DNA from: a virus
Taxonomy: Duplodnaviria > Caudoviricetes
DNA length: 64,000 bases
Strand: one strand, 5' to 3'
Virus record (IMG/VR): IMGVR_UViG_3300033463_006083
Span: 32,001 to 96,000 of that record
Below the pieces are notes generated by a model. That model did no database searches, was not told where the DNA came from, and saw only the letters and a program-made list of their open reading frames with translations. Shown here piece by piece: positions 1 through 64,000 of this stretch (the stretch's first letter is position 1; each line of letters starts with the position of its first letter). Position numbers and translations under genes: made by a program.

Positions 1-2
1 AA

Positions 3-953
3 GTAGATAAAGATAATGCGGCAGCCGCGGGTGTAGAGCCTCGTATCTGGACTATGGTGTATTATTTAAGTAAAGTATGTGATGCAAAGAAAAGATTAAC
101 TTTGCAAAACTTTAATGGTCTATTGCAACATGAACTTATTCCTCAAGAATTAGATTTGCAAAAAAGAACTTTTGTATTTAATAAATATTTAAAAGCAAAT
201 AAAAAAGTTGGAAAATATTATGTATTTGATAGTGCTTGTGAAGAATTTTATAATAAATTCTTTGATGCAGATAATTTAGAAATAATAAATGGTTTAACTT
301 GTATCCTTCAAACAAGATGGGACAAGATTTATCAAGATGTTATGGCGGATGCCCGCACATGGTTACAAGAACATCAAGAAGAAATGTTAAAAAGATTTAA
401 CACATTATTATTTAAAGAATGTTGGGATAAATATGCACAAGGAAATATCTCCGCATGGGAAATGGAATCATTATGTTTCTATTATCATGAACATGAGTTA
501 GCACATGTTAATACATATAAATATGGAATTGTAAACTTCTTTGATTTGCCAACTAACCCTCCTATTGATTCAATGTTTAAGAGAAATGGTAAAGAGATTC
601 CTATCTTTCAAACATTTAAAATAATAGGAACGGTTATTAATAAAAATGATACAAGAAACTCAATAACTATTTTAACGACAAATGGTATAGTAGTTGTTAA
701 GTTCACAAAAGAATATTATGCAATGTATAATCGTCAATTAAGTGAGATACAAGAAGATGGAACAAAGAAAATAACTGAAAAAGGTTGGTTCACAAGAGGA
801 ACAAAAGTAATGATAACAGGTTTTAGAAGAGATGATATGTTTATAGCTAAAACTTATACAAAGACACAAACTCATCAGTTATATAAAATATTAGAAATAG
901 ATGGCGGCAATATGAAACTTGAACATGAAAGAAAGAATGCCGCAGAAGAATAG
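3..953 (+). CDS. dnaE: DNA polymerase III alpha subunit, C-terminal part with OB fold (5'-partial)
   Basis: The frame is open from the window edge. It contains WEMESLCFYYHEHEL (the DnaE E-x-x-x-L-x-F-Y-x-x-x-H motif) followed by an OB-fold-like segment (IIGTVINK...ITILTTNGIVVVKF). All Trp codons are TGG. Confidence 0.8.
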   Translation, partial: VDKDNAAAAGVEPRIWTMVYYLSKVCDAKKRLTLQNFNGLLQHELIPQELDLQKRTFVFNKYLKANKKVGKYYVFDSACEEFYNKFFDADNLEIINGLTCILQTRWDKIYQDVMADARTWLQEHQEEMLKRFNTLLFKECWDKYAQGNISAWEMESLCFYYHEHELAHVNTYKYGIVNFFDLPTNPPIDSMFKRNGKEIPIFQTFKIIGTVINKNDTRNSITILTTNGIVVVKFTKEYYAMYNRQLSEIQEDGTKKITEKGWFTRGTKVMITGFRRDDMFIAKTYTKTQTHQLYKILEIDGGNMKLEHERKNAAEE

Positions 954-961
954 GAGAATAT

Positions 962-1315
962 ATGAAAAAGATTATTGAACATGGTTTTATGAATTATATG
1001 GAAACTACCTGTCCATACTGCGGCTGCAAGTTTTCATTTGAATGGGAAGATGTAATTAGTCCAACTTGAGGTCCAACTTGGAGATATGATAATACAAATA
1101 TTACAGTTAGTGGTTGTTGTATTACTACTGGAACCGCACAAAGTTATGAAATTTTCTGTCCTGAGTGTAAAAGAAAATTTCCTATCTTAAATTGGACTTT
1201 TAACTATCCTAAAAATACTTGTCCTTTTACATATAGTGGAGAATTAAAAAATACATCTGTAACAAAATATTCCTCAGATTGTACCTGCCACAAATGTTCA
1301 GACAAACATGATTAA
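962..1315 (+). CDS. Cys-rich zinc-ribbon-like protein, 117 aa (code 4)
   Basis: AGGAG RBS and ATG at 962. Motifs CPYCGC, CPEC and CTCHKC. One in-frame TGA at 1067-1069 lies in the tandem repeat cca-act-TGA-ggt / cca-act-TGG. Ends in TAA. Confidence 0.75.
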
Positions 1316-1339
1316 TTATATTAAGCAAGAAATAATATT
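1300..1339 (+). promoter_or_regulatory. Possible copy of the phage-specific promoter motif upstream of nrdD
   Basis: AGACAAAC-N26-AATATT, one mismatch from the GGNCWAAN-N26-(C/A)ATAT motif seen eight times on the minus strand. Confidence 0.4.
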
Positions 1340-1389
1340 GTGATAGAGGTTAAAATCCTTGAAATGATTTATATACTAAGGAGGAGACT

Positions 1390-3633
1390 ATGCAAGTCAT
1401 TAAACGTGATGGTCGTTTAGTAGAATTCGACCCAAAGAAAATCGAGAGAGCTATTCTCGCAGCATTCGAGGATGTAGATGGTGAAATATCTGACTACGCT
1501 AAAGATAAAGCTGAAAATATAGCAAGTTATATTGAAGGATATTATTTAGATGTTGATGAAACACCTAATATTGAAGATATCCAAGACCTAGTAGAAAAAG
1601 GTCTAATGGCAACAAAAAGAAAAGATGTTGCAAAAGCCTATATTTTATATAGGGAAGAAAGAAATAAAATTAGAAATTCTAATAGTCAATTAATGAAGGC
1701 TATTAAGGAAAAGATTGAAGCATCAGATGTTCAAAATCAAAATGCTAATATTGATGAATATTCTTTTGGCGGCCGCATGGGTGAAGCCCGCAGTGAGTTA
1801 ATGAAAGATTATGCATTAAATTATTTAGTATCTGATATGGCAAGAGAAAATCATTTAAATAATGAAATTTATATTCATGATTTAGATGCTTATGCTGTTG
1901 GTATGCATAACTGTTTAACTATTCCTTTTGATAAACTATTAGCAGAAGGATTTAACACAAGACAAACAGATGTTAGACCAGCTCGTTCAATCAACACAGC
2001 ATTTCAATTAGTTGCAGTTTTATTTCAATTACAATCACTTCAACAATTTGGAGGAGTTAGCGCAAGTCATTTAGATTGGACTATGGTTCCATATGTTCGT
2101 ATGTCTTTTAAAAAACATTTTAAAGATGGTATGAAATATTTAATGGGTGTTGAAGATGCCTACTATCCAGAAAATTTATCTATTGAAGATGTACTATATC
2201 AAAATGAACCAAAAGTATATCAATATGCAATGGATATGACAACAAAGGAACTTATGCAAGCTGTTCAAGGTATGTATCATAACTTAAATACATTACAATC
2301 TAGAAGCGGAAATCAATTACCTTTCACTTCTATTAACTATGGTACTTGTACTTTACCTGAAGGTAGAATGGTTACAAAAGCATTATTAGAGGGTTCTATT
2401 GAGGGTGTAGGAAAAGTAAGAAAAACTCCTATATTCCCTTGTGGTATATTCCAATGTATGAAAGGTGTTAATCGTGCTCCTGGAGACCCTAATTATGATT
2501 TATTTAAATTAGCATTAAAATCAACAGCTCAAAGATTATATCCTAATTATGTTAATATAGATTGGTCTACTAACGCAGGATATGATATTAATGATCCTAA
2601 AACATATGTTTCAACTATGGGTTGCAGAACTTATAATGGTGCGGATATTAATGCTGAACCTGGTACAAATCCTCAAACTAAAGACGGCCGCGGCAATATA
2701 TGTCCAGTTACTATTGTAATGCCAACATTAGCTATGGAAGCTAAAGAAGAAGCTGAAAGATTTAGAGAGGGAGCAGATGTATATTTTGATAAAATTGAAT
2801 TATTTATGACGCTATTAGATAAAAAGATTCATGAAGCTAGAGATATGTTAGTTGAAAGATATAAATGGATTATTAGTCAAAATCCTGAATCTGCAAAATT
2901 CATGTATGAAAATGGATTAATGCTTGGTTATGATGGTAAGACAGTTGAAAGTGCTATGAAACATGGAACTCTTGTAATAGGTCAAATTGGTATGGCTGAA
3001 ACATTACAAATTTTAATTGGTTGTGACCATACAGAACCTAGAGGAATGGAGTTAGCAAAGAGAATTGAACAATTATTTAAAGATAGATGTGCTGAATTTA
3101 AAAAAGAATTACATTTAAATATTGGTGTTTATTATACACCTGCTGAAAATATGTGTTATACATCTATGAAAAAATTTAGAAAAAAATATGGAATTATTCC
3201 TAATGTAAGTGATAGAGATTATTTCACAAATAGTATTCATGTTCCTGTATGGAAAGAAATGAGTCCATTTGAAAAAATTGATATTGAAAGTCAATTAACA
3301 GGATATAGTAATGCAGGATGTATTACTTATGTAGAATTAGAGGGCGGAGTTAAACATAATCTTGAGGCTCTTGAAGAAATAGTTAATTATGCTATGGATA
3401 AAGATATTCCATATTTCGCAATAAATGTTCCAAATGATATATGTTTAGATTGTGGTTACACTGATGAATTCAATGATAAATGTCCAATGTGCGGCAGTAC
3501 GCATATTCAACAACTTAGACGTGTTACTGGATATTTAACAGGAGATTATAAAACAGCATTTAATAAAGGTAAACAACAAGAAACTGAACAAAGATATAAA
3601 CATAGTAAAAAATTGGAGAACTGGCATGATTAG
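1390..3633 (+). CDS. nrdD: Anaerobic (class III) ribonucleoside-triphosphate reductase with ATP-cone
   Basis: N-terminal VIKRDG ATP-cone, HIHDLD-like YIHDLD, TMGCRT, C-terminal CLDC...CPMC zinc site and RRVTGYL glycyl-radical motif. Confidence 0.97.
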   Translation: MQVIKRDGRLVEFDPKKIERAILAAFEDVDGEISDYAKDKAENIASYIEGYYLDVDETPNIEDIQDLVEKGLMATKRKDVAKAYILYREERNKIRNSNSQLMKAIKEKIEASDVQNQNANIDEYSFGGRMGEARSELMKDYALNYLVSDMARENHLNNEIYIHDLDAYAVGMHNCLTIPFDKLLAEGFNTRQTDVRPARSINTAFQLVAVLFQLQSLQQFGGVSASHLDWTMVPYVRMSFKKHFKDGMKYLMGVEDAYYPENLSIEDVLYQNEPKVYQYAMDMTTKELMQAVQGMYHNLNTLQSRSGNQLPFTSINYGTCTLPEGRMVTKALLEGSIEGVGKVRKTPIFPCGIFQCMKGVNRAPGDPNYDLFKLALKSTAQRLYPNYVNIDWSTNAGYDINDPKTYVSTMGCRTYNGADINAEPGTNPQTKDGRGNICPVTIVMPTLAMEAKEEAERFREGADVYFDKIELFMTLLDKKIHEARDMLVERYKWIISQNPESAKFMYENGLMLGYDGKTVESAMKHGTLVIGQIGMAETLQILIGCDHTEPRGMELAKRIEQLFKDRCAEFKKELHLNIGVYYTPAENMCYTSMKKFRKKYGIIPNVSDRDYFTNSIHVPVWKEMSPFEKIDIESQLTGYSNAGCITYVELEGGVKHNLEALEEIVNYAMDKDIPYFAINVPNDICLDCGYTDEFNDKCPMCGSTHIQQLRRVTGYLTGDYKTAFNKGKQQETEQRYKHSKKLENWHD

Positions 3634-4123
3634 AATTGCTGGGTTAAATGGAAATGATTTTGTCAATGGAGAAGGTGTAAGCGTTAGCTTATTCCTTCAA
3701 GGTTGTCATTTTCATTGTAAAGGATGCCACAATCCTGAAACTTGGAATCCTGAAGGCGGAGATGCTTGGTATGAAGATGAATTAATCGCGCATATTATTG
3801 AATTGATCGCCGCAAATGGAATACAAAGAAATTTAAGTATTCTTGGTGGTGAACCACTAGATACTGATGATAAAAGAGAATTTGTAAAACAATTAATATA
3901 TAAAACAAGAGATAGATATCCTGATATCAAAATAGTAGTCTGGACAGGATATACATATGAAGATTTAATAAAAGAGAGTAATACAGACTACATTTTAAAA
4001 AATATAGACTATTTGATTGAAGGTCCTTTTATATTAGAAGAACGCGACATAACACTTAAATGGCGCGGCAGCCGCAATCAAAGAGTTATAAATATGAGAA
4101 CAGGAGAAAACATCAATGATTAA
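3626..4123 (+). CDS. nrdG: Anaerobic RNR activating radical SAM protein
   Basis: NGEG...GCHFHCKGCHNPETW (CxxxCxxC), LGGEP and WRGSRNQ. Overlaps the end of nrdD. Confidence 0.96.
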   Translation: MIRIAGLNGNDFVNGEGVSVSLFLQGCHFHCKGCHNPETWNPEGGDAWYEDELIAHIIELIAANGIQRNLSILGGEPLDTDDKREFVKQLIYKTRDRYPDIKIVVWTGYTYEDLIKESNTDYILKNIDYLIEGPFILEERDITLKWRGSRNQRVINMRTGENIND

Positions 4124-4277
4124 TTTTTTAAAAATATTTTTCCCAGCTCTTATGGTAACTGGGGCTGTAGGTAGTTGTGTTTTAAACATTGTTACTGATA
4201 GAGCTAATTGGCCTGTAACATTACAATGGTTTGGAGCTGCATTACTATATACAGCATTATTGTTTAGAAATAAATAA
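4116..4277 (+). CDS. Small two-helix membrane protein, 53 aa
   Basis: AGGAG RBS, and the ATG overlaps the nrdG end. Sequence MINFLKIFFPALMVTGAVGSCVLNIV...WFGAALLYTALLF is hydrophobic. Confidence 0.6.
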   Translation: MINFLKIFFPALMVTGAVGSCVLNIVTDRANWPVTLQWFGAALLYTALLFRNK

Positions 4278-4290
4278 AAAGGAGGAAGAA

Positions 4291-4791
4291 ATGGCAAGTT
4301 CTTATTCATTTTTTAAAGATGAGGTAGCTCAATATTTAAAAGATAAATTCCCTAAAAGTGCAACAATCTTAGATGTTGGACCTGGTTGTGGAACATATTC
4401 TAATTATTTAAGAGATTATTTTAAAGCAATGGATGCAGTAGAGGTATATCAACCTATTATTGATGAGTTTGAACTAAAGAAAAAATATAGAAAAGTATAT
4501 AATAAAAATATTACTGATTTTAAATATGCTTATTATGATATTATTATCTTTGGTGATGTATTAGAACACTTAACAGTGGAAGATGCTCAAAAAGTTTTAA
4601 AATATGCTTGTAAAAGATGCAAAGAAGTTATTGTAGCAGTTCCTTACTTATATCCACAAGGAGCAGAAGGGGATAATGCTTTTGCAGAACATAAACAAGG
4701 CGACTTAACAAAAGAAAATATGTTAGAAAGATATCCTCAATTAAAATTGCTTTATAGCAATGATTTATATGGGTATTATGTAAAAAAATAA
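4291..4791 (+). CDS. Class I SAM-dependent methyltransferase
   Basis: ILDVGPGCG motif I and YDIIIFGDVLEHL. The AGGAGG RBS favours ATG 4291 over the track start. Confidence 0.88.
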   Translation: MASSYSFFKDEVAQYLKDKFPKSATILDVGPGCGTYSNYLRDYFKAMDAVEVYQPIIDEFELKKKYRKVYNKNITDFKYAYYDIIIFGDVLEHLTVEDAQKVLKYACKRCKEVIVAVPYLYPQGAEGDNAFAEHKQGDLTKENMLERYPQLKLLYSNDLYGYYVKK

Positions 4792-4797
4792 AATAAG

Positions 4798-4845
4798 GAG
4801 GTTAAATTATTAAAAATAAACAAATAATAATTTAACCTCTTTTTT
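4798..4845 (+). terminator. Intrinsic terminator-like hairpin
   Basis: gaggttaaattatt...aataatttaacctc 14-bp inverted repeat followed by a T-run. Confidence 0.6.
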
Positions 4846-4859
4846 CTATTGGAGGTTTT

Positions 4860-5792
4860 ATGGAAAACAAGGAAATATGTGATAAAATTTATTACATGAC
4901 TAAGAAAGGGCGTTCTTTTAAAGAAATATGTGAACAACTTGGATTAAAAGATTATGAAATCGTAGGATTAGTTACTCTTATGTCAAGAGAGGGTTATAAT
5001 ATTGATTTCATAGACGGAGAAATTGTTTTAAGGAAAGTTCCTAAACGCAATCAAGACACATATGAAATTCCGTATAATTTAGAACATTTAAAACTATTAT
5101 TAATTAGTGATACTCATTTATGTTCTAAATACGATAGATTGGATATATTAAGATATTTATATGATAAAGCTGAAGATAAAGGAGTAAAACACATACTTCA
5201 TTCTGGCGATTTTACAGATGGAAGATCTACCAGACCTGAACATATATATGAACTAAAAGAACCTTCATATGCAGGACAAGTTGAATATTGTGTTGAAAAA
5301 TATCCTAAATTTAGCGGCAATACTTATGCTATACAAGGTAATCATGATGATTGGTGGTACAAGAGTACAGGAAGTGAAATTCTTAAATCAATCGCAAAAG
5401 ATCGTGATGACATCAAATACTTAGGTGCGGATTCCGCAGACTTAAAAATTGGCAAATTAAAAATTAGATTATTCCACGGTGTAGGCGGGCTTGCATATGC
5501 TAAATCATATAAGTTACAAAAATATTTAGATGCAACTCCTCTTGAAGATAGACCAGATATTCTACAAACAGGACATATTCATCAAAGTTTCTATATGAAA
5601 CAAGATAATACACATTGTTTTCAAACAAGCTGTTTAGAAGATCAAACACCTTATTGCCGTAGTCTTGGATTAGGTAATGATAAATCTTGTTGGTGATTAG
5701 ATATAGATTTTAATGACAAAGGCAATATTTATTCTATCACTCCTGAATTAGAAAATTTTGGAGATAAGAAAGTTTATATAAAAAAGAAATAA
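4860..5792 (+). CDS. Calcineurin-like metallophosphoesterase with N-terminal HTH-like segment, 310 aa (code 4)
   Basis: Motifs ISDTH, SGDFTDG, GNHD, FHG and GHIH. Reading TGA 5694-5696 as Trp extends the frame to TAA 5792, two bases before the next ATG. Confidence 0.88.
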
Positions 5793-5794
5793 TT

Positions 5795-6073
5795 ATGAAA
5801 ACTAAAATAGAAAAACACAAAGAATTATTAGATTACTTACATAATATGTATATTGCAAAAAATCACGATTATGGTGATAGTGTGCATGATACATATAAAA
5901 AATATGGTATTACTTCTTTTCTTGTAAGATTAGAAGATAAATTAAATAGAGCTAGAACAATTAGCTCCAAATCTCAAATGGTAGAAGATGAAAAATTGAA
6001 AGATACTTTATTAGATATGGCAAATTATGCTATATTAGCTGTTTTAGAATTGGAGGAGGAAAAGGATGAGTAA
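5795..6073 (+). CDS. DUF1599 / nucleotide-modification-associated domain protein
   Basis: KNHDYGDS...VRLEDKLNR...DTLLDMANYAIL pattern. Confidence 0.75.
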   Translation: MKTKIEKHKELLDYLHNMYIAKNHDYGDSVHDTYKKYGITSFLVRLEDKLNRARTISSKSQMVEDEKLKDTLLDMANYAILAVLELEEEKDE

Positions 6074-6647
6074 ATTATATTTTAGATATGGTGCTATGAA
6101 TTGCGGAAAAACAACCGCATTATTACAAGTAGCCCATAATTATGAAGAACAAGGTATGACAGTTCTTTTAATAAAACCATCAATCGATACAAAAGGTAAT
6201 GATACTGTTGTTAGTAGACTTGGTATTTCTCGTAAAGTAGATGTATTATTACAACCTAATGATACTATTATTCCACATTTGCCAGATAGAGATATTCAAG
6301 TAAATGCAATTATCGTTGATGAAGCACAGTTTTTAACACCTGCGCAAGTAGATGAATTATATTTTATTTCTAAAACATTGAATATTCCTGTATTAACTTA
6401 TGGATTGAGATGTGACTTTCAAATGAAAGGATTTCCAGGTTCTATAAGATTATTAGAAATAGCTGATGATTTAGAAGAATTAAAAACTATTTGCTCTTGT
6501 GGCAAAAAGGCAACACAAAATCTTCGTTTGGTTAATGGAAGACCAGTATTTACAGGTGAACAAGTTTCTATTGATAATCAAGATGATGTAAAATATTGTA
6601 GTATATGCGGAGATTGTTATTTAAAACTTAAAGGAGAATTTGAATAA
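6066..6647 (+). CDS. tdk: Thymidine kinase
   Basis: YGAMNCGKTT P-loop, VDEAQFL, YGLRCDF and a C-terminal Zn-binding Cys pair. Confidence 0.95.
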   Translation: MSKLYFRYGAMNCGKTTALLQVAHNYEEQGMTVLLIKPSIDTKGNDTVVSRLGISRKVDVLLQPNDTIIPHLPDRDIQVNAIIVDEAQFLTPAQVDELYFISKTLNIPVLTYGLRCDFQMKGFPGSIRLLEIADDLEELKTICSCGKKATQNLRLVNGRPVFTGEQVSIDNQDDVKYCSICGDCYLKLKGEFE

Positions 6648-7438
6648 TGTTTAGACTTATATTAACAACAACAGAGGGTGAAAAAATTGAAGAAATAAAT
6701 GAAATGATAGAGCTCTCTGCGGTATTAGAAAAATATAAAGATAAGTATATTGGTATGCAAGCAATATATTTACCCGGGGAAGTAGTAAAAAAGATCCCAG
6801 AAGAAGAAATAAAAACTGAAGGTAAAAAATATAATACAACAACTAAAATTACTAATTTTAATGTTAATTGGAAAAATATTAAAGCAGCTTGTATGACAAC
6901 TATTTCAAAAGATGCAGGAGATAAAGAACCTTCACACGAATGGAAAAGAAAACTATTATTATGTGAACACAGTCCTATTCGTAGAGGAACTGTAAGCTGG
7001 AAATGGGAAGAAATTCCTTATGCTATTTCAACTCACTTTGCAAGACACCACGAAGGCTGTGAAAAGTTTATTAGTACATCAAGACAAGATAGAACTGGTG
7101 TGGATAGAACGACTAGAAGTCAAATGGATCCAGTTAAAATGGAGATGGATGCTAATATTCAAGCATTATTAAATATTTCTTATAAAAGATTGTGCACTTG
7201 CGCAGATCCGCTTACTAGACAATATTGAACTTCATTAGTAAACGAAATTAAAAAATATGATGAAGATATTTATTGGGCTTGTGTGCCTCAATGTGTAAGA
7301 TGTGGCGGCTGCCCTGAATATAAAAACTGTGGATTATTTAACAGTTTTGCAAAAGATTTAAGCACTTCTGACTTATTAGATATGAATACTAGATATGATT
7401 TATATAATGAACACAGACAAAAAGTGTTGAAAAAATAA
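6647..7438 (+). CDS. thyX: FAD-dependent thymidylate synthase (ThyX-like), 263 aa (code 4)
   Basis: EHSPIR, HFARH...TSRQDR and KRLC. The typical C-terminal CVPQCVRCGGCPE..CG tail lies beyond TGA 7226-7228. Confidence 0.82.
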
Positions 7439-7455
7439 AAAAAATATATTATAAT
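7427..7455 (+). promoter_or_regulatory. SigA-type promoter
   Basis: TTGAAA-17 nt-TATAAT upstream of def. Confidence 0.65.
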
Positions 7456-7489
7456 ATTTATATATATAATAAGAAAAGAGGAAATAAAT

Positions 7490-7969
7490 ATGATAAGACC
7501 AATTTTTACATATCCAAAGGATAAAGATATATTAACTAAAAAAAGTTTTGAAGTTACAGAATTTAATGAGGAAATAAAAAGTATTATTACAGATTTAATT
7601 GATACTTTAAAAAACTCTGGTGGAGCTGGGATATCTGCAATACAAATTGGTAAACCTTATCGTATTTGTGTAATAAATTGGGACGGAATCCATGTGCTAG
7701 TTAACCCTAGAATCACAAGGTCAAGAGGTATCCATACAATGAGAGAAGGATGCCTCTCTGTTCCAGGTCTTTTTGTTGACCATGAACGAGCTCAAAAGGT
7801 GTGGATTACTGCACTAGATGAGAACGGAAAGGAAATTGAGTATGCGGAAGGCGGAAATGGTAGCTATATCGCTCAACATGAGCTAGACCATTTTGAAGGT
7901 AAGTGCTCGTTATTCGACGCGTATGACCAAGCGTCCGCACAATTAACGGGGGTTGAAGAAAATGTTTAA
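7490..7969 (+). CDS. def: Peptide deformylase
   Basis: All three PDF motifs are present: GAGISAIQ, EGCLS and QHELDHFEG. Confidence 0.95.
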   Translation: MIRPIFTYPKDKDILTKKSFEVTEFNEEIKSIITDLIDTLKNSGGAGISAIQIGKPYRICVINWDGIHVLVNPRITRSRGIHTMREGCLSVPGLFVDHERAQKVWITALDENGKEIEYAEGGNGSYIAQHELDHFEGKCSLFDAYDQASAQLTGVEENV

Positions 7970-8498
7970 TTTTATAAAAAGATATAGACAAAGAAAAAAA
8001 CAAGAAAAGAAATTTAACAATTATATTTTTCAACATAAAGCAAAAATGATAAAATTATTTTATGAAATATTACAATGGCAAGATTGTGAATGGATTACAA
8101 AAGATGTAAGAATATTAAATGAATTATGGTATAGAATTCTAGAGCACGATGATAGTTTATATAGTAAGGCGGAGTATAAAGCATTTAGAGCCCATTATTA
8201 TCCTATTGATATTTATGAAAAAATAGATAATGAAGAAAAATTTGAAGAGGCTTTAGAACATCATTACCGCACTAATGACCATCATTGGCAATATAGAAAA
8301 GATTATAATGTTTTAACTCTAGATGTTAAATTAGCTTGCGTTGAAAACTTAATTGATTGGATTGCGAGAAAGAGCGACCCTTATTCAAAATATTATGATA
8401 TAATAGATAGCTTAGATGTTCCCGTAACCCAAAGAGATTTTATGAAAGATTTCTTATCAATAATTGAAAAAAATATAAAGGAGCAAGTTGATGATTAA
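7962..8498 (+). CDS. His-rich HD-like protein (DUF5662-like)
   Basis: HDDSLYS..EY and HHYRTNDHHWQY motifs. ATG at 7962. Confidence 0.55.
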   Translation: MFNFIKRYRQRKKQEKKFNNYIFQHKAKMIKLFYEILQWQDCEWITKDVRILNELWYRILEHDDSLYSKAEYKAFRAHYYPIDIYEKIDNEEKFEEALEHHYRTNDHHWQYRKDYNVLTLDVKLACVENLIDWIARKSDPYSKYYDIIDSLDVPVTQRDFMKDFLSIIEKNIKEQVDD

Positions 8499-8664
8499 TA
8501 TGAGCCCAGCTTTATATTTTGTCTTTGGTTTTATTGCTTGTTTCTTATGTGCATGATTATTAACTTACATAGGTGATGACTATGATGACGATTTAGAAGA
8601 ATACTATAAGGAGGATGACTGGGATGATTTTTCCAAAAAAGAAAAAAAAGAACAACACAAGTAG
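8491..8664 (+). CDS. Small single-pass membrane protein with acidic tail (code 4)
   Basis: AAGGAG RBS. The hydrophobic stretch ALYFVFGFIACFLCA[W]LLTYI continues through the TGA. Confidence 0.5.
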
Positions 8665-9070
8665 ACAGGTAAGTTTAGGAACTTCCTTATATGATATGAA
8701 TAAAAGTCTAATTGAAAAACAAATTCCTGATTTAACAGATGAGGAAATGCAAAATAAAAAAACATTAATTATTGATTTTATTAATAATACGGGCAATCAA
8801 TATTATATGCTATTATGTAATGATAGAAAAGATTATACAATTTTTAGAAGAGAAATAAATGAAAATGATGATTTCTTAGATAATATTGAAGCACCAGACC
8901 GTGATAGATTATGGAATGTATTAATAGATGAATGTCTTCCTAACCGCGGCCGCACAAAATCAATAGAATTAACTGAAAATCAAGATGCTGTTGAAATATG
9001 GATTTCAATAGAGGGAGAAAGTTATTGTTATATGTTTTTCCCTTATGACACAGCTATCATTGAATGTTAG
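8624..9070 (+). CDS. Hypothetical phage protein
   Basis: ORF track. AAGGAGG RBS spacing favours ATG 8624. Confidence 0.7.
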   Translation: MIFPKKKKKNNTSRQVSLGTSLYDMNKSLIEKQIPDLTDEEMQNKKTLIIDFINNTGNQYYMLLCNDRKDYTIFRREINENDDFLDNIEAPDRDRLWNVLIDECLPNRGRTKSIELTENQDAVEIWISIEGESYCYMFFPYDTAIIEC

Positions 9071-9080
9071 GAGGTGCAGT

Positions 9081-9341
9081 ATGACAATTATTGCAAATTT
9101 AAAAACTTTTACTTTTGCTCATAACATTGTAGTTATGGATGGAGATAAAGTACTTACAACAACAAAGGCGGCTATGAAAAACCTTCCTGAGGTTATTAGT
9201 CAACTAGCTAATACTTATGAGTGTAAAAAAATATTATTATCAGGTAATAAAGTTTACACAAAAGGTATTGGTGATAAGATTAGAGAATGCTACAAAGCAA
9301 AATATAAAAATAATGAAGAATTAGAGATAGAGTGTATATAA
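9081..9341 (+). CDS. Hypothetical protein
   Basis: AGGAGG RBS 6 nt before ATG 9081. Confidence 0.7.
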   Translation: MTIIANLKTFTFAHNIVVMDGDKVLTTTKAAMKNLPEVISQLANTYECKKILLSGNKVYTKGIGDKIRECYKAKYKNNEELEIECI

Positions 9342-9352
9342 TCTATCTTTTT

Positions 9353-9381
9353 TTGAAAAAAATAAAAATATGTAGTATAAT
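9353..9381 (+). promoter_or_regulatory. SigA-type promoter directly after a small terminator
   Basis: TTGAAA-17 nt-TATAAT, preceded by an agatag...ctatct hairpin and a T-run. Confidence 0.65.
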
Positions 9382-9413
9382 ATAATATACGAGGAAATAA
9401 AAGGAGATAAACT

Positions 9414-9665
9414 ATGAAATATTTATTAGAAACAACTGAGTCTTATAGAGTCAGTACAGAAGAAGAAGTTACTGAATTAATCGAGGCTGCAAAAAGAGAT
9501 AATCACTATATATTAAAAAAACATACTTCTCAAGTAAAAGAAAGAAAACAGAAAGGTGAAGTAGTTGATATGTGGTATAAAGTTACTTTAACTAAATATT
9601 TTACAAATGAAAAAGAACCTGAAGGAACAACAGAAGTTGTTTATAAGGATGGGAGTGCATTTTAA
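9414..9665 (+). CDS. Hypothetical protein
   Basis: ORF track with AAGGAG RBS. Confidence 0.75.
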   Translation: MKYLLETTESYRVSTEEEVTELIEAAKRDNHYILKKHTSQVKERKQKGEVVDMWYKVTLTKYFTNEKEPEGTTEVVYKDGSAF

Positions 9666-9667
9666 TT

Positions 9668-10198
9668 ATGGATAATTTAGTAACTTATACAGTAGACAAC
9701 TCAGATACTTGTATGACTATGAGTGATGTAAAAGTAATTGACGGAAAAATGAATTGAAGAACTGATGTTTATTATAAAAAATTAAAAGATGATGCAAAGG
9801 TTCCAACTCAAGGAAGTGGGGCTGCCGCAGGTTATGATTTGTATAGCCTAGAATCAGATGGATTAATCGAAATTGCTCCGCACACAACAGTAAAAGTAGG
9901 AACTGGAATTGCTATTGAATTACCATATAACACTTTTGGTGCAATATTTGCTAGAAGCGGACTTGCTACAAAACAAGGACTACGCCCTGCTAACTGTGTA
10001 GGTGTTGTTGATTCTGATTATAGAGGAGAAGTAATAGTAGCTCTTCATAACGATACAGATGAAGTTAAATCTATTGTAGGCGGCGATCGTATAGCTCAAT
10101 TAGTAGTTATGCCTTATGTACCTGTTAGATTTACCGAAAAAGAAGAATTAACAGATACTGTTCGCGGCGACGGTGGATTTGGTTCTACAGGAGCTTAA
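9668..10198 (+). CDS. dut: Trimeric dUTPase (code 4; the start may be ATG 9749)
   Basis: Motifs AAGYDL, ARSGLA, GVVDSDYRGE, RIAQL and RGDGGFGSTG. Every in-frame ATG upstream of motif 1 lies before TGA 9755-9757. Confidence 0.93.
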
Positions 10199-10199
10199 T

Positions 10200-10391
10200 A
10201 TGAATGCGGGTCTTTTAGCTTTATTGATGGCTCAACGCAATACTATGATGACGCAATCAACAATAGCAAAGAGCCACTCACATAATTCAAATAATGATAA
10301 CATAAAAAAAGAAGAATATAAACCAAAACATGAAGAGAAACACTATAAACCTAAACACACAAAAGAGGAAATAAGAGTAGTGTCTATATAA
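10200..10391 (+). CDS. Hypothetical small protein with YKPKH repeat
   Basis: ATG directly after the dut stop. It fills the gap to the next RBS. Confidence 0.5.
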   Translation: MNAGLLALLMAQRNTMMTQSTIAKSHSHNSNNDNIKKEEYKPKHEEKHYKPKHTKEEIRVVSI

Positions 10392-10401
10392 GGAGGAAAA
10401 T

Positions 10402-11322
10402 ATGAAATACTTGATTACCGGTAGCGGTTATTTAGCTAAGCATTTGATTTCCGCCCTATTAGAAAAACCTGAAATAGAAAAAATAAAAATATTTTCAAGA
10501 GCAGAGAAAGAACAATGGGAAGTAAAAACACATTTTAATAATAATCCTAAATTAGAATTTGTTATTGGTGATATTAGAGATTATCAAGCAATTAATGATG
10601 CTCTTGTCGGAATAGATTATTGTATTCATACTGGCGCAATTAAAAGAATTGAAGTTGCGGAAAAACAACCTATGGAAGCTATTAAAACGAATGTTCTTGG
10701 TAGTATGAATGTAATAAATGCGGCAATCGCTAATAAAGTTAAAAAACTTATACTTATATCAACCGATAAAGCGACCTCCGCAACAACTTGCTATGGAAGT
10801 ACAAAATTCTTAATGGAATGTATGGCATATGCAAATGAAAGCGATACGGATATTATCTGTACTCGTTATGGAAACGTATTTGGTTCAACGGGTAGTGTTG
10901 TTCCAATATTTGATAATTTAGTAAAACAAAATAAACCATTAACAGTTCGTAATGGCAATATGACGCGATTCTTTATGCCTGTTTCCGCATGTGTTGATAT
11001 TATTTTAGATGCTATTGACGCAGGTAAAAATGGAGAGTTGTGGGTATATAGAAGTAAGGCTTGTACAATTCAAGAACTAGCCAATGCGTTTAGTGATAAT
11101 CAAATTGTTATAGGAACTGAAAGTATAGAAAAAAATGATGAGGCTCTTGTTACAATTAATGAATTAAATCACAGTAAAAAATATTATAGTTATTATGTAA
11201 TTCATAAAGATTATATTAGTGATTATATATATACAGAACCTTTAACAAGTTATACTGCGGGAAGATTAACTCAAGAGGAAATTAAACAAATGCTTGATGA
11301 TTGGAGAAAAGATAATGTTTAG
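10402..11322 (+). CDS. UDP-N-acetylglucosamine 4,6-dehydratase-like SDR (PseB/CapD family)
   Basis: ITGSGYL, GDIRD, HTGAIK, KTNVLGS, ISTDKA, YGSTK, RYGNVFGSTGSVVP and MTRF. Confidence 0.9.
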   Translation: MKYLITGSGYLAKHLISALLEKPEIEKIKIFSRAEKEQWEVKTHFNNNPKLEFVIGDIRDYQAINDALVGIDYCIHTGAIKRIEVAEKQPMEAIKTNVLGSMNVINAAIANKVKKLILISTDKATSATTCYGSTKFLMECMAYANESDTDIICTRYGNVFGSTGSVVPIFDNLVKQNKPLTVRNGNMTRFFMPVSACVDIILDAIDAGKNGELWVYRSKACTIQELANAFSDNQIVIGTESIEKNDEALVTINELNHSKKYYSYYVIHKDYISDYIYTEPLTSYTAGRLTQEEIKQMLDDWRKDNV

Positions 11323-12511
11323 TATTGTCGTAATGTCTTGCGATAAATATAAATGTTTAACTCCCGCTTTTAAGCATTGTATTGACAAATATTATCCTAA
11401 TCATCCTGAGATATATTTTATATATGGACAAGGATGTTGAACAGAAAGATTGAGAAAGGGTTTAGAACAAATTCAAGATGAGTATGTTTTATTCTTTCTT
11501 GATGATATGTTAATTAGAGAGCCCGTTAATAAAGATTTAATTAATAATGCTTTTCAAGTTTTACAAAAAAATGATAAAATTGCTGTAATTAATTTTGAAC
11601 ATAATTATAGAGAAGCATTATCTTTCTCTAATTATTGATTAAAACAAAAACAAAATCAATTTTATTTACATAGTTGTCAACCAAGTCTATGAAATAGAAA
11701 AGCATTTATTAATAATTTACAAAAGAACGAAGATGCTTGAACTTGAGAACTAACAACAATAAATAATAATTATACTTATTTAATAAATAAAGATGCTAAT
11801 ATTATAAATATAGGTAAAAGAGACGACTTAAATTGAGGAATATCTCGCGGAACAATGTCAAAAGAGTTTCAAGATTTTTTAATAAAAGAAAATATTTATT
11901 CAGACGAGATTCAAGATTGCTTTTCACCATATAAAATTAGTATTATTACACCATATTATAGAACATTAAATTATATTCAAAAATTAGCAAATGTATTAGA
12001 ACCCCAACTAACAGATGATATAGAATGAATTGTTGTAGATGATGGATGTAATGAAAAAGAATTAGACAAATTAAAAGCAAAAGTTATTCACTTAGAAAAG
12101 AATAGTGGCGGCGGTAGCGTCCCTAGAAATATAGGACTCGATCACGCGCAAGGACAATATATATTATTTATAGATAGTGATGATTTAGTTACTTCAAATT
12201 ATATTTCTACTATTGTAAATAAAATTAATAATGAAGGACATACATTTAATTATTGTTATATAAGTTGAACTTCAGAATGAGGTGATGTCATTATTGAAAA
12301 TGAACCTCCTGCAACTAATACATCAATTTGAAATTGTATTTATAAAAAATCAGAAATAGGAAATGAAAGATTTAATCCAGAAATTATTATTGGTGAAGAT
12401 TACGATTTTAACTTAAGAGTGAGAAAAGGAACTCATGGCAATATAACAGATATTTTATATATTTATAACACTACCGTTCCAAACTCTTTAACTAAAGGAG
12501 GTTGAAAATAA
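11315..12511 (+). CDS. Two-domain glycosyltransferase (GT-A-like N domain + GT2), 398 aa (code 4)
   Basis: A continuous frame with 11 TGA and no TGG by manual reading. N domain: SCDKY, FFLDD, QPSL[W]. C domain: ISIITPYY, E[W]IVVDDG, RNIGL, FIDSDD, GEDYDF. Confidence 0.88.
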
Positions 12512-13650
12512 TGAAAGAAAAACAAAAAACAATTTATATATATCAATCTTATCTATGTCAAATAGGTGGGGTTGAAACATTCTTATATAACTGATGTTCT
12601 CAATTAAGAGATTATTATGATATAACAATTTTATATGAAAATGGAGACCCTCTACAAATTCAAAGATTAAATGATTTAGTTAAAATGGAAAAATATGATA
12701 AAAAGAAATCATATACTTGTGATATATTTATTAGGAATTCTGTATGGGGAACAGTTCCTGAAAATGTAACCTCTTTAGACAATAGATATATTGAAATGAG
12801 ACATGCGGATTATGAATGATTATTTAATCGTGGTGTTTTATTTGAACAATATCATCCATTTAAAAAGACTAACGAAGTTATAGGTTGTGCAGAACATGTA
12901 TCTCGTAAAAGTGATAAAGTATTGCATGATCATCCTATTACTATCCGCAATATATTAGGAGAAAAACATCAACGCAAATTAAGATTTATTAGCTGTATGC
13001 GTATAGACCCAGAAAAAGGATGGAAAAGAATGCTTCAAATGGGAGATATGATGCGCAAAGAAGGAATTGATTTTGAATGAGATATTTATACAAATAATCC
13101 TCAATCATCAGCACCAGAAGGCTTTAAGTTTCACAAACAAACATTTGAAATATGAGAACCATTAAGTAGAGCAGATTACTGTGTATTACTATCTAATGCT
13201 GAAGGATGCCCATATACAGTACTTGAAGCACTACAATATCAAGTTCCTTGTATTGTTACTGCAATTGATGGATGTAAAGAATTAATTAAAGATGGCGTTA
13301 ATGGATATATCGTTCCACTAGATATGAATTTTGATATAAAGAAAATATTAAAAATACCAAAATGTCCTGTTTATGATAATAAAGCAAAAGAAACTTGATT
13401 AAAATATTTAGGCGGAGCTGTTTATAAAAGAAGACCATCTAGAGATGAAAAATATATATTAGTAGAAGCATTATCAACTTATCAAAGATTAGCTTTAACT
13501 GATGGTGAATTAGGCTTTACACCAAAACCAGGACATCGTTGATGTGTTTCAGAAAAACGTTTACAAGTTTTATTAGGTCAAAATCCTAGAAAAGTTGCGT
13601 TTGTAAAACGTGTTGAAGATGAAGAAACTAAATACAAAGAAAGTATTTAG
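12511..13650 (+). CDS. GT4 (GT-B) glycosyltransferase, 379 aa (code 4)
   Basis: IGGVETF, RIDPEKG and EGCPYTVLEA (EX7E)...VPCIVT...ELIKDGVNGYIV. Several in-frame TGA codons. Confidence 0.9.
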
Positions 13651-13665
13651 TTTCTTTTTTATTTT
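13622..13665 (+). terminator. Intrinsic terminator
   Basis: aagaaactaaatac / gtatttagtttctt 14-bp stem followed by a T-run. Confidence 0.8.
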
Positions 13666-13674
13666 ATAAAAAGA

Positions 13675-13703
13675 TTGCGTTTTAAAAAATTTTTGTGTAT
13701 AAT
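13675..13703 (+). promoter_or_regulatory. SigA-type promoter with extended -10
   Basis: TTGCGT-17 nt-TATAAT with TGTG immediately upstream of the -10. Confidence 0.65.
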
Positions 13704-13730
13704 GAAAGTAGAGAAAAGAAGGTGTTGATT

Positions 13731-14240
13731 ATGAAAATACTATCCTTAGATTTATCTACTAAAAGTTCTGGATGAGCAATCTTTGAAGATGGTTTATTAA
13801 TAAAGTCTGGATGTATTACATCTGCATCTTTGGATTTAATGAAAAGAATTAAGATAATGACTGCGGAGATCCGCAATATAATAAATGAAAATGGCCCAAT
13901 TGATAAAATTATTGCCGAGGAAGTTAGACCAGAAGGTACTGGATATGGTGTTGGAAATCAAAAGACACATAAAGCATTAATGTATCTTCAGGCGGCAATC
14001 AATTTCATGTTATATGATGACTTTAATAAAAAAGAAATGGAGCTTATCTATCCTAGTTCATGGAGGGCGTCCATAGGAATTAAGACCGGCCGCGGCATAA
14101 AAAGAGCTAGTTTAAAAGAAAAAGATATTCAATTTGTTAAAGAAAATTACAATCTTGATGTTAATGATGATGAAGCAGATGCTATATGTATTGGATACTC
14201 TTGTTCTCATGATGAAGAAACCGATATAAATTGGGAATAA
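13731..14240 (+). CDS. RuvC-like Holliday junction resolvase, 169 aa (code 4)
   Basis: MKILSLDLSTKSSG[W]AIF (TGA 13773-13775 at the usual GW position), IIAEE, PSSWR and DDEADAICIG. Confidence 0.88.
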
Positions 14241-14311
14241 AAATTTTATTTCTTTACGATACTTTTATCATAAAAGTATTTTTTTTACTCTACAAGCCAA
14301 AATTTAAGCAC

Positions 14312-14352
14312 AAAAAAATAGCACAGGTATAAAAACCTGTGCTTTTTTATTT
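14312..14352. terminator. Bidirectional terminator at the convergence of the two arms
   Basis: A-run, agcacaggt-ataaaa-acctgtgct stem, T-run. Confidence 0.85.
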
Positions 14353-16989
14353 TTATAATTTTGTTTGAACCTGAGTTGCTGATATACTCATTGTTCCATT
14401 TATTGTTAATGGTATTGATAATGAATTCATTATAAAATCACCATGAATATCATTATCAACAGATTGAACTGTAATTCTTGTATTTGGTTCTAAGTGATAG
14501 ATAGGAACAATAGATAAATTAATTGTGCTATTATAACTTGTATTTTCTCATAACATATTTTTTATTTCATTAAAACAACTATTATAATTACCACCTAAAC
14601 CAAGAGCTCCATAAATACTTGAACTAACTTGACAATAATCTTGACCACGAGCTTCACATTCAGCACGTTGTTCTGCCGCAGAAGATCCAGTTTCGATAAT
14701 AACAATATCAGGAATATCACCCTCAAAAACACAATTAAAATCTTTATTGTTTTTTGAAATACTTCTTCTTCCGATATTATTTACATTTAAAACTCCAATA
14801 TCTGTTTCACTATCAATAAAATCTAATCAATAATCTATATTTCAAGGATTTTGTTTTACCTCATCATAAAAATCTCCCGTATAAAGAGTATATCCAGTTA
14901 AAGGATCTGTTTCAGCTTGAACTTGAAAATTATATAATTTAGGTCATTCCGCCTTTAATTCTTGATAATAATAATTGGTTTCTAAACCTAATGTTTCTGC
15001 AGTTGCTCCAGATAAATATAGTTCAGAGCGTCAATCAGTAGTTTTTAATCTAACCATTTCTTGAGCAATATATTGAGTGTATTCACCAAGAGTTAAAGTA
15101 ATATTTTGCTTTTCAGCCTCATATAACTCTGTTCTATCTTCAATCTCTTGTTCAGATTCAGATATTATTAAATAATTACTTTGAATTATTTCAGTTAAAT
15201 TTTCTTCTTGAGTATCAACAGCATCTAAAGTACTAGTCATTAATTCATCTAATTTTTGTTGAGTGTCTAACTTTAATTTTAGTTTTGCAACGTTACCAGG
15301 ATCTTTTTCCAAGTCTTCATTAAGCAATTCTATCATTTTTCTATATTGATATTCTAATTTTCTTTCCTCTGCATATTGTTGTTCTAAAGCTTCAATTGCA
15401 GCGGTATCATCAATAATATATTGTTTTGAGTTTGCAATTCTCTCTTGATAAGGTCTTATACCATATGTATCATCATAGCCTTCATATTTTTCAGTTAATT
15501 CATCTATTTCTGCCATAACTTCATTATAATGAGCAGAGCCAGGAATTATTTTTCAAATATATCTATCAAAAGTTGTTTCATCTACATAGATAATACCTTC
15601 TTGTCCTTGTATTTCAGGATTATAGGTTGAATAAATAGAACCATCTAATGCTACATACTGCAATAATGTTGGATCTCATTTATAAATAAATCCTGTGCTT
15701 AAATCTAAATAAAATAAATCTTCATTTCCAATTGCAGGAAAACTAGCTTTACTTAAATATTTAAGAGGAACTTTAGGTTTCCTTATTCCATCTTCTGGGT
15801 CGTTATAAAAGAAAACTTCATATATATTTCCAACTTCTGGTTTTTCATCAATAACCAAATGATATCTAATAGGGAATTGATTTTTTGCAGCGTCTTCTTT
15901 AACTCCTCAAACAATATAATCATTTTTAATATTACCATAATTAGGATTGTTTGAATAACTACTAATTAATTTTGCATCTGTAAAATTATAAACAGATTTT
16001 CCTTTTGCGATATCTATTATATAATCTTCATTATTTATATTTTCTAATATAATTGTAGTTTGAGTTGTATTTAAATAATTTTTAATTTCTTGAAAAATAA
16101 AATTTCCATCTATATCAAAATAATATTCATAATTAGATAATAAATTTTTAATTTTATCTAACATAGTACATACAGTATCTCCAGCATTTGCAATCAAATC
16201 ATTAGGATATACAAAATCTGTTAAAATAAAACCAATATCTTGTCCGTATTTAAAAGTTTGAATTTGATGTCCATATTGTTGAGCTTCTGCATAATTAGTT
16301 GTATATAAATAAGAACTATTATTATCTTTTGTTAAATACAATGGTTGAGAAGCAGTTCATTTCATAACCATTTTTATTTTTTCATCTATATCATTAATAA
16401 AAATTTTATCTAAAGGAATATTACCAAAATGATTTACTAATTCTTTTATCAATTGAGCGATAGTAACTTTAGTTGTAACCATCCCTCCTGTAGTGGGATC
16501 TAATGTATCATATTTATCTAGAATTACTGAAGAAGTAATAGTTCCGCCGCATTCTCCATTTAACAGACACATTTTATCTTTTAATTGTGCGGAAAGTGTA
16601 ATACCTTGATCTATAGAACTACTTAGACTACAAGAAGTGATTACAAAAGTACCTTGTGGATATCATAAAACAGGATAATCTAAATATTGATTTGTAGTAT
16701 TTTTAATTCCAATTTCTAAATAAACTTTTTTATTTATAGAAATTAAATTATTTACATTTGTAATTGAGCTATTGTTACTATCAACAGTCATAGATAAGGT
16801 GCAAGTTCTGCGGACAGCAGATTTTCCATTTATAGAAACGCTGCCGCTTGTTGCCATACCTTGTATTTCTTGAATTGGATTTTCATCTCAATCAAGCAAT
16901 ACTAATTTAATATATTGACTTTGTAATCTTTGAGTATCAACAGCGATTAAAAATTCTTCATCTTTTAAATAAGGATATATTACTTTCAT
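14353..16989 (-). CDS. Tail/baseplate protein, DUF5048-like, 878 aa (code 4)
   Basis: Five track fragments share one frame and each ends in TGA. Motifs GSVSINGKSAVRRTC, LKDKMCLLNG, YEYYFDIDGNFIFQEI and PIYHLEPNTRI. Confidence 0.8.
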
Positions 16990-16991
16990 AA

Positions 16992-19028
16992 TTAATCACC
17001 GCCAAGAGAAATACCTTCAGCACTTTCAACTGTATGAGACATAAGATTGTATTTATTATAATTTTCAATAGAACATTCATCGACTTCATATGCAGTTGCT
17101 GAAAAAGACCAAAGGCGTCTACCCAAAGTCTGATTAGGTTGAAAATTAATATCCATAAGTTTTACTAAGAAATTTCCTTCTGTTGGACTGCGGAATAATT
17201 TAACACTATCTTCTTCTAAAAAGGCTTTAACTTTTTCTCTAAAGGCTTTTTCTCATACAAAATCTGAATAAGGTGAAATATTTTCATCTTCATTGTAATT
17301 TTTATATTCTCAATACATATTTTGATACGCTTCTTCTTGAGTAAAGAAAATACCATCTTCATCCATTTGAGAAAATATCATTCCGCCAATAGGAAATTGA
17401 GCATAATTATTATGACCACTTCGTTTTATATATGGATATTTACTTCCTATAGTATCAATTTTAACTTCATTAATAACTTGTTTAAATGAAGCTAAAGAAG
17501 GATTGAATGTAATTTTAATTTGTTTATCTGCGGTAGATAAAAACATGTCCTCTAATACCATCATTACTGGGACATTAAATTTTGACATTGGTCTTCTAAT
17601 ACCATTTGGATCTACACCTTGAACAGCATATTTATATCATACGCCGCTTTCAATAGTATAATCATGTCATATAAAATCTATATAGTTTACTGCATTATAT
17701 TCTGCAGTATAAACATCTTTTCAAATAGCAAACCCGTCCCTATAATCAGCTCTTCTAATAACAACCTTACCTGTAAAATATCCTGTTGCACGAGACTTAG
17801 TAACTCTAATACCAAAATTACCATTTTCAACATCTTTATAGGCATCTATAACTACTGTTAATTGCGTTTTTGTAGATTCTATAATATTAAAATAATATTT
17901 TAAACTATCATTATATAAATTTTTAGTTGTATAATCAAGAATAAAATAATAATCATCCGCAACTTCAAAATTATATGGGATAGCATGATTAAAAGTATTA
18001 ACATCAGTATAATTACTTGTATATAAAATATCAGTATCATATAATAGCTTATCTTCATTATTATATACTCTAATTCTATAACTTTTTAAAGTCTCAGTTT
18101 CATTTTCATCTGCAAACACTAATTGTCCTACAACTTGAGTATCCGCAATATTTTCTAAAATAGATGCGGCAGATGTAGTACTAAACCCTGTTAATTCAAC
18201 TGTTGGTTCAGATATACCACGAATAAGGCACACAGTAGACCATTCACTAAAATATTTTTCATTATATGTTAATCAGCTATCTATTGCTTGTACAGCATCT
18301 GGATCTGTTAAGTCAATTTCTGGATCAGTTGCATCTCTTCCTGTAAAACGAATTTGAATTTTATAATATTTATCTATTTCAAAATTACAACCTTCTAAAT
18401 CTTCAGGCTTAATCTCAACATAATATTTATCATTTGTTTCTCTTGTATTATCTTTTTTAATTTCTTTTAAAGCAATTTCACAAGGATATTTCTTTTTATG
18501 TAACACAGAGCGATTTGTTGCTTGATTTCTTATTGTAACTTGAGCATTTTTAATATCATACATTTTATTGTAAATTGACAATGCGAAATAAACTCTACAT
18601 ATATATTTATTATCTGTAGTAGTCGCAGTTTTAAAAGTTGTAGTAATTGTTCTTTCTACAACTTCTGGTTTATCTTCAAAAAAAGTATTTTCAATTTCTT
18701 CAGCTCTAGAACTTCCTGTAATCAATGCTTCAAGAGCAGTTTTAAATTCCAATTTTAAAGCATTGGCACGCGCAACATACTCAGGACCAGTTCCATAGGT
18801 TGCTTTTAATTCAGCAAGATCTTCTTCATACTGATTCCAAAGTTCTTCTACTCCTGATATACCAGAATTAACAATATTTTTATTTACATCTTTTTCATAA
18901 ATTATCATATCTGCATATGACAAAGTTTTATATGTTTTAGTTACATTATGAGTTGTTATATCTCCAACTAAAAATGCTGGCATATAAGTATCTATTGTAG
19001 GTGGATATAAATTATTTAATACTGCCAT
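16992..19028 (-). CDS. Tail-associated structural protein with Ig/FN3-like domains, 678 aa (code 4)
   Basis: Three fragments in one frame. N-terminal LYPP...YMPAF and C-terminal DTIGSKYP...KLFRSPTEGN...LGRRL motifs, which are typical of distal-tail-like proteins. Confidence 0.72.
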
Positions 19029-19093
19029 ATCAACATCTCCTTTTATCTCTGCGGCAGCCGGTCATGCATTTGTTTGACCGCGATCCCGCACAA

Positions 19094-19594
19094 TTATTTA
19101 TTTATATTACTATTTTCTTTTAAATAAGTTTCACTTCTTTTTGGTAAAGCGCGAATCTCTTCCATTAATTCATCAATAAAAGTATTTCCGCCCTCATCTT
19201 TATAATGACCATATCTTTTTTCAATACAATCTAAACTATAATCATCTATTCAACCAATTTGATAACAAAAATAATGATGTTTTTCTGTTATCCAAGCTTT
19301 AATATCATCTTTATCTGACTCTGTAAGTAAATTAATTGCTTTTTTAATATCGTCAATTGTATGTTTTAATTGAGTTTGACAACTATTAATATCATTTTTC
19401 ATAGTTTCTTGAGCTTGAATTAAATTATTTACACTATCTTGTAAAGCAGTTTTTTTACTTTTTTTCTCAAAAATTTTCTCTCCTCTGCCTCTAGCTCAAT
19501 CAATTCAAGATACTACACCTTTAATAGCTGCCGCTAATAAGACAATGAATAATAAAATTTGGTCAACTGAATATGTATTAAGTAAATCTTTCAT
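19094..19594 (-). CDS. Holin-like / single-pass membrane protein, 166 aa (code 4)
   Basis: N-terminal TM helix ILLFIVLLAAAIKGVVS, a coiled coil, and C-terminal RYGHYKDEGGN..I..LM.EIRALP. Three in-frame TGA codons. AAGGAG RBS. Confidence 0.65.
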
Positions 19595-19643
19595 TTATTA
19601 TGCATCTCCTTTTCTTCCAAAGATAAACTTTCTTTTACTATTG

Positions 19644-19719
19644 TATATTAAAAAAACTTTAAGTAAATAAATTATTTTAGACCAAAATAAAAAAGAGTGA
19701 TATTTGTTATATCACTCTT
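19644..19719 (-). promoter_or_regulatory. Terminator followed by phage-specific promoter motif
   Basis: agagtgata stem + TTTTTATTTT, then GGTCTAAA-N26-AATATA. Confidence 0.7.
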
Positions 19720-19724
19720 GTATT

Positions 19725-21722
19725 TTAATTTGTTGTCCATCCAGCAGTTTGTAATTGTGTTATTAAATCTTGTCCTACTGTTGTAGAATTAATTTGTTTA
19801 TTAGATCCATATAAAGGACTATACATATTTGTATTAAACAAATTCTTTCTTGTTACATTTGAGGCAGTTAAACATACTTTTGCTATATATATTAATGATT
19901 GTGTTGAAAGATTATTACAATATCCAAACATATTAGATATATTTGTAACTGTAAATAAATTTCAATTTTGTAAATTTATATTTACAAGATTATAACATCT
20001 ACCACACATTCCTCCTGTACTATTTACTTTTTCAACATTTCAATTTTCAATACCAATAATATTTTGCAAATTATTGCAATTGTTAAAGAACATTCATAAC
20101 GTAGTAAAATTATTTGTATTTCATCCTGCTACATTAACATCTGTTAAATTATTACAATATCCAAACATAGTCATAGCATAATTAACATTGCTCATATTTC
20201 ATTGAGATAGATTTAAATTAGTAAGATTTCAACAATTAATAAACATTTGTCCAGTATTTTTTACTTTATATAAATTTCATGTTTCTATTCCATCAATTGT
20301 AGTTAGTTTTGTACAACCATAAAACATTCCTTGTGCATAATTAAACTTAGTAACGTTTCAATTGGTAAGATTTAAATAGGACACATTGTTACAATTGTTA
20401 AATATACAACCTGCATTATCTACATTTGCTGTATTTCATTTAGATACATCTAAAACAGTTACATTAAAACACCCTTGAAACATTTGATATAAATTATTTG
20501 TTTTTTGAGTATCTCATTTAGAAATGTCCAGAGTAGTTAAATTAGTACAATTACAAAATATACCTGCAAAACTATTGGCATTTCCTGTATCTCATTTAGA
20601 AATGTCTAGAGTGGTTAAATTAGTACAATTATAAAACATACCTGCAAAATTTGATACTTTATTAGTGTTTCAATCAGAAATAGCTAAAGTAGTCAAATTA
20701 TTACAAAAACTAAATATATTGGCAAGAATTACAGGTCCTATTCAGCTATCATTTCCTCCAACTTTTCATTTTGATACATCTAATGACTGTAAATTATAAC
20801 AACCTCAAAACATAGAAACATAATCTTGTACTTTATTCATATCTCAATTAGAAACATCTAAAGTTGTTAGATTTTGACAATAACCAAAAATATTATTTAA
20901 ATTTTTTACATTACTTGTATTTCAATTTGAAACATCTAAAGCTGTTAATGCTTGGCAACCATAAAATGCATAAGCTAAACTATTAAAATTAATAGTGTTT
21001 CATTTAGATACATCTAAAACTGTAATTTTATTACAATTACTAAAAATACTAGATAAATATTGAAAATTACTAGTATCTCATTCAGATACATCTAATGCAG
21101 TTAAACTATTACAATTATTAAATAATTGATTTAAAGATTGTAATTTATTTGTATTTCAATTAGATACATCTAAAGCTGTTAAGTTTTTACACTCTTTAAA
21201 AGTTGCAAAAGCACTTGTCACATTATTTGTCTTTCAATTAGAAACATTTAAAGCTAATAAATTGGAGCATCCAGAAAATGTTTGTGCCATATCAATAACA
21301 TTACTTGTATCTCAATTAGAAACATCTAGTGTTGTTAAATTAGGACAAGTTGAAAAAGCTTGATTTAAACGTGTTATATTACTTGTATCTCAATTAGACA
21401 CATCTAAGGTTGTTAAGTTTCTACAATTATGAAACATTCTAAAAACATCTGTTGCTTTATTTGTTATTCAATTTGATACATTTACACTTGTTAAATTAGA
21501 ACAACTATATAGCATTTCACTAAAATTTTGAATATTACTTAAATTTGGATTGACGAAATCTAATGATTCTAAAGGACACGTACCTGTACCTTGTCAAGGA
21601 AGAAATCTTGCAAGGTTAGATTCATTTAAAAAATTAACATTTAAAGTAATATTATGAATTGTTCGTACAGATGGATAAAATCCATAAGTACGTCCTGAAA
21701 AAGTAGCTCCTATATTAATCAT
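19725..21722 (-). CDS. BspA/DUF285-type LRR protein A, about 665 aa (code 4; alternative start 21734)
   Basis: 26-aa repeats LDVSN[W](D/N)TSNVxxLxxxFxxCxNLTT, with Trp almost always encoded by TGA. In frame with the C-terminal track fragment. Confidence 0.85.
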
Positions 21723-21723
21723 A

Positions 21724-24700
21724 TTAATTTTCATCTCCTTCTTCAATAGTAATGTCTGTAAATTGTAATGTTGTATCTTTTATAAAATTAACTAAATCAT
21801 TATAATTATTATAAGTTATTGTTGACGAACCTCCATTAGTATCAACATATGTTAAATTATAAATTGGAGGTGGATTATAAGTAACAACTAAATCAACATT
21901 TCCCACAGGCATTACTCCATTACACCAATAATTATTTCCTTGAATAGTTCAGTCAGTAATTGTTGGACTTTGAACATTATACTCTTGTTGATAATCATAA
22001 ATACCAGAATATGCAGTTGCAATTTCTGTTCCATTTTTATCACAATATTTAATATTTAATCTTCATTGTTCATTTTCAGTAGTTCAACCACTAGCTCTTA
22101 ATTGATCTATTAAAGAAACTCCTACTGTATTAGACATAATTTGTTTGCTAGATCCATAAAAAGGACTATATTGATTAGCATTCCTTAAATTTTTATAAGA
22201 TACAGATACATTAGTAGCTGTTAAACACATATTACAAATATTTTTTAAAGAAGCTAGTGTTAAACTATTACAACCTCCAAACATTGCACTAAGATCTGTT
22301 GCATTAATAATATTCCAATTATTAACTAATGCAGATTGTAATTTTTGACAACCGTAGAAAGCATAACCTAAATTTATCATATTTTTAGTATCTCAACTTC
22401 CTACTGAGAAAGTTGTAACATTATTACAACTGTAAAAAGCTCCATATATATTTTGCATTTTTCAAGTATTTCATGTACTTGTATTCATAGTTGTTAAATT
22501 TTGACAATTGTAAAAAAGATAATTTAAATATACTACATTATTAGTTTTTCAATCATTAGGAACAATTTGAGTACTCTTTAATCTATAACATTGTAAAAAA
22601 GTTCCACTTAAATCTATAACATTTGAAGTATTTAAACCCTTGGTATTAATAGTAATTAAATTATAACAATGAGCAAAAGTTCAACATAAATTCGTTACAT
22701 TACAAGTATTTCATGTATTAACACTATTAAATATTGTAATATTAGTACAATAAGTAAATGTATCATACATACTTGTAACATTTGAAAGATTCCATCATTG
22801 AGTATCAATTCTTGTCGCAGCGCGGCAATTATAGAAAGCTTGATCTAAATTTTTCATATTTAAAGTATTTCATGTAGATCCATTAATTTCATTAAGTACT
22901 AAACAATTTTTAAATGTACAAAACATAGTATTTATATTACTCATATTTCATAATAAAGTATTAATATTAACCAATTGTTTACAATTGAAAAAAGCTTGCG
23001 AAATATCAGTAACTTTATAAAGATTTCAATTATTAGTGGTTAAATTTACAAATGCTTGACAATTATAAAAAATACGATTTAAATCTGTAGCATTTATAAG
23101 ATTTCATTGTGAAACATCAATAGATGGCATTTGATAACATTGTAAAAAAGCAGCTTGTAAATTTTGTACATTTTCTAAAGTTCATCTTCCAGTACTTAAG
23201 GCGGAAGTAAGACTTCATAAATGAGCAAAAGTTCAAGTTAAATTTGTTACTTTAGACATATCTCAAGTTCAAGTGTTTAATTTAGTCAATTTAGAACAAT
23301 GATAAAATGTTTGTTCCATATTTTCCAATTCATCAAAATCTCATCCTGTTGTATTTAATGCAGATAAATTATTACAATTATAAAAACATTCTCCAATATG
23401 TTTAACTTTAGGAAATTTTCAATGAGAAGTATTTAATGTTAATAAATTTTGACAATTATAAAAACCGGCATAAAAATTAGTACAAAATTCAGGATCCCAA
23501 CTTGACGTATTTAAACTTGTAATTTGATAAGCTTGGCAAAAAAGTCCTGCTAAATCAGAAACTCCTTTAATGTTTCATTGTGATGTATCAATTGATGTTG
23601 CTCCTCATAAATGAGCAAAAGCTCATTCTAAACAGTAGGCATTGCTAAAGTTTCAATTATACACATTTAAACTTGATAAACTGTTACATTTATAAAAAAT
23701 ACCATAAAAATTTTGTCCATGATAAACATTTCAATTAGCAACATTTAAACTTGATAATAATTGACAACCTCAAAATACATCAGCAAAATTTGTAACATTT
23801 GAAGTGTCTCAAGTTGATAAATTTAATGTTGTAAGATTATAACAATTATTAAACATAGAAGCCATATTTGTCAAATAAGAACTTGATTTTCATTTTGCAA
23901 TATTTAAAGAAGTTAAATTTCGACATTCATCAAAAGCAAAATCTATATTTTTTACATTTGCTATATTTCATTGAGATAAATTTAAAGTTTTTAAATTATA
24001 TGAGCCTCTAAAGGTAGAATTTAATTGTTCTACATTTGCAGTATTTCAATTAAATAGATTTAATCCTGTTAAATTATAACAATAAGCAAATGTATTTGTC
24101 ATATTTTTAACCTTAGAAACATCTCAATTAATAAGATTTAAACTTGGACATGATATAATTCCATAAAATGTACCCCTTAAACTTTTTACATTACTTGTAT
24201 CTCAATTAGATACATCTAAATTAGGCAATGCATAACAACCATCAAATAAATATGCAAAACTTTCAACATTAGAAACATTTCAATTAGATACATTTAATTC
24301 AGCTAATTTAAAACAATTAAAGAAACAAGAATATAAATTTGTTACATTTGATGTATTTCAATTAGAAGTATCTCCTATAGTTGTAAGATTAGTACAATTA
24401 TCAAAACTACTTATTAAAGAAGTAACATTATTAATTTTTCAATTTGAAAGATTTAAACTTGTTAATTTACGACAATTTTCAAAAGCATTTGCCATAGAAA
24501 GCACGTTTATAGTATTTCAATCAGAAATATCTAAATATTGTAAATTTTGACAATTAGCAAATAGCATTTTTAAACTTGCAACATTATTTGTTTTTCAATT
24601 ACCTATATTATTAACATATTGTAAATTATGACATTCATTAAAAAGCATTTGTAAGTTTTGAGAATTATCAAAATTTCAATTATCTATATTAAAAACAGTT

Positions 24701-25824
24701 GGCATATGACAACCATCAAACACTGAACCAAAATTAGTAACATTGTTAGTATGCCAATTATCCACTTTAAAATCTATTAAATTATAACAACCATCAAAAA
24801 TACTACTTAAATTAGATACTTTATCAATATTTCAGTTAGATACATCTAAATGCACTAAATTACGACAATTTCAAAACATATGAGAAAGACTTTCTACATT
24901 TGTAGTATCTCAATTAATAAGATTTATATTTCTTAAATTATAGCATGCGCTAAAAGTCTTGTTCATATTTGTAACATTACTTGTATTTCAAGTAGAAACA
25001 TCTACATCGGTTAATTTACTACATTGTTCAAAAGTTCCTGTTAAATCTTTAACATTATTTATATCTCAACTAGCAAGATTAAATTCTATTATATTAGAAC
25101 AAGCTCCAAATGTTTCTGCCATATCTGTAACATTAGAAACATTCCAATTTGATACATCTAAATTCTTTATATTTCAACATTCTGCAAATAAACCATGTAA
25201 ACTTTTTACATTATTAACAATTCAATTTGAAACATCTAATGTTTTTACTTTTCGACATCCATAAAAAGTATTTGCTAAATTTTGTAAATTATTTAATTGT
25301 CAATTTGAAAGATTTAATTCTCTTAAATTATAACATCCTTTAAAGGTATTTGATAAATTATTAATTTTACTAACATTTCAATTAGATACATTTAAATGCT
25401 GTAAATTTTGACAATTATAAAAAGCATCTTCTAGATTTGTTAAATTACTAGTATTTCAATTTGAAACATCTAAAAATCTTAATAAAGAATCATTTCAAAA
25501 AAGATTACTAATACTTGTAATATTACTCATATTCATTTGAGAAAATCCGCCAAGAGTTTTTAGAGATGTAAAATTTGCAAAAGAATAGTTTATATTAACA
25601 ATATTATTTAAAGAATTTTGACTATCCCCCAATAACATAAGCTCGGTATTTATAGGAGCCCCTTCTTGTTGATTAATATCATCTGTAAAAATATCTAAAC
25701 GATTATTTAAAGATTTAGATCAATCTAAATCTAATATTAGATTTTTACAATTTGGAATAGTAGAATTCATACTATTAAGTGATGATAAAAATAAATTTTT
25801 ATAATTAAAAGGTGTTGCACTCAT
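21724..25824 (-). CDS. BspA/DUF285-type LRR protein B with MucBP-like C-terminal domain, 1366 aa (code 4)
   Basis: AAGGAGG RBS and ATG at 25824. About 40 26-aa repeats, a shared C-cap, then IKYVDKNGTEIA...YNVQSPTI (MucBP-like). In frame with track fragments 22084 and 21724. Confidence 0.85.
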
Positions 25825-25859
25825 TACAATTACCTCCTTTTTCATTTTTTATCTATAAA

Positions 25860-25929
25860 TATATGATTTTTCTATTAAAATAATAAATTACTTTAGACCA
25901 AAATAAAAAAGAGAGCTATTTACTCTCTT
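25860..25929 (-). promoter_or_regulatory. Terminator followed by phage-specific promoter motif
   Basis: agagag stem + T-run, then GGTCTAAA-N26-CATATA. Confidence 0.7.
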
Positions 25930-27061
25930 CTTCATCAATAGTATAAACATACCCTTCTTTACCAAGAACTCCAGATTTTTCATCAAGCTCTTTAACCCAA
26001 TCAGGAAGTCTATCTCTTATTTCATCAAATTCTTCTTTTCCTCTGTAATCTTCAGTTTTTATTTTTTCTAAAAATTGAAAGAAAGTAATTTGAGGAATAA
26101 TACCAATCATATCTTGAGAATGTCCTGCATATTGCATTGTATACATACTTTTTAAAATATTCTCATCAATTTGATCTTCAATTTGTTTATAACAAGAGTG
26201 ATAAAATCTTTTAGCATTAAATAAATTTTCTTCTGCAAACATAGGTTTTTGCTCTAAACATTGAACATATGTAAAATATTGACCTATCATCATTTCAACA
26301 GTAAACTTCATAATACTACCATTAAAAGGGTTTTTCTTTTTACAAAATTTAATTGCATTAATAGACGCGGCAGTTGCTCCTACTTGACATAAATCTCAAT
26401 TATAAAGTGGAGTACCATTATTCTCTTCAATACCAATTCGAGTGATAGAATGTTCAGAGCCTTTTCGCCATAAATAAACTATTTTTTCAACAAAATTAAT
26501 TTTTACTGGGAAACCTTCAATAGAAAGACGGACTTTCCAATTTAATTCCCCATCCTCCATAGCTCTTAATTTTGAAAATCTAATATCATTTGATTTTAAA
26601 AATTGTAAATTATATAATCTTCCAAATACTCAAGGATGTCCTTCATCCATTCTTGGCATCATACGAACTTTCATAGGATTTGGATCAACTTCTTGACAAA
26701 ATATCCCTCTTACTTCAATACAATCAGGTGTAATTCCATCTCTTAAGTTTTCAAGAGACATTGGATCATAAAATACATCATCTGCATCTATCCAAGTTAT
26801 TCATTCAGTTTTTGCGGCGTCCGCACATCTTTGACGTGCTAATCCAGGTCCTGTATTTACTTCGCAATCTAAAATTGTAATATCTAAATCAGGAAATCTT
26901 TCTTTAACAAAATCATAGCTATCACCTGGATTATCATTTGCAATTATTATCGCAACATCATTTTTAATAGATTGAATTTGAATAGAAGAAAGACAATCAC
27001 AAATATGAGGTTGTGCTTTAAAAGCTGGTATTCCTACCGTTATTAATTTTTTATTTGACAT
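25916..27061 (-). CDS. GT2 glycosyltransferase, 381 aa (code 4)
   Basis: ITVGIPAFK, IIIAND, GPGLARQ, [W]ITWIDADD, [W]VFGRLY and MEDGE. Two track fragments share the frame. Confidence 0.9.
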
Positions 27062-27084
27062 ATCTTTTTTCTCCTTCTAAAATT

Positions 27085-27113
27085 ATTATACAATATTTTT
27101 TAAAAAAAGTCAA
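27085..27113 (-). promoter_or_regulatory. SigA-type promoter for the GT2 gene
   Basis: TTGACT-17 nt-TATAAT. Confidence 0.75.
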
Positions 27114-27142
27114 AATAAAAAAGAGTAGTTTTTACTACTCTT
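27112..27142 (-). terminator. Intrinsic terminator after LRR protein C
   Basis: aagagtagt-aaaa-actactctt stem + TTTTATTTT. Confidence 0.8.
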
Positions 27143-30100
27143 AATTTGTTTTTCATCCTGCTGCAGTTAATTGTGTTATTAAATCTTGTCCTACTGTTGT
27201 AACATTAATTTGTTTATTTGTTGTATAAAGTGGACTTCTAATGTTCGTATTCATTAAATTTTTATAAGTAGTAGTCATATTTGTTAAATTTAAAGCAAAT
27301 TTTGCAATACTCACCAAACTATCAGTAGTTAAATTATTACATAAGCCGAAAGCGTTATTTCAAGTTATTAAAGATGGTAAAGATGCATTTGAAATATCTA
27401 AATTTACTAAATTAATACATCCTCTAAAAGTGTTATATCAATTTGCCATGTTTGGTAAATTTCAATTACATATATTAACATCTGTTAAATTTTCACAACC
27501 TGTAAAACAAAAAGGCATTGAAGTTGCATTTAAAAATGTTAAATCAGGAATATTAATATCTTTTAAATTGAAACAAAGACCATAGCTGTCATATAAAGAA
27601 GTAACAGTATCTAAATTTCAATTTAATAAAAAATTAAGATTTGTAATATTAGAATTAAAAAAAGTATATGCTAATCATCACACATTATTAGTTTTTCAAC
27701 TGTCTAAAAAATAAAAATTAAGATTTCAACAATTTCTAAAACTATTAGAAAGATCCATAACAGAAATAGTATTTAATGTTTCTGCTCCATATAAATTTTT
27801 TAAATTAAAACAATTAGAACAAAAATCAGTTAAGTTAGTATAGGTAGATGAAAAATTCATATTATCAATATTAACATTAACTAATGATTGTGCATTATTT
27901 AATAAAGGTAAAGCATTTATACTACTATAATTATTTCAAGATCAATTTGACATATCTAAATCCGTAAGATTAGTTAATCCATCAAAAAACCTATTTCCAT
28001 CTCAACTAAAACTATTTGAAACATTTCAATTTGCAATATTTAATCTTTGTAAGTTAGTGCAGTAACTGAATATATTTCCATTATTAGCGAAATCAGTAAT
28101 ATTACAAAAATTTAAATCTTGTAAATTTACCTCTACTAAATTCGTACAATTCCTAAACATAGCACTAATATTAATTGCTTTTTGAAAATTTCAATAATTT
28201 TTTAAATTATCAATTGAAATTAAACTATTACATCCAGAAAAAGTAAATACAAAAGAAAGAACATTACCAGTATCTCAATTAGCAAGAGGATCAAGATTTT
28301 TAAAATATATAGTATCTGTAAAAGTTTGTAATAAAGTATGTACATTAGAAGTATCTCAATTAAGAATATCATCAAAATTAAAATTTTTACAATTTTGAAA
28401 CATACCTCCTAAAGTAATTGGTATTCAATTTTTAATACCTTTTACAGTGTTTAAATTATTACAACCATGAAATAAAAAATTACACTTATTAGCAACCTGT
28501 TGAAAGTTTAATGTTTCAAGATTCAATTCAGTTATATTTTGACAACCATCAAACATTCACTCTATACTAACTGCATTACTTCAATTTCAATTAGATAAAT
28601 CCAAGACAGAAAGATTATTATCATAATAAAACATATATGAAAAATCTTGTACCTTATTAACTTTTCAGTTAGATACATCAATTGTTTTTAAACTGTTACA
28701 TCAATAAAGAAACCTATGTAAATTAATTGCATTATTAAAATTTCAAGTAGATAAATTTAAGGTAGTTAAATTTGTACAAGTACTAAACATCTGTGCGAAA
28801 TTTTCTCCCGAAGAAACATCTCAATCATTAACATTTAAACTATGAATATAATTATCTCCATAAAAAGTAGATGAAAAATTATTAACTTTTGACACGTCTC
28901 AATTATTAATATAAATATAATCTGCTCATATTCTTGAAAGACTTGAAGATAATTTTGTTAAATTACAAGTATTCCAATCATCAATATTTAAAGTAATTAA
29001 ACGTTGTAAATTATTAAAAACCCCTTGAGGAATATATGTTAAATTGCACACATTTCAATTTGGAATCTGTAAATTAGTTACATATTGACATTCTTTAAAA
29101 ACATTATTCATAGAAGTCATTGGACTGAAATCTCAATTAGGCATACTAATTTTACTAATAATAGCATTATACCATAAATTATCTATATTTTTTATATTAA
29201 CAGCAGTTCAATTTTCTATGTTAAATCTCAAAATATTATCCATATTTAAATTACTAAAAAAATTATAAAGACTAACACCATCTAATACTCAATTATTTGC
29301 ATACAATCTTTTCATATTATTATGTATTAATCTTCCTATAGAAGAATTTGTAATATGCCAATTTTCTGCGTAAATTATATTAGGATATGATCCACTCATA
29401 GAAGTATTTATAATGGTTCAATTATTCATGTCAAATCGTACATTATTACCAGATCCAACTAAACTTGTAACATATGCATTGTTAAATACTCAATTTGATA
29501 AATTAATATTTGAATTTGTTAATCAACAAAAAACACTAGCAGCATAATTAAGATTGTTTGTATTTCATTTTGAAAGATCTAAATTTCAATTATTTCATGG
29601 ACAAAAAGGGGTGTATAAATTTTTAAGATTACTAACATCTCAATTAGAAATATCTGGTGGCTGTAAATTATGACAATAATTAAAAGTATAATACATATTT
29701 GTTAAATTGCAAGTATTTCAATTTGAAACATCTAACATTGTTAAATTATTACATCTAGTAAAAGTACCTTGTAAATGTGAAATATTACTAGTATCTCAGT
29801 TGGATACATCTAAAGTTGTTAAATTATTACAATAAGAAAAAGTATATCATAAATTTTCTAAATTGCTAGTATTTCAATTTGAAACATTTAATGTTGTTAA
29901 ATTTACACAACCCGAAAAAGTGCTCTTCAAATTTTTAATATTACTAATATCTCAATTAGCAACATCTATTTCATTTAAAAAATAACAAGTGTTAAAAGTT
30001 TGATCAAGATGTTCTATTTTAGAAAAATTATTCAAAATAATTTTTTTAGTATTAGCTCCATATGGACCAATATAAGAATTTTCTTCTTTCGGAATTAAGA

Positions 30101-30215
30101 AAAAATCATTCATAGATAAATCTTGAGCTTTTTCTCAGTTTAAATCTAAAAATCAATTATTACAATTATCTAAATAATTTTCTATTAAAATATTTTTATA
30201 ATTATATTTTTTCAT
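27141..30215 (-). CDS. BspA/DUF285-type LRR protein C, 1024 aa (code 4)
   Basis: AAGGAGG RBS and ATG at 30215. The 26-aa Trp(TGA) repeats are degenerate in the middle. The C-cap ...TVGQDLITQLTAAG[W]KTN is nearly identical to that of protein A. The gene is entirely missed by the track. Confidence 0.82.
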
Positions 30216-30234
30216 TGTATTATTTTACACCTCC

Positions 30235-32472
30235 TTATTCTGTAAAACTAATTTTAAATTGAAATTTATTTGTTGTAGAAGTTGAATTATTATAAATTCT
30301 ATATTTAATTTCAATAAAATGTTCTTCATCATCTAAATCTGTATAAACGACTTTTTGTACTGCGGTAGATGAAGCTGTTCCAGAAAAACTTTTTTTAACA
30401 TTTGTACTTTGTTCAGAACTATAATAATTTCGTACTAAAGTCTTATCAACATTAGATAAAATTCCAAAATTATTAGTAGAAGAAGTGGTTTGATTAATAC
30501 AACTAACAACTAATTTTCCTGTATTTGTTTTAAATTTTACTTTACAAAGAGCATAACTATAAGATTTTCCAGTATTACCACTTGTATAATATCCAGTATT
30601 TGAATTTAACGTAAAATCATAAGGCGCATAATACAAACCAGTTTTATCAATAGGCTCAACAACATACTCTCCATCTATATAAGGAACAGATGTAATTTCA
30701 ACATTTTGAGAAACTGTATTTTGTTCATCATCTTCTAAAGTAATATTTATTACTTCATTTCCCTCTCCAATACCTGAAAATTCAATAGAAATACAAGCAT
30801 TGGTTTTATCTAAAGTAGAATTAACTGTATAAATAGAAGTTTCTTCAGGAGACACACTTATAGAAAAATTATTAGGATGATCATCAACTTCAAAACCTCC
30901 ATATAAAATATTTAATGTTTTAGTTCTTGTATTCATAATAGTATAATTATTAATAATTTCTCATGTTAAATTTTGACATACTCTAATATTTGTTAAATCA
31001 TTACGACTATTTAAAAACATCTTTTTCGTAAGAACATTAGAAACATATATATTACAATTATTCATAAGCCCTTCAAAAGCATACTTACATTTTAATCAAT
31101 TGGTAGAATATATCGTATCAAACTGACAATTATTTAAATAAAGATTTTGTAAATTATTACAAAAACTAAAAGCATATCATAAATCAGCAACATTTTGAAC
31201 ATTTCAATTAGATAAATTTAATTCAGTCAAATTATCACAATAACGAAAAGCTCCATATAAATCAATTAAATTATTTGTTTGTCAATTAGAAACATTTAAC
31301 TCAGTTAAATGATTACAACCAGCAAAAGTCCAACTTAAATTTGTTAAATTACAAGTATTTCAATTTGAAACGTCTAAATTTGATAAATTATTACATCAAT
31401 AAAACATATATGCAATATTATTTAATCTAGATGTATTTCAATTTGAAACATCTAAAGTTGATAAATTATAACAGGAAAGAAAAGTATCTACCGCAGATTG
31501 TAATTTACTAGTATTTCAATTTGAAACATCCAAATCTCTTAAATTCTCACAATAGTAAAAAGCATAATTTAAATCAATTAAATTATTTGTTTGTCAATTA
31601 GAAACATTTAAAGTTGTTAAATTATTACAATAATAAAAAGTTCCATCTATTAATCTTAAATTACAAGTATTTCAATTAGAAACATCTAAATTTGTTAAAC
31701 CACTACAAGAAGCAAAAGTATTATATAAAACTTTACAATTAGAAATATTCCAATTAGATACATTTAAATTTGTAAAGCTTTGACAACCTTCAAATGTTCG
31801 ATTTATACTTTTTAAATTACTAGTATCTCAATTTGAAACGTCTAAATCTGCTAATACTCAACATCATAAAAAAGTATTATTCATATACTTTATGTTACTA
31901 ATATTCCAATTAGAAACATCTAAATTTGTTAAATTAGAACAACTATGAAAAACACTATTAAACATTTGTGTGCTTTGTAAATTTCAATTTGATATATTTA
32001 AATCTGTTATATTATAGCAATACATAAAAACATTATCTCAATTTTTAATTTTACTTACATTTCAATTTGAAATATCTACATTTCTAAAATTATTACAACC
32101 ATAAAAAATTCCATTAAGATTATGTATATTTTGTAAATTTCAATTGCAAAGATTTATATTATTTACCATATAGCAATTAGCAAACATATAATCTAAATTT
32201 GTAACATTTTTCATATCTCAATCTTGAAATTCAATATTATCTAACTGATAACAATAATAAAAAGCACGAGATAAAGAAGTATTTTTAGGAAAACCACTCT
32301 GAACATTAATATTTAAATTTGTAAGACCTGACATACCATTAAACATGAACTCTAATCCAGTAGAATGTTTTCAATTTAAATTTAAAATAATATTAGGACA
32401 ATTTCAATCAAATAATGCATGCTGATATGTATACCTAGCATCCATTAATAAATTATTATATTCATATAGCAT
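30235..32472 (-). CDS. BspA/DUF285-type LRR protein D with C-terminal beta-rich domains, 745 aa (code 4)
   Basis: GGAGG RBS and ATG at 32472. About 15 repeats in frame with track fragment 30235..30936. Confidence 0.85.
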
Positions 32473-32479
32473 ATTTTTC

Positions 32480-33340
32480 CTAACCTCCTTCTTCCTCATC
32501 TTCTACAATTTCATCTTCTATTATTAAATCAGCTAAAGCGTTTGCATAAGGTTGTAATAAATTTTGAACTTCACTAACAGAATTACAATAGGTTACAGTA
32601 TATTCATCTTCTGCATTTGCACGATAACTAACTTTAAATCTGACCGTTGCCTCAGGAGGTTCTTGATTAAACACTAAAACTCCATCAAAATAACTATTAT
32701 AAGTATTGTTTGTATTCATAACTAAATTTTCAACTAATTGTTGATTAAAGATAATTTTTGGATAAATTTTTCCTACAATATATTCATTATAAACTATTGG
32801 ACCTTGTGACATAGTAATAGAAATATCTGTAGCTGTTAACATAGTTGGAGAATTAGTTTGATCAGTAAGTTTTTCAAAATCATCATATATTTCTGTTATA
32901 AAAGTTTGTCCATTATCTTCACTATATGTTAATTCAAAAATATCTTGACTTTCTAAAATTTTTAATTTTAATAAAGCCACTCCATTTAAATCTGTATCAC
33001 TTACTCTTGGTGTTAATACTGCAACAGTAGGTTCTGATGGAGTAATAAATATATCTGTGGCGGTTATTATATCATTAGAATTCATTTTAGTTACTAATAA
33101 ATCAAAATCATTATACATTTCTGTTGTAAAAGTCTGTCCACCATCATTACTATATTTTAAAACAAAAACATCTTCATTATTATTATTATTATTATTATTA
33201 GTTTCTGTTTTAGCTTCTAATCACTGAGTTCCATCATATATATAATATTTATCTAAAGTTATATTATAATAACAATCTTCTCTTACAGGATTTTCAGGTG
33301 CCATATATAAATTAGGCACTATAGGTACATCATCATACAT
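32480..33340 (-). CDS. Putative adaptor protein with three copies of a ~40-aa domain, 286 aa (code 4)
   Basis: AAGGAGG RBS. N-terminal PENP...YYNITLDKYYIYDGTQ[W] resembles a tail-fibre attachment motif. It is followed by a poly-Asn linker and a repeated FxLxYSxDxGQTFxTExYxDFxxL...TATDI. Confidence 0.75.
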
Positions 33341-33360
33341 ATTAATACCTCCTTTATTAA

Positions 33361-33438
33361 AATATGAAAAAATGCTCCTCTCTATTATTTATTTTAGCCC
33401 AAAATAAAAAAGAAAGCAAGTTGTTACACTTACTTTCT
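33361..33438 (-). promoter_or_regulatory. Terminator followed by phage-specific promoter motif
   Basis: agaaagtaag/cttgctttct stem + T-run, then GGGCTAAA-N26-CATATT. Confidence 0.7.
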
Positions 33439-33867
33439 AGGTATCTTCATAAAATAACAATAAACTTTTTCATCTATTGCATCTTCATCTTTTATAAAAT
33501 CTTTACTAAACTTAGCATACCATTCTACATTTTCTTCAAATAAATCATGATAATCATTATATGCTGAATTCATTACAATTCAAAAATCAACAGGTCTAAT
33601 TTCAGAATATCCATAAGAATTCCTAACACCTTCAGTGTCAGCTAATTCTCATTTTTTACCATATGGTTCCATACATTCAATAATTTCTCTTGCTTTATCC
33701 TCTGTTAAAACGCGGCCTTCCGCAATCTCATATAATTTTTCTTCAACTTTTTCTAATTCTCTATCTCCAACCATATCAATAATATATTCCATATAATCAG
33801 ACATTTCATCTATCTTTTTTGAATCACCAGAACTAATGATTTTATTTATATATTTTTTGTAGTCCAT
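33430..33867 (-). CDS. Conserved-looking hypothetical phage protein, 145 aa (code 4)
   Basis: The frame extends through TGA: GKK[W]EL...DF[W]IVMNSAYNDY...DFIKDEDA...KVYCYF. Confidence 0.75.
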
Positions 33868-34054
33868 CTTCAATTTTTTCCACCTTTCTTAATACTTCAT
33901 TTAACAATCTATTTTGATATTCTAATTTATGTTCCATATCAAAAATAATTGTATCTAGCTTTCTACTTTGAGATTCATTTTCTTCATACGAATGAAGTGA
34001 TATATATGACAATAATACAGTTAATAAATCTAATGCATCAAGATTTTCTTTCAT
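33842..34054 (-). CDS. Hypothetical coiled-coil protein
   Basis: ORF track. Translationally coupled to both neighbours. Confidence 0.65.
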   Translation of the reverse strand: MKENLDALDLLTVLLSYISLHSYEENESQSRKLDTIIFDMEHKLEYQNRLLNEVLRKVEKIEDGLQKIYK

Positions 34055-34410
34055 TATACACTTCCTGCAGGTTCTGTCAATTGTCCTCTAGGTTTTACAC
34101 AAGAGGTAATTACAAATTGACCATTTTCATAATTATCATTTCCGCTACCATACATAATAGGATATCTTACTCTTGTATTTAATTGATTTGCATACATAGT
34201 ATTTCCAGCTTTACATAAAACAGGAATATCTCCTACATTAGTTCTTATAAAAACAGGTAAATTCGCGGCCGCAGCTACATTATTGCATATAACGAGTCCA
34301 TAAGTTTCTGTATTAACTAGATTTTTTACTGCTCTATTAGGAATTAAAATTACTTCCTCCTCAGTAGTTTCTACAGTTGAGCAAAAAATTGTTTGACAGT
34401 AATTATTCAT
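34054..34410 (-). CDS. Hypothetical protein
   Basis: ORF track with AAGGAG RBS. Confidence 0.75.
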   Translation of the reverse strand: MNNYCQTIFCSTVETTEEEVILIPNRAVKNLVNTETYGLVICNNVAAAANLPVFIRTNVGDIPVLCKAGNTMYANQLNTRVRYPIMYGSGNDNYENGQFVITSCVKPRGQLTEPAGSV

Positions 34411-34431
34411 TTTTCAATCTCCTTTCTCAAC

Positions 34432-34460
34432 AAAAAATAGCGGAAGCACCTGGCCTCCGC
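34432..34460 (-). terminator. Intrinsic terminator
   Basis: gcggaggc...gcttccgc stem + TATTTTTT. A second small hairpin, cttgc-tttt-gcaag, lies just upstream. Confidence 0.7.
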
Positions 34461-34493
34461 ATGTCGACTTGCAAAAGCAAGGATTAAGTTAAA

Positions 34494-35063
34494 CTAGTAT
34501 AAAGAATTACATCCACAACCAGTATAGCAAGGTGGATTTAATACATATCTACCTTGTAAATTTAAAATTGTGTCTGTTGAGTTTTGTACAGCAGCAGTTA
34601 AAGTAGCTGTTTGATTTGCATTAGATAAAGCATCTCTTGTAGTTTGAAGTTTATCACTTAATTCTCTGATATAATTATCTTGAATCATTTGTCTTGTAGC
34701 AGCATTTTCAGTTGTTACTAAGTTTCCAATTGCGGCAATACTATTGCTAATTTGTTGTTGAATATCTTTCATAGCAACTAAATTACTATAATTGCTTGTT
34801 AAAACAGTATCAGTTAATGCGCATTGACCTTGAGCTAATCCTCTAATAGCATTATCTTGTGATTGAAAATATAAACTATTTTGAAGATCACTTTGTCCTA
34901 AAGCTGTTGCTCCATTATTCCAGAAACCACCATTTCCGCCAAATAATAGAATGAAAATAATAATTAATGAGAAAATTCCCATAGAACCACCAAATAATCC
35001 ATCGTTATTATCTCTTGTTAATGCTAATACATCTGCAGCTGACATTCCAGTATTATCGTTCAT
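34494..35063 (-). CDS. Gly-rich membrane-anchored coiled-coil protein of unknown function
   Basis: SAADVLAL...GGSMGIFSLIIIFILLFGGNGG TM helix, ENAATRQMIQ coiled coil and a CYTGCGC tail. Confidence 0.8.
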   Translation of the reverse strand: MNDNTGMSAADVLALTRDNNDGLFGGSMGIFSLIIIFILLFGGNGGFWNNGATALGQSDLQNSLYFQSQDNAIRGLAQGQCALTDTVLTSNYSNLVAMKDIQQQISNSIAAIGNLVTTENAATRQMIQDNYIRELSDKLQTTRDALSNANQTATLTAAVQNSTDTILNLQGRYVLNPPCYTGCGCNSLY

Positions 35064-35114
35064 CTTCTTCCTCCCTTTCCTTAAAATATTTATAATAAAA
35101 AGCTAGTCACGTGC

Positions 35115-35339
35115 CTATCTTCTATTACCATTAATTAAATTAATCATTTGCACAAATTGTTCTTTTGAAATTCCTTTTTCATTACACATTTGCGCAATAC
35201 TTTCCGCTTGTTTTTCTGTTGGTTGGCTTTTAATTGTATTAAAAAGTTGTAATTGTTGCGGATTTAGTAGACTTGTTAGCGCTTGCTGTGGTTGACTTGA
35301 TAGTAGCATCTGTGATAGTATGTTCTGCATGTTTATCAT
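35115..35339 (-). CDS. Small Gln/Met-rich helical protein
   Basis: GGAG RBS. Contains AQMCNEKGIS. Confidence 0.65.
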   Translation of the reverse strand: MINMQNILSQMLLSSQPQQALTSLLNPQQLQLFNTIKSQPTEKQAESIAQMCNEKGISKEQFVQMINLINGNRR

Positions 35340-35709
35340 CCAATCTCTCCTCCAATTCTTTTATTTTCTTTTCTAATTCTTCAATCTTAATATCTTTTTC
35401 ATCTTTAGGAACTATAATATTATAAACTTTAGATATATTTCCATCTACTTCCTTAATAGATATTTTAGAATTTGGTTCATCAATAAACAGAGTTTTTTTA
35501 GATACTATAATATTAGATATATCTTCATTAGGTTTAACATATCGTATATCCGTATCTGAATTACTACCTGTCGCATTAATAATATTTTGAACAGGCGGCT
35601 GCGTATTAATTCCCATATTTTGAGTATATTGAGCTATCATATTTTCAATATTCTCTTTTTGACGATACAATTGATTCATCAATCCCGCATTATTGTAATT
35701 ATAAGGCAT
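35239..35709 (-). CDS. Hypothetical protein
   Basis: AAGGAG RBS before ATG 35709. C-terminal coiled coil. Confidence 0.7.
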   Translation of the reverse strand: MPYNYNNAGLMNQLYRQKENIENMIAQYTQNMGINTQPPVQNIINATGSNSDTDIRYVKPNEDISNIIVSKKTLFIDEPNSKISIKEVDGNISKVYNIIVPKDEKDIKIEELEKKIKELEERLDDKHAEHTITDATIKSTTASANKSTKSATITTF

Positions 35710-35741
35710 ATTTAATCTCCTTTCCATTTTTTAAACAATAT

Positions 35742-35782
35742 AAAAAAGCCAGGCATTAGGAAAATAGACCTAATGCCTGGCT
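35742..35782 (-). terminator. Strong intrinsic terminator inside a 5' leader
   Basis: Perfect 14-bp stem agccaggcattagg/cctaatgcctggct followed by a T-run. Confidence 0.85.
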
Positions 35783-35856
35783 ATGATATTTCGTTATAAT
35801 TTATCTATCCATTTGTTTCAATCCATTTCCCTTTATCAGAGTTTTCTCTCTGACAT

Positions 35857-35898
35857 ATATATTTTATTTTTAATTTAAATAAATTATCAAATTTGTCC
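35857..35898 (-). promoter_or_regulatory. Phage-specific promoter motif
   Basis: GGACAAAT-N26/27-AATATA. Confidence 0.6.
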
Positions 35899-35905
35899 CA
35901 AAATT

Positions 35906-38900
35906 TTATGCATCTGTGCTATCGTTAGTAATATATAATGTATGAGTATTAGGATCTAGTCTAGTTCTAATACCACCTGTTACATTATAATCTGAATTAG
36001 GAACAGTCATTGTTGATTGTCCTGTTTCAATAGTAATATTACCATATCCTAATAACGAAGTACCATTAATTGTTTTAATATTTGTCCCACTAACTAATTC
36101 TGCTTGTTTTTCATCCCAATAAGTAATTTTTGCATCTGTAATATCATATGCTGGACTTGCAGTAAATACAGGATCAGTTTCAGAAGTAATAAATCCACTG
36201 TCATTTGTTAAATCACTTACTTTTGTTGGAATTGTAGGAAGATTAATTAAATCATTATAATCTCCTGTTGTGGCAACACTAGCTAAATCAGAACTTAATG
36301 TATAATAAGTTAAATTATTAACTGCATTTGTAATATATCCCGCATTATTAGTTAAATCACTCGTATCAGTAGGTAAATCAGTCATTCTAGCTAATCTAAC
36401 TGAGCCAGCATCTTTACCAGTTCCAGATGTAGAATCTACATATACATCTCCTTGATATCAAGCTTCTCCTGTTCAAGTTAAAGTATGTGCATTTGATCTT
36501 GCGTCATCCGCAGTACCATTACCAACTATATGAGCATATACATTTGACCCACTAACTATATTATATTTACCTTGAACATGTTGATTATTACTCAATGCTT
36601 CTGTATAATATCCTTCAGCATGTGAATAAATTCCACTTGCCACAGTATTATTTCCTTCAGCATGTGAATAATCTCTTGAAGCTATACTATTATTTCCTTC
36701 TGCATGTGAATAAGTTCCTGAAGCTGTACTACTATTTCCTTCTGCATGCGCACCCATTCCACTTGCAGTTGTATTATTTCCTTCAGCATGTGCTTGTGCT
36801 CCGCTAGCTTCAGTAGTTCAACCTTCTACATGAGAATAATTACCAGAAGCTTCTCCTGATGCTCCTTCTGCATGTGCAGCAGTTCCAGATGCAAGAGATG
36901 AAAAACCTTCTGCATGAGAATAATCACCAGAAGCTTTTGTTGAAACTCCCTCTGCAACAGCACCATTTCCAATAGTATAATTTGTTCCTTCTGTAGAAGA
37001 ACCAATTGTTCTAACACTTCGTGGTTGACTGCCATTAATCCAATTACTATTTGCTAATGATGGATTTGAACCAGCTGTTACATGTCCTTTATTGTCAACA
37101 GTAACAGATGTATATGTTCCAGCAACAACTCCTGATGTAGCATGAGATAATGTTCTAGTACCACTAGTTGTAATTGCTAAATTATCATCAATAACAATTG
37201 GACCAGTTGCATTTAAAGTAATACTTGTAACAGTACCACTTGGTTCGTCACCAGATGGAATCAATATCCAGCCAGTTCCATTACTAATAAACATATCTCC
37301 TACTTTTGCATTTTGACTTGCATAAGTACCATCTGTAATAACTTTATATGTAAAACCACTATTTGCAGCTGCAGCCGCAGGTAAACTAGTTATCGTTCCT
37401 CCTGACCCTAAAGAACCTTTAAATACCATAAAACCAGGAAGTGCGGCAATAGCTGAATCTACATAAGCTGTAGTTGCAACTTTAGTTGAGTTATCTCCAC
37501 TTTGTTGAGTCGTAGCCGTAACACCATTTGTAATAGCACCAGTTAATATTGAAGCTGGTACTGAAGTAATATTAGCTTGACCTGATGTAGCAACACTAGT
37601 ACCATTAACCGCTACTTCTGTAATAGTACCTGTATTAGTTGTATATCCTTGATTAGTTGCGGCAGTAACTCTACCATAACTATCAACTGTAATTCCTTGA
37701 TAGGTTCCTGCAGTAACACCTGAAGCATCTAAAGCTATCGTTCCTGTCGTCGTGATATCTCCACCCGTAAGACCAGTTCCCGCAGTTACTTTAGTTACGG
37801 TTCCTGTATTAGTTGTATATCCACTATCATTTGTAAATGCACTTATATTAGTTGGAATATCGCTTGTTTTAGCAAGTTTAGAAGAACCAGAAGTTTGACT
37901 TGTTCCTCCTACATAAACATCACCTTTATATCATGCATTACCATTCCAATCAACAGTGTGAGCATTTGAACGAGCTGATGTTCCTGTTCCATTACCAATT
38001 ATATGTGCATATGTATTATTACTATCTAATATATTAAATTTACCTTCTACATGTTGATTTTGTCCAGTTGCTGTTGTGTAACGACCTTCAGCATGTGAAG
38101 TTTGACCACTTGCTGTAGTATAATATCCTTCGGCATGAGATCCATTAGTTCCACTTGCTGTAGTATAATACCCTTCAGCATGTGCTTGTGTTCCGCTTGC
38201 GGTTGTTGTATTACCTTCGGCATGAGACGCACTACCAGAAGCCTTAGTTCCAGTACCTTCCGCAAAAGCATAAGTTCCAACTGAATAACTTGAACCATCT
38301 GCCATAGCATAAATTGTTCTTAAACTACCTGAGGCATTTGCATTTACTAAATTACTATTTACTTCGCTTGTTAAAAATCCACTATCATTAGTTAAATCAC
38401 TAACTTTAGTAGGAACAGTAATATTAGCAACTGCATCTGTATTTGAATTTGCTGTAAAATCAACTATTTTAGTTCCATTTTTTTGAATTGTTAATTTTGC
38501 ATCATTAACAACAGGAATTGTAGGTTTATTTGTTAAATCTTCATAGTTTCCACTAAAATCACTTTTAGCATTTCACGCAGTTCTTTCTGCGGCAGTTATA
38601 AATTTATGAGTTTTATTAGTATCATCAACTAAATCACTGCTTAATTTATTTGAACTTGTTATTTCTGACTGTAAACCACTAACTAATCCACCAACAGGAA
38701 TATCAATTGTATTACCATTTTGTAAGGTTAAAATAATCTTTTTATTTGTTGAATCATATTGACCACTGACAACAACAGATTCAAGAGGTAAATCAATAGT
38801 ACTTGAATTTAACACTGTACCTGCACTATTTTTTAATTTTGCAGTAATCTTATAATCTGTAGTATTTACAGATAGTTCTATTTTATTACCTGTAGCAGTT

Positions 38901-39406
38901 TTTAATTCATAATTAGTTAAATTATTAACATCTTTTGTAATAAAACTAGAAACATCTGGTATGTCGCTAATATTTGCCTTACCATTTCAATAATTAATAT
39001 TTGTATTTGTGATGGTTGCAGCAGGACTTCCTCAATATCCAGAATCCACACGTTCATAATGTGCATTACCATTAGGATCGTTTGCTGCGGTTACAAAGTA
39101 ATAAAGTTGATATTTTTTGTCATTGGCTGTCCCAGAAGAAAGTTTAAGCGCATATAAAACATCATCTTTCCCATTCGCAACAGAAGGTAAACTATTAACA
39201 AACAATAATGCCATACCATTTCTTAAAGTAATATCATCAGGAGGTGTAATCATATCCATACTATTAACTATTGTTCATGAAAGAACGCCTTCTTGTGAAA
39301 TAGAAGGAACAAAAATATCACCTTTATCACCTTTCGCATAAAGGTCTACCTCAAGATAATTTTTCCCCTCAATAGGATTACTCATAACAGAATTATTATC
39401 ATCCAT
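35906..39406 (-). CDS. Tail fibre/adhesin with YadA-head-like repeats, 1166 aa (code 4)
   Basis: Six fragments in one frame. Two blocks of 14-aa ASGxxSHAEGxxTx repeats, PTKxSDLTNDSGF repeats, and GNG...RSNAHT.DW.G neck motifs. Confidence 0.85.
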
Positions 39407-39460
39407 GCTATAAAACCTCCTTTTATATTTTTATATCATTTTTCTTTTTCTCACTATAAT

Positions 39461-39533
39461 AATATTTAAAAATACATAAGATAAATAAATTATTTTAGAC
39501 CAAAATAAAAAAGACAATGTTTCCATCGTCTTT
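39461..39533 (-). promoter_or_regulatory. Terminator followed by phage-specific promoter motif
   Basis: aaagacgatg/cattgtcttt stem + T-run, then GGTCTAAA-N26-AAATAT. Confidence 0.7.
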
Positions 39534-42500
39534 TATTTTCCTTCTTTTCAATGACTATCAATTTTTTTATATAATTTTTCAACCCTTTTTCAAGCTCCAT
39601 CTTTTTTATAAAGTAGATGTCCTTTATTTCAAATTTCATTATTTCCTGCAAACAAATCAGCTTGATTATTGGCATTTATAAAAAAAGTATCTGTAATAAC
39701 ATCATATAGACCAACCTTATTATCACGAATTCTTTTACAAGGGAAAAAATCTCTTATTATTGATTGTGTTGCAGTATCAATAATAGTTAAATGATAAAGT
39801 TTTAAATTTGCGGCAGATCCCGCAACAGGATATGTTGTTGAAGGATATTTATAGTTTCTTCCAAAAATATATAAATTGCAATCAGGACCTCCATAAGCAT
39901 TTAATGACTGTTCTTTTATAAAGCCATCAATTTTTAAGCTTTGAACGTTTTGTTGAATAATTAACGAAACACGATGCCTTGTAGTATTTGCAACAATATC
40001 ACTTTCAATAACACCATAATCGGTTGTGGTTGGACTTTCTGAACATGGATATTCAACTGTAAAACGATTATTTGTATTTATGGCTAAATGAAATTGAGGA
40101 TTTCAAGTCCAAGTTCCTTCAGAGTCTCCATAAGCTGCCCCAATAATTGTTTGTCATCCATTTTGTCAAGCTCCAATTGTACTTGTAAATTGAATATCTG
40201 CTTCAATATTTAAATGACTATTGTAATCATTAGGATTAATACCCGTATCAATTCATTGTGCTGCTTGACTTTGAATATAATCTAATTTTTGATATTCTTC
40301 ATAATTTCAACCATTTTTTATCATAATATTAGGAGAACTTCCTTTATATGTTTCAATATTTAATGCAGATGATCAATTTGTACCACCATTATTTTTTGAA
40401 GATATAAAGAAAATATATTTTGTTCAATTATCTAAATTTTCTATTTCCGCACTAGTGTTAGTTCCTAGATTTTGAGAATCTCAAGAGTCTGTATCATCTA
40501 TTCTAACTCATAATTCTACATAACTTGAAATTGTATTAGAATCTGGACCAGGAATTCCAACTTGATTATAATTAGCAATAGCTCCAATTGCATATCACCA
40601 ATTTCCAAAACCAATAGAACCATCTATATAAGAACCAGATTCTATTGTATATGGATCTAAATTAGTTCTCTCTAATCCACCTCAACCATTTCCACTTCAA
40701 CCAATGTGAATACCCTCATAACCAGGTACTTTAGTACCTTGTCCAGTTCCAGTGTAAATATTACATGGTGAATCTGATTGTTTTCATCTGTTATACTCTT
40801 CTGAAAAATTTGGATAGCATAACATAAATTCAAATTTTCCATCATTACGTTTGTATGTATTATCATCTAATAAATATAAACGAGAATATTTATTTTCAGT
40901 TTGAGTATTTTTACATTCTTCAACAGTACTAAATAATACAGTTCCTTCTATATTATTATGATAAAAAATTCTTGCTCAACAAGAATTATCACTTAATTTT
41001 TTAATTGCCATATCATAAATAGGTTTAGCAGGTTTTTTCCTTCAATATAAAGTATAATTTGTAATATTTCCATTGGTATCTCCAGTAGCAGAGCAAGATA
41101 AATCTGTTGAATTATATTTTACATTTGTAGCATTAACATTTAAATTTTTAGGAATGTTAACTAAAGTTGTTTTTTCAACTCCAGAACTTGTACTTGAAAG
41201 TGTCTGTGCAGAATTTTTTGCTTCCATATATAAGCTATATTTTATTCCAGGTGTTAATCCTGTTAAAATATCCGTTCTACTAGTTCCAGAACCAGCAACA
41301 GTATATGTATGTTCTGAACCTCCTTGTGGAGTATAATGCAATATAAAAATTGGATTAACAACACGTTCACAAGAACAGGAAAAACGAATTTTAGTTCTAG
41401 TTACTTGTCCAATAGACAATTGTACTGAACTTGGTTGATCTTCTTCCCAAATAGCATACATAGTGTAAGTACCTGTAGGAGTATAACTACCTGTAGTCCC
41501 TGTTGTTGCAGAAGAACTTGTATTTCATCCTTTAAAAGTATAACCACTTCTAGTAGCTATTGGTAAAGTAATACTTGAATAAGAACCAGTAGAAGAACTA
41601 AATTGTGCATATAATGTTTCACTTGCAGATGGAGTATATGAACCTCCTGAAGTTCCTCGTTTTGTTCCACTGGATGATTGTGTCCATCAACCAGTCAATG
41701 TATATGTAATAGTTGCAGTAGAGTTTAAACTTGTTGTACTACAAGACCCTCCATTTGCGTTAAAAGTAACTGTTCTAGTTGCTGTCCCATTAGATTTTGT
41801 TGCGTTTGGTAAAGAAATTGCACTGTAGGTTCCAGTACTACTACTTCATTGTGCGTATAATGTTTCACTTGCAGATGGAGTATAGGAACCACCATAAGTA
41901 CCTCTCTTAGTGCCTGCGGATGCTTGAGTCCATCAACCAGTTAAAGAATATGTAATGGTTGCCGTTGAAGTTTTTGAAGCAGTGCTACAAGTTCCTCCAT
42001 TTGTTGTCGCATTAAAAGTTACTGTTCTAGAAGAAGAACCATTAGACTTCGTAGCGTTAGGAAAGTTAATTGAACTATAACTACCAGTACTACTACCTCA
42101 TTGTTGATATAATGTTTCTACACCACTAGGAGTATAAGAACCTCCATTGGCACATCTTTTAGTACCACCTGATGTATTTGTATATCAACCATTGCCACTA
42201 TAAGTAACAGTAGCTGAAGATGTTAAACTAGACGAACCTGCAGTTCCACCATTACCATTAAAAGTAACTGTTCTGGAGACACTAGTGTTTGACCTGCTTG
42301 CTGAAGGAGTAGTTATTGCTCCATTCGAAGTTGAAGAATTTCATTGGGCAGTCATTGTTGTTCCTTCATTTGCGGAGTACGTACCACCGCCACCATAAGT
42401 AGCTCCATTTGTAGCTTGTCATGAACTAAAACTATAAGAGGTTGTGTTAACCGCAGTTTTTGAAGTAGGACTAACAGAACCTCCATTGGCATTAAAATTA

Positions 42501-43009
42501 ACCGTATATCCGTTAGCAGTTGTACTGTTTCGTGAAATAGCACTTGCTAAAGTTAAATTTGTTCCATATGTTTTAGTTTGAGCACTTGGAGTAGAAGATC
42601 CTCCGTTTGCATTGTAAGAAACTGTATATGTCGTATAAGACATAGGGATATCAAAATTAAAAGTTAATGTATTTGGAGTAGAAGCACGTGCCTGAACTGT
42701 AAAATTTAAAGTTACACTATTCCCAGTTAAACCGGTTCAAGTTAAAGTTTTACTTAATAAAGCATCTTGATAGCTAGTATTATTAATACGCACATGTTTA
42801 ACAACAGCACTTTGTCCAGATCCACCACATGTAAAAGTTCTAGTTTGATCAATATCATAATATGCACCATAACCAGCTGATGTACTACTATAAGCTTTAA
42901 ATTCTAGTTTAGTTAAACTAACAGTACCATTTTGAGCGGTATATGTTATACGAGCAACACCACCTCAGTTTTTTCCACTAAAGGTAACTCATTTTTCCAA
43001 TGTAGCCAT
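39533..43009 (-). CDS. Multidomain tail fibre: Listeria-Bacteroides (Flg_new)-like repeats, FN3-like and lectin-like domains, 1158 aa (code 4)
   Basis: Repeats VTFNANGG...G[W][W]T...GT.RG..GGSYTPS..ETLYAQ, FN3-like LTGLTPGIKY, and LDYIQS...[W]IDTGINP...RDFFPCKR...GLYDVI. Confidence 0.82.
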
Positions 43010-43022
43010 ATCCTTTTACCTC

Positions 43023-44816
43023 CTATGAATCTATTAATACAAATAAATCTCCATCTTTTCCTAGTGAATCGCTAGGTTCAGTTGAACCACTATAAACAGT
43101 TGGAATTTCATCAATTGTAATTAATTTTTTACTACCTGCATCTTTATTCGTTCCAGATGCAGATTTTACATATATATCTCCTTGATACCATGCATTTCCA
43201 TTTCAATCAACCGTATGAAGATTTGATGGTATTTGTGAAGTTCCATTACCTATGATATGAGCATATAAATTTGAAGAGTCTTCAATATTATATTTACCTT
43301 CAACATGTTGATTACTTCCTTTAGCAGTCGTATAATATCCTTCTGCATGAGAATTATCCCCTTCAGCTTTAGTGCCTTTACCTTCTGCAATTGAATTTTT
43401 CCCAATAGTATAAGAAGCATTTTCTTCTAAAGAATATATATTTCTTAAACTTCCTTCAGAATTTCCATTTCTCATATTTAATATATTAATTTTATTTTTA
43501 ATAACTTCTTGAACAACACCTTTTAAATTTAGTGGGTATTGAATAGTAATAGGAATTTCTAATTGAGTTCCAATAAATTTTTCAGTTCCTTCTGTTCCTA
43601 TTATATAATTAGTATTTTTATTTAAAATTTCATCTTTTGTATATTCTTGCGGATCTTCATCATAATAATAAACATATTGATTATCATAAATATATGACCA
43701 AGTAGAATGAGTTTTTATTGTTGGCAATTGACTAACATTAGCTCTTTTGATACGTTTATACATTTTTCCTTCTTTATAATTAATTTCATCCGCATAATTA
43801 GGAACTGCTAATAAACCATTAGGAAAAATTATTGTATTATTATTATCTTTTAAAGTATATTCTATATCAAAAACAAAATTATCTTCAATATATTCTTCAT
43901 ATTTTGTATCTTCATCTCCAGCTTCAGTTAAATGACAACATAATTTATCAATACTGTTTGTTGGTACTACACATAAATATCCATTAGCAGGTGGTGTATA
44001 ATATTGTAAAAAAGTTGAATCACTTAATGTTTGTCCTCCTGGAATTGCAGTTGTTGTAGGAGAAAGTAATGTTAATCCACGAGAAGATGTTGTTGGAGCA
44101 GTAGCATTTCAAGCAACTCTATAAATTGAATTCTCATTTGCATCATAAATTGTATAAGTATTATTACCTAAACATTCAAATCATATAATACCATACGTAT
44201 TTGTTGAAGCATCTGGTTTACCCGATGTAACATTCCCACTTGCATTAATATAATAATTTTGAATTCTTTTAGTTGTATCATTTTTATTAAATTGATTAAA
44301 TTTTACACTTGTTAATTTTGTAGGTTTTGCAATAGTAATAGTACCAATATATTCAGGAATAAAATGTACTATAATACTATCTCCATTAGAAGCAACTCCT
44401 GTAATAGTAATTCCAAATGTTGAAGCCATATTTACAATTGTTCCGTTACGCTTTCAAGAACCTTGATCATAAATAAAAGTATAGTCTCCTTCATTATTTT
44501 GTACTGCACTTCTAAAAGTTGCAACATTAATTGTTGCTGTAATTGTAGTAGATTCAATATCCATTGTACATTTTTCTTCAATAGTTGTACAATTAACACT
44601 ACCTCTAATACTATTTATAGTAGCTTCTCCATTTAAAACATTTTCACTACCACCAGTTTTTCTATAATTAAATTTAGTATCACTTACAATTTTACTACTA
44701 GAAACTAAATTATTTGCAAATCCAACTGTAGTAGTAGGATATACACCAACAGGATCTATTGCAGGATAAATCTCATTCTGCTTTGCTTCATCACTATAAA
44801 AATGAATTTCTGCCAT
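43023..44816 (-). CDS. Tail fibre-related protein with short YadA-like repeat, 597 aa (code 4)
   Basis: Three fragments in one frame. Contains an SHAEG repeat and a C-terminal PSDSLGKDGDLF motif. Confidence 0.75.
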
Positions 44817-44830
44817 AATTTAGCCTCCTT

Positions 44831-45589
44831 TTAATGAATGTCATAAAATAATCCAGTTGTTATTTTATCTCCATCTATTCTTCCTATTCCCTTTGTTTCA
44901 TTTTGATTTTTTGTATAAGTTACTCCCGTTCCATAAAAAAAGCTATCACCAATTGAATCAGTACCACCAGTAAGATAATAAGTAACATTATTTTCTTTTG
45001 CCTTAATAATTACACTATTTGCATTAAAACGCTCAAAATGTCCAAAATCTTCATCTTCTTCTGGTAATACATAATAATATAAATCATGAAATCTTTTATC
45101 TATTTCTGAGTATGATTCTTGTAATTCTGCGGGAATTGCATAAAATGTTGTATCACTTGGATCTGTAATAGATTCAAGACTTTCAACAATTTGTATATCT
45201 AATGGACCAGGAATTCCTTGTGGACCAGTAATATTTTGAGTAGTTGGATTGGTATAACCTTTATCATTAGTCCAAGAAATATTTCCATTTTCATCTACAC
45301 TAGGAATAAAAGTTGCACCATATCCAGATACTGTAAATACTGTTCTAATAACATCATTAGTATATATATATTCTGTCTTTGTTCATAAATATCTTTTATT
45401 TCCTGCAACGGGAACTGTATCAGATCAATCAGGAGAATCCTCATCAGGAGGATTAACTCCATCATTACTAGTCATATATGTTGTAATTGAAGTGGCAACA
45501 CTTATACCATCTTCTCCACGAGCATAAATTTCTACATTTAATTGATCATCTATTAAGGGTCTTTCACCCATTGTAGTATCATTAACCAT
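44831..45589 (-). CDS. Tail/baseplate adaptor protein, 252 aa (code 4)
   Basis: D[W]SDTVP...YL[W]TKTEY motif, a short collagen-like GPQGIPGP, and an N-terminus paralogous to the 39406 gene. Confidence 0.72.
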
Positions 45590-45591
45590 AA

Positions 45592-45960
45592 TTATAAGCT
45601 CCCTTCTGTAATTTTACTTGCTTCAGGGTAAAGAACAAATAATTTTGGTCCATCTATATCATAACCAATTAAAGTTGTATTATTATTTAATTCAATCTCA
45701 TATCAAAATCTCTTATATCCTGACTTAAAAGGTTCACATAAACTTTTAGTTTCTGCTGAAGTTAAAGATATATCCGCAACATCACTTGCTTCGGTGAGAT
45801 CAATTCTTTTTGTTAATAAAGTATTTTCAAGATTATTTTCTTCACAAATTGATAAGATAATTCAATCTCCAGCCTTAAAGTCACCTGTCCTATTAACTAA
45901 ATGAAGAGTTAGAGCATCTCCTCTATTAACATAAACATTTTTATTAATTATTCTATACAT
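45592..45960 (-). CDS. BppU-like small baseplate protein, 122 aa (code 4)
   Basis: AGGAGG RBS. Contains NRGD...LTSAETK...F[W]YEIEL. Confidence 0.6.
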
Positions 45961-45980
45961 AATTTTCCTCCTTTTCTCTC

Positions 45981-48857
45981 CTAAGCATCTTGTCCATTAT
46001 TTGTTATATATAAAGTATTTGTATTATCATCAAGTCTAACTTTTAATACCCCAGCAACAGTAGAACTTGCATTTTCAACTGTTACATTAGATACTGCTGT
46101 TTGTACAAAAGCTGTTGTAGCTATTTTTGTAGAGTTATCAGTAGATGTTTGAGTTGTTGCAGTAACACTACTTGGAATAGCTCCACTTAATTGTGTTGCA
46201 TCAAGAGTAGAGCTTGATGTTAATGGAGTAATTGTATTACTTCCAAGAGTAATTGTTCCATTTTCTATTTTTGCATCAGTAATACCATAACCACTCAATG
46301 TAGTCGGATTTGTTCCAGCTGTGACATGTCCTTTTGCATCTACCGTTACACTATTATATGTTCCTGCAGTTACACCTGAAGTATCATGTTTTAAAGTTAA
46401 TACACCACTACTTCAAGTACCTGTAATACCATCACTACCTACAACTTTTGTATAGTTTTCACGAACTGTAACTGTCCAACCTGCAGTTTTATCTAGTTTA
46501 TATACATATGTTTGATCACCTTGTTGATTATTACTGTGTGAACTTACGCTTCTATAATATTGAAATTCTACATTTGTTGGATTTGTTTCATCATTAACAT
46601 ATGCCATAAATGCTAATCTTGTTTGGCTTCCAGTTGCTGGGTTACTATTACTACTTGCTCTAGTATAAACAACATGTTTTGCAGTATAAGCTGTAAGAAA
46701 ATCGTTTCAAGTAGAACTTCCATATTTTAAAATTGTCATACCTGACATAAAATTAGCATCATTTGTTAATTCACTTGTTTTAGTAGGTACTGTAACACTA
46801 TTACTACCTAAAGTAATTGTTTGACTTGAAATACTTGCATCTGTAATTCCATAACCTGCCAATGTTGTTGGATTTGTTCCAGCTGTAACATGACCTGTAT
46901 CATTAACAGTTACACTTGTATAAGTACCCGCAGTTACACCAGAAGTCGCATGTGAAATTGTGCGGCTGCCGCTTGTAGTAATTGCAGCACTACTATCTAT
47001 TGCAATAGGACCTGTAGCATTTAATGTAACACTTGTTACTGTACCTGAAGGCTCATCACCTGAAGGAATTAATTCCCAAGTATTTGCATTAGAAGTTTTT
47101 GTTAAACATATAAATGTATCCCCAACTTTTGCAGTCTTAGATGCATATGTGCCATCAGTAATTACTTTATAAGTATCTCCAATATTTGCACTACCATCAA
47201 CAGGTAAGGCAGTAATTGTACCTCCAGTACCTAAACTACCTTTAAATACCATTGGTTCTGGTAGATTATCAATAGCAGTATCAACATATGCAGTTGTAGC
47301 TATCTTTGTAGAATTATCTCCTTGGGTTTGTGTAGTTGCGGTAACCGCACTTGGAATAGCTCCTGTTAAAATACTTGCAGGTACAGATGTAATATTTGCT
47401 ACTCCAGAAGTAGCTATCGATGTTCCATTTACTGAAACACCTGTAATAGCATCTCCTTCTTTTAATAATTTTTTACTACCACTATCTTTATTAGTTCCAC
47501 TAGTAGAACCTACATATACATCTCCAGCATATCAAGCATTTCCACTCCAATCTACAGTAGCAGCATTTGATCTTGCATTGTCAGCAGTACCATTTCCAAT
47601 AATATCTAAATATGTTTCATTAGATTCAGAAATGTTATATCTACCTTGAACATGTTGATAATCACTTGCTGCAATAGTGTATTCTCCTTCAGCATGAGAT
47701 TTTTGCCCTGATGCAACAGTTCCACTACCTTCAGCATGAGCTGCATAGTCAGAAGCTGTAGTATAATAACCTTCTGCATGACCATATTTTCCTGATGCTG
47801 TACTAGAACGACCCTCAGCATGAGCATATTCATTTGATGCAGTAGTTGAACGACCTTCCGCATGAGAATAAGCACCAGATGCTTCAGTATTATATCCTTC
47901 TGTATGAGAAGCTTGTCCTTGTGCAATTGTACTATAACCCTCTGCATGAGCAGCCCATCCTTTGGCTATTGTATTATATCCTTCAGCATGGCTGCCAAAA
48001 TTAGCAGCAAGAGTGTCATTTCCTTCCGCATGAGCACCTCTTGCAGAAGCTACATTTCCTCTTTTGAAAAAATAAATTGTATTTCCAACAGAAAAGACAC
48101 TCATATCAGTATCTGATGATAAAGTAATTTCATCATCTTCTTGATTTATAGTAGTAACAAGACGATTATATCCATAATCTGCAGTACTAGTTAAACTTAC
48201 ATAGCATCCAATTAATGTAAGATCTGGTTCTGTAGTAAGACCTAAAACATTAGAATTCTTTGAAGAAATAATTGCCGAACCAAAAGAAGTGTTAGTATCT
48301 CCATATCCTTCAGCATGAGCTCCTTCTCCACACAAAGCAATTGAATAGCTACCCTCAGCATGTGTAGCATAATCTAAAGCTTTTGTAGAATTTCCTTCTG
48401 CATGAGAATGACTTCCATCTGCTCGTGTACTTGCTCCTTCAGCATGTCCATTTGCTCCATTAGCCTGAGAATAATATCCCTCTGCATGAGATCTTGCCCC
48501 AATAGCTTTAGCACCATATCCTTCTGCATGAGTTGCTGTATTTCCTGCTGTAGTTTGAATTCCTTCCGCATGAGCACCATATCCTTCTGCTTTTGAATCT
48601 TGTCCTTCAACAAAAGCATAATCTCCAATAGTGTAATTATCATTTTCTACAAGAGTACCTATTCCTCTTAAACTTCCTGTAGCTGAGCCATTAACTAAAT
48701 TATCATTAATTTCAGTTCCAGCAATTTCAATTCTATTTGAAGAATCTTTATCCAAATAAATCTTTTTAGTATCAGTAGTTACAATAAATTGTCCTTCTGT
48801 AACAGGGAGGCTACTCAATTGATTATCTTCAACTTTATACGGTTTAAAAATTGCCAT
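45981..48857 (-). CDS. Tail fibre/adhesin with YadA-head-like repeats, 958 aa (code 4)
   Basis: Four fragments in one frame. About 18 HAEG repeats, GVTAGTY.SVTV...GHVTAGTNPTTL.GYGITDA fibre repeats, and an N-terminal EGQFIVTTDTKKIYLD attachment-like motif. Confidence 0.85.
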
Positions 48858-48893
48858 AAAAATTCCTCCTTTTATTTCTTAATATTTTTCATT

Positions 48894-50273
48894 TTATATT
48901 GAACTACTAATTGTTTGCCATTCTAATAAATTTTCTGCATAATTTTTAGCACCATTAATTGTATCAGCGCTACCAGCATCTGAAGAGCTACCAATTAATG
49001 TAGTTTGAACATTACTTGCACTACCAGCAGCATCATAATCTGTTGTTGCAGTATATGCGGCAGTACCTAATCCATAAACACTAACTGCATCTCCTTTTAC
49101 TTTAATAGTACCATTTGTTGTCCCCGTTGTGATATCTGCTTTTTGTAAAGCACTATCTGCGGCAGTACCTTGTGCAGCAGTTGCATAATCAGTACTTGCT
49201 GTATATGCAGCGCTACCTAAACCATAAACGCTAACTGCAGTACCATCAACTTTAATTGTACCATTTCCGCTTGTAGAATCTCCAGTTGTTACACTTTGAA
49301 CTGCACTGTCCGCTTTTGCTCCTTGAGCCGCAGTAGCATAAGCATCTGTATTTGTATATGCTGCAGAACCTAAACCTTTTACACTAACTGCAGTATAATT
49401 AGTTCCGTCTACAGTATATTTAATTTCACCATTATTAGCACCTTGAGCAATACTTTGAACAGCAGTTCCTGCCTTAGCTAATTCTGCAGTAACCGCATCC
49501 GCTAATTTAGCACTTGTTACAGCTTTTGCATCTAATTTATCAGTTGTAACGGCTCCATTCGCCAATTCAGTTGTTCCAATACTACCAGCTACAATAGTTG
49601 CACTAATTACATTATTACTATCGATAGCTAATTGTACTTGTGTTGCATTTTGTTGTGCAGTATATACATCAACTAAATCTTTAGCTGCAATATATAATCT
49701 ATCACTTGTCGCATTTGCGATAATTAACTTAATATATTTTCCTGCATCTGAAGCACTTGCAGTTCCACTTCCTTTAATAAGAGATGTAACATCAATAAGT
49801 CCATCATATAATTTACCGGTTGTGCTATCATAAGTAATATCAACTACAGTACCGCTTGATACTACCATATCTTTAGGAATATCAATATTAGCACTTAAAC
49901 CAGTTGCAGTTTGAGCAATTGCATATCTTTTTGAATAAGGGTCTGTTGTTTGACCTGAAGTTTCTGTAACAGTAACGGTGTAATCAGTTGCCGCAGGAAC
50001 ACTTACATAAAGACCTTCTTCACCTGAACCTGTTTGTAAACTAATATTATTTCCTGTTTTTGCAGAAATTTGAACATTAATTTTATTATTATCAGTTACT
50101 ACAATGGAATCATCTTTTGCAATTACTTGAGTTAAATAACCAGGAACATCTGTATTAGATAATTCAATAGTACCTAAATAAAATTTGCTACTATCTGTTA
50201 AATAATAAAAACAATCAGTGTCTTTGCTTAAAGTTGCATATTGAGCGGCTGTACACTTATAAAATTTAATCAT
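48894..50273 (-). CDS. Ala/Thr-rich tail fibre protein
   Basis: ORF track. Contains VxGLGSAAYT...YATAAQG..ADSA repeats. Confidence 0.8.
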   Translation of the reverse strand: MIKFYKCTAAQYATLSKDTDCFYYLTDSSKFYLGTIELSNTDVPGYLTQVIAKDDSIVVTDNNKINVQISAKTGNNISLQTGSGEEGLYVSVPAATDYTVTVTETSGQTTDPYSKRYAIAQTATGLSANIDIPKDMVVSSGTVVDITYDSTTGKLYDGLIDVTSLIKGSGTASASDAGKYIKLIIANATSDRLYIAAKDLVDVYTAQQNATQVQLAIDSNNVISATIVAGSIGTTELANGAVTTDKLDAKAVTSAKLADAVTAELAKAGTAVQSIAQGANNGEIKYTVDGTNYTAVSVKGLGSAAYTNTDAYATAAQGAKADSAVQSVTTGDSTSGNGTIKVDGTAVSVYGLGSAAYTASTDYATAAQGTAADSALQKADITTGTTNGTIKVKGDAVSVYGLGTAAYTATTDYDAAGSASNVQTTLIGSSSDAGSADTINGAKNYAENLLEWQTISSSI

Positions 50274-50304
50274 AATTTTATCCTTCCTCTCTTTTTAACA
50301 TTTT

Positions 50305-50736
50305 TTATAAATCTTCCCAAATAGCTCCACCAACTATTGTATCATATTGATTGGTTGCGCCATTTCAACGATATAAAGTAGTTTCTTGAACGTAAAGAGT
50401 ATCACTCTCTCCTTCAACAGGCAAACCACTATCTGAGAAAATTAAATTGGATTTTTGTCCTGTCATTTGAGTCCATAATCCATTATAATAACTCCATAGA
50501 GCGTTTTCTTGTCTTACGTAATAGAAACCTTCTATAGGAAAAGGAAGATTCTTTCTGGTATTTTCATCTGGCACCGTCATAATCGCGGCATAAGTTGTTC
50601 TTTTTTTATTTGTATCTAAATAAATATTTCTATCATCTGTTGTAAAAATTAATTGCCCATCTCTAATTTTTATATCATTAAGTTTTTTAGATGTTGTGGC
50701 AATAAATTTCATTATTACTTTATTTGGTATAGCCAT
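50305..50736 (-). CDS. Small tail-fibre adaptor protein, 143 aa (code 4)
   Basis: DGQLIFTTD..NIYLD and LPVEGESDTLYV...LYR[W]NG motifs. Ends in TAA. Confidence 0.72.
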
Positions 50737-50757
50737 AATAACATCCTCCTTCTAAAC

Positions 50758-50844
50758 ATATTCGAAAAATAGGACAATTTACTTGTTAGCTTTTGACCAT
50801 AATAAAAAGCAAATAAAAAAAGCTAGTTATTAAATAACTAGCTT
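50758..50844 (-). promoter_or_regulatory. Terminator followed by phage-specific promoter motif
   Basis: aagctagttat/ataactagctt stem + T-run, then GGTCAAAA-N26-CGAATAT. Confidence 0.65.
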
Positions 50845-50848
50845 AATT

Positions 50849-51703
50849 TTATAAATATTTTGTTCAATTATTTGGCAAATAAACTGTTTTACCATCATAT
50901 AAAACTTTATCCCAAGTATATCCATCTGATTTACCTACTGCTTTACCAAGTAGTTCACATTTAGTTCCCTTTGGAATAACTTTATATTTAGGATTTTTAA
51001 ATCCATATCCATTTAATCTACACCATACTCCTGTAGTTAATTGAATATATTTTTTAGTTTTTCCGCTTATAATTTCATTAACTCTATTTTGAACTTCACG
51101 ATAATTATATCCTGCGGCTTCTAATCTTTTCTTTCTGTCTTCACCATTTCCCCATTTACCAGCAATAACTTCTTGAGCTATCTCATCAATGGTTTTTTTA
51201 CTAGGATCTTGATCACTATAATCAATATATTTTAATTTTCCATGATAAGTCCAACGTAAATTTTTAACGCCTTTATAATATCTATAACCATTTTTATCAA
51301 TATCACTAATTATAGCTTTTCCAGTTCCCCATCCAGTTGTATCTTCAAATACTTTACCGTTACCTAAATAAATTCCTGTATGATTATATTTAGTTCCTCT
51401 CATACATAAATATTCTCCAGGTACTAAATTACTAAAGTTGGTGCTTACATTGGTGCATGTTTCATAAACGGAATTACAAGTAAAATCAGGTACACCATTT
51501 GACTTATAAACAGTTCCACCTCTAAATAAATTTTTATCAGCTTTAAAACCCCATAAAATAGATTTTACAGATACAACACAATCAAATTGCCATTTACCAT
51601 TTTTTAATGTTGATCATCCAGACCCACTATGGTATACATTTGGAACATCATTAACAAGCCATTTTAATTTGTCAATAAATTGTTTACTTTTAAATACTGC
51701 CAT
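50849..51703 (-). CDS. Endolysin: NlpC/P60-like peptidase + CW_7 (Cpl-7) + SH3-like domain, 284 aa (code 4)
   Basis: FDCVVSVK (catalytic Cys), HTGIYLGNG, and IAQEVIAGKWGNGEDRKKRLEAAGYNYREVQNRVN. TGA at codon 30 (51614-51616) and near the C-terminus. Confidence 0.88.
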
Positions 51704-51723
51704 AAAACATCTTCCTCCTTATT

Positions 51724-51814
51724 TATATTTGAAAAATTGCATATTTTACTTGTTACTATTTGTCCTTGCTTAAAAATTTATACAAAATAAAAAAGACTAG
51801 TTATAAACTAGTCT
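51724..51814 (-). promoter_or_regulatory. Terminator followed by phage-specific promoter motif
   Basis: agactagtt/aactagtct stem + T-run, then GGACAAAT-N26-CAAATATA. Confidence 0.65.
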
Positions 51815-52631
51815 ATTTATTCATTACTTTAATAGCATCAATAGTTTCACCTATATTACCAGCATAACCATTTTTACTATCTTTAGTGTTATATCCAGTT
51901 ACATATCCTAACCAACGATTAGAATTTTTCAAATGAACTTGATATTTATATTTGTCTGTTTTTATAGCAACAGCATCAACATCGTTAGGTAAATTACCCG
52001 CATAATCGCTAAATGATTTTACTGCAGGCAACCATTTTTTCTTAACTTTATCATGTACTTTATATTCAGTTACATCTTCAATGCGGAAACCGCTTATTCC
52101 ATGACCTAAATTTCCTGCATAATCATTTGCATTAATTTTTACTTTAGGTAACCATCTGTTCGCATTATTATCATATGTTTGATAATATTTTACATTTGCG
52201 CCAGGTAAATCCGCATCTAAATATGGTTGAGGATTGATTCTTGTATCATTTGAAGTTCTTACTTCAAAATGTAAATGAGCTCCAAATGAATATCCTGTAT
52301 TTCCCATATAACCAATTTGTTGTCCCTTAGATACATATTGTCCTTTTTTTACATATACTTTTTCCATATGTGCATAAAGAGTATAATATCCATTAGGATG
52401 TTTAATTTTTACGCAGTTACCATAACTTGCATTTCCAGTTGCTTTTGGATTGTTTTTATATCCTGTTTGACAAAAAACTACAGTTCCTTCAGTATGAGCT
52501 TTAATTGGGCAAGTTGCACAAGCCCATTTAACTAAATCAATACCTCTATGACTTGTAGCTGAATAATATTGTGTAATACGATAATCTGTACAATCTAAAA
52601 CTCTACATCCTGTTAGTTTAGTTACTGCCAT
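51813..52631 (-). CDS. Endolysin, M23 peptidase with C-terminal Trp-containing wall-binding repeats
   Basis: HRGID, YGN, YAHM, GNTG.S.GAHLHFE and INP motifs. Three WLxxV...YAG repeats. Confidence 0.92.
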   Translation of the reverse strand: MAVTKLTGCRVLDCTDYRITQYYSATSHRGIDLVKWACATCPIKAHTEGTVVFCQTGYKNNPKATGNASYGNCVKIKHPNGYYTLYAHMEKVYVKKGQYVSKGQQIGYMGNTGYSFGAHLHFEVRTSNDTRINPQPYLDADLPGANVKYYQTYDNNANRWLPKVKINANDYAGNLGHGISGFRIEDVTEYKVHDKVKKKWLPAVKSFSDYAGNLPNDVDAVAIKTDKYKYQVHLKNSNRWLGYVTGYNTKDSKNGYAGNIGETIDAIKVMNK

Positions 52632-52953
52632 CTTCTACTGGTTCCTCAGCAGTTTGTTCTTCTGCCTCAGCTGGCTCAGTATCTTCTGTTTCATTAAATT
52701 CTGTAATGAATTCTTCAGGATTTTGAAGCTCGTGTCCAATATCTCCTAAATCTTCTTCTTTTTCTCTTAAATCAAATAATTTTCCACCAACTAAATATAA
52801 ACTGATAACACCAGCTACTACGATAACACTAGCAGTGATTTTATCAATACTCCAACCCCAAATTTGGGCTAATCCTAGTAATAATGCGTTAATCATATTT
52901 AAAGCATTAACAGCATATTTACTAAATTTCTTGATTTTTTCCATCTTTGTCAT
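52618..52953 (-). CDS. Holin candidate
   Basis: Two TM helices and an acidic tail. Overlaps the endolysin start. Confidence 0.65.
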   Translation of the reverse strand: MTKMEKIKKFSKYAVNALNMINALLLGLAQIWGWSIDKITASVIVVAGVISLYLVGGKLFDLREKEEDLGDIGHELQNPEEFITEFNETEDTEPAEAEEQTAEEPVEDGSN

Positions 52954-52958
52954 TAGAT

Positions 52959-53183
52959 TTATTCCTCCTCTTCTTTTCTATCTTCCTCAACTTCTTGTTC
53001 TTCTGAACCAGTTTCTGAAGTTCCAATAGAGGCTGCCGCCATTTTGTATTGATCGATTTGTTGATTATAATTTTGAGTAACTTCATTTAACAAATCTTTC
53101 ATTACATAATAAACTTCTTCAACTGTTAACTGCGAACCATTAATAAGACGAACAAGTTGTTGTTTGAAGCTGTATAATTTCAT
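52959..53183 (-). CDS. Hypothetical protein
   Basis: ORF track with RBS. Confidence 0.7.
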   Translation of the reverse strand: MKLYSFKQQLVRLINGSQLTVEEVYYVMKDLLNEVTQNYNQQIDQYKMAAASIGTSETGSEEQEVEEDRKEEEE

Positions 53184-53205
53184 ATCCTTTTATCTCCTTT
53201 CTATA

Positions 53206-53496
53206 TTAAACATCTATTGCACCAGAATATTTTTCTAGTGTTTTTAGATATTCATAAGCATCATCAACAGTAAGTGTATCATCATAATCAATTTCTTCCT
53301 CAGATTCTGCAATATACACAGTGTCTGTTTGAATACTATATTTAGGTTTATTTTTATCTCTTTCTCTTTCCTCTTCATTAACATAAGAATAAACTCTAAT
53401 TATCGTTTGTTTATTTACAACATTTTCTATATCATATATTCTATGATATTCAGTAGGAATACCATTTGATTGAATAATTAATTTTTTTAAAGCCAT
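53206..53496 (-). CDS. Hypothetical protein, possible tail-fibre chaperone
   Basis: Follows the tail-spike gene. YHRI...AYEYLKTLEKY.GA.DV pattern. Confidence 0.65.
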   Translation of the reverse strand: MALKKLIIQSNGIPTEYHRIYDIENVVNKQTIIRVYSYVNEEERERDKNKPKYSIQTDTVYIAESEEEIDYDDTLTVDDAYEYLKTLEKYSGAIDV

Positions 53497-53498
53497 AT

Positions 53499-56400
53499 TT
53501 ATTCTCCTTTTATCTCATCTATTTCAGCTTGCATTTCTTGAAGTGCTTTTCAAGTCATCATAACTGCAGAATATAAATCAACTGCATCTCGATCATGAGT
53601 TAATGCTTTTTCTGCATAGTGATAATTTCCACCTTCATCAGGAATAATCATTCCTACATGTTTCTTATCTCCATCATCTTCAAATTTCCAATTAAAATTA
53701 ACAATATCCGTATTTAAAATTTGATTTAAACAACCATCATCTGCAACAATATTTTTCTTTTTAGATTCAAGAGAACCGTTGTTATATGAAGCAGCTCATA
53801 CTCCCGTAGCCTTCATATATGCAGAATTGCTACCTTTTCAAATTCCTATATATGAACTATCATCTGATGATGTAAATTTAATAGATTTATTATTTGCAGT
53901 TACAGTATCTATTTCAAGTTTAATTGTTCCTGCACTATTTGAAACTTTAACATTTCCTGGGATAATCTTAGTATAATTAAAACTACCCGAAGATCCCGCA
54001 CCTCTTGCTATAATAGAATCTTTACCAACACAATTTCTCGCATTCGTAAAAGTAGTATCATCTGTAAAATCAAAATCTCCAACAATAAAACCATTTTTAC
54101 ACTCTTCATTACTACCTTCAAGTACAATTGAACCTTTATTAAATTGACCTCCAGCAATCTGAATACCTTCTGTTTTTACATTACCTGTATTACTAACTTC
54201 AAATTTACCGAATTTTACAGAACCATCATTATTTAAATAAAAGTCATTTTTATCATCATATTTAATTGCTCCATCATTAATATATCATTTTCCAATTTGA
54301 CCAGACGTAGCTTCAATATTACCTTTAATAGAAACATTTCTTGCAACTAACTCTCCAGCTTCAGATACTTTAAAAGCGCTACCTTGCGCATTTTCACCTG
54401 CAGCTCCAAGAGCAATTCCATTAGTTCCAATATAGAATCCTGATACATTTGCATCAATATTTACTTTGTCTCCAGAATAAATATAACTATACTCTACATA
54501 AGGATTTTCACCAATTTTAATTTTATTTCTTCCGCTACCAAAAGAACCCGCAGTAGCTTTAACTTCACCAGTTAAGTCCACCTCTGTTGCGGTTAATTTA
54601 CCATCTTTATCAATAACAAACTTTCTATTTCCAAATCTAATTTCAGGAGTCGCTAAATCTATCAATAGACCGCTACCATCTAAAACAGAATCTACGTAAC
54701 TACCACCATAAATTAATGCTTTTGAATCTCCTAAATTAATTCCTGGACCTGGGTCAAGAATAATTTGACCAGTACCCGCGCGTCCAAAGATAGCCTTTCC
54801 AGTATCAGAATCTAAAAATAAAGTTCTCTCTCCATGATGATATCCTAATAAACCAGATTCAATATCATCACTATCTTTTTCTCTAACAGAACCCATTAAC
54901 AATCCTGTAAAACTATTATCCGCTTCCTTATGTCCAGCTCCTATTTGGGGAGTTAAAATAATACCTCCATCTTCATTTAAAGAAATAGAATTTCCATCTC
55001 ATCCATTTAATGCAGAATGTCTGTATCTATCTAAATAAAGATATAAAGGAATATGTATTCTTCCAATTTCTATATTATCAATATCTAAAATTTTGACTTC
55101 TAATGCATTTGTAACATTTTGTCCGTCATAAATATCATTTGGTTTTAAAAATTTTTCATTTTTATTTAAAGAATTATCATTTTCAATAATAAAATTATAG
55201 TCATTAGCAAATATACCTATTGCATAGTTAAAAATTCTACCATGTCTATATCATTCATAATTTACAGCATATTCATTATTAATTATTGAAATATCTTCAA
55301 GCAATCCATTAATTTTTTTAGTAACTCTAATTGTAAATGGAGTTGAATTACTGTAAGCAGGAAAACGTCCATCATCACTATATTTTACAAATCTAAAACC
55401 AGTATTTTTCTTTAATTCAATAGCATAATCATTTTCTAAAGATACTAATTTAACAGTAATTACTGGTAACATAGCATAATGTACAACATTATTATATAAA
55501 ATTTCTGCTTTTACAATATTCGCGGCATTCTCTTTATATCCCAAGTCTCTAAAATGATAACCGTTTTCATCATAAACAACTTTTATAGAAGACTCATCTT
55601 CTTTTATATCATTATAGGTATTTCTCAATATTGACCAATCTATATGAATATCTTCTGTAGAGTCAGAGCCACTAAAAAATAACTCTCCGTCTTTTCAAAG
55701 TTCTACCTTAAATCATTTATCAGTATTGTAATAATTATAATTTTCACTGCGTTCATAATTTAAACAGCCAAAATTAAAACTACCATTAACAATCATTGGA
55801 TAGCAATTATTTTCATAATTTTCATCATCTGGTGAATTAGGTACAATTTTACAAACAATATCAGTTCCATTTGTACCAGGTTCTCCATCTTTTGTGAAAG
55901 TAAAAGTTGTTTTTTTCTTTAAAAACAAACCTTTGTATATAACATTTAATTCAATGTTATTGTTATATAATTTATTCTCATCATAATTATCTGCTAACTC
56001 ATAATTAAGAGTCATCTCATTACTATCTTTTGCAATAATTAAAGTATTATCTTTAGGAATAATTCATTGAACACGACAAGTATTTAAAGCATCTCCAGAT
56101 ACAATTTTTCCATTGTTATCATATAACATTACCTTAAGAGGCTCTAATATAATAGGATTATTTAAAGATTGATTAGTTGGAGCAATACCATTTACTGTAT
56201 AATGAAAAGTTTGAGTACCATTTAAAATATCAATATAATATTCTCCCTCAGTTTCTTTTTTATTGTATACAATATAGCTTGCTGTTCCCAATAAAATATT
56301 GTTATTTTTAATAACCGCACATTTAAAAATTGCCTGATCAATAACCTTTGTTAAATCTAAGTCATATAAAGTATTAGCTTCTACTCTTTGATTATGTTTT

Positions 56401-57914
56401 TCTATAATCGTTAATAAACTATCTAATTCTTCTTGGCTTGCGGCTGCCAAAGCCAATCCTGTTTCAACTCTAGATAATAACTCATCATATTTAGCTTTAG
56501 CTGTATTATAAATTTCGTTTTCTTCTATCGTTTCTTCTAATTGATGATATATATTATCACTATCAATATATCCTCAATTATATGTATAGGTGTCTTCATT
56601 ATTAGAAATAATTTCTTCATTATTAATTAAACATTTTAATATTGGATGTCCATGATCAAAATAAAAAGTATCTCCTTCACTACATTCAATACTTAAATTA
56701 TATATTGCAGCATAATTAGGAATCATAACTGATTGTGCGGCAATCACTTTATTCTTTTTAACCGCAACACATTTAATAATAGTCTCTTGAGATAATAAAT
56801 CTGCTTTAGTAATTATCATTAAATTATTACTAATATAATATTTTTTATCATCTGTAATATTATAATCATTTAAACATTCCCATCCAGGACCGCCTTCTAA
56901 ACAATATTCAGGCGATGTATTTGTAATAGATACATTTTCTTTAAATCAATAGGTTTGTATATTGTCATCTGTTACATATTGATTTTTATATAAAATTTTT
57001 GCATTTAATTTCATTTTTGTAGTATCTGCATCATATCCATCAAAATATTTTTTTCCATCAATTTGAATTTGTAAATCATATAAATCTTGAATATTAGTAT
57101 CTGTTTCATTTAATAAACTAAATTCAAAATTTCTTGCAAATATATCATTTTCTTTTGCCACTTCTTGAAAAGGAAAATCTTTTGAAAATAAATATATTTT
57201 TTTAATACCTACGAAATTATCAACATTAATTTTAAAAATTTTATATTGACGAACAAAAGAAGAAAGACTATAAGGATCTCCCTTCATTTGATTAATATCT
57301 AAAACAAAAGAATTAGTAATTATTTCTTGTGTTGAGTCATTTAAAAAATCTATATCAAAAATAAGACCATAATTACCATTTTTGTGTTGTAATAAATCTA
57401 AATCAGTTTTAAATTCAGCACCACATAAAATATTATTTTTATCTGTTATATTCTTCTCAATAAAATCTATATCTATATTAATATTATTTTCATTAGTATC
57501 TCTATCATAAAGAACGCATTCATCATATTCTTTGTATGAACAAAGTCCGAATTCTTGAGATGCAGAAATACAATTACCACTTGTATTTAAATACTTATCC
57601 TCTTCTTCAACAATATTAGTATACTCTATTTGATTTTTATCTGCGGCACTTATAATCATTTTATCTAAATTAAAATCTCCATTAGGAACTAAAATATTTA
57701 CCAAAGTTCCAGATGGATAATAAATTTCTGTATTATTTGAAAAAGCTTCAAATTCACTATCTTGATATTTAACAATATATTTTCCCAATAAACTGTTTAC
57801 CGAATCAACAATAGTGGCTTGAATAGTTCTATCATATCCAGCCTTATTAATTGCATTTGTAGTAATTGTTTCAATAGCATCTAATATTCTATTTTCATAA
57901 TCTGTACTATTCAT
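53499..57914 (-). CDS. Large tail tip/spike protein with C-terminal peptidase S74-like intramolecular chaperone, 1471 aa (code 4)
   Basis: Six fragments in one frame. Contains G.IG.[W] beta-helix repeats and C-terminal SLESKKKNI...FNWK...HVGMI...VDLYS...KALQE. Confidence 0.82.
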
Positions 57915-57954
57915 TTTAAGGCCACACTCCTTTTTTCTCTAATTTCCTTTAAAA

Positions 57955-58018
57955 TATATTAAGATTTATTAAATATTATTAATTATCTTAGACCAAATAA
58001 AAAAGAAGATAGCTTTCA

Positions 58019-58028
<10 letters not shown>
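57955..58028 (-). promoter_or_regulatory. Terminator followed by phage-specific promoter motif
   Basis: aagaagatag/ctatcttctt stem + T-run, then GGTCTAAG-N26-AATATA. Confidence 0.7.

Positions 58029-64000
<5,972 letters not shown>

Follow-up and report, generated by a model that had tools for sequence, protein, structure and literature searches.

The T4 gp10-like and the XD type are recognised branching or docking domains of branched receptor-binding complexes. In the cellulosome, the scaffoldin carries repeated small cohesin modules on one scaffold, each with one dockerin partner. Ig-like decoration domains are small, occur in variable number and are often found at the C-terminus of conserved phage structural proteins, where they are thought to bind glycans of the host surface or of mucus. 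[quoted passage not shown] According to the accounts given in PMC11414711 and PMC7506556, members of the Ackermannviridae, e.g. CBA120, have a branched TSP1-4 complex on the baseplate, and the latter source ascribes a part in the assembly of this complex to the N-terminal 168 residues of TSP2.

Here, we analysed a locus in the window, i.e. the whole stretch of 64,000 nucleotides of viral DNA under study. We tentatively read the part between 19.6 and 33.4 kb as an optional host-recognition cassette, in which small repeated units on an anchor are putative attachment points for leucine-rich-repeat (LRR) proteins, a reading that we hold to be tenable, if somewhat short of probable.

Results

A recoded cassette within the tail module

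The source phage stems from the cattle gut, has a genome of approximately 120-150 kb and reads TGA as tryptophan (code 4). The frames of the cassette (19725-33340, minus strand) are open only with TGA=W, and translation with table 11 yields fragments. Codes with TAG=Q and TAA=Q likewise resulted in fragmentary ORFs and were rejected. The code-4 ORFs on the minus strand have lengths of 286, 754, 1024, 381, 1373 and 673 aa; the first encodes the anchor-like protein, that of 381 aa a GT2 glycosyltransferase, and the remaining four the DUF285 LRR proteins D, C, B and A. Its features are listed in the direction of transcription.

33411..33438, minus strand: terminator-like hairpin 5′ of the cassette (terminator scan)
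33393-33409, minus strand: motif TTTTATTTTGGGCTAAA after the upstream hairpin (motif search, reading of the sequence)
32480..33340, minus strand: anchor-like ('adaptor') protein, 286 aa; one in-frame TGA, at W40; TAG stop
33206..33340, minus strand: N-terminal 45 residues of the anchor, proposed virion-attachment motif (PIVPNLY.AP..P...DCYYNI..DKYYIYDG..W)
33041..33172, minus strand: unit U1, type I, residues 57-100, Asp-box-like YSNDGGQTF
32813..32944, minus strand: unit U2, type I, residues 133-176 (alignment, AF2)
32483..32644, minus strand: unit U3, type II, C-terminal, residues 233-280 and acidic tail (HMM, hhalign, AF2)
30235..32472, minus strand: LRR-D, 745 aa from the SD-supported ATG, 21 TGA codons (PF03382 E=5.8e-84)
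27141..30215, minus strand: LRR-C, 1024 aa, DUF285, 44 TGA codons, ending in a conserved ...AGWKTN cap
27121-27142, minus strand: terminator 3′ of LRR-C (terminator scan)
25916..27061, minus strand: GT2 glycosyltransferase, 381 aa, own transcription unit with hairpins on either side (PF00535 E=1.5e-13)
21724..25824, minus strand: LRR-B, 1366 aa from the SD-supported ATG, 51 TGA codons (PF03382 E=1.1e-154)
~21907-22056, minus strand: MucBP-like stretch in LRR-B, between cap and U4 (MucBP E=0.0055, below the cut-off)
21727..21867, minus strand: unit U4, type II, last ~45 residues of LRR-B (ORF residues 1329-1373; HMM E=1.6e-9)
19725..21722, minus strand: LRR-A, 665 aa, DUF285 (Pfam), 25 TGA codons, N-terminus MINIGATF
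19693-19719, minus strand: terminator 3′ of LRR-A (terminator scan)
19676-19692: second copy of the upstream motif, beyond the LRR-A terminator (motif search)

The cassette is organised in three transcription units, which contain the anchor gene with LRR-D and LRR-C, the GT2 gene, and LRR-B with LRR-A, respectively. Tryptophan codons in the four LRR genes are TGA in 141 cases vs TGG in 13, and 69 of these TGAs specify the tryptophan of the repeat. Moreover, a tRNA with the anticodon TCA is located at positions 98731-98826 of the record. With TGA at conserved tryptophan positions and a TCA tRNA of its own, the phage is recoded (TGA=W, code 4), and the pattern agrees with the recoding described in the preprint 10.1101/2021.08.26.457843.

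The cassette lies inside the tail module, in which tail-fibre genes occupy 35906-48857 and tail proteins are encoded at 14353-19091 and 53499-57914, and all four DUF285 genes of the 119.6-kb record are located in the cassette. A 4626-bp contig from run X9 maps to 33431-33928 and then to 19119-19319, with ~390 nt in between. As this contig joins both flanks, it represents a relative without anchor, LRR genes and GT2 together. These results support the notion that the anchor and LRR genes form one accessory cassette, absent en bloc in a relative. In the close strains of runs X3 and X7, the gene order B, GT2, C, D, anchor is kept.

The head gene encodes an anchor-like protein

The original prediction ascribed a tail-attachment-like N-terminus to the protein encoded by the head gene. 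Judged from its sequence, this protein indeed looks like an anchor, comprising a near-invariant N-terminus (residues 1-45 among 21-22 family members), a conserved beta-rich core and three units. The residue W40, encoded by TGA, is invariant in the family. In addition, over 100 large proteins contain 3-15 copies each of the N-terminal motif, beside collagen-like stretches. The only family match of the anchor was phrog_8309 (unknown function; E=1.4e-5), and Pfam, PHROGs, fold searches and the ESM Atlas revealed no other recognisable domain; the best ESM Atlas score, 0.76, was obtained with an unnamed viral cluster.

Employing a 22-row alignment, AF2 yielded a model of the anchor with a pLDDT of 80.3, compared with 32 for the single sequence. 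When the whole chain of this model was searched, Foldseek PDB returned nothing at E<=0.001, TM values in BFVD were <=0.17, and VIA gave a best Z of 5.4 for generic small alpha/beta pieces, a result that excludes no known fold. Phage fibre and spike pieces matched weakly (Z 3.7-4.4), and the anchor N-terminus gave a weak match to a piece of CBA120 TSP3 (Z 4.4, 37 residues). A branching or docking domain of the T4 gp10-like or XD type was absent from the lists of Pfam, PHROGs, Foldseek and VIA, which likewise excludes nothing.

Profile searches of viral contigs with the anchor alignments revealed matches to the N-terminal motif only. A search of DNA for the pattern IYPKIIFN identified 23 loci, none of which (0/23) matched the anchor-family HMM; among 106 pattern matches in genome contigs there were 0 anchor relatives, and the INPHARED phage collection contained no anchor match. 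In metagenome contigs we observed one related locus, L005, the only full-length family match.

The units form one domain family with two subtypes

Three copies of a small unit had been assigned to the head gene at 32480-33340, and they are present as described; with limits slightly narrower than in the list above, U1 spans residues 59-99, U2 135-176 and U3 235-280. The proposed fourth copy, U4, is also there; it ends LRR-B directly before gene A, which starts 1 nt on. An HMM built from 14 C-termini of the anchor family, with U4 left out, was used to search the 1051 six-frame ORFs of the 119.6-kb record and matched the end of LRR-B over the full model (E=1.6e-9), the next matches being U2 (E=0.13) and U1 (E=1.0). 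The expectation that the units align significantly or share a common fold was borne out for the family as a whole. Alignment of U1 and U2 resulted in a score of 131 (z=20.7), which was reached in 0/2000 shuffles. For U2 and U4, 4/2000 shuffles scored as high, for U3 and U4 15/2000, and for U1 and U4 75/2000 (z=2.2), and the pairs U1-U3 and U2-U3 were not significant (910/2000 and 1464/2000, respectively). Comparison of 36 internal with 16 C-terminal units by hhalign gave a probability of 95% (E=3.8e-8, 42 columns), and in the AF2 model U1, U2 and U3 share a similar layout, each consisting of a hairpin, a helix and a strand. HMM and profile searches did not reveal a fifth copy in the 119.6-kb record. 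Taken together, U1-U4 are one homologous, previously unnamed domain family with two subtypes.

Type I units (U1, U2) are internal and contain a hairpin of the form YS.DGG.TF that resembles the Asp-box, a hairpin with the consensus S-x-D-x-G-x-T-W/F. The sequence reads S.DGG.TF in U1 and S.DNG.TF in U2, and the Asp-box family PF02012 matched residues 63-72 of the anchor (E=0.005) with 17.1 bits vs a Pfam cut-off of 27. The same YS.DGG.TF hairpin is found in P0129, an adhesin-like repeat protein of 1646 aa. Type II units (U3, U4) are always C-terminal and possess an acidic tail. Only this subtype is universal in the anchor family, and its position is strictly C-terminal in all full-length members and in LRR-B. 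We found no long protein with the C-terminus of LRR-B (residues 1255-1373) in databases that mostly hold table-11 calls, which fragment such genes; as most database proteins seem to be called in this way, this search is weak evidence.

The strict C-terminal position raises the possibility that the type II unit is a folding or oligomerisation module (foldon, tip domain) of its own protein, the internal units being partnerless duplicates. The AF2 model, in which long strands (residues 122-140 and 172-192) extend out of the core into the units in the manner of elongated fibre-like sheets, agrees with such a function, as does the neighbourhood of the anchor N-terminal motif and collagen-like (trimeric) stretches in other proteins. 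However, LRR-A, LRR-C and the LRR proteins of L005 fold without the unit, and there is no obvious reason why an LRR solenoid should oligomerise. We therefore judge it unlikely that folding is the role of the unit.

The number of internal units varies from one to three among the anchor homologs (in 7, 9 and 6 of 22 proteins, respectively). Across homologs, the internal units cluster by position, with 7 label changes vs 17.1 in shuffles (0/200 as low). Such a grouping can be plain descent, a counter-point to docking. In distant homologs, the same positions are occupied by larger domains, namely a Listeria-Bacteroides repeat in P0048, DUF7507 in P0008 and other inserts in P0027 and P0028. As a further counter-point to docking, a variable number of small domains on a conserved scaffold also has the look of decoration domains.

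The units could decorate a short tail fibre, or act on it as weak adhesion domains, and themselves bind host-surface or mucus glycans, the LRR proteins being mounted by other means or not being virion parts; we regard this as possible, with considerable doubt attached. The copy number of 1-3 and the domains that replace the unit in P0027, P0028, P0048 and P0008 would be in line with it, and so would the MucBP-like stretch that precedes U4, the hairpin in the adhesin-like P0129 and the LRR array without units in phage L032 (see below). It leaves unexplained why the C-terminal unit, acidic tail included, invariably closes the protein, and why LRR-B gained a unit exactly where the next LRR protein has a different N-terminus. 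Moreover, the X9 relative, from which anchor and LRR genes are missing together, argues against decoration, as does the predicted small alpha/beta fold without a sugar-binding match, although this comparison (best Z 5.4) excludes nothing.

Gene junctions downstream of the type II units

Shine-Dalgarno (SD) sites place the starts of the LRR genes later than the ORF finder does. On this basis, LRR-D starts with MLYEYNN, 7 nt past the anchor stop, LRR-B with MSATPFNYKN, and LRR-A with MINIGATF, 1 nt past the LRR-B stop. Hence, after each gene that ends in a unit, another LRR gene begins at a distance of only 7 nt or 1 nt, respectively, an arrangement that fits docking. As a counter-point to docking, late operons of phages frequently contain abutting genes, irrespective of any binding between the products. 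The codons for the acidic tail of U3 contain the GGAGG site of LRR-D, and EEGDEN, the tail of U4, is encoded across the GAAGGAG site of LRR-A. The L005 anchor keeps the acidic tail with the SD site located outside the gene, its TAA TAA end lying 20 nt before a separate SD site and ATG.

At both junctions the downstream frame is +1 relative to the upstream one, with an overlap of 20 and 23 nt between the ORFs when these are read from the first possible start. A programmed +1 frameshift would fuse the anchor to LRR-D and LRR-B to LRR-A, the unit then being an internal linker domain. However, both downstream genes have a GGAGG or GAAGGAG site of their own and an ATG past the upstream stop, we saw no slippery site at the junctions, and in L005 the double stop of the anchor is followed by its separate SD site and ATG. 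A frameshift thus appears highly improbable.

The LRR proteins and their N-termini

LRR-A, LRR-B, LRR-C and LRR-D are of the DUF285/BspA type (PF03382), with 240-506 bits at a gathering cut-off of 25 bits, E-values of 1e-72 to 1e-154 and 7-12 stretches each. LRR-D contains a separate C-terminal domain of ~250 aa beside the DUF285 part, and a C-terminal cap is common to LRR-A, LRR-B and LRR-C. Inspection of the four proteins by eye revealed neither a hydrophobic signal peptide nor a lipobox, and they gave no match to a known attachment domain. By tblastn with the A-like database protein P0163, DUF285 LRR genes were detected in 92/50,697 phage records, including Aeromonas LAh10, Sphingomonas PAU, Butyrivibrio, Listeria and Synechococcus phages; all matches were <60% identical, and those among the 25 matches listed <=36%. 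In the complete 132.9-kb phage L032/G001, neither an anchor of this kind nor a unit lies close to a tandem array of at least five DUF285 genes, which shows that an LRR array can do without the unit domain.

A motif at the N-terminus was originally predicted to be shared by LRR-B, LRR-C and LRR-D as opposed to LRR-A. We found it, in the form Y.Y(K/N)N(L/I)...NC.N..L.L(D/N)W, in these three proteins and not in LRR-A; however, its conservation is weak, the first 45 residues of B, C and D being 26-41% identical to each other and 19-27% to those of A. The motif contains NC.N...W pieces as in the internal LRR repeat, two residues shorter, and was matched by an HMM of the internal repeat in fragments only. 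Going by these sequences, it may represent no more than a first repeat or a cap. The motif is also present in lrr2-4 of L005, and identity between counterparts over the first 45 residues is 24-50%. The best conserved part of LRR-A, LRR-C and their L005 counterparts is not the N-terminus but the C-terminal 60 residues (47-67%), and LRR-D is 24% identical to its counterpart in the first 45 residues vs 42% overall. In the GT2 protein, 352/381 residues are identical to the L005 copy.

Units and LRR genes at two loci

The anchor of L005 comprises three internal and one C-terminal unit, and downstream of it lie at least four LRR genes before the locus is cut off at the contig end. Its B-like LRR protein is devoid of U4, and the next LRR protein has a canonical N-terminus. 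In the window, the anchor has 2+1 units, LRR-B carries U4, and the N-terminus of LRR-A is odd. This comparison of unit and LRR gene counts covers two loci only, the window and the contig-end locus L005. Complex predictions, in which the database proteins P0163 and P0017 served as stand-ins and no controls were included, resulted in ipSAE values of 0.01 and 0.00 and are uninformative either way.

Discussion

In the proposed mechanism, the N-terminus of the anchor would fix the protein to the tail or baseplate, the units would hold the LRR proteins through protein-protein contacts, and the latter would be host-adhesion parts. The best-placed pairs, those encoded by abutting genes, would be U3 with LRR-D and U4 with LRR-A, resulting in a branched display. 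Three points fit docking, namely the lack of the whole cassette in a relative, the locus L005, in which an anchor with four units is accompanied by four or more LRR genes, and the abutting genes. Also on the side of docking are the homology of the units, the place of the cassette within the tail module, the confinement of all four DUF285 genes of the record to it, the lack of any other recognisable domain in the anchor, the clustering of internal units by position and the persistence of the acidic tail in L005. We consider docking, decoration and folding to be equally viable readings of the units. That the unit is a putative docking socket, one per LRR protein, and that an LRR protein held in this way may itself supply a socket for a further one, resulting in a hierarchical display, is a speculative and rather doubtful proposal.

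If the unit were the socket of an LRR protein, a new domain family would be defined, and the principle of branched receptor binding would be widened from tailspikes to LRR adhesins, in the form of a scaffoldin-like hierarchical display made of solenoid proteins. By joint gain or loss of units and genes, a phage could then alter both how many LRR adhesins it displays and which ones, and the units, set against the LRR genes, would provide a simple genomic read-out of host-range modules in uncultured recoded gut phages. Standard gene callers shred the cassette, and its clean annotation as a recoded locus stands even if the units are mere decoration.

The literature, as far as available to us, did not describe virion placement or ligand of phage DUF285 LRR proteins. 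For the other phage proteins of this type, no mounting on an anchor is described, and those examined lack the unit. With Ig-like decoration domains the unit shares its small size, its variable copy number and its location on a conserved protein; unlike these, it is predicted to be a hairpin-helix-strand and not an Ig sandwich, and no match to Big_2, FN3 or I-set was found. With KP32, K11 and KP34, in so far as these are described in the source cited above, the proposed system would have in common a virion-fixed anchor that carries a further RBP via a small domain, adjacent genes, and docking of the carried protein by a short conserved N-terminal peptide. In contrast to the tailspikes and depolymerases carried there, the carried proteins are DUF285 LRR solenoids here, and docking would depend on a unit of 45 residues, unrelated to the domain there and present in 3+1 copies, whose binding is putative. 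The proposed hierarchy from the anchor to LRR-B and on to LRR-A is reminiscent of CBA120, in which, by the description available, a carried protein carries others, but nothing like the N-terminal assembly region of TSP2 outlined there was recognised in the cassette. The scaffoldin differs in module size and predicted fold, no cohesin or dockerin family being among the Pfam matches (E<=0.01) of the anchor and the four LRR proteins, and the display would be on the virion instead of the cell surface; the resemblance is one of concept only, in that a single scaffold would bear several copies of a small module with one partner apiece.

The four units form one domain family with two subtypes

The original prediction proposed that four copies of a small domain dock leucine-rich-repeat (LRR) proteins: three units of ~40 residues (U1-U3) in the protein heading the locus, hereafter the anchor, and one (U4) at the C-terminal end of LRR-B. 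Gene starts were placed by Shine-Dalgarno sites.

Genes of the cassette, all on the minus strand
32480-33340: anchor-like protein, 286 aa
30235-32472: LRR-D, 745 aa, DUF285
27141-30215: LRR-C, 1024 aa, DUF285
25916-27061: GT2 glycosyltransferase, 381 aa
21724-25824: LRR-B, 1366 aa, DUF285
19725-21722: LRR-A, 665 aa, DUF285

The four LRR proteins match DUF285 (PF03382) with E values of 3e-72 to 1e-154, and the record holds no DUF285 genes beyond these. Pairwise alignment bore out the likeness of the units in part: U1 and U2 aligned strongly (score 131, z=20.7; equalled in 0 of 2000 shuffles) and U4 was weakly like U2 (4 of 2000 shuffles as high) and U3 (15 of 2000), whereas U3 showed no significant likeness to U1 or U2 (2000 shuffles). 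An HMM built from 14 anchor-family C-terminal ends, with U4 left out, matched the end of LRR-B over the full model length (E=1.6e-9), followed in the record by U2 and U1. In addition, a profile of 36 internal units matched a profile of 16 C-terminal units with 95% probability (E=3.8e-8, 42 columns), and in the AF2 model of the anchor (22-row alignment, pLDDT 80.3) U1, U2 and U3 each fold as a hairpin, then one or two helices, then a strand. Taken together, the profile, HMM and model evidence therefore places U1-U4 in one domain family, as had been proposed, with two subtypes: the internal type I, whose hairpin YS.DGG.TF gives a BNR/Asp-box match below the Pfam threshold, and the C-terminal type II. 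Searches of the 119.6-kb record revealed no fifth copy, and Pfam, PHROGs, Foldseek, VIA, BFVD and the ESM Atlas yielded no name for the domain, the fold searches being performed with the whole-chain model.

Architecture of the anchor family

Database searches returned 20 anchor homologs at E<=0.01; among 1.8 billion representatives, about 15 clusters matched at E<=1e-30. In all full-length homologs the C-terminus is formed by a U3-like unit with acidic residues after it. Residues 1-45 and the core segments A.L.PR..L.GVALLKL and IVGKIYPKIIFN..LVEN...FDGVLVF are near-invariant, and between such segments sit the type I units, numbering one in 7, two in 9 and three in 6 of the 22 proteins; distant members carry other domains at these positions. 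Type I units cluster by position, not by protein, with 13 of 15 first-position units in one group and 7 label changes in the unit tree versus 17.1 in shuffles (0 of 200 as low; the alignment has only 44 columns). Kinship alone could explain this grouping.

In more than 100 large proteins the N-terminal motif of the anchor is also repeated 3 to 15 times, between collagen-like stretches. This ~40-residue repeat (..AP..P..N.AYYN....K.YIWDG..W..LAQDG) is present in the database proteins P0022, P0040 and more than 100 others. No Pfam family covering it was found, and its structural matches to phage spike and fibre pieces are weak (Z 3.7-4.4). The anchor homologs P0002 and P0005 carry an extra DUF7507-like domain of ~117 residues ahead of the otherwise N-terminal motif; if their gene models are right, the motif does not necessarily lie at the very N-terminus.

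The cassette is optional and bounded by terminator elements

Anchor, LRR genes and GT2 make up an optional block that moves as a whole. One contig of sequencing run X9, 4626 bp long, covers 33431-33928 and then 19119-19319 with ~390 nt between, and a 19049-33384 joint is listed. The gene order B, GT2, C, D, anchor is kept in close strains (runs X3 and X7). A run X3 contig omits 685-823 nt within LRR-A (20327-21151), a hint, and no more because repeat assembly is error-prone, of a strain carrying fewer repeats.

The anchor stop lies 7 nt from the LRR-D start, and the LRR-B stop 1 nt from the LRR-A start. Terminator-like hairpins were located upstream of the anchor and downstream of LRR-C and of LRR-A (6 found versus 1.5 expected in the scan), with an additional one 3′ of GT2 by sequence reading. 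The hairpin positions therefore delimit three transcription units: anchor-D-C, GT2 and B-A. Directly 3′ of terminator hairpins at operon ends we observed the motif TTTTATTTTGG(T/G)CTAAA.

Hairpin-following motif (motif search), minus strand
19676-19692
25892-25908
33393-33409
39494-39510
50791-50807

The motif TTTTATTTTGGNCTAAA has 5 minus-strand matches versus 0.70 expected (5 reached in 0 of 100 shuffles), and the ends of the cassette coincide with a terminator and this motif. Hairpin and motif may constitute a combined terminator and late-promoter element bounding the optional cassette, which is surrounded by tail genes.

Neighbouring genes
14353-16989: tail protein
35906-39406: fibre-like protein with SHAEG repeats
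43023-44816: fibre-like protein with SHAEG repeats
45981-48857: fibre-like protein with SHAEG repeats
50849-51703: endolysin
53499-57914: tail protein

The three large fibre-like proteins share SHAEG/AHAEG repeat runs and phrog_25468; there are therefore several host-recognition candidates besides the LRR cassette.

TGA recoding is stage-biased

Under table 11 the region appears as scattered short ORFs, and reading TGA as tryptophan opens six long minus-strand genes. Reading TAG or TAA as glutamine did not improve the region's frames and was rejected. The four LRR genes encode tryptophan by 141 TGA and 13 TGG codons, 69 of those TGA codons falling at the tryptophan position of the LRR repeat; the sole TGA of the anchor gene encodes W40, invariant in the anchor family. 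Recoding in the window shows a stage bias: in-frame TGA codons number 0-1 in plus-strand genes between 1 and 11 kb and are many, up to 51, in minus-strand late genes. This pattern is described for TGA-recoded gut phages in a preprint (10.1101/2021.08.26.457843), and the runs holding the record best are labelled bovine gut metagenome.

The record (estimated completeness 80%) contains 24 tRNA genes, as a block at record positions 95228-104984, one of them with anticodon TCA and adjoining tRNA-Trp(CCA). Another has anticodon CTA, although no long frames open under TAG=Q. TAG is the stop codon of the anchor and GT2 genes.

Possible docking of the LRR proteins

Only one related locus was found, on metagenome contig L005. 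Its anchor carries three type I units plus one type II unit, and the genes that follow encode, in order, LRR proteins resembling D and C, GT2, an LRR protein resembling B and a fourth LRR protein. The B-like protein stops at the ...AGWITN cap and lacks U4; the fourth gene has a canonical N-terminus and is interrupted by the contig end. Between the loci GT2 is identical at 352 of 381 residues (92%), against only 39-42% identity for the LRR genes.

GT2 lies among or directly after DUF285 genes in three loci: the window (25916-27061), L005 (14838-15983) and another phage locus, L031 (9008-9805). The LRR repeat consensus NNTFYNCNNLTTLDVSNWNTSNVTNL contains three N-x-S/T triplets; possible targets of the enzyme are the LRR proteins or the host surface. 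At 572-10195 of a complete record (G001; 132,855 bases, terminal repeats), locus L032 comprises a tandem array of at least five DUF285 genes; each starts with a conserved motif other than that of B, C and D (..QDLVDNLNYLDETK..IKQ.I..KGQ.I.DND.F) but ends in the same cap type (...AGWSY).

The proposal that unit number follows LRR gene number agrees with four units and four LRR genes in the window and four units and at least four LRR genes in L005, that is, with two loci only. Moreover, both genes ending in a type II unit, anchor and LRR-B, abut an LRR gene. This arrangement, the optional block cassette and the L005 layout may reasonably be read in favour of docking.

The two-locus sample, by contrast, would read against docking or as neutral, as would two further observations. 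The N-terminal motif predicted to be shared by B, C and D is present, but its conservation is weak and it resembles an LRR repeat of reduced length. In A, C and the LRR proteins of L005, conservation is highest in the C-terminal 60 residues (47-67% identical), a cap shared by L031 and L032 proteins, which have another N-terminal motif and near which neither anchor nor unit lies. Around the L032 array no anchor or unit was found within 10 kb, the sole anchor-profile match in that record being an N-terminal-motif match ~27 kb away.

A role of the units in decoration and one in folding are live rivals. From these sequence comparisons, we hold the general docking model, in which the candidate docking units would hold LRR proteins, to be possible, with somewhat less than an even chance; its full form, with one unit per LRR and B carrying A, appears unlikely.

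Comparison with known systems

Abstract-level literature searches retrieved no account of how DUF285 proteins are mounted on phage. As to the cohesin-dockerin system, neither domain was found among the Pfam matches of the anchor and the four LRR proteins. It is established for Klebsiella podophages (PMC13352976) and Ackermannviridae (PMC11414711, PMC7506556) that an anchor can carry receptor-binding proteins, which have a docking peptide, by way of a small branching domain. In contrast to these, the proteins proposed to be carried in the window are LRR solenoids, and a new small domain present in several copies is the candidate socket.

Follow-up and report, generated by a model that had tools for sequence, protein, structure and literature searches.

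The six-gene late cassette of a phage that recodes TGA is preceded by a conserved leader RNA. The explanation that we consider best, at a probability of roughly 55%, is that this leader is a cis-acting, attenuator-like element in which a helix between an upstream nucleotide box (box A) and the apex of an intrinsic terminator competes against that terminator. Such a leader would be about 110-130 nt long, would be transcribed from a late-promoter variant dedicated to it and would end at the terminator before the cassette; its key feature would be an 11-13-bp helix joining box A (AAAGGGAAATGGATT, 35832-35820) to the apex (35770-35758). The element, its conservation, and the complementarity and covariation of its two pairing strands are apparent from comparative sequence analysis. 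The initial annotation had proposed an attenuator that senses the genetic code through a TGA/TGG leader peptide; its promoter-proximal leader of ~110 nt with a strong terminator and an alternative pairing stands, and may fairly be called an attenuator or a small RNA, but the code-sensing peptide is not supported. If the helix does control the terminator, the locus would represent an attenuator design that captures the terminator loop rather than its 5' strand, and one late cassette would be controlled at a second level in addition to its late promoter.

Layout of the locus and its late promoter

The 64,000-nt stretch analysed here (the window) is part of a single virus record of 119,593 bp that is ~80% complete, and no close relative by DNA was found among INPHARED phages. 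Reading TGA as Trp (code 4) joins fragments into long minus-strand late genes, for example one of 1373 aa with 51 TGA codons, and in-frame TGA is almost absent from the plus-strand early and middle genes. The record contains 24 tRNA genes, including one with anticodon CUA and one with anticodon UCA, the latter of Trp type with discriminator G before CCA, and it encodes a sigma-70-family protein. The context of TGA as tryptophan from which the initial annotation argued is borne out by late genes that open under code 4 and by the presence of the tRNA(UCA) gene. To our knowledge, phages that switch TGA from stop to Trp late in infection are known only from metagenomes, and we know of no account of how their late transcription is ordered.

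When the minus strand of 35600-36000 was read, the annotated order and coordinates of the elements proved exact to the base. All features of the locus lie on the minus strand. The upstream gene is tail-fibre-like (39406..35906; 1166 aa under code 4, with 8 in-frame TGA), and is followed by a variant late-promoter motif (TTTTGGGACAAATTTGATAATTTATTTA, 35903-35876) that includes a GATAAT -10-like hexamer and TTGATA, by a conserved box ATATATG (35860-35854; ATATATA(C/T)ATG in relatives), and by a hairpin, P1 (tcagag/agaaaa/ctctga, 35853-35836), with a 6-bp stem and 6-nt loop. The sequence AAAGGG (35834-35829) then precedes the mini-ORF (35826-35794) and opens box A (AAAGGGAAATGGATTGAA, 35834-35817), within which lie the start codon of the mini-ORF (ATG, 35826) and its TGA (35820-35818). 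A second, diverged copy of the box (AAATGGATAGA, 35814-35804) is present only in the window and in L022. A spacer of 11 nt (35793-35783) separates the mini-ORF from an intrinsic terminator (35782-35747, with its T run extending to 35742) composed of a perfect 14-bp stem (35782-35769 / 35760-35747) with 8 GC pairs and an 8-nt loop (35768-35761), with a fold energy in the window of -26.1 kcal/mol. This is an intrinsic terminator by its GC-rich stem, short loop and 3' U tract. The apex that is complementary to box A (GGTCTATTTTCCT, 35770-35758) comprises the loop together with the uppermost 2 nt of the stem's 5' strand and the uppermost 3 nt of its 3' strand. The first cassette gene starts with the ATG at 35709, preceded at a spacing of 7 nt by the RBS GGAG (35720-35717).

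The motif described initially as a phage promoter motif is genuine, in that TTTTGG(T/G)CTAAAATAATTTATT follows terminators ahead of five other late units, at window positions 19724, 25915, 33429, 39532 and 58018 on the minus strand. The copy at the leader locus is a variant (GGGACAAATTTGATAAT) whose GGGACAA core, within intergenic DNA of the phage's own genome, is present solely at this locus, and which is kept at the locus in relatives as TTGGGACAAAG-TTTATAAT. Pairs of a terminator and then a promoter recur along the whole late region; at the leader locus only, the promoter lies ahead of the terminator, in reverse of the order in the other late units. It is likely that the motif acts as a promoter. 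The ATATATG-type box is found in relatives at a constant 18-20 nt past a TATAAT-like hexamer, boxes resembling it also follow other late promoter motifs, and as such it may be either a -10/start region or an early transcribed element. An internal promoter formed from TTGAAA in box A was considered and rejected by eye, as it has no conserved -10-like partner and would in any case sit upstream of the terminator.

These features of the promoter bear on one alternative to an attenuator-like leader, in which the terminator would be a default block relieved by a processive antitermination factor that loads at this special promoter (GGGACAAAG near the -10-like hexamer), with the -10-like ATATATA box acting as a pause site and the helix being secondary. 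In phage lambda, the late promoter is followed by the short 6S RNA, the tR' terminator and, after antitermination by Q, the late genes, and the architecture here fits, with a short leader and a strong terminator directly past a late promoter that carries a locus-specific DNA motif. The GGGACAAAG variant is unique to the leader locus in the genome and is kept there in relatives, the -10-like box lies at a fixed 18-20 nt downstream, and the phage has its own sigma-70-family protein. However, in the phage's own ~80%-complete record the Pfam Q families PF03589 and PF06530 had no match at E <= 0.1 and the NusG family had no match, and the covarying helix between box A and apex, which has no known counterpart in lambda, would be left unexplained. 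The likeness to lambda is moreover not a test. We consider this alternative unlikely.

Conservation of the leader in related phages

Relatives of the locus were collected with a 189-aa protein of the cassette as query, which identified 16 IMG/VR loci and 46 metagenome loci, several of these being the same contigs. The first cassette gene was present in 56 loci, including the window, corresponding to 38 distinct upstream regions, five of which were cut off at contig ends. Three of the 38 (L020, L021 and L061) were without a terminator, and in L021 the promoter motif directly abuts the gene's RBS, with no leader. L060, which has a weak hairpin only and no box, was excluded from later counts. In 29 distinct leaders the promoter motif, ATATATA(C/T)ATG, usually a hairpin, the box, a spacer, a strong terminator and the RBS are found in the same order. 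The window and L022 are 98% relatives. The terminators of these 29 leaders have fold energies of -18 to -30 kcal/mol, and the spacer between box and stem varies from 0 to 48 nt. A hairpin at the position of P1 is present in most relatives, with different sequence and length, and is absent from the L011 and L018 groups. In all 29 the leader lies directly before the same cassette, 20-40 nt from the RBS, with no promoter-sized gap past the terminator, while the genes upstream of the leader differ and are in some cases followed by a separate terminator, as in L011.

A covariance model (R1) built from the leaders found one copy in the phage's own 119.6-kb genome (E 4e-17; the next matches at E 0.48 and 0.91). 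Against 44 related loci, R1 gave one sense-strand match in each of 28, all just upstream of the cassette; 27 of these were among the 28 training loci and so match by construction, one training row (L013) was missed, and the remaining match (L035) was a new partial copy of the element. On this comparative evidence the leader is a real and conserved element, present in one copy per genome in a family of gut phages.

This conservation also bears on the simplest explanation, that nothing here is special, the hairpin simply terminating the tail-fibre gene, with box and mini-ORF arising by chance in an AT-rich spacer. It is true that an ATG...TGA frame arises in 17% of shuffled leaders, and that terminator-then-promoter punctuation is found throughout the late region. 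Against this, the box, its pairing with the apex irrespective of distance, and the order of promoter before terminator recur in 29 leaders with differing upstream genes, some of which have an upstream terminator of their own. The recurrence of terminator and box in 29 distinct related leaders puts both far beyond chance, and this conservation is what excludes chance or a plain tail-fibre terminator, which we consider extremely improbable.

Pairing of box A with the terminator apex

Alignment of 22 leaders on GGATTG gives aaa.GgAAATGGATTGAA as the consensus of the conserved block, with the ATG and TGA of the mini-ORF lying inside it, and from the pattern of variation across the leaders what is conserved is a nucleotide box and not a peptide. 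The terminator loops carry AATTCATTTCC or variants of it, which is the complement of GGAAATG(G/A)ATT. In the window, AGGGAAATGGATT pairs with GGTCTATTTTCCT through 13 pairs, 4 of them G-U, giving a duplex of -14.9 kcal/mol, compared with a mean of -7.7 for shuffled leaders; across the leaders the duplex energies range from -8.4 to -14.9 kcal/mol. In an alignment-free duplex search, the best partner of the 16-nt apex within the 110-nt leader was box A in 28 of 29 leaders, and in the remaining one (L013) it was another copy of the box.

Changes in the box are accompanied by changes in the loop. L058 has GGAAAAGG with CCTTTTCC, where the T of the ATG has become A and the facing A of the loop has become T. 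Insertions are likewise matched, with 2 additional nt in both box and loop of L046, giving 13 pairs, and an extra A in the box with an extra T in the loop of L016 and L051. L018, L019 and L056 have the box GGAATGAAAAATG and a matching loop CATTTTTAATTCC, and the window and L022 have four loop changes that are all wobble-compatible. In a cognate test of 10 classes of leader, with one representative each, the mean duplex energy with the leader's own apex was -11.6 kcal/mol, compared with -9.35 +/- 0.58 for permuted partners, and the observed mean was reached in 5 of 20000 permutations; a leader's own apex thus fits better than those of other classes, although L013 and L039 fit their own apex worse than other leaders do. 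In a sequence-only MAFFT alignment, 91.7% of cells in the 9 tested pairs between box and apex were standard pairs, and 3 of these pairs change on both sides. This 9-pair count is an underestimate because the alignment sets the insertion variants (L046, the L018 group and L013) out of register, and the alignment-free cognate test was added on this account. In the same alignment of 29 leaders, the terminator stem had compensatory change in 15 of 15 pairs with 93.8% of cells paired, and in a control in which the 3' partners of the whole tested structure were slid by 1-3 columns only 37-49% were paired.

Units resembling (A/G)TG(G/A)AT(T)GA are present in two or three copies in the leaders where this was noted, as box A plus an upstream copy containing TGAAT, as three GGATTGA copies in L013, and as two copies in the window. 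The copy containing TGAAT is present in 13 of 22 leaders, compared with 1.2 expected from shuffles. These repeated units may hint at a protein-binding site. A TTGAA just past the paired part of the box is near-invariant (20 of 22 leaders), and as this lies outside the helix, the helix does not account for it. A further complement of the box lies upstream beside the -10-like hexamer, strongly so in L011, L014, L034 and L047, and is probably at or before the start of transcription. The apex resembles the ATAATTTATTT of the promoter, so that the inverted repeat could be read at the level of DNA, which counts against a purely RNA-based explanation.

The same pairing can be accommodated if the terminated leader is an end product in its own right, as a phage small RNA of ~110-130 nt, with the cassette expressed by leak-through only. 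The helix between box and apex would then be part of the fold of this RNA, or the loop or box A would pair with a target in trans. The remark in the initial annotation that the transcript could be a small RNA of ~110 nt is a fair description of it, given its own promoter motif and strong terminator, and the leader has conserved blocks within an otherwise variable RNA, encoded in single copy per genome. There is also a precedent in bacterial small RNAs, whose terminator loops are reported to pair with targets (PMC11979758). However, the element is fixed before the same cassette in 29 of 29 leaders, 20-40 nt from its RBS, a position that an independent RNA does not explain. The L021 motif, abutting its gene without a leader, argues that the promoter serves the cassette. 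Box A also has no second match in the phage's own genome, and as such no obvious target beyond the apex. We regard a small RNA as possible, though rather unlikely.

Competition between the helix and the terminator

A terminator before the first gene together with an alternative pairing, the combination by which attenuators are recognised, is present in this leader, and an effect on termination is predicted. In the attenuator-like explanation that we prefer, the helix would form first, because both of its strands, box A and apex, are made before the 3' strand of the terminator, and it would hold the apex and oppose closure of the hairpin. The choice between termination at 35742-35746 and read-through into the cassette would be set by whether box A is free to pair, and a factor that occupied the box would favour termination. 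The candidate for this factor is most likely a protein that recognises the repeated (A/G)UG(G/A)AU(U)GA units, and less likely the 30S subunit. The ATG and TGA of the mini-ORF would then simply be parts of box A.

Predicted folds are consistent with this order of events. When the transcript was folded to just past the apex, the box:apex helix was in the minimum free energy structure of 20 of 29 leaders, including the window, whereas in full-length folds the terminator was in this structure in 29 of 29 and the helix in 0 of 29 (all scored by eye). Box and stem are separated by 0-3 nt in L011, L014, L034 and L047, and from this geometry we infer that the full terminator and an 11-bp helix cannot coexist in these leaders. 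Several observations weigh against the helix as an effective competitor. Whereas classical antiterminators sequester the 5' strand, it takes up no more than the loop and 2-4 stem nucleotides, leaving the lower 10-12 bp of the terminator free, and a terminator shortened in this way might still work. The terminator is also much more stable, at -22 to -30 kcal/mol compared with -8 to -15 kcal/mol for the helix.

The mini-ORF and sensing of the genetic code

The mini-ORF, ATG GAT TGA AAC AAA TGG ATA GAT AAA TTA TAA, encodes MD* under code 11 and MDWNKWIDKL* under code 4. In the model proposed initially, a ribosome that read TGA as stop would leave at codon 3 and the terminator would form, whereas a ribosome that read TGA as Trp would continue and mask the terminator. 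In a revised form of this model, the decoding of TGA would alter the time for which box A is occupied. In both forms transcription of the cassette would be coupled to the code switch. We regard either form as very doubtful. We judge that the mini-ORF by itself is not beyond chance, and that it is incidental, a by-product of the RNA pairing site. An ATG with an in-frame TGA before TAA or TAG was held by 3366 of 20000 shuffles of the 71-nt leader (17%), with an SD-like 4-mer also nearby in 567 of 20000, and when the late region was divided into 71-nt tiles, 76 of 619 had an ATG..TGA frame and 11 of 619 also had an SD-like 4-mer.

The conservation expected of a sensing frame was not found. With the codons of L066 read by eye, the first three codons are ATG GAT TGA in 18 of 29 leaders and ATG GAT TGG in 2 (L059 and L063). 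Eight have other frames without an in-frame TGA, reading ATG AAT GAA (4; L011, L014, L034 and L047), ATG AAA AAT (3; L018, L019 and L056) and ATG TGG ATT (1; L046), and in L058 there is no ATG (AAG). A third codon of TGA or TGG is thus present in 20 of 29, and the TGG of L059 and L063 would be synonymous under code 4, both of which favour a sensing function. The late recoding of TGA and the Trp-type tRNA(UCA) with discriminator G are also in keeping with such a function, as are the conservation of TTGAA without an explanation in pairing and the lack of an in-frame TGA in the standard-code lineage L018/L019/L056. However, L058 has lost the ATG with a compensating change in its loop, L046 has a shifted frame (ATG TGG ATT GAA), and the four leaders with ATG AAT GAA in the box are from recoded phages. 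Conversely, the standard-code L007 keeps the box with ATG GAT TGA; its 26-kb contig has 0 in-frame TGA and 64 TGG codons in real ORFs, the sole ORF bearing TGA being an antisense shadow. When code was called from in-frame TGA versus TGG in long flanking ORFs, which assigned 26 of the 29 leaders, the TGA box was present in 16 recoded leaders and missing in 6, compared with 1 and 3 standard-code leaders, a weak association (Fisher p = 0.10), the three standard-code leaders without it being one lineage.

The position and sequence of the frame are similarly unconstrained. Under code 4 its stop falls anywhere between 39 nt ahead of the stem and 78 nt beyond the point where the stem starts, and the two control frames have the same spread, so the spacing to the terminator that the sensing model relied on is not conserved. 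In 9 of 17 scored ATG-GAT-TGA leaders the code-4 frame does end within 3 nt of the stem, inside it or beyond it, which would suit masking of the terminator. In the window, however, the stop is 11 nt from the stem, which from known footprints would be at the edge of ribosome cover. The peptide after the Trp codon is not conserved, varying from MDWK and MDWI to frames running through the terminator, and the second Trp codon (TGG), initially proposed as part of the sensor, is confined to the window and L022, its 98% relative. The short SD spacing already noted as a caveat is real, with GGG 2 nt from the ATG (core spacing 1-3 nt) compared with 4-15 nt in 33 of 35 genes with an SD core (47 genes examined). 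Translation of the mini-ORF is doubtful, because the SD-like GGG is too near the ATG and because the box:apex helix engages both the ATG and the SD-like bases. Across these leaders, then, comparison reveals neither a conserved start with a usable RBS, nor a conserved regulatory codon, nor a fixed stall position, as would be expected of a leader peptide.

There is a narrower version of code sensing in which AUG GAU UGA is a two-codon minigene within the antiterminator strand, with its decoding, as a stop or by the phage tRNA(UCA), sensed through a ribosome dwell time that decides between helix and terminator. Relatives without the frame would on this reading have lost or replaced the sensor. 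We assign it little probability; if it were true, the late cassette would be timed to the phage's genetic-code switch. These data also serve as a caution that what looks like an appealing code-sensing peptide can be a mere trace of RNA pairing.

Relation to known regulatory RNAs

The leader matches no known family in Rfam, the check that had been suggested for it. In window 34000-38000 no match was better than E 0.05 and all were far below gathering score, the sub-threshold matches over the leader (35678-35808) being SSRC10 (E 0.12), mir-4788 (E 1.6) and preQ1-II (E 8), and no family reached gathering score in 8 related loci. The locus represents a compact and testable regulatory RNA that lies outside Rfam, is present once per genome and comes in 29 natural sequence variants whose compensatory mutations are already in place. 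A T-box was considered and rejected. The UGGA of the box would need discriminator U while tRNA(UCA) has G, the L011 and L018 groups have a box without UGG, and a Stem I-like domain is absent.

The leader resembles the leader-peptide attenuators of the trp, his and phe operons in that it is promoter-proximal, has a terminator before the first gene and a competing pairing, and mostly has a Trp-type codon. In contrast to these systems, its frame is not conserved, the position of its stop is free, its SD spacing is 1-3 nt, its competing helix takes the loop and top of the terminator and not the 5' strand, and nothing places a stalled ribosome relative to the helices. TRAP, PyrR and LicT/SacY mediate attenuation as RNA-binding proteins, and systems of this type are similar to the present leader in combining a terminator and a competing helix with short units, here repeated 2-3 times near the competing strand. 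The 2-3 repeats of the leader are nevertheless few compared with the 9-11 triplets of the TRAP type, there is no RAT-like hairpin and no Rfam match, and no binding protein is predicted for the leader. Regulatory sites that sense UGA include RF2 autoregulation in prfB and the tnaC leader, and an in-frame UGA in a short upstream frame could likewise report the decoding of UGA here. Those frames are translated and have a conserved context, while here translation is doubtful, 11 of 29 leaders have no such UGA, and a relative with the standard code has it. Compared with ordinary intrinsic terminators, the stem, loop and T run are the same, but the loop here is conserved and complementary to an upstream box, a property that an ordinary terminator does not require.

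In the literature searched, at the level of titles and abstracts, there was no code-sensing attenuator, which is not proof of absence from print. By term search, a preprint on stop-codon recoding in phages (10.1101/2021.08.26.457843) makes no mention of attenuators, leaders or terminators. By comparison with the families and systems considered here, the leader RNA is undescribed, and what sets it apart is the helix, with covarying strands, that joins the terminator loop to a box upstream.

The downstream cassette

The cassette (35709..33430, minus strand) has six small genes, at 35709-35239, 35339-35115, 35063-34494, 34410-34054, 34054-33842 and 33873-33430. PHROGs and Pfam gave no function for any of these, the sole Pfam match being to DUF7841 in the last gene, and no informative family was found for the cassette and neighbouring proteins. 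A search of the ESM Atlas yielded only unnamed viral clusters, and INPHARED contained no homologue of the 189-aa protein. In one metatranscriptomic run (X1), 6% of sampled words were present, and contigs from a 90-97% relative span 33431-35535 of the cassette; this coverage is of contigs only, without ends, strand or expression level, and its span stops short of the leader. The 189-aa protein, which is membrane-anchored, has 80-98% identity among most relatives.

Putative late promoter units and a sigma-70-family protein

Repeated terminator-promoter units occur on the minus strand of the window, at 19595-19724, 25846-25915, 33341-33429, 39407-39532 and 57915-58018. In these units TTTTGG(T/G)CTAAAATAATTTATT comes immediately after a hairpin with its T run, and an ATATA-rich box lies about 20 nt beyond the motif. 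Taken together, they resemble the phage's late promoter. Elsewhere in the whole 119,593-bp phage record (G000:C1), outside the window, there is a gene for a sigma-70-family protein (111435-111635, locus L071; Sigma70_r2, E 7.6e-20, in a 297-aa open frame), a candidate for the factor that recognises this motif.

A promoter-like string also recurs within the terminator of the leader, the short RNA element upstream of the six-gene cassette. In many of the phage contigs compared (L006, L007, L009, L017 and L027) the loop of this terminator carries (G/A)ATAATT, which is identical to the -10-like stretch within the promoter motif (GATAATTTATTT, window 35876-35887), and the loop in L007 is an exact repeat of ATAATTTATTT. 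The resemblance may be functional or a chance match in AT-rich DNA. In L020, a more distant relative, the place of the leader directly 5' of the cassette RBS is taken by a GC-rich, apparently structured stretch (L020:2140-2337).

The cassette and other minus-strand genes

Cassette gene 1 (35239-35709) and a 74-aa ORF (35115-35339), both on the minus strand, share about 100 nt that each reads in a different frame, and in tblastn searches the one-piece alignment to many relatives was limited to residues 1-101 of the gene 1 product. A frameshift is possible, as is a shorter gene 1. Further into the cassette, between the gene for the 189-aa protein and the next gene, a second GC-rich hairpin, followed by a T run, resembles a terminator (34440-34460, minus strand).

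The minus strand encodes two enzymes of lysis type at 50849-51703 and 51813-52631, one an endolysin/amidase-like protein and the other an M23-type metallo-endopeptidase, both distant from the cassette, which is therefore probably not the endolysin module. The same strand carries three large tail-fibre-like paralogues (35906-39406, 43023-44816 and 45981-48857) that have SHAEG-type repeats in common (a weak YadA-head match, phrog_25468) and C-terminal segments that are near-identical among the three.

Recoded plus-strand genes and phage tRNAs

Two plus-strand genes at 11294-13650, encoding proteins of 405 aa with 11 TGA codons and 382 aa with 6, are recoded and sit at the end of a plus-strand block that is otherwise without TGA. 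Among the tRNA genes, which lie outside the window, is a 96-nt gene with anticodon UCA (G000:C1:98731-98826), called by ARAGORN as SeC, in which two anticodon-like stem-loops (UCA and CCA) seem to be present 5' of a normal T arm. A normal 74-nt tRNA-Trp(CCA) follows 126 nt downstream. The phage also has a tRNA with anticodon CUA, a TAG suppressor (G000:C1:100468-100544), and despite its presence in the genome TAG is the terminal codon of many ORFs, in early and late genes alike.
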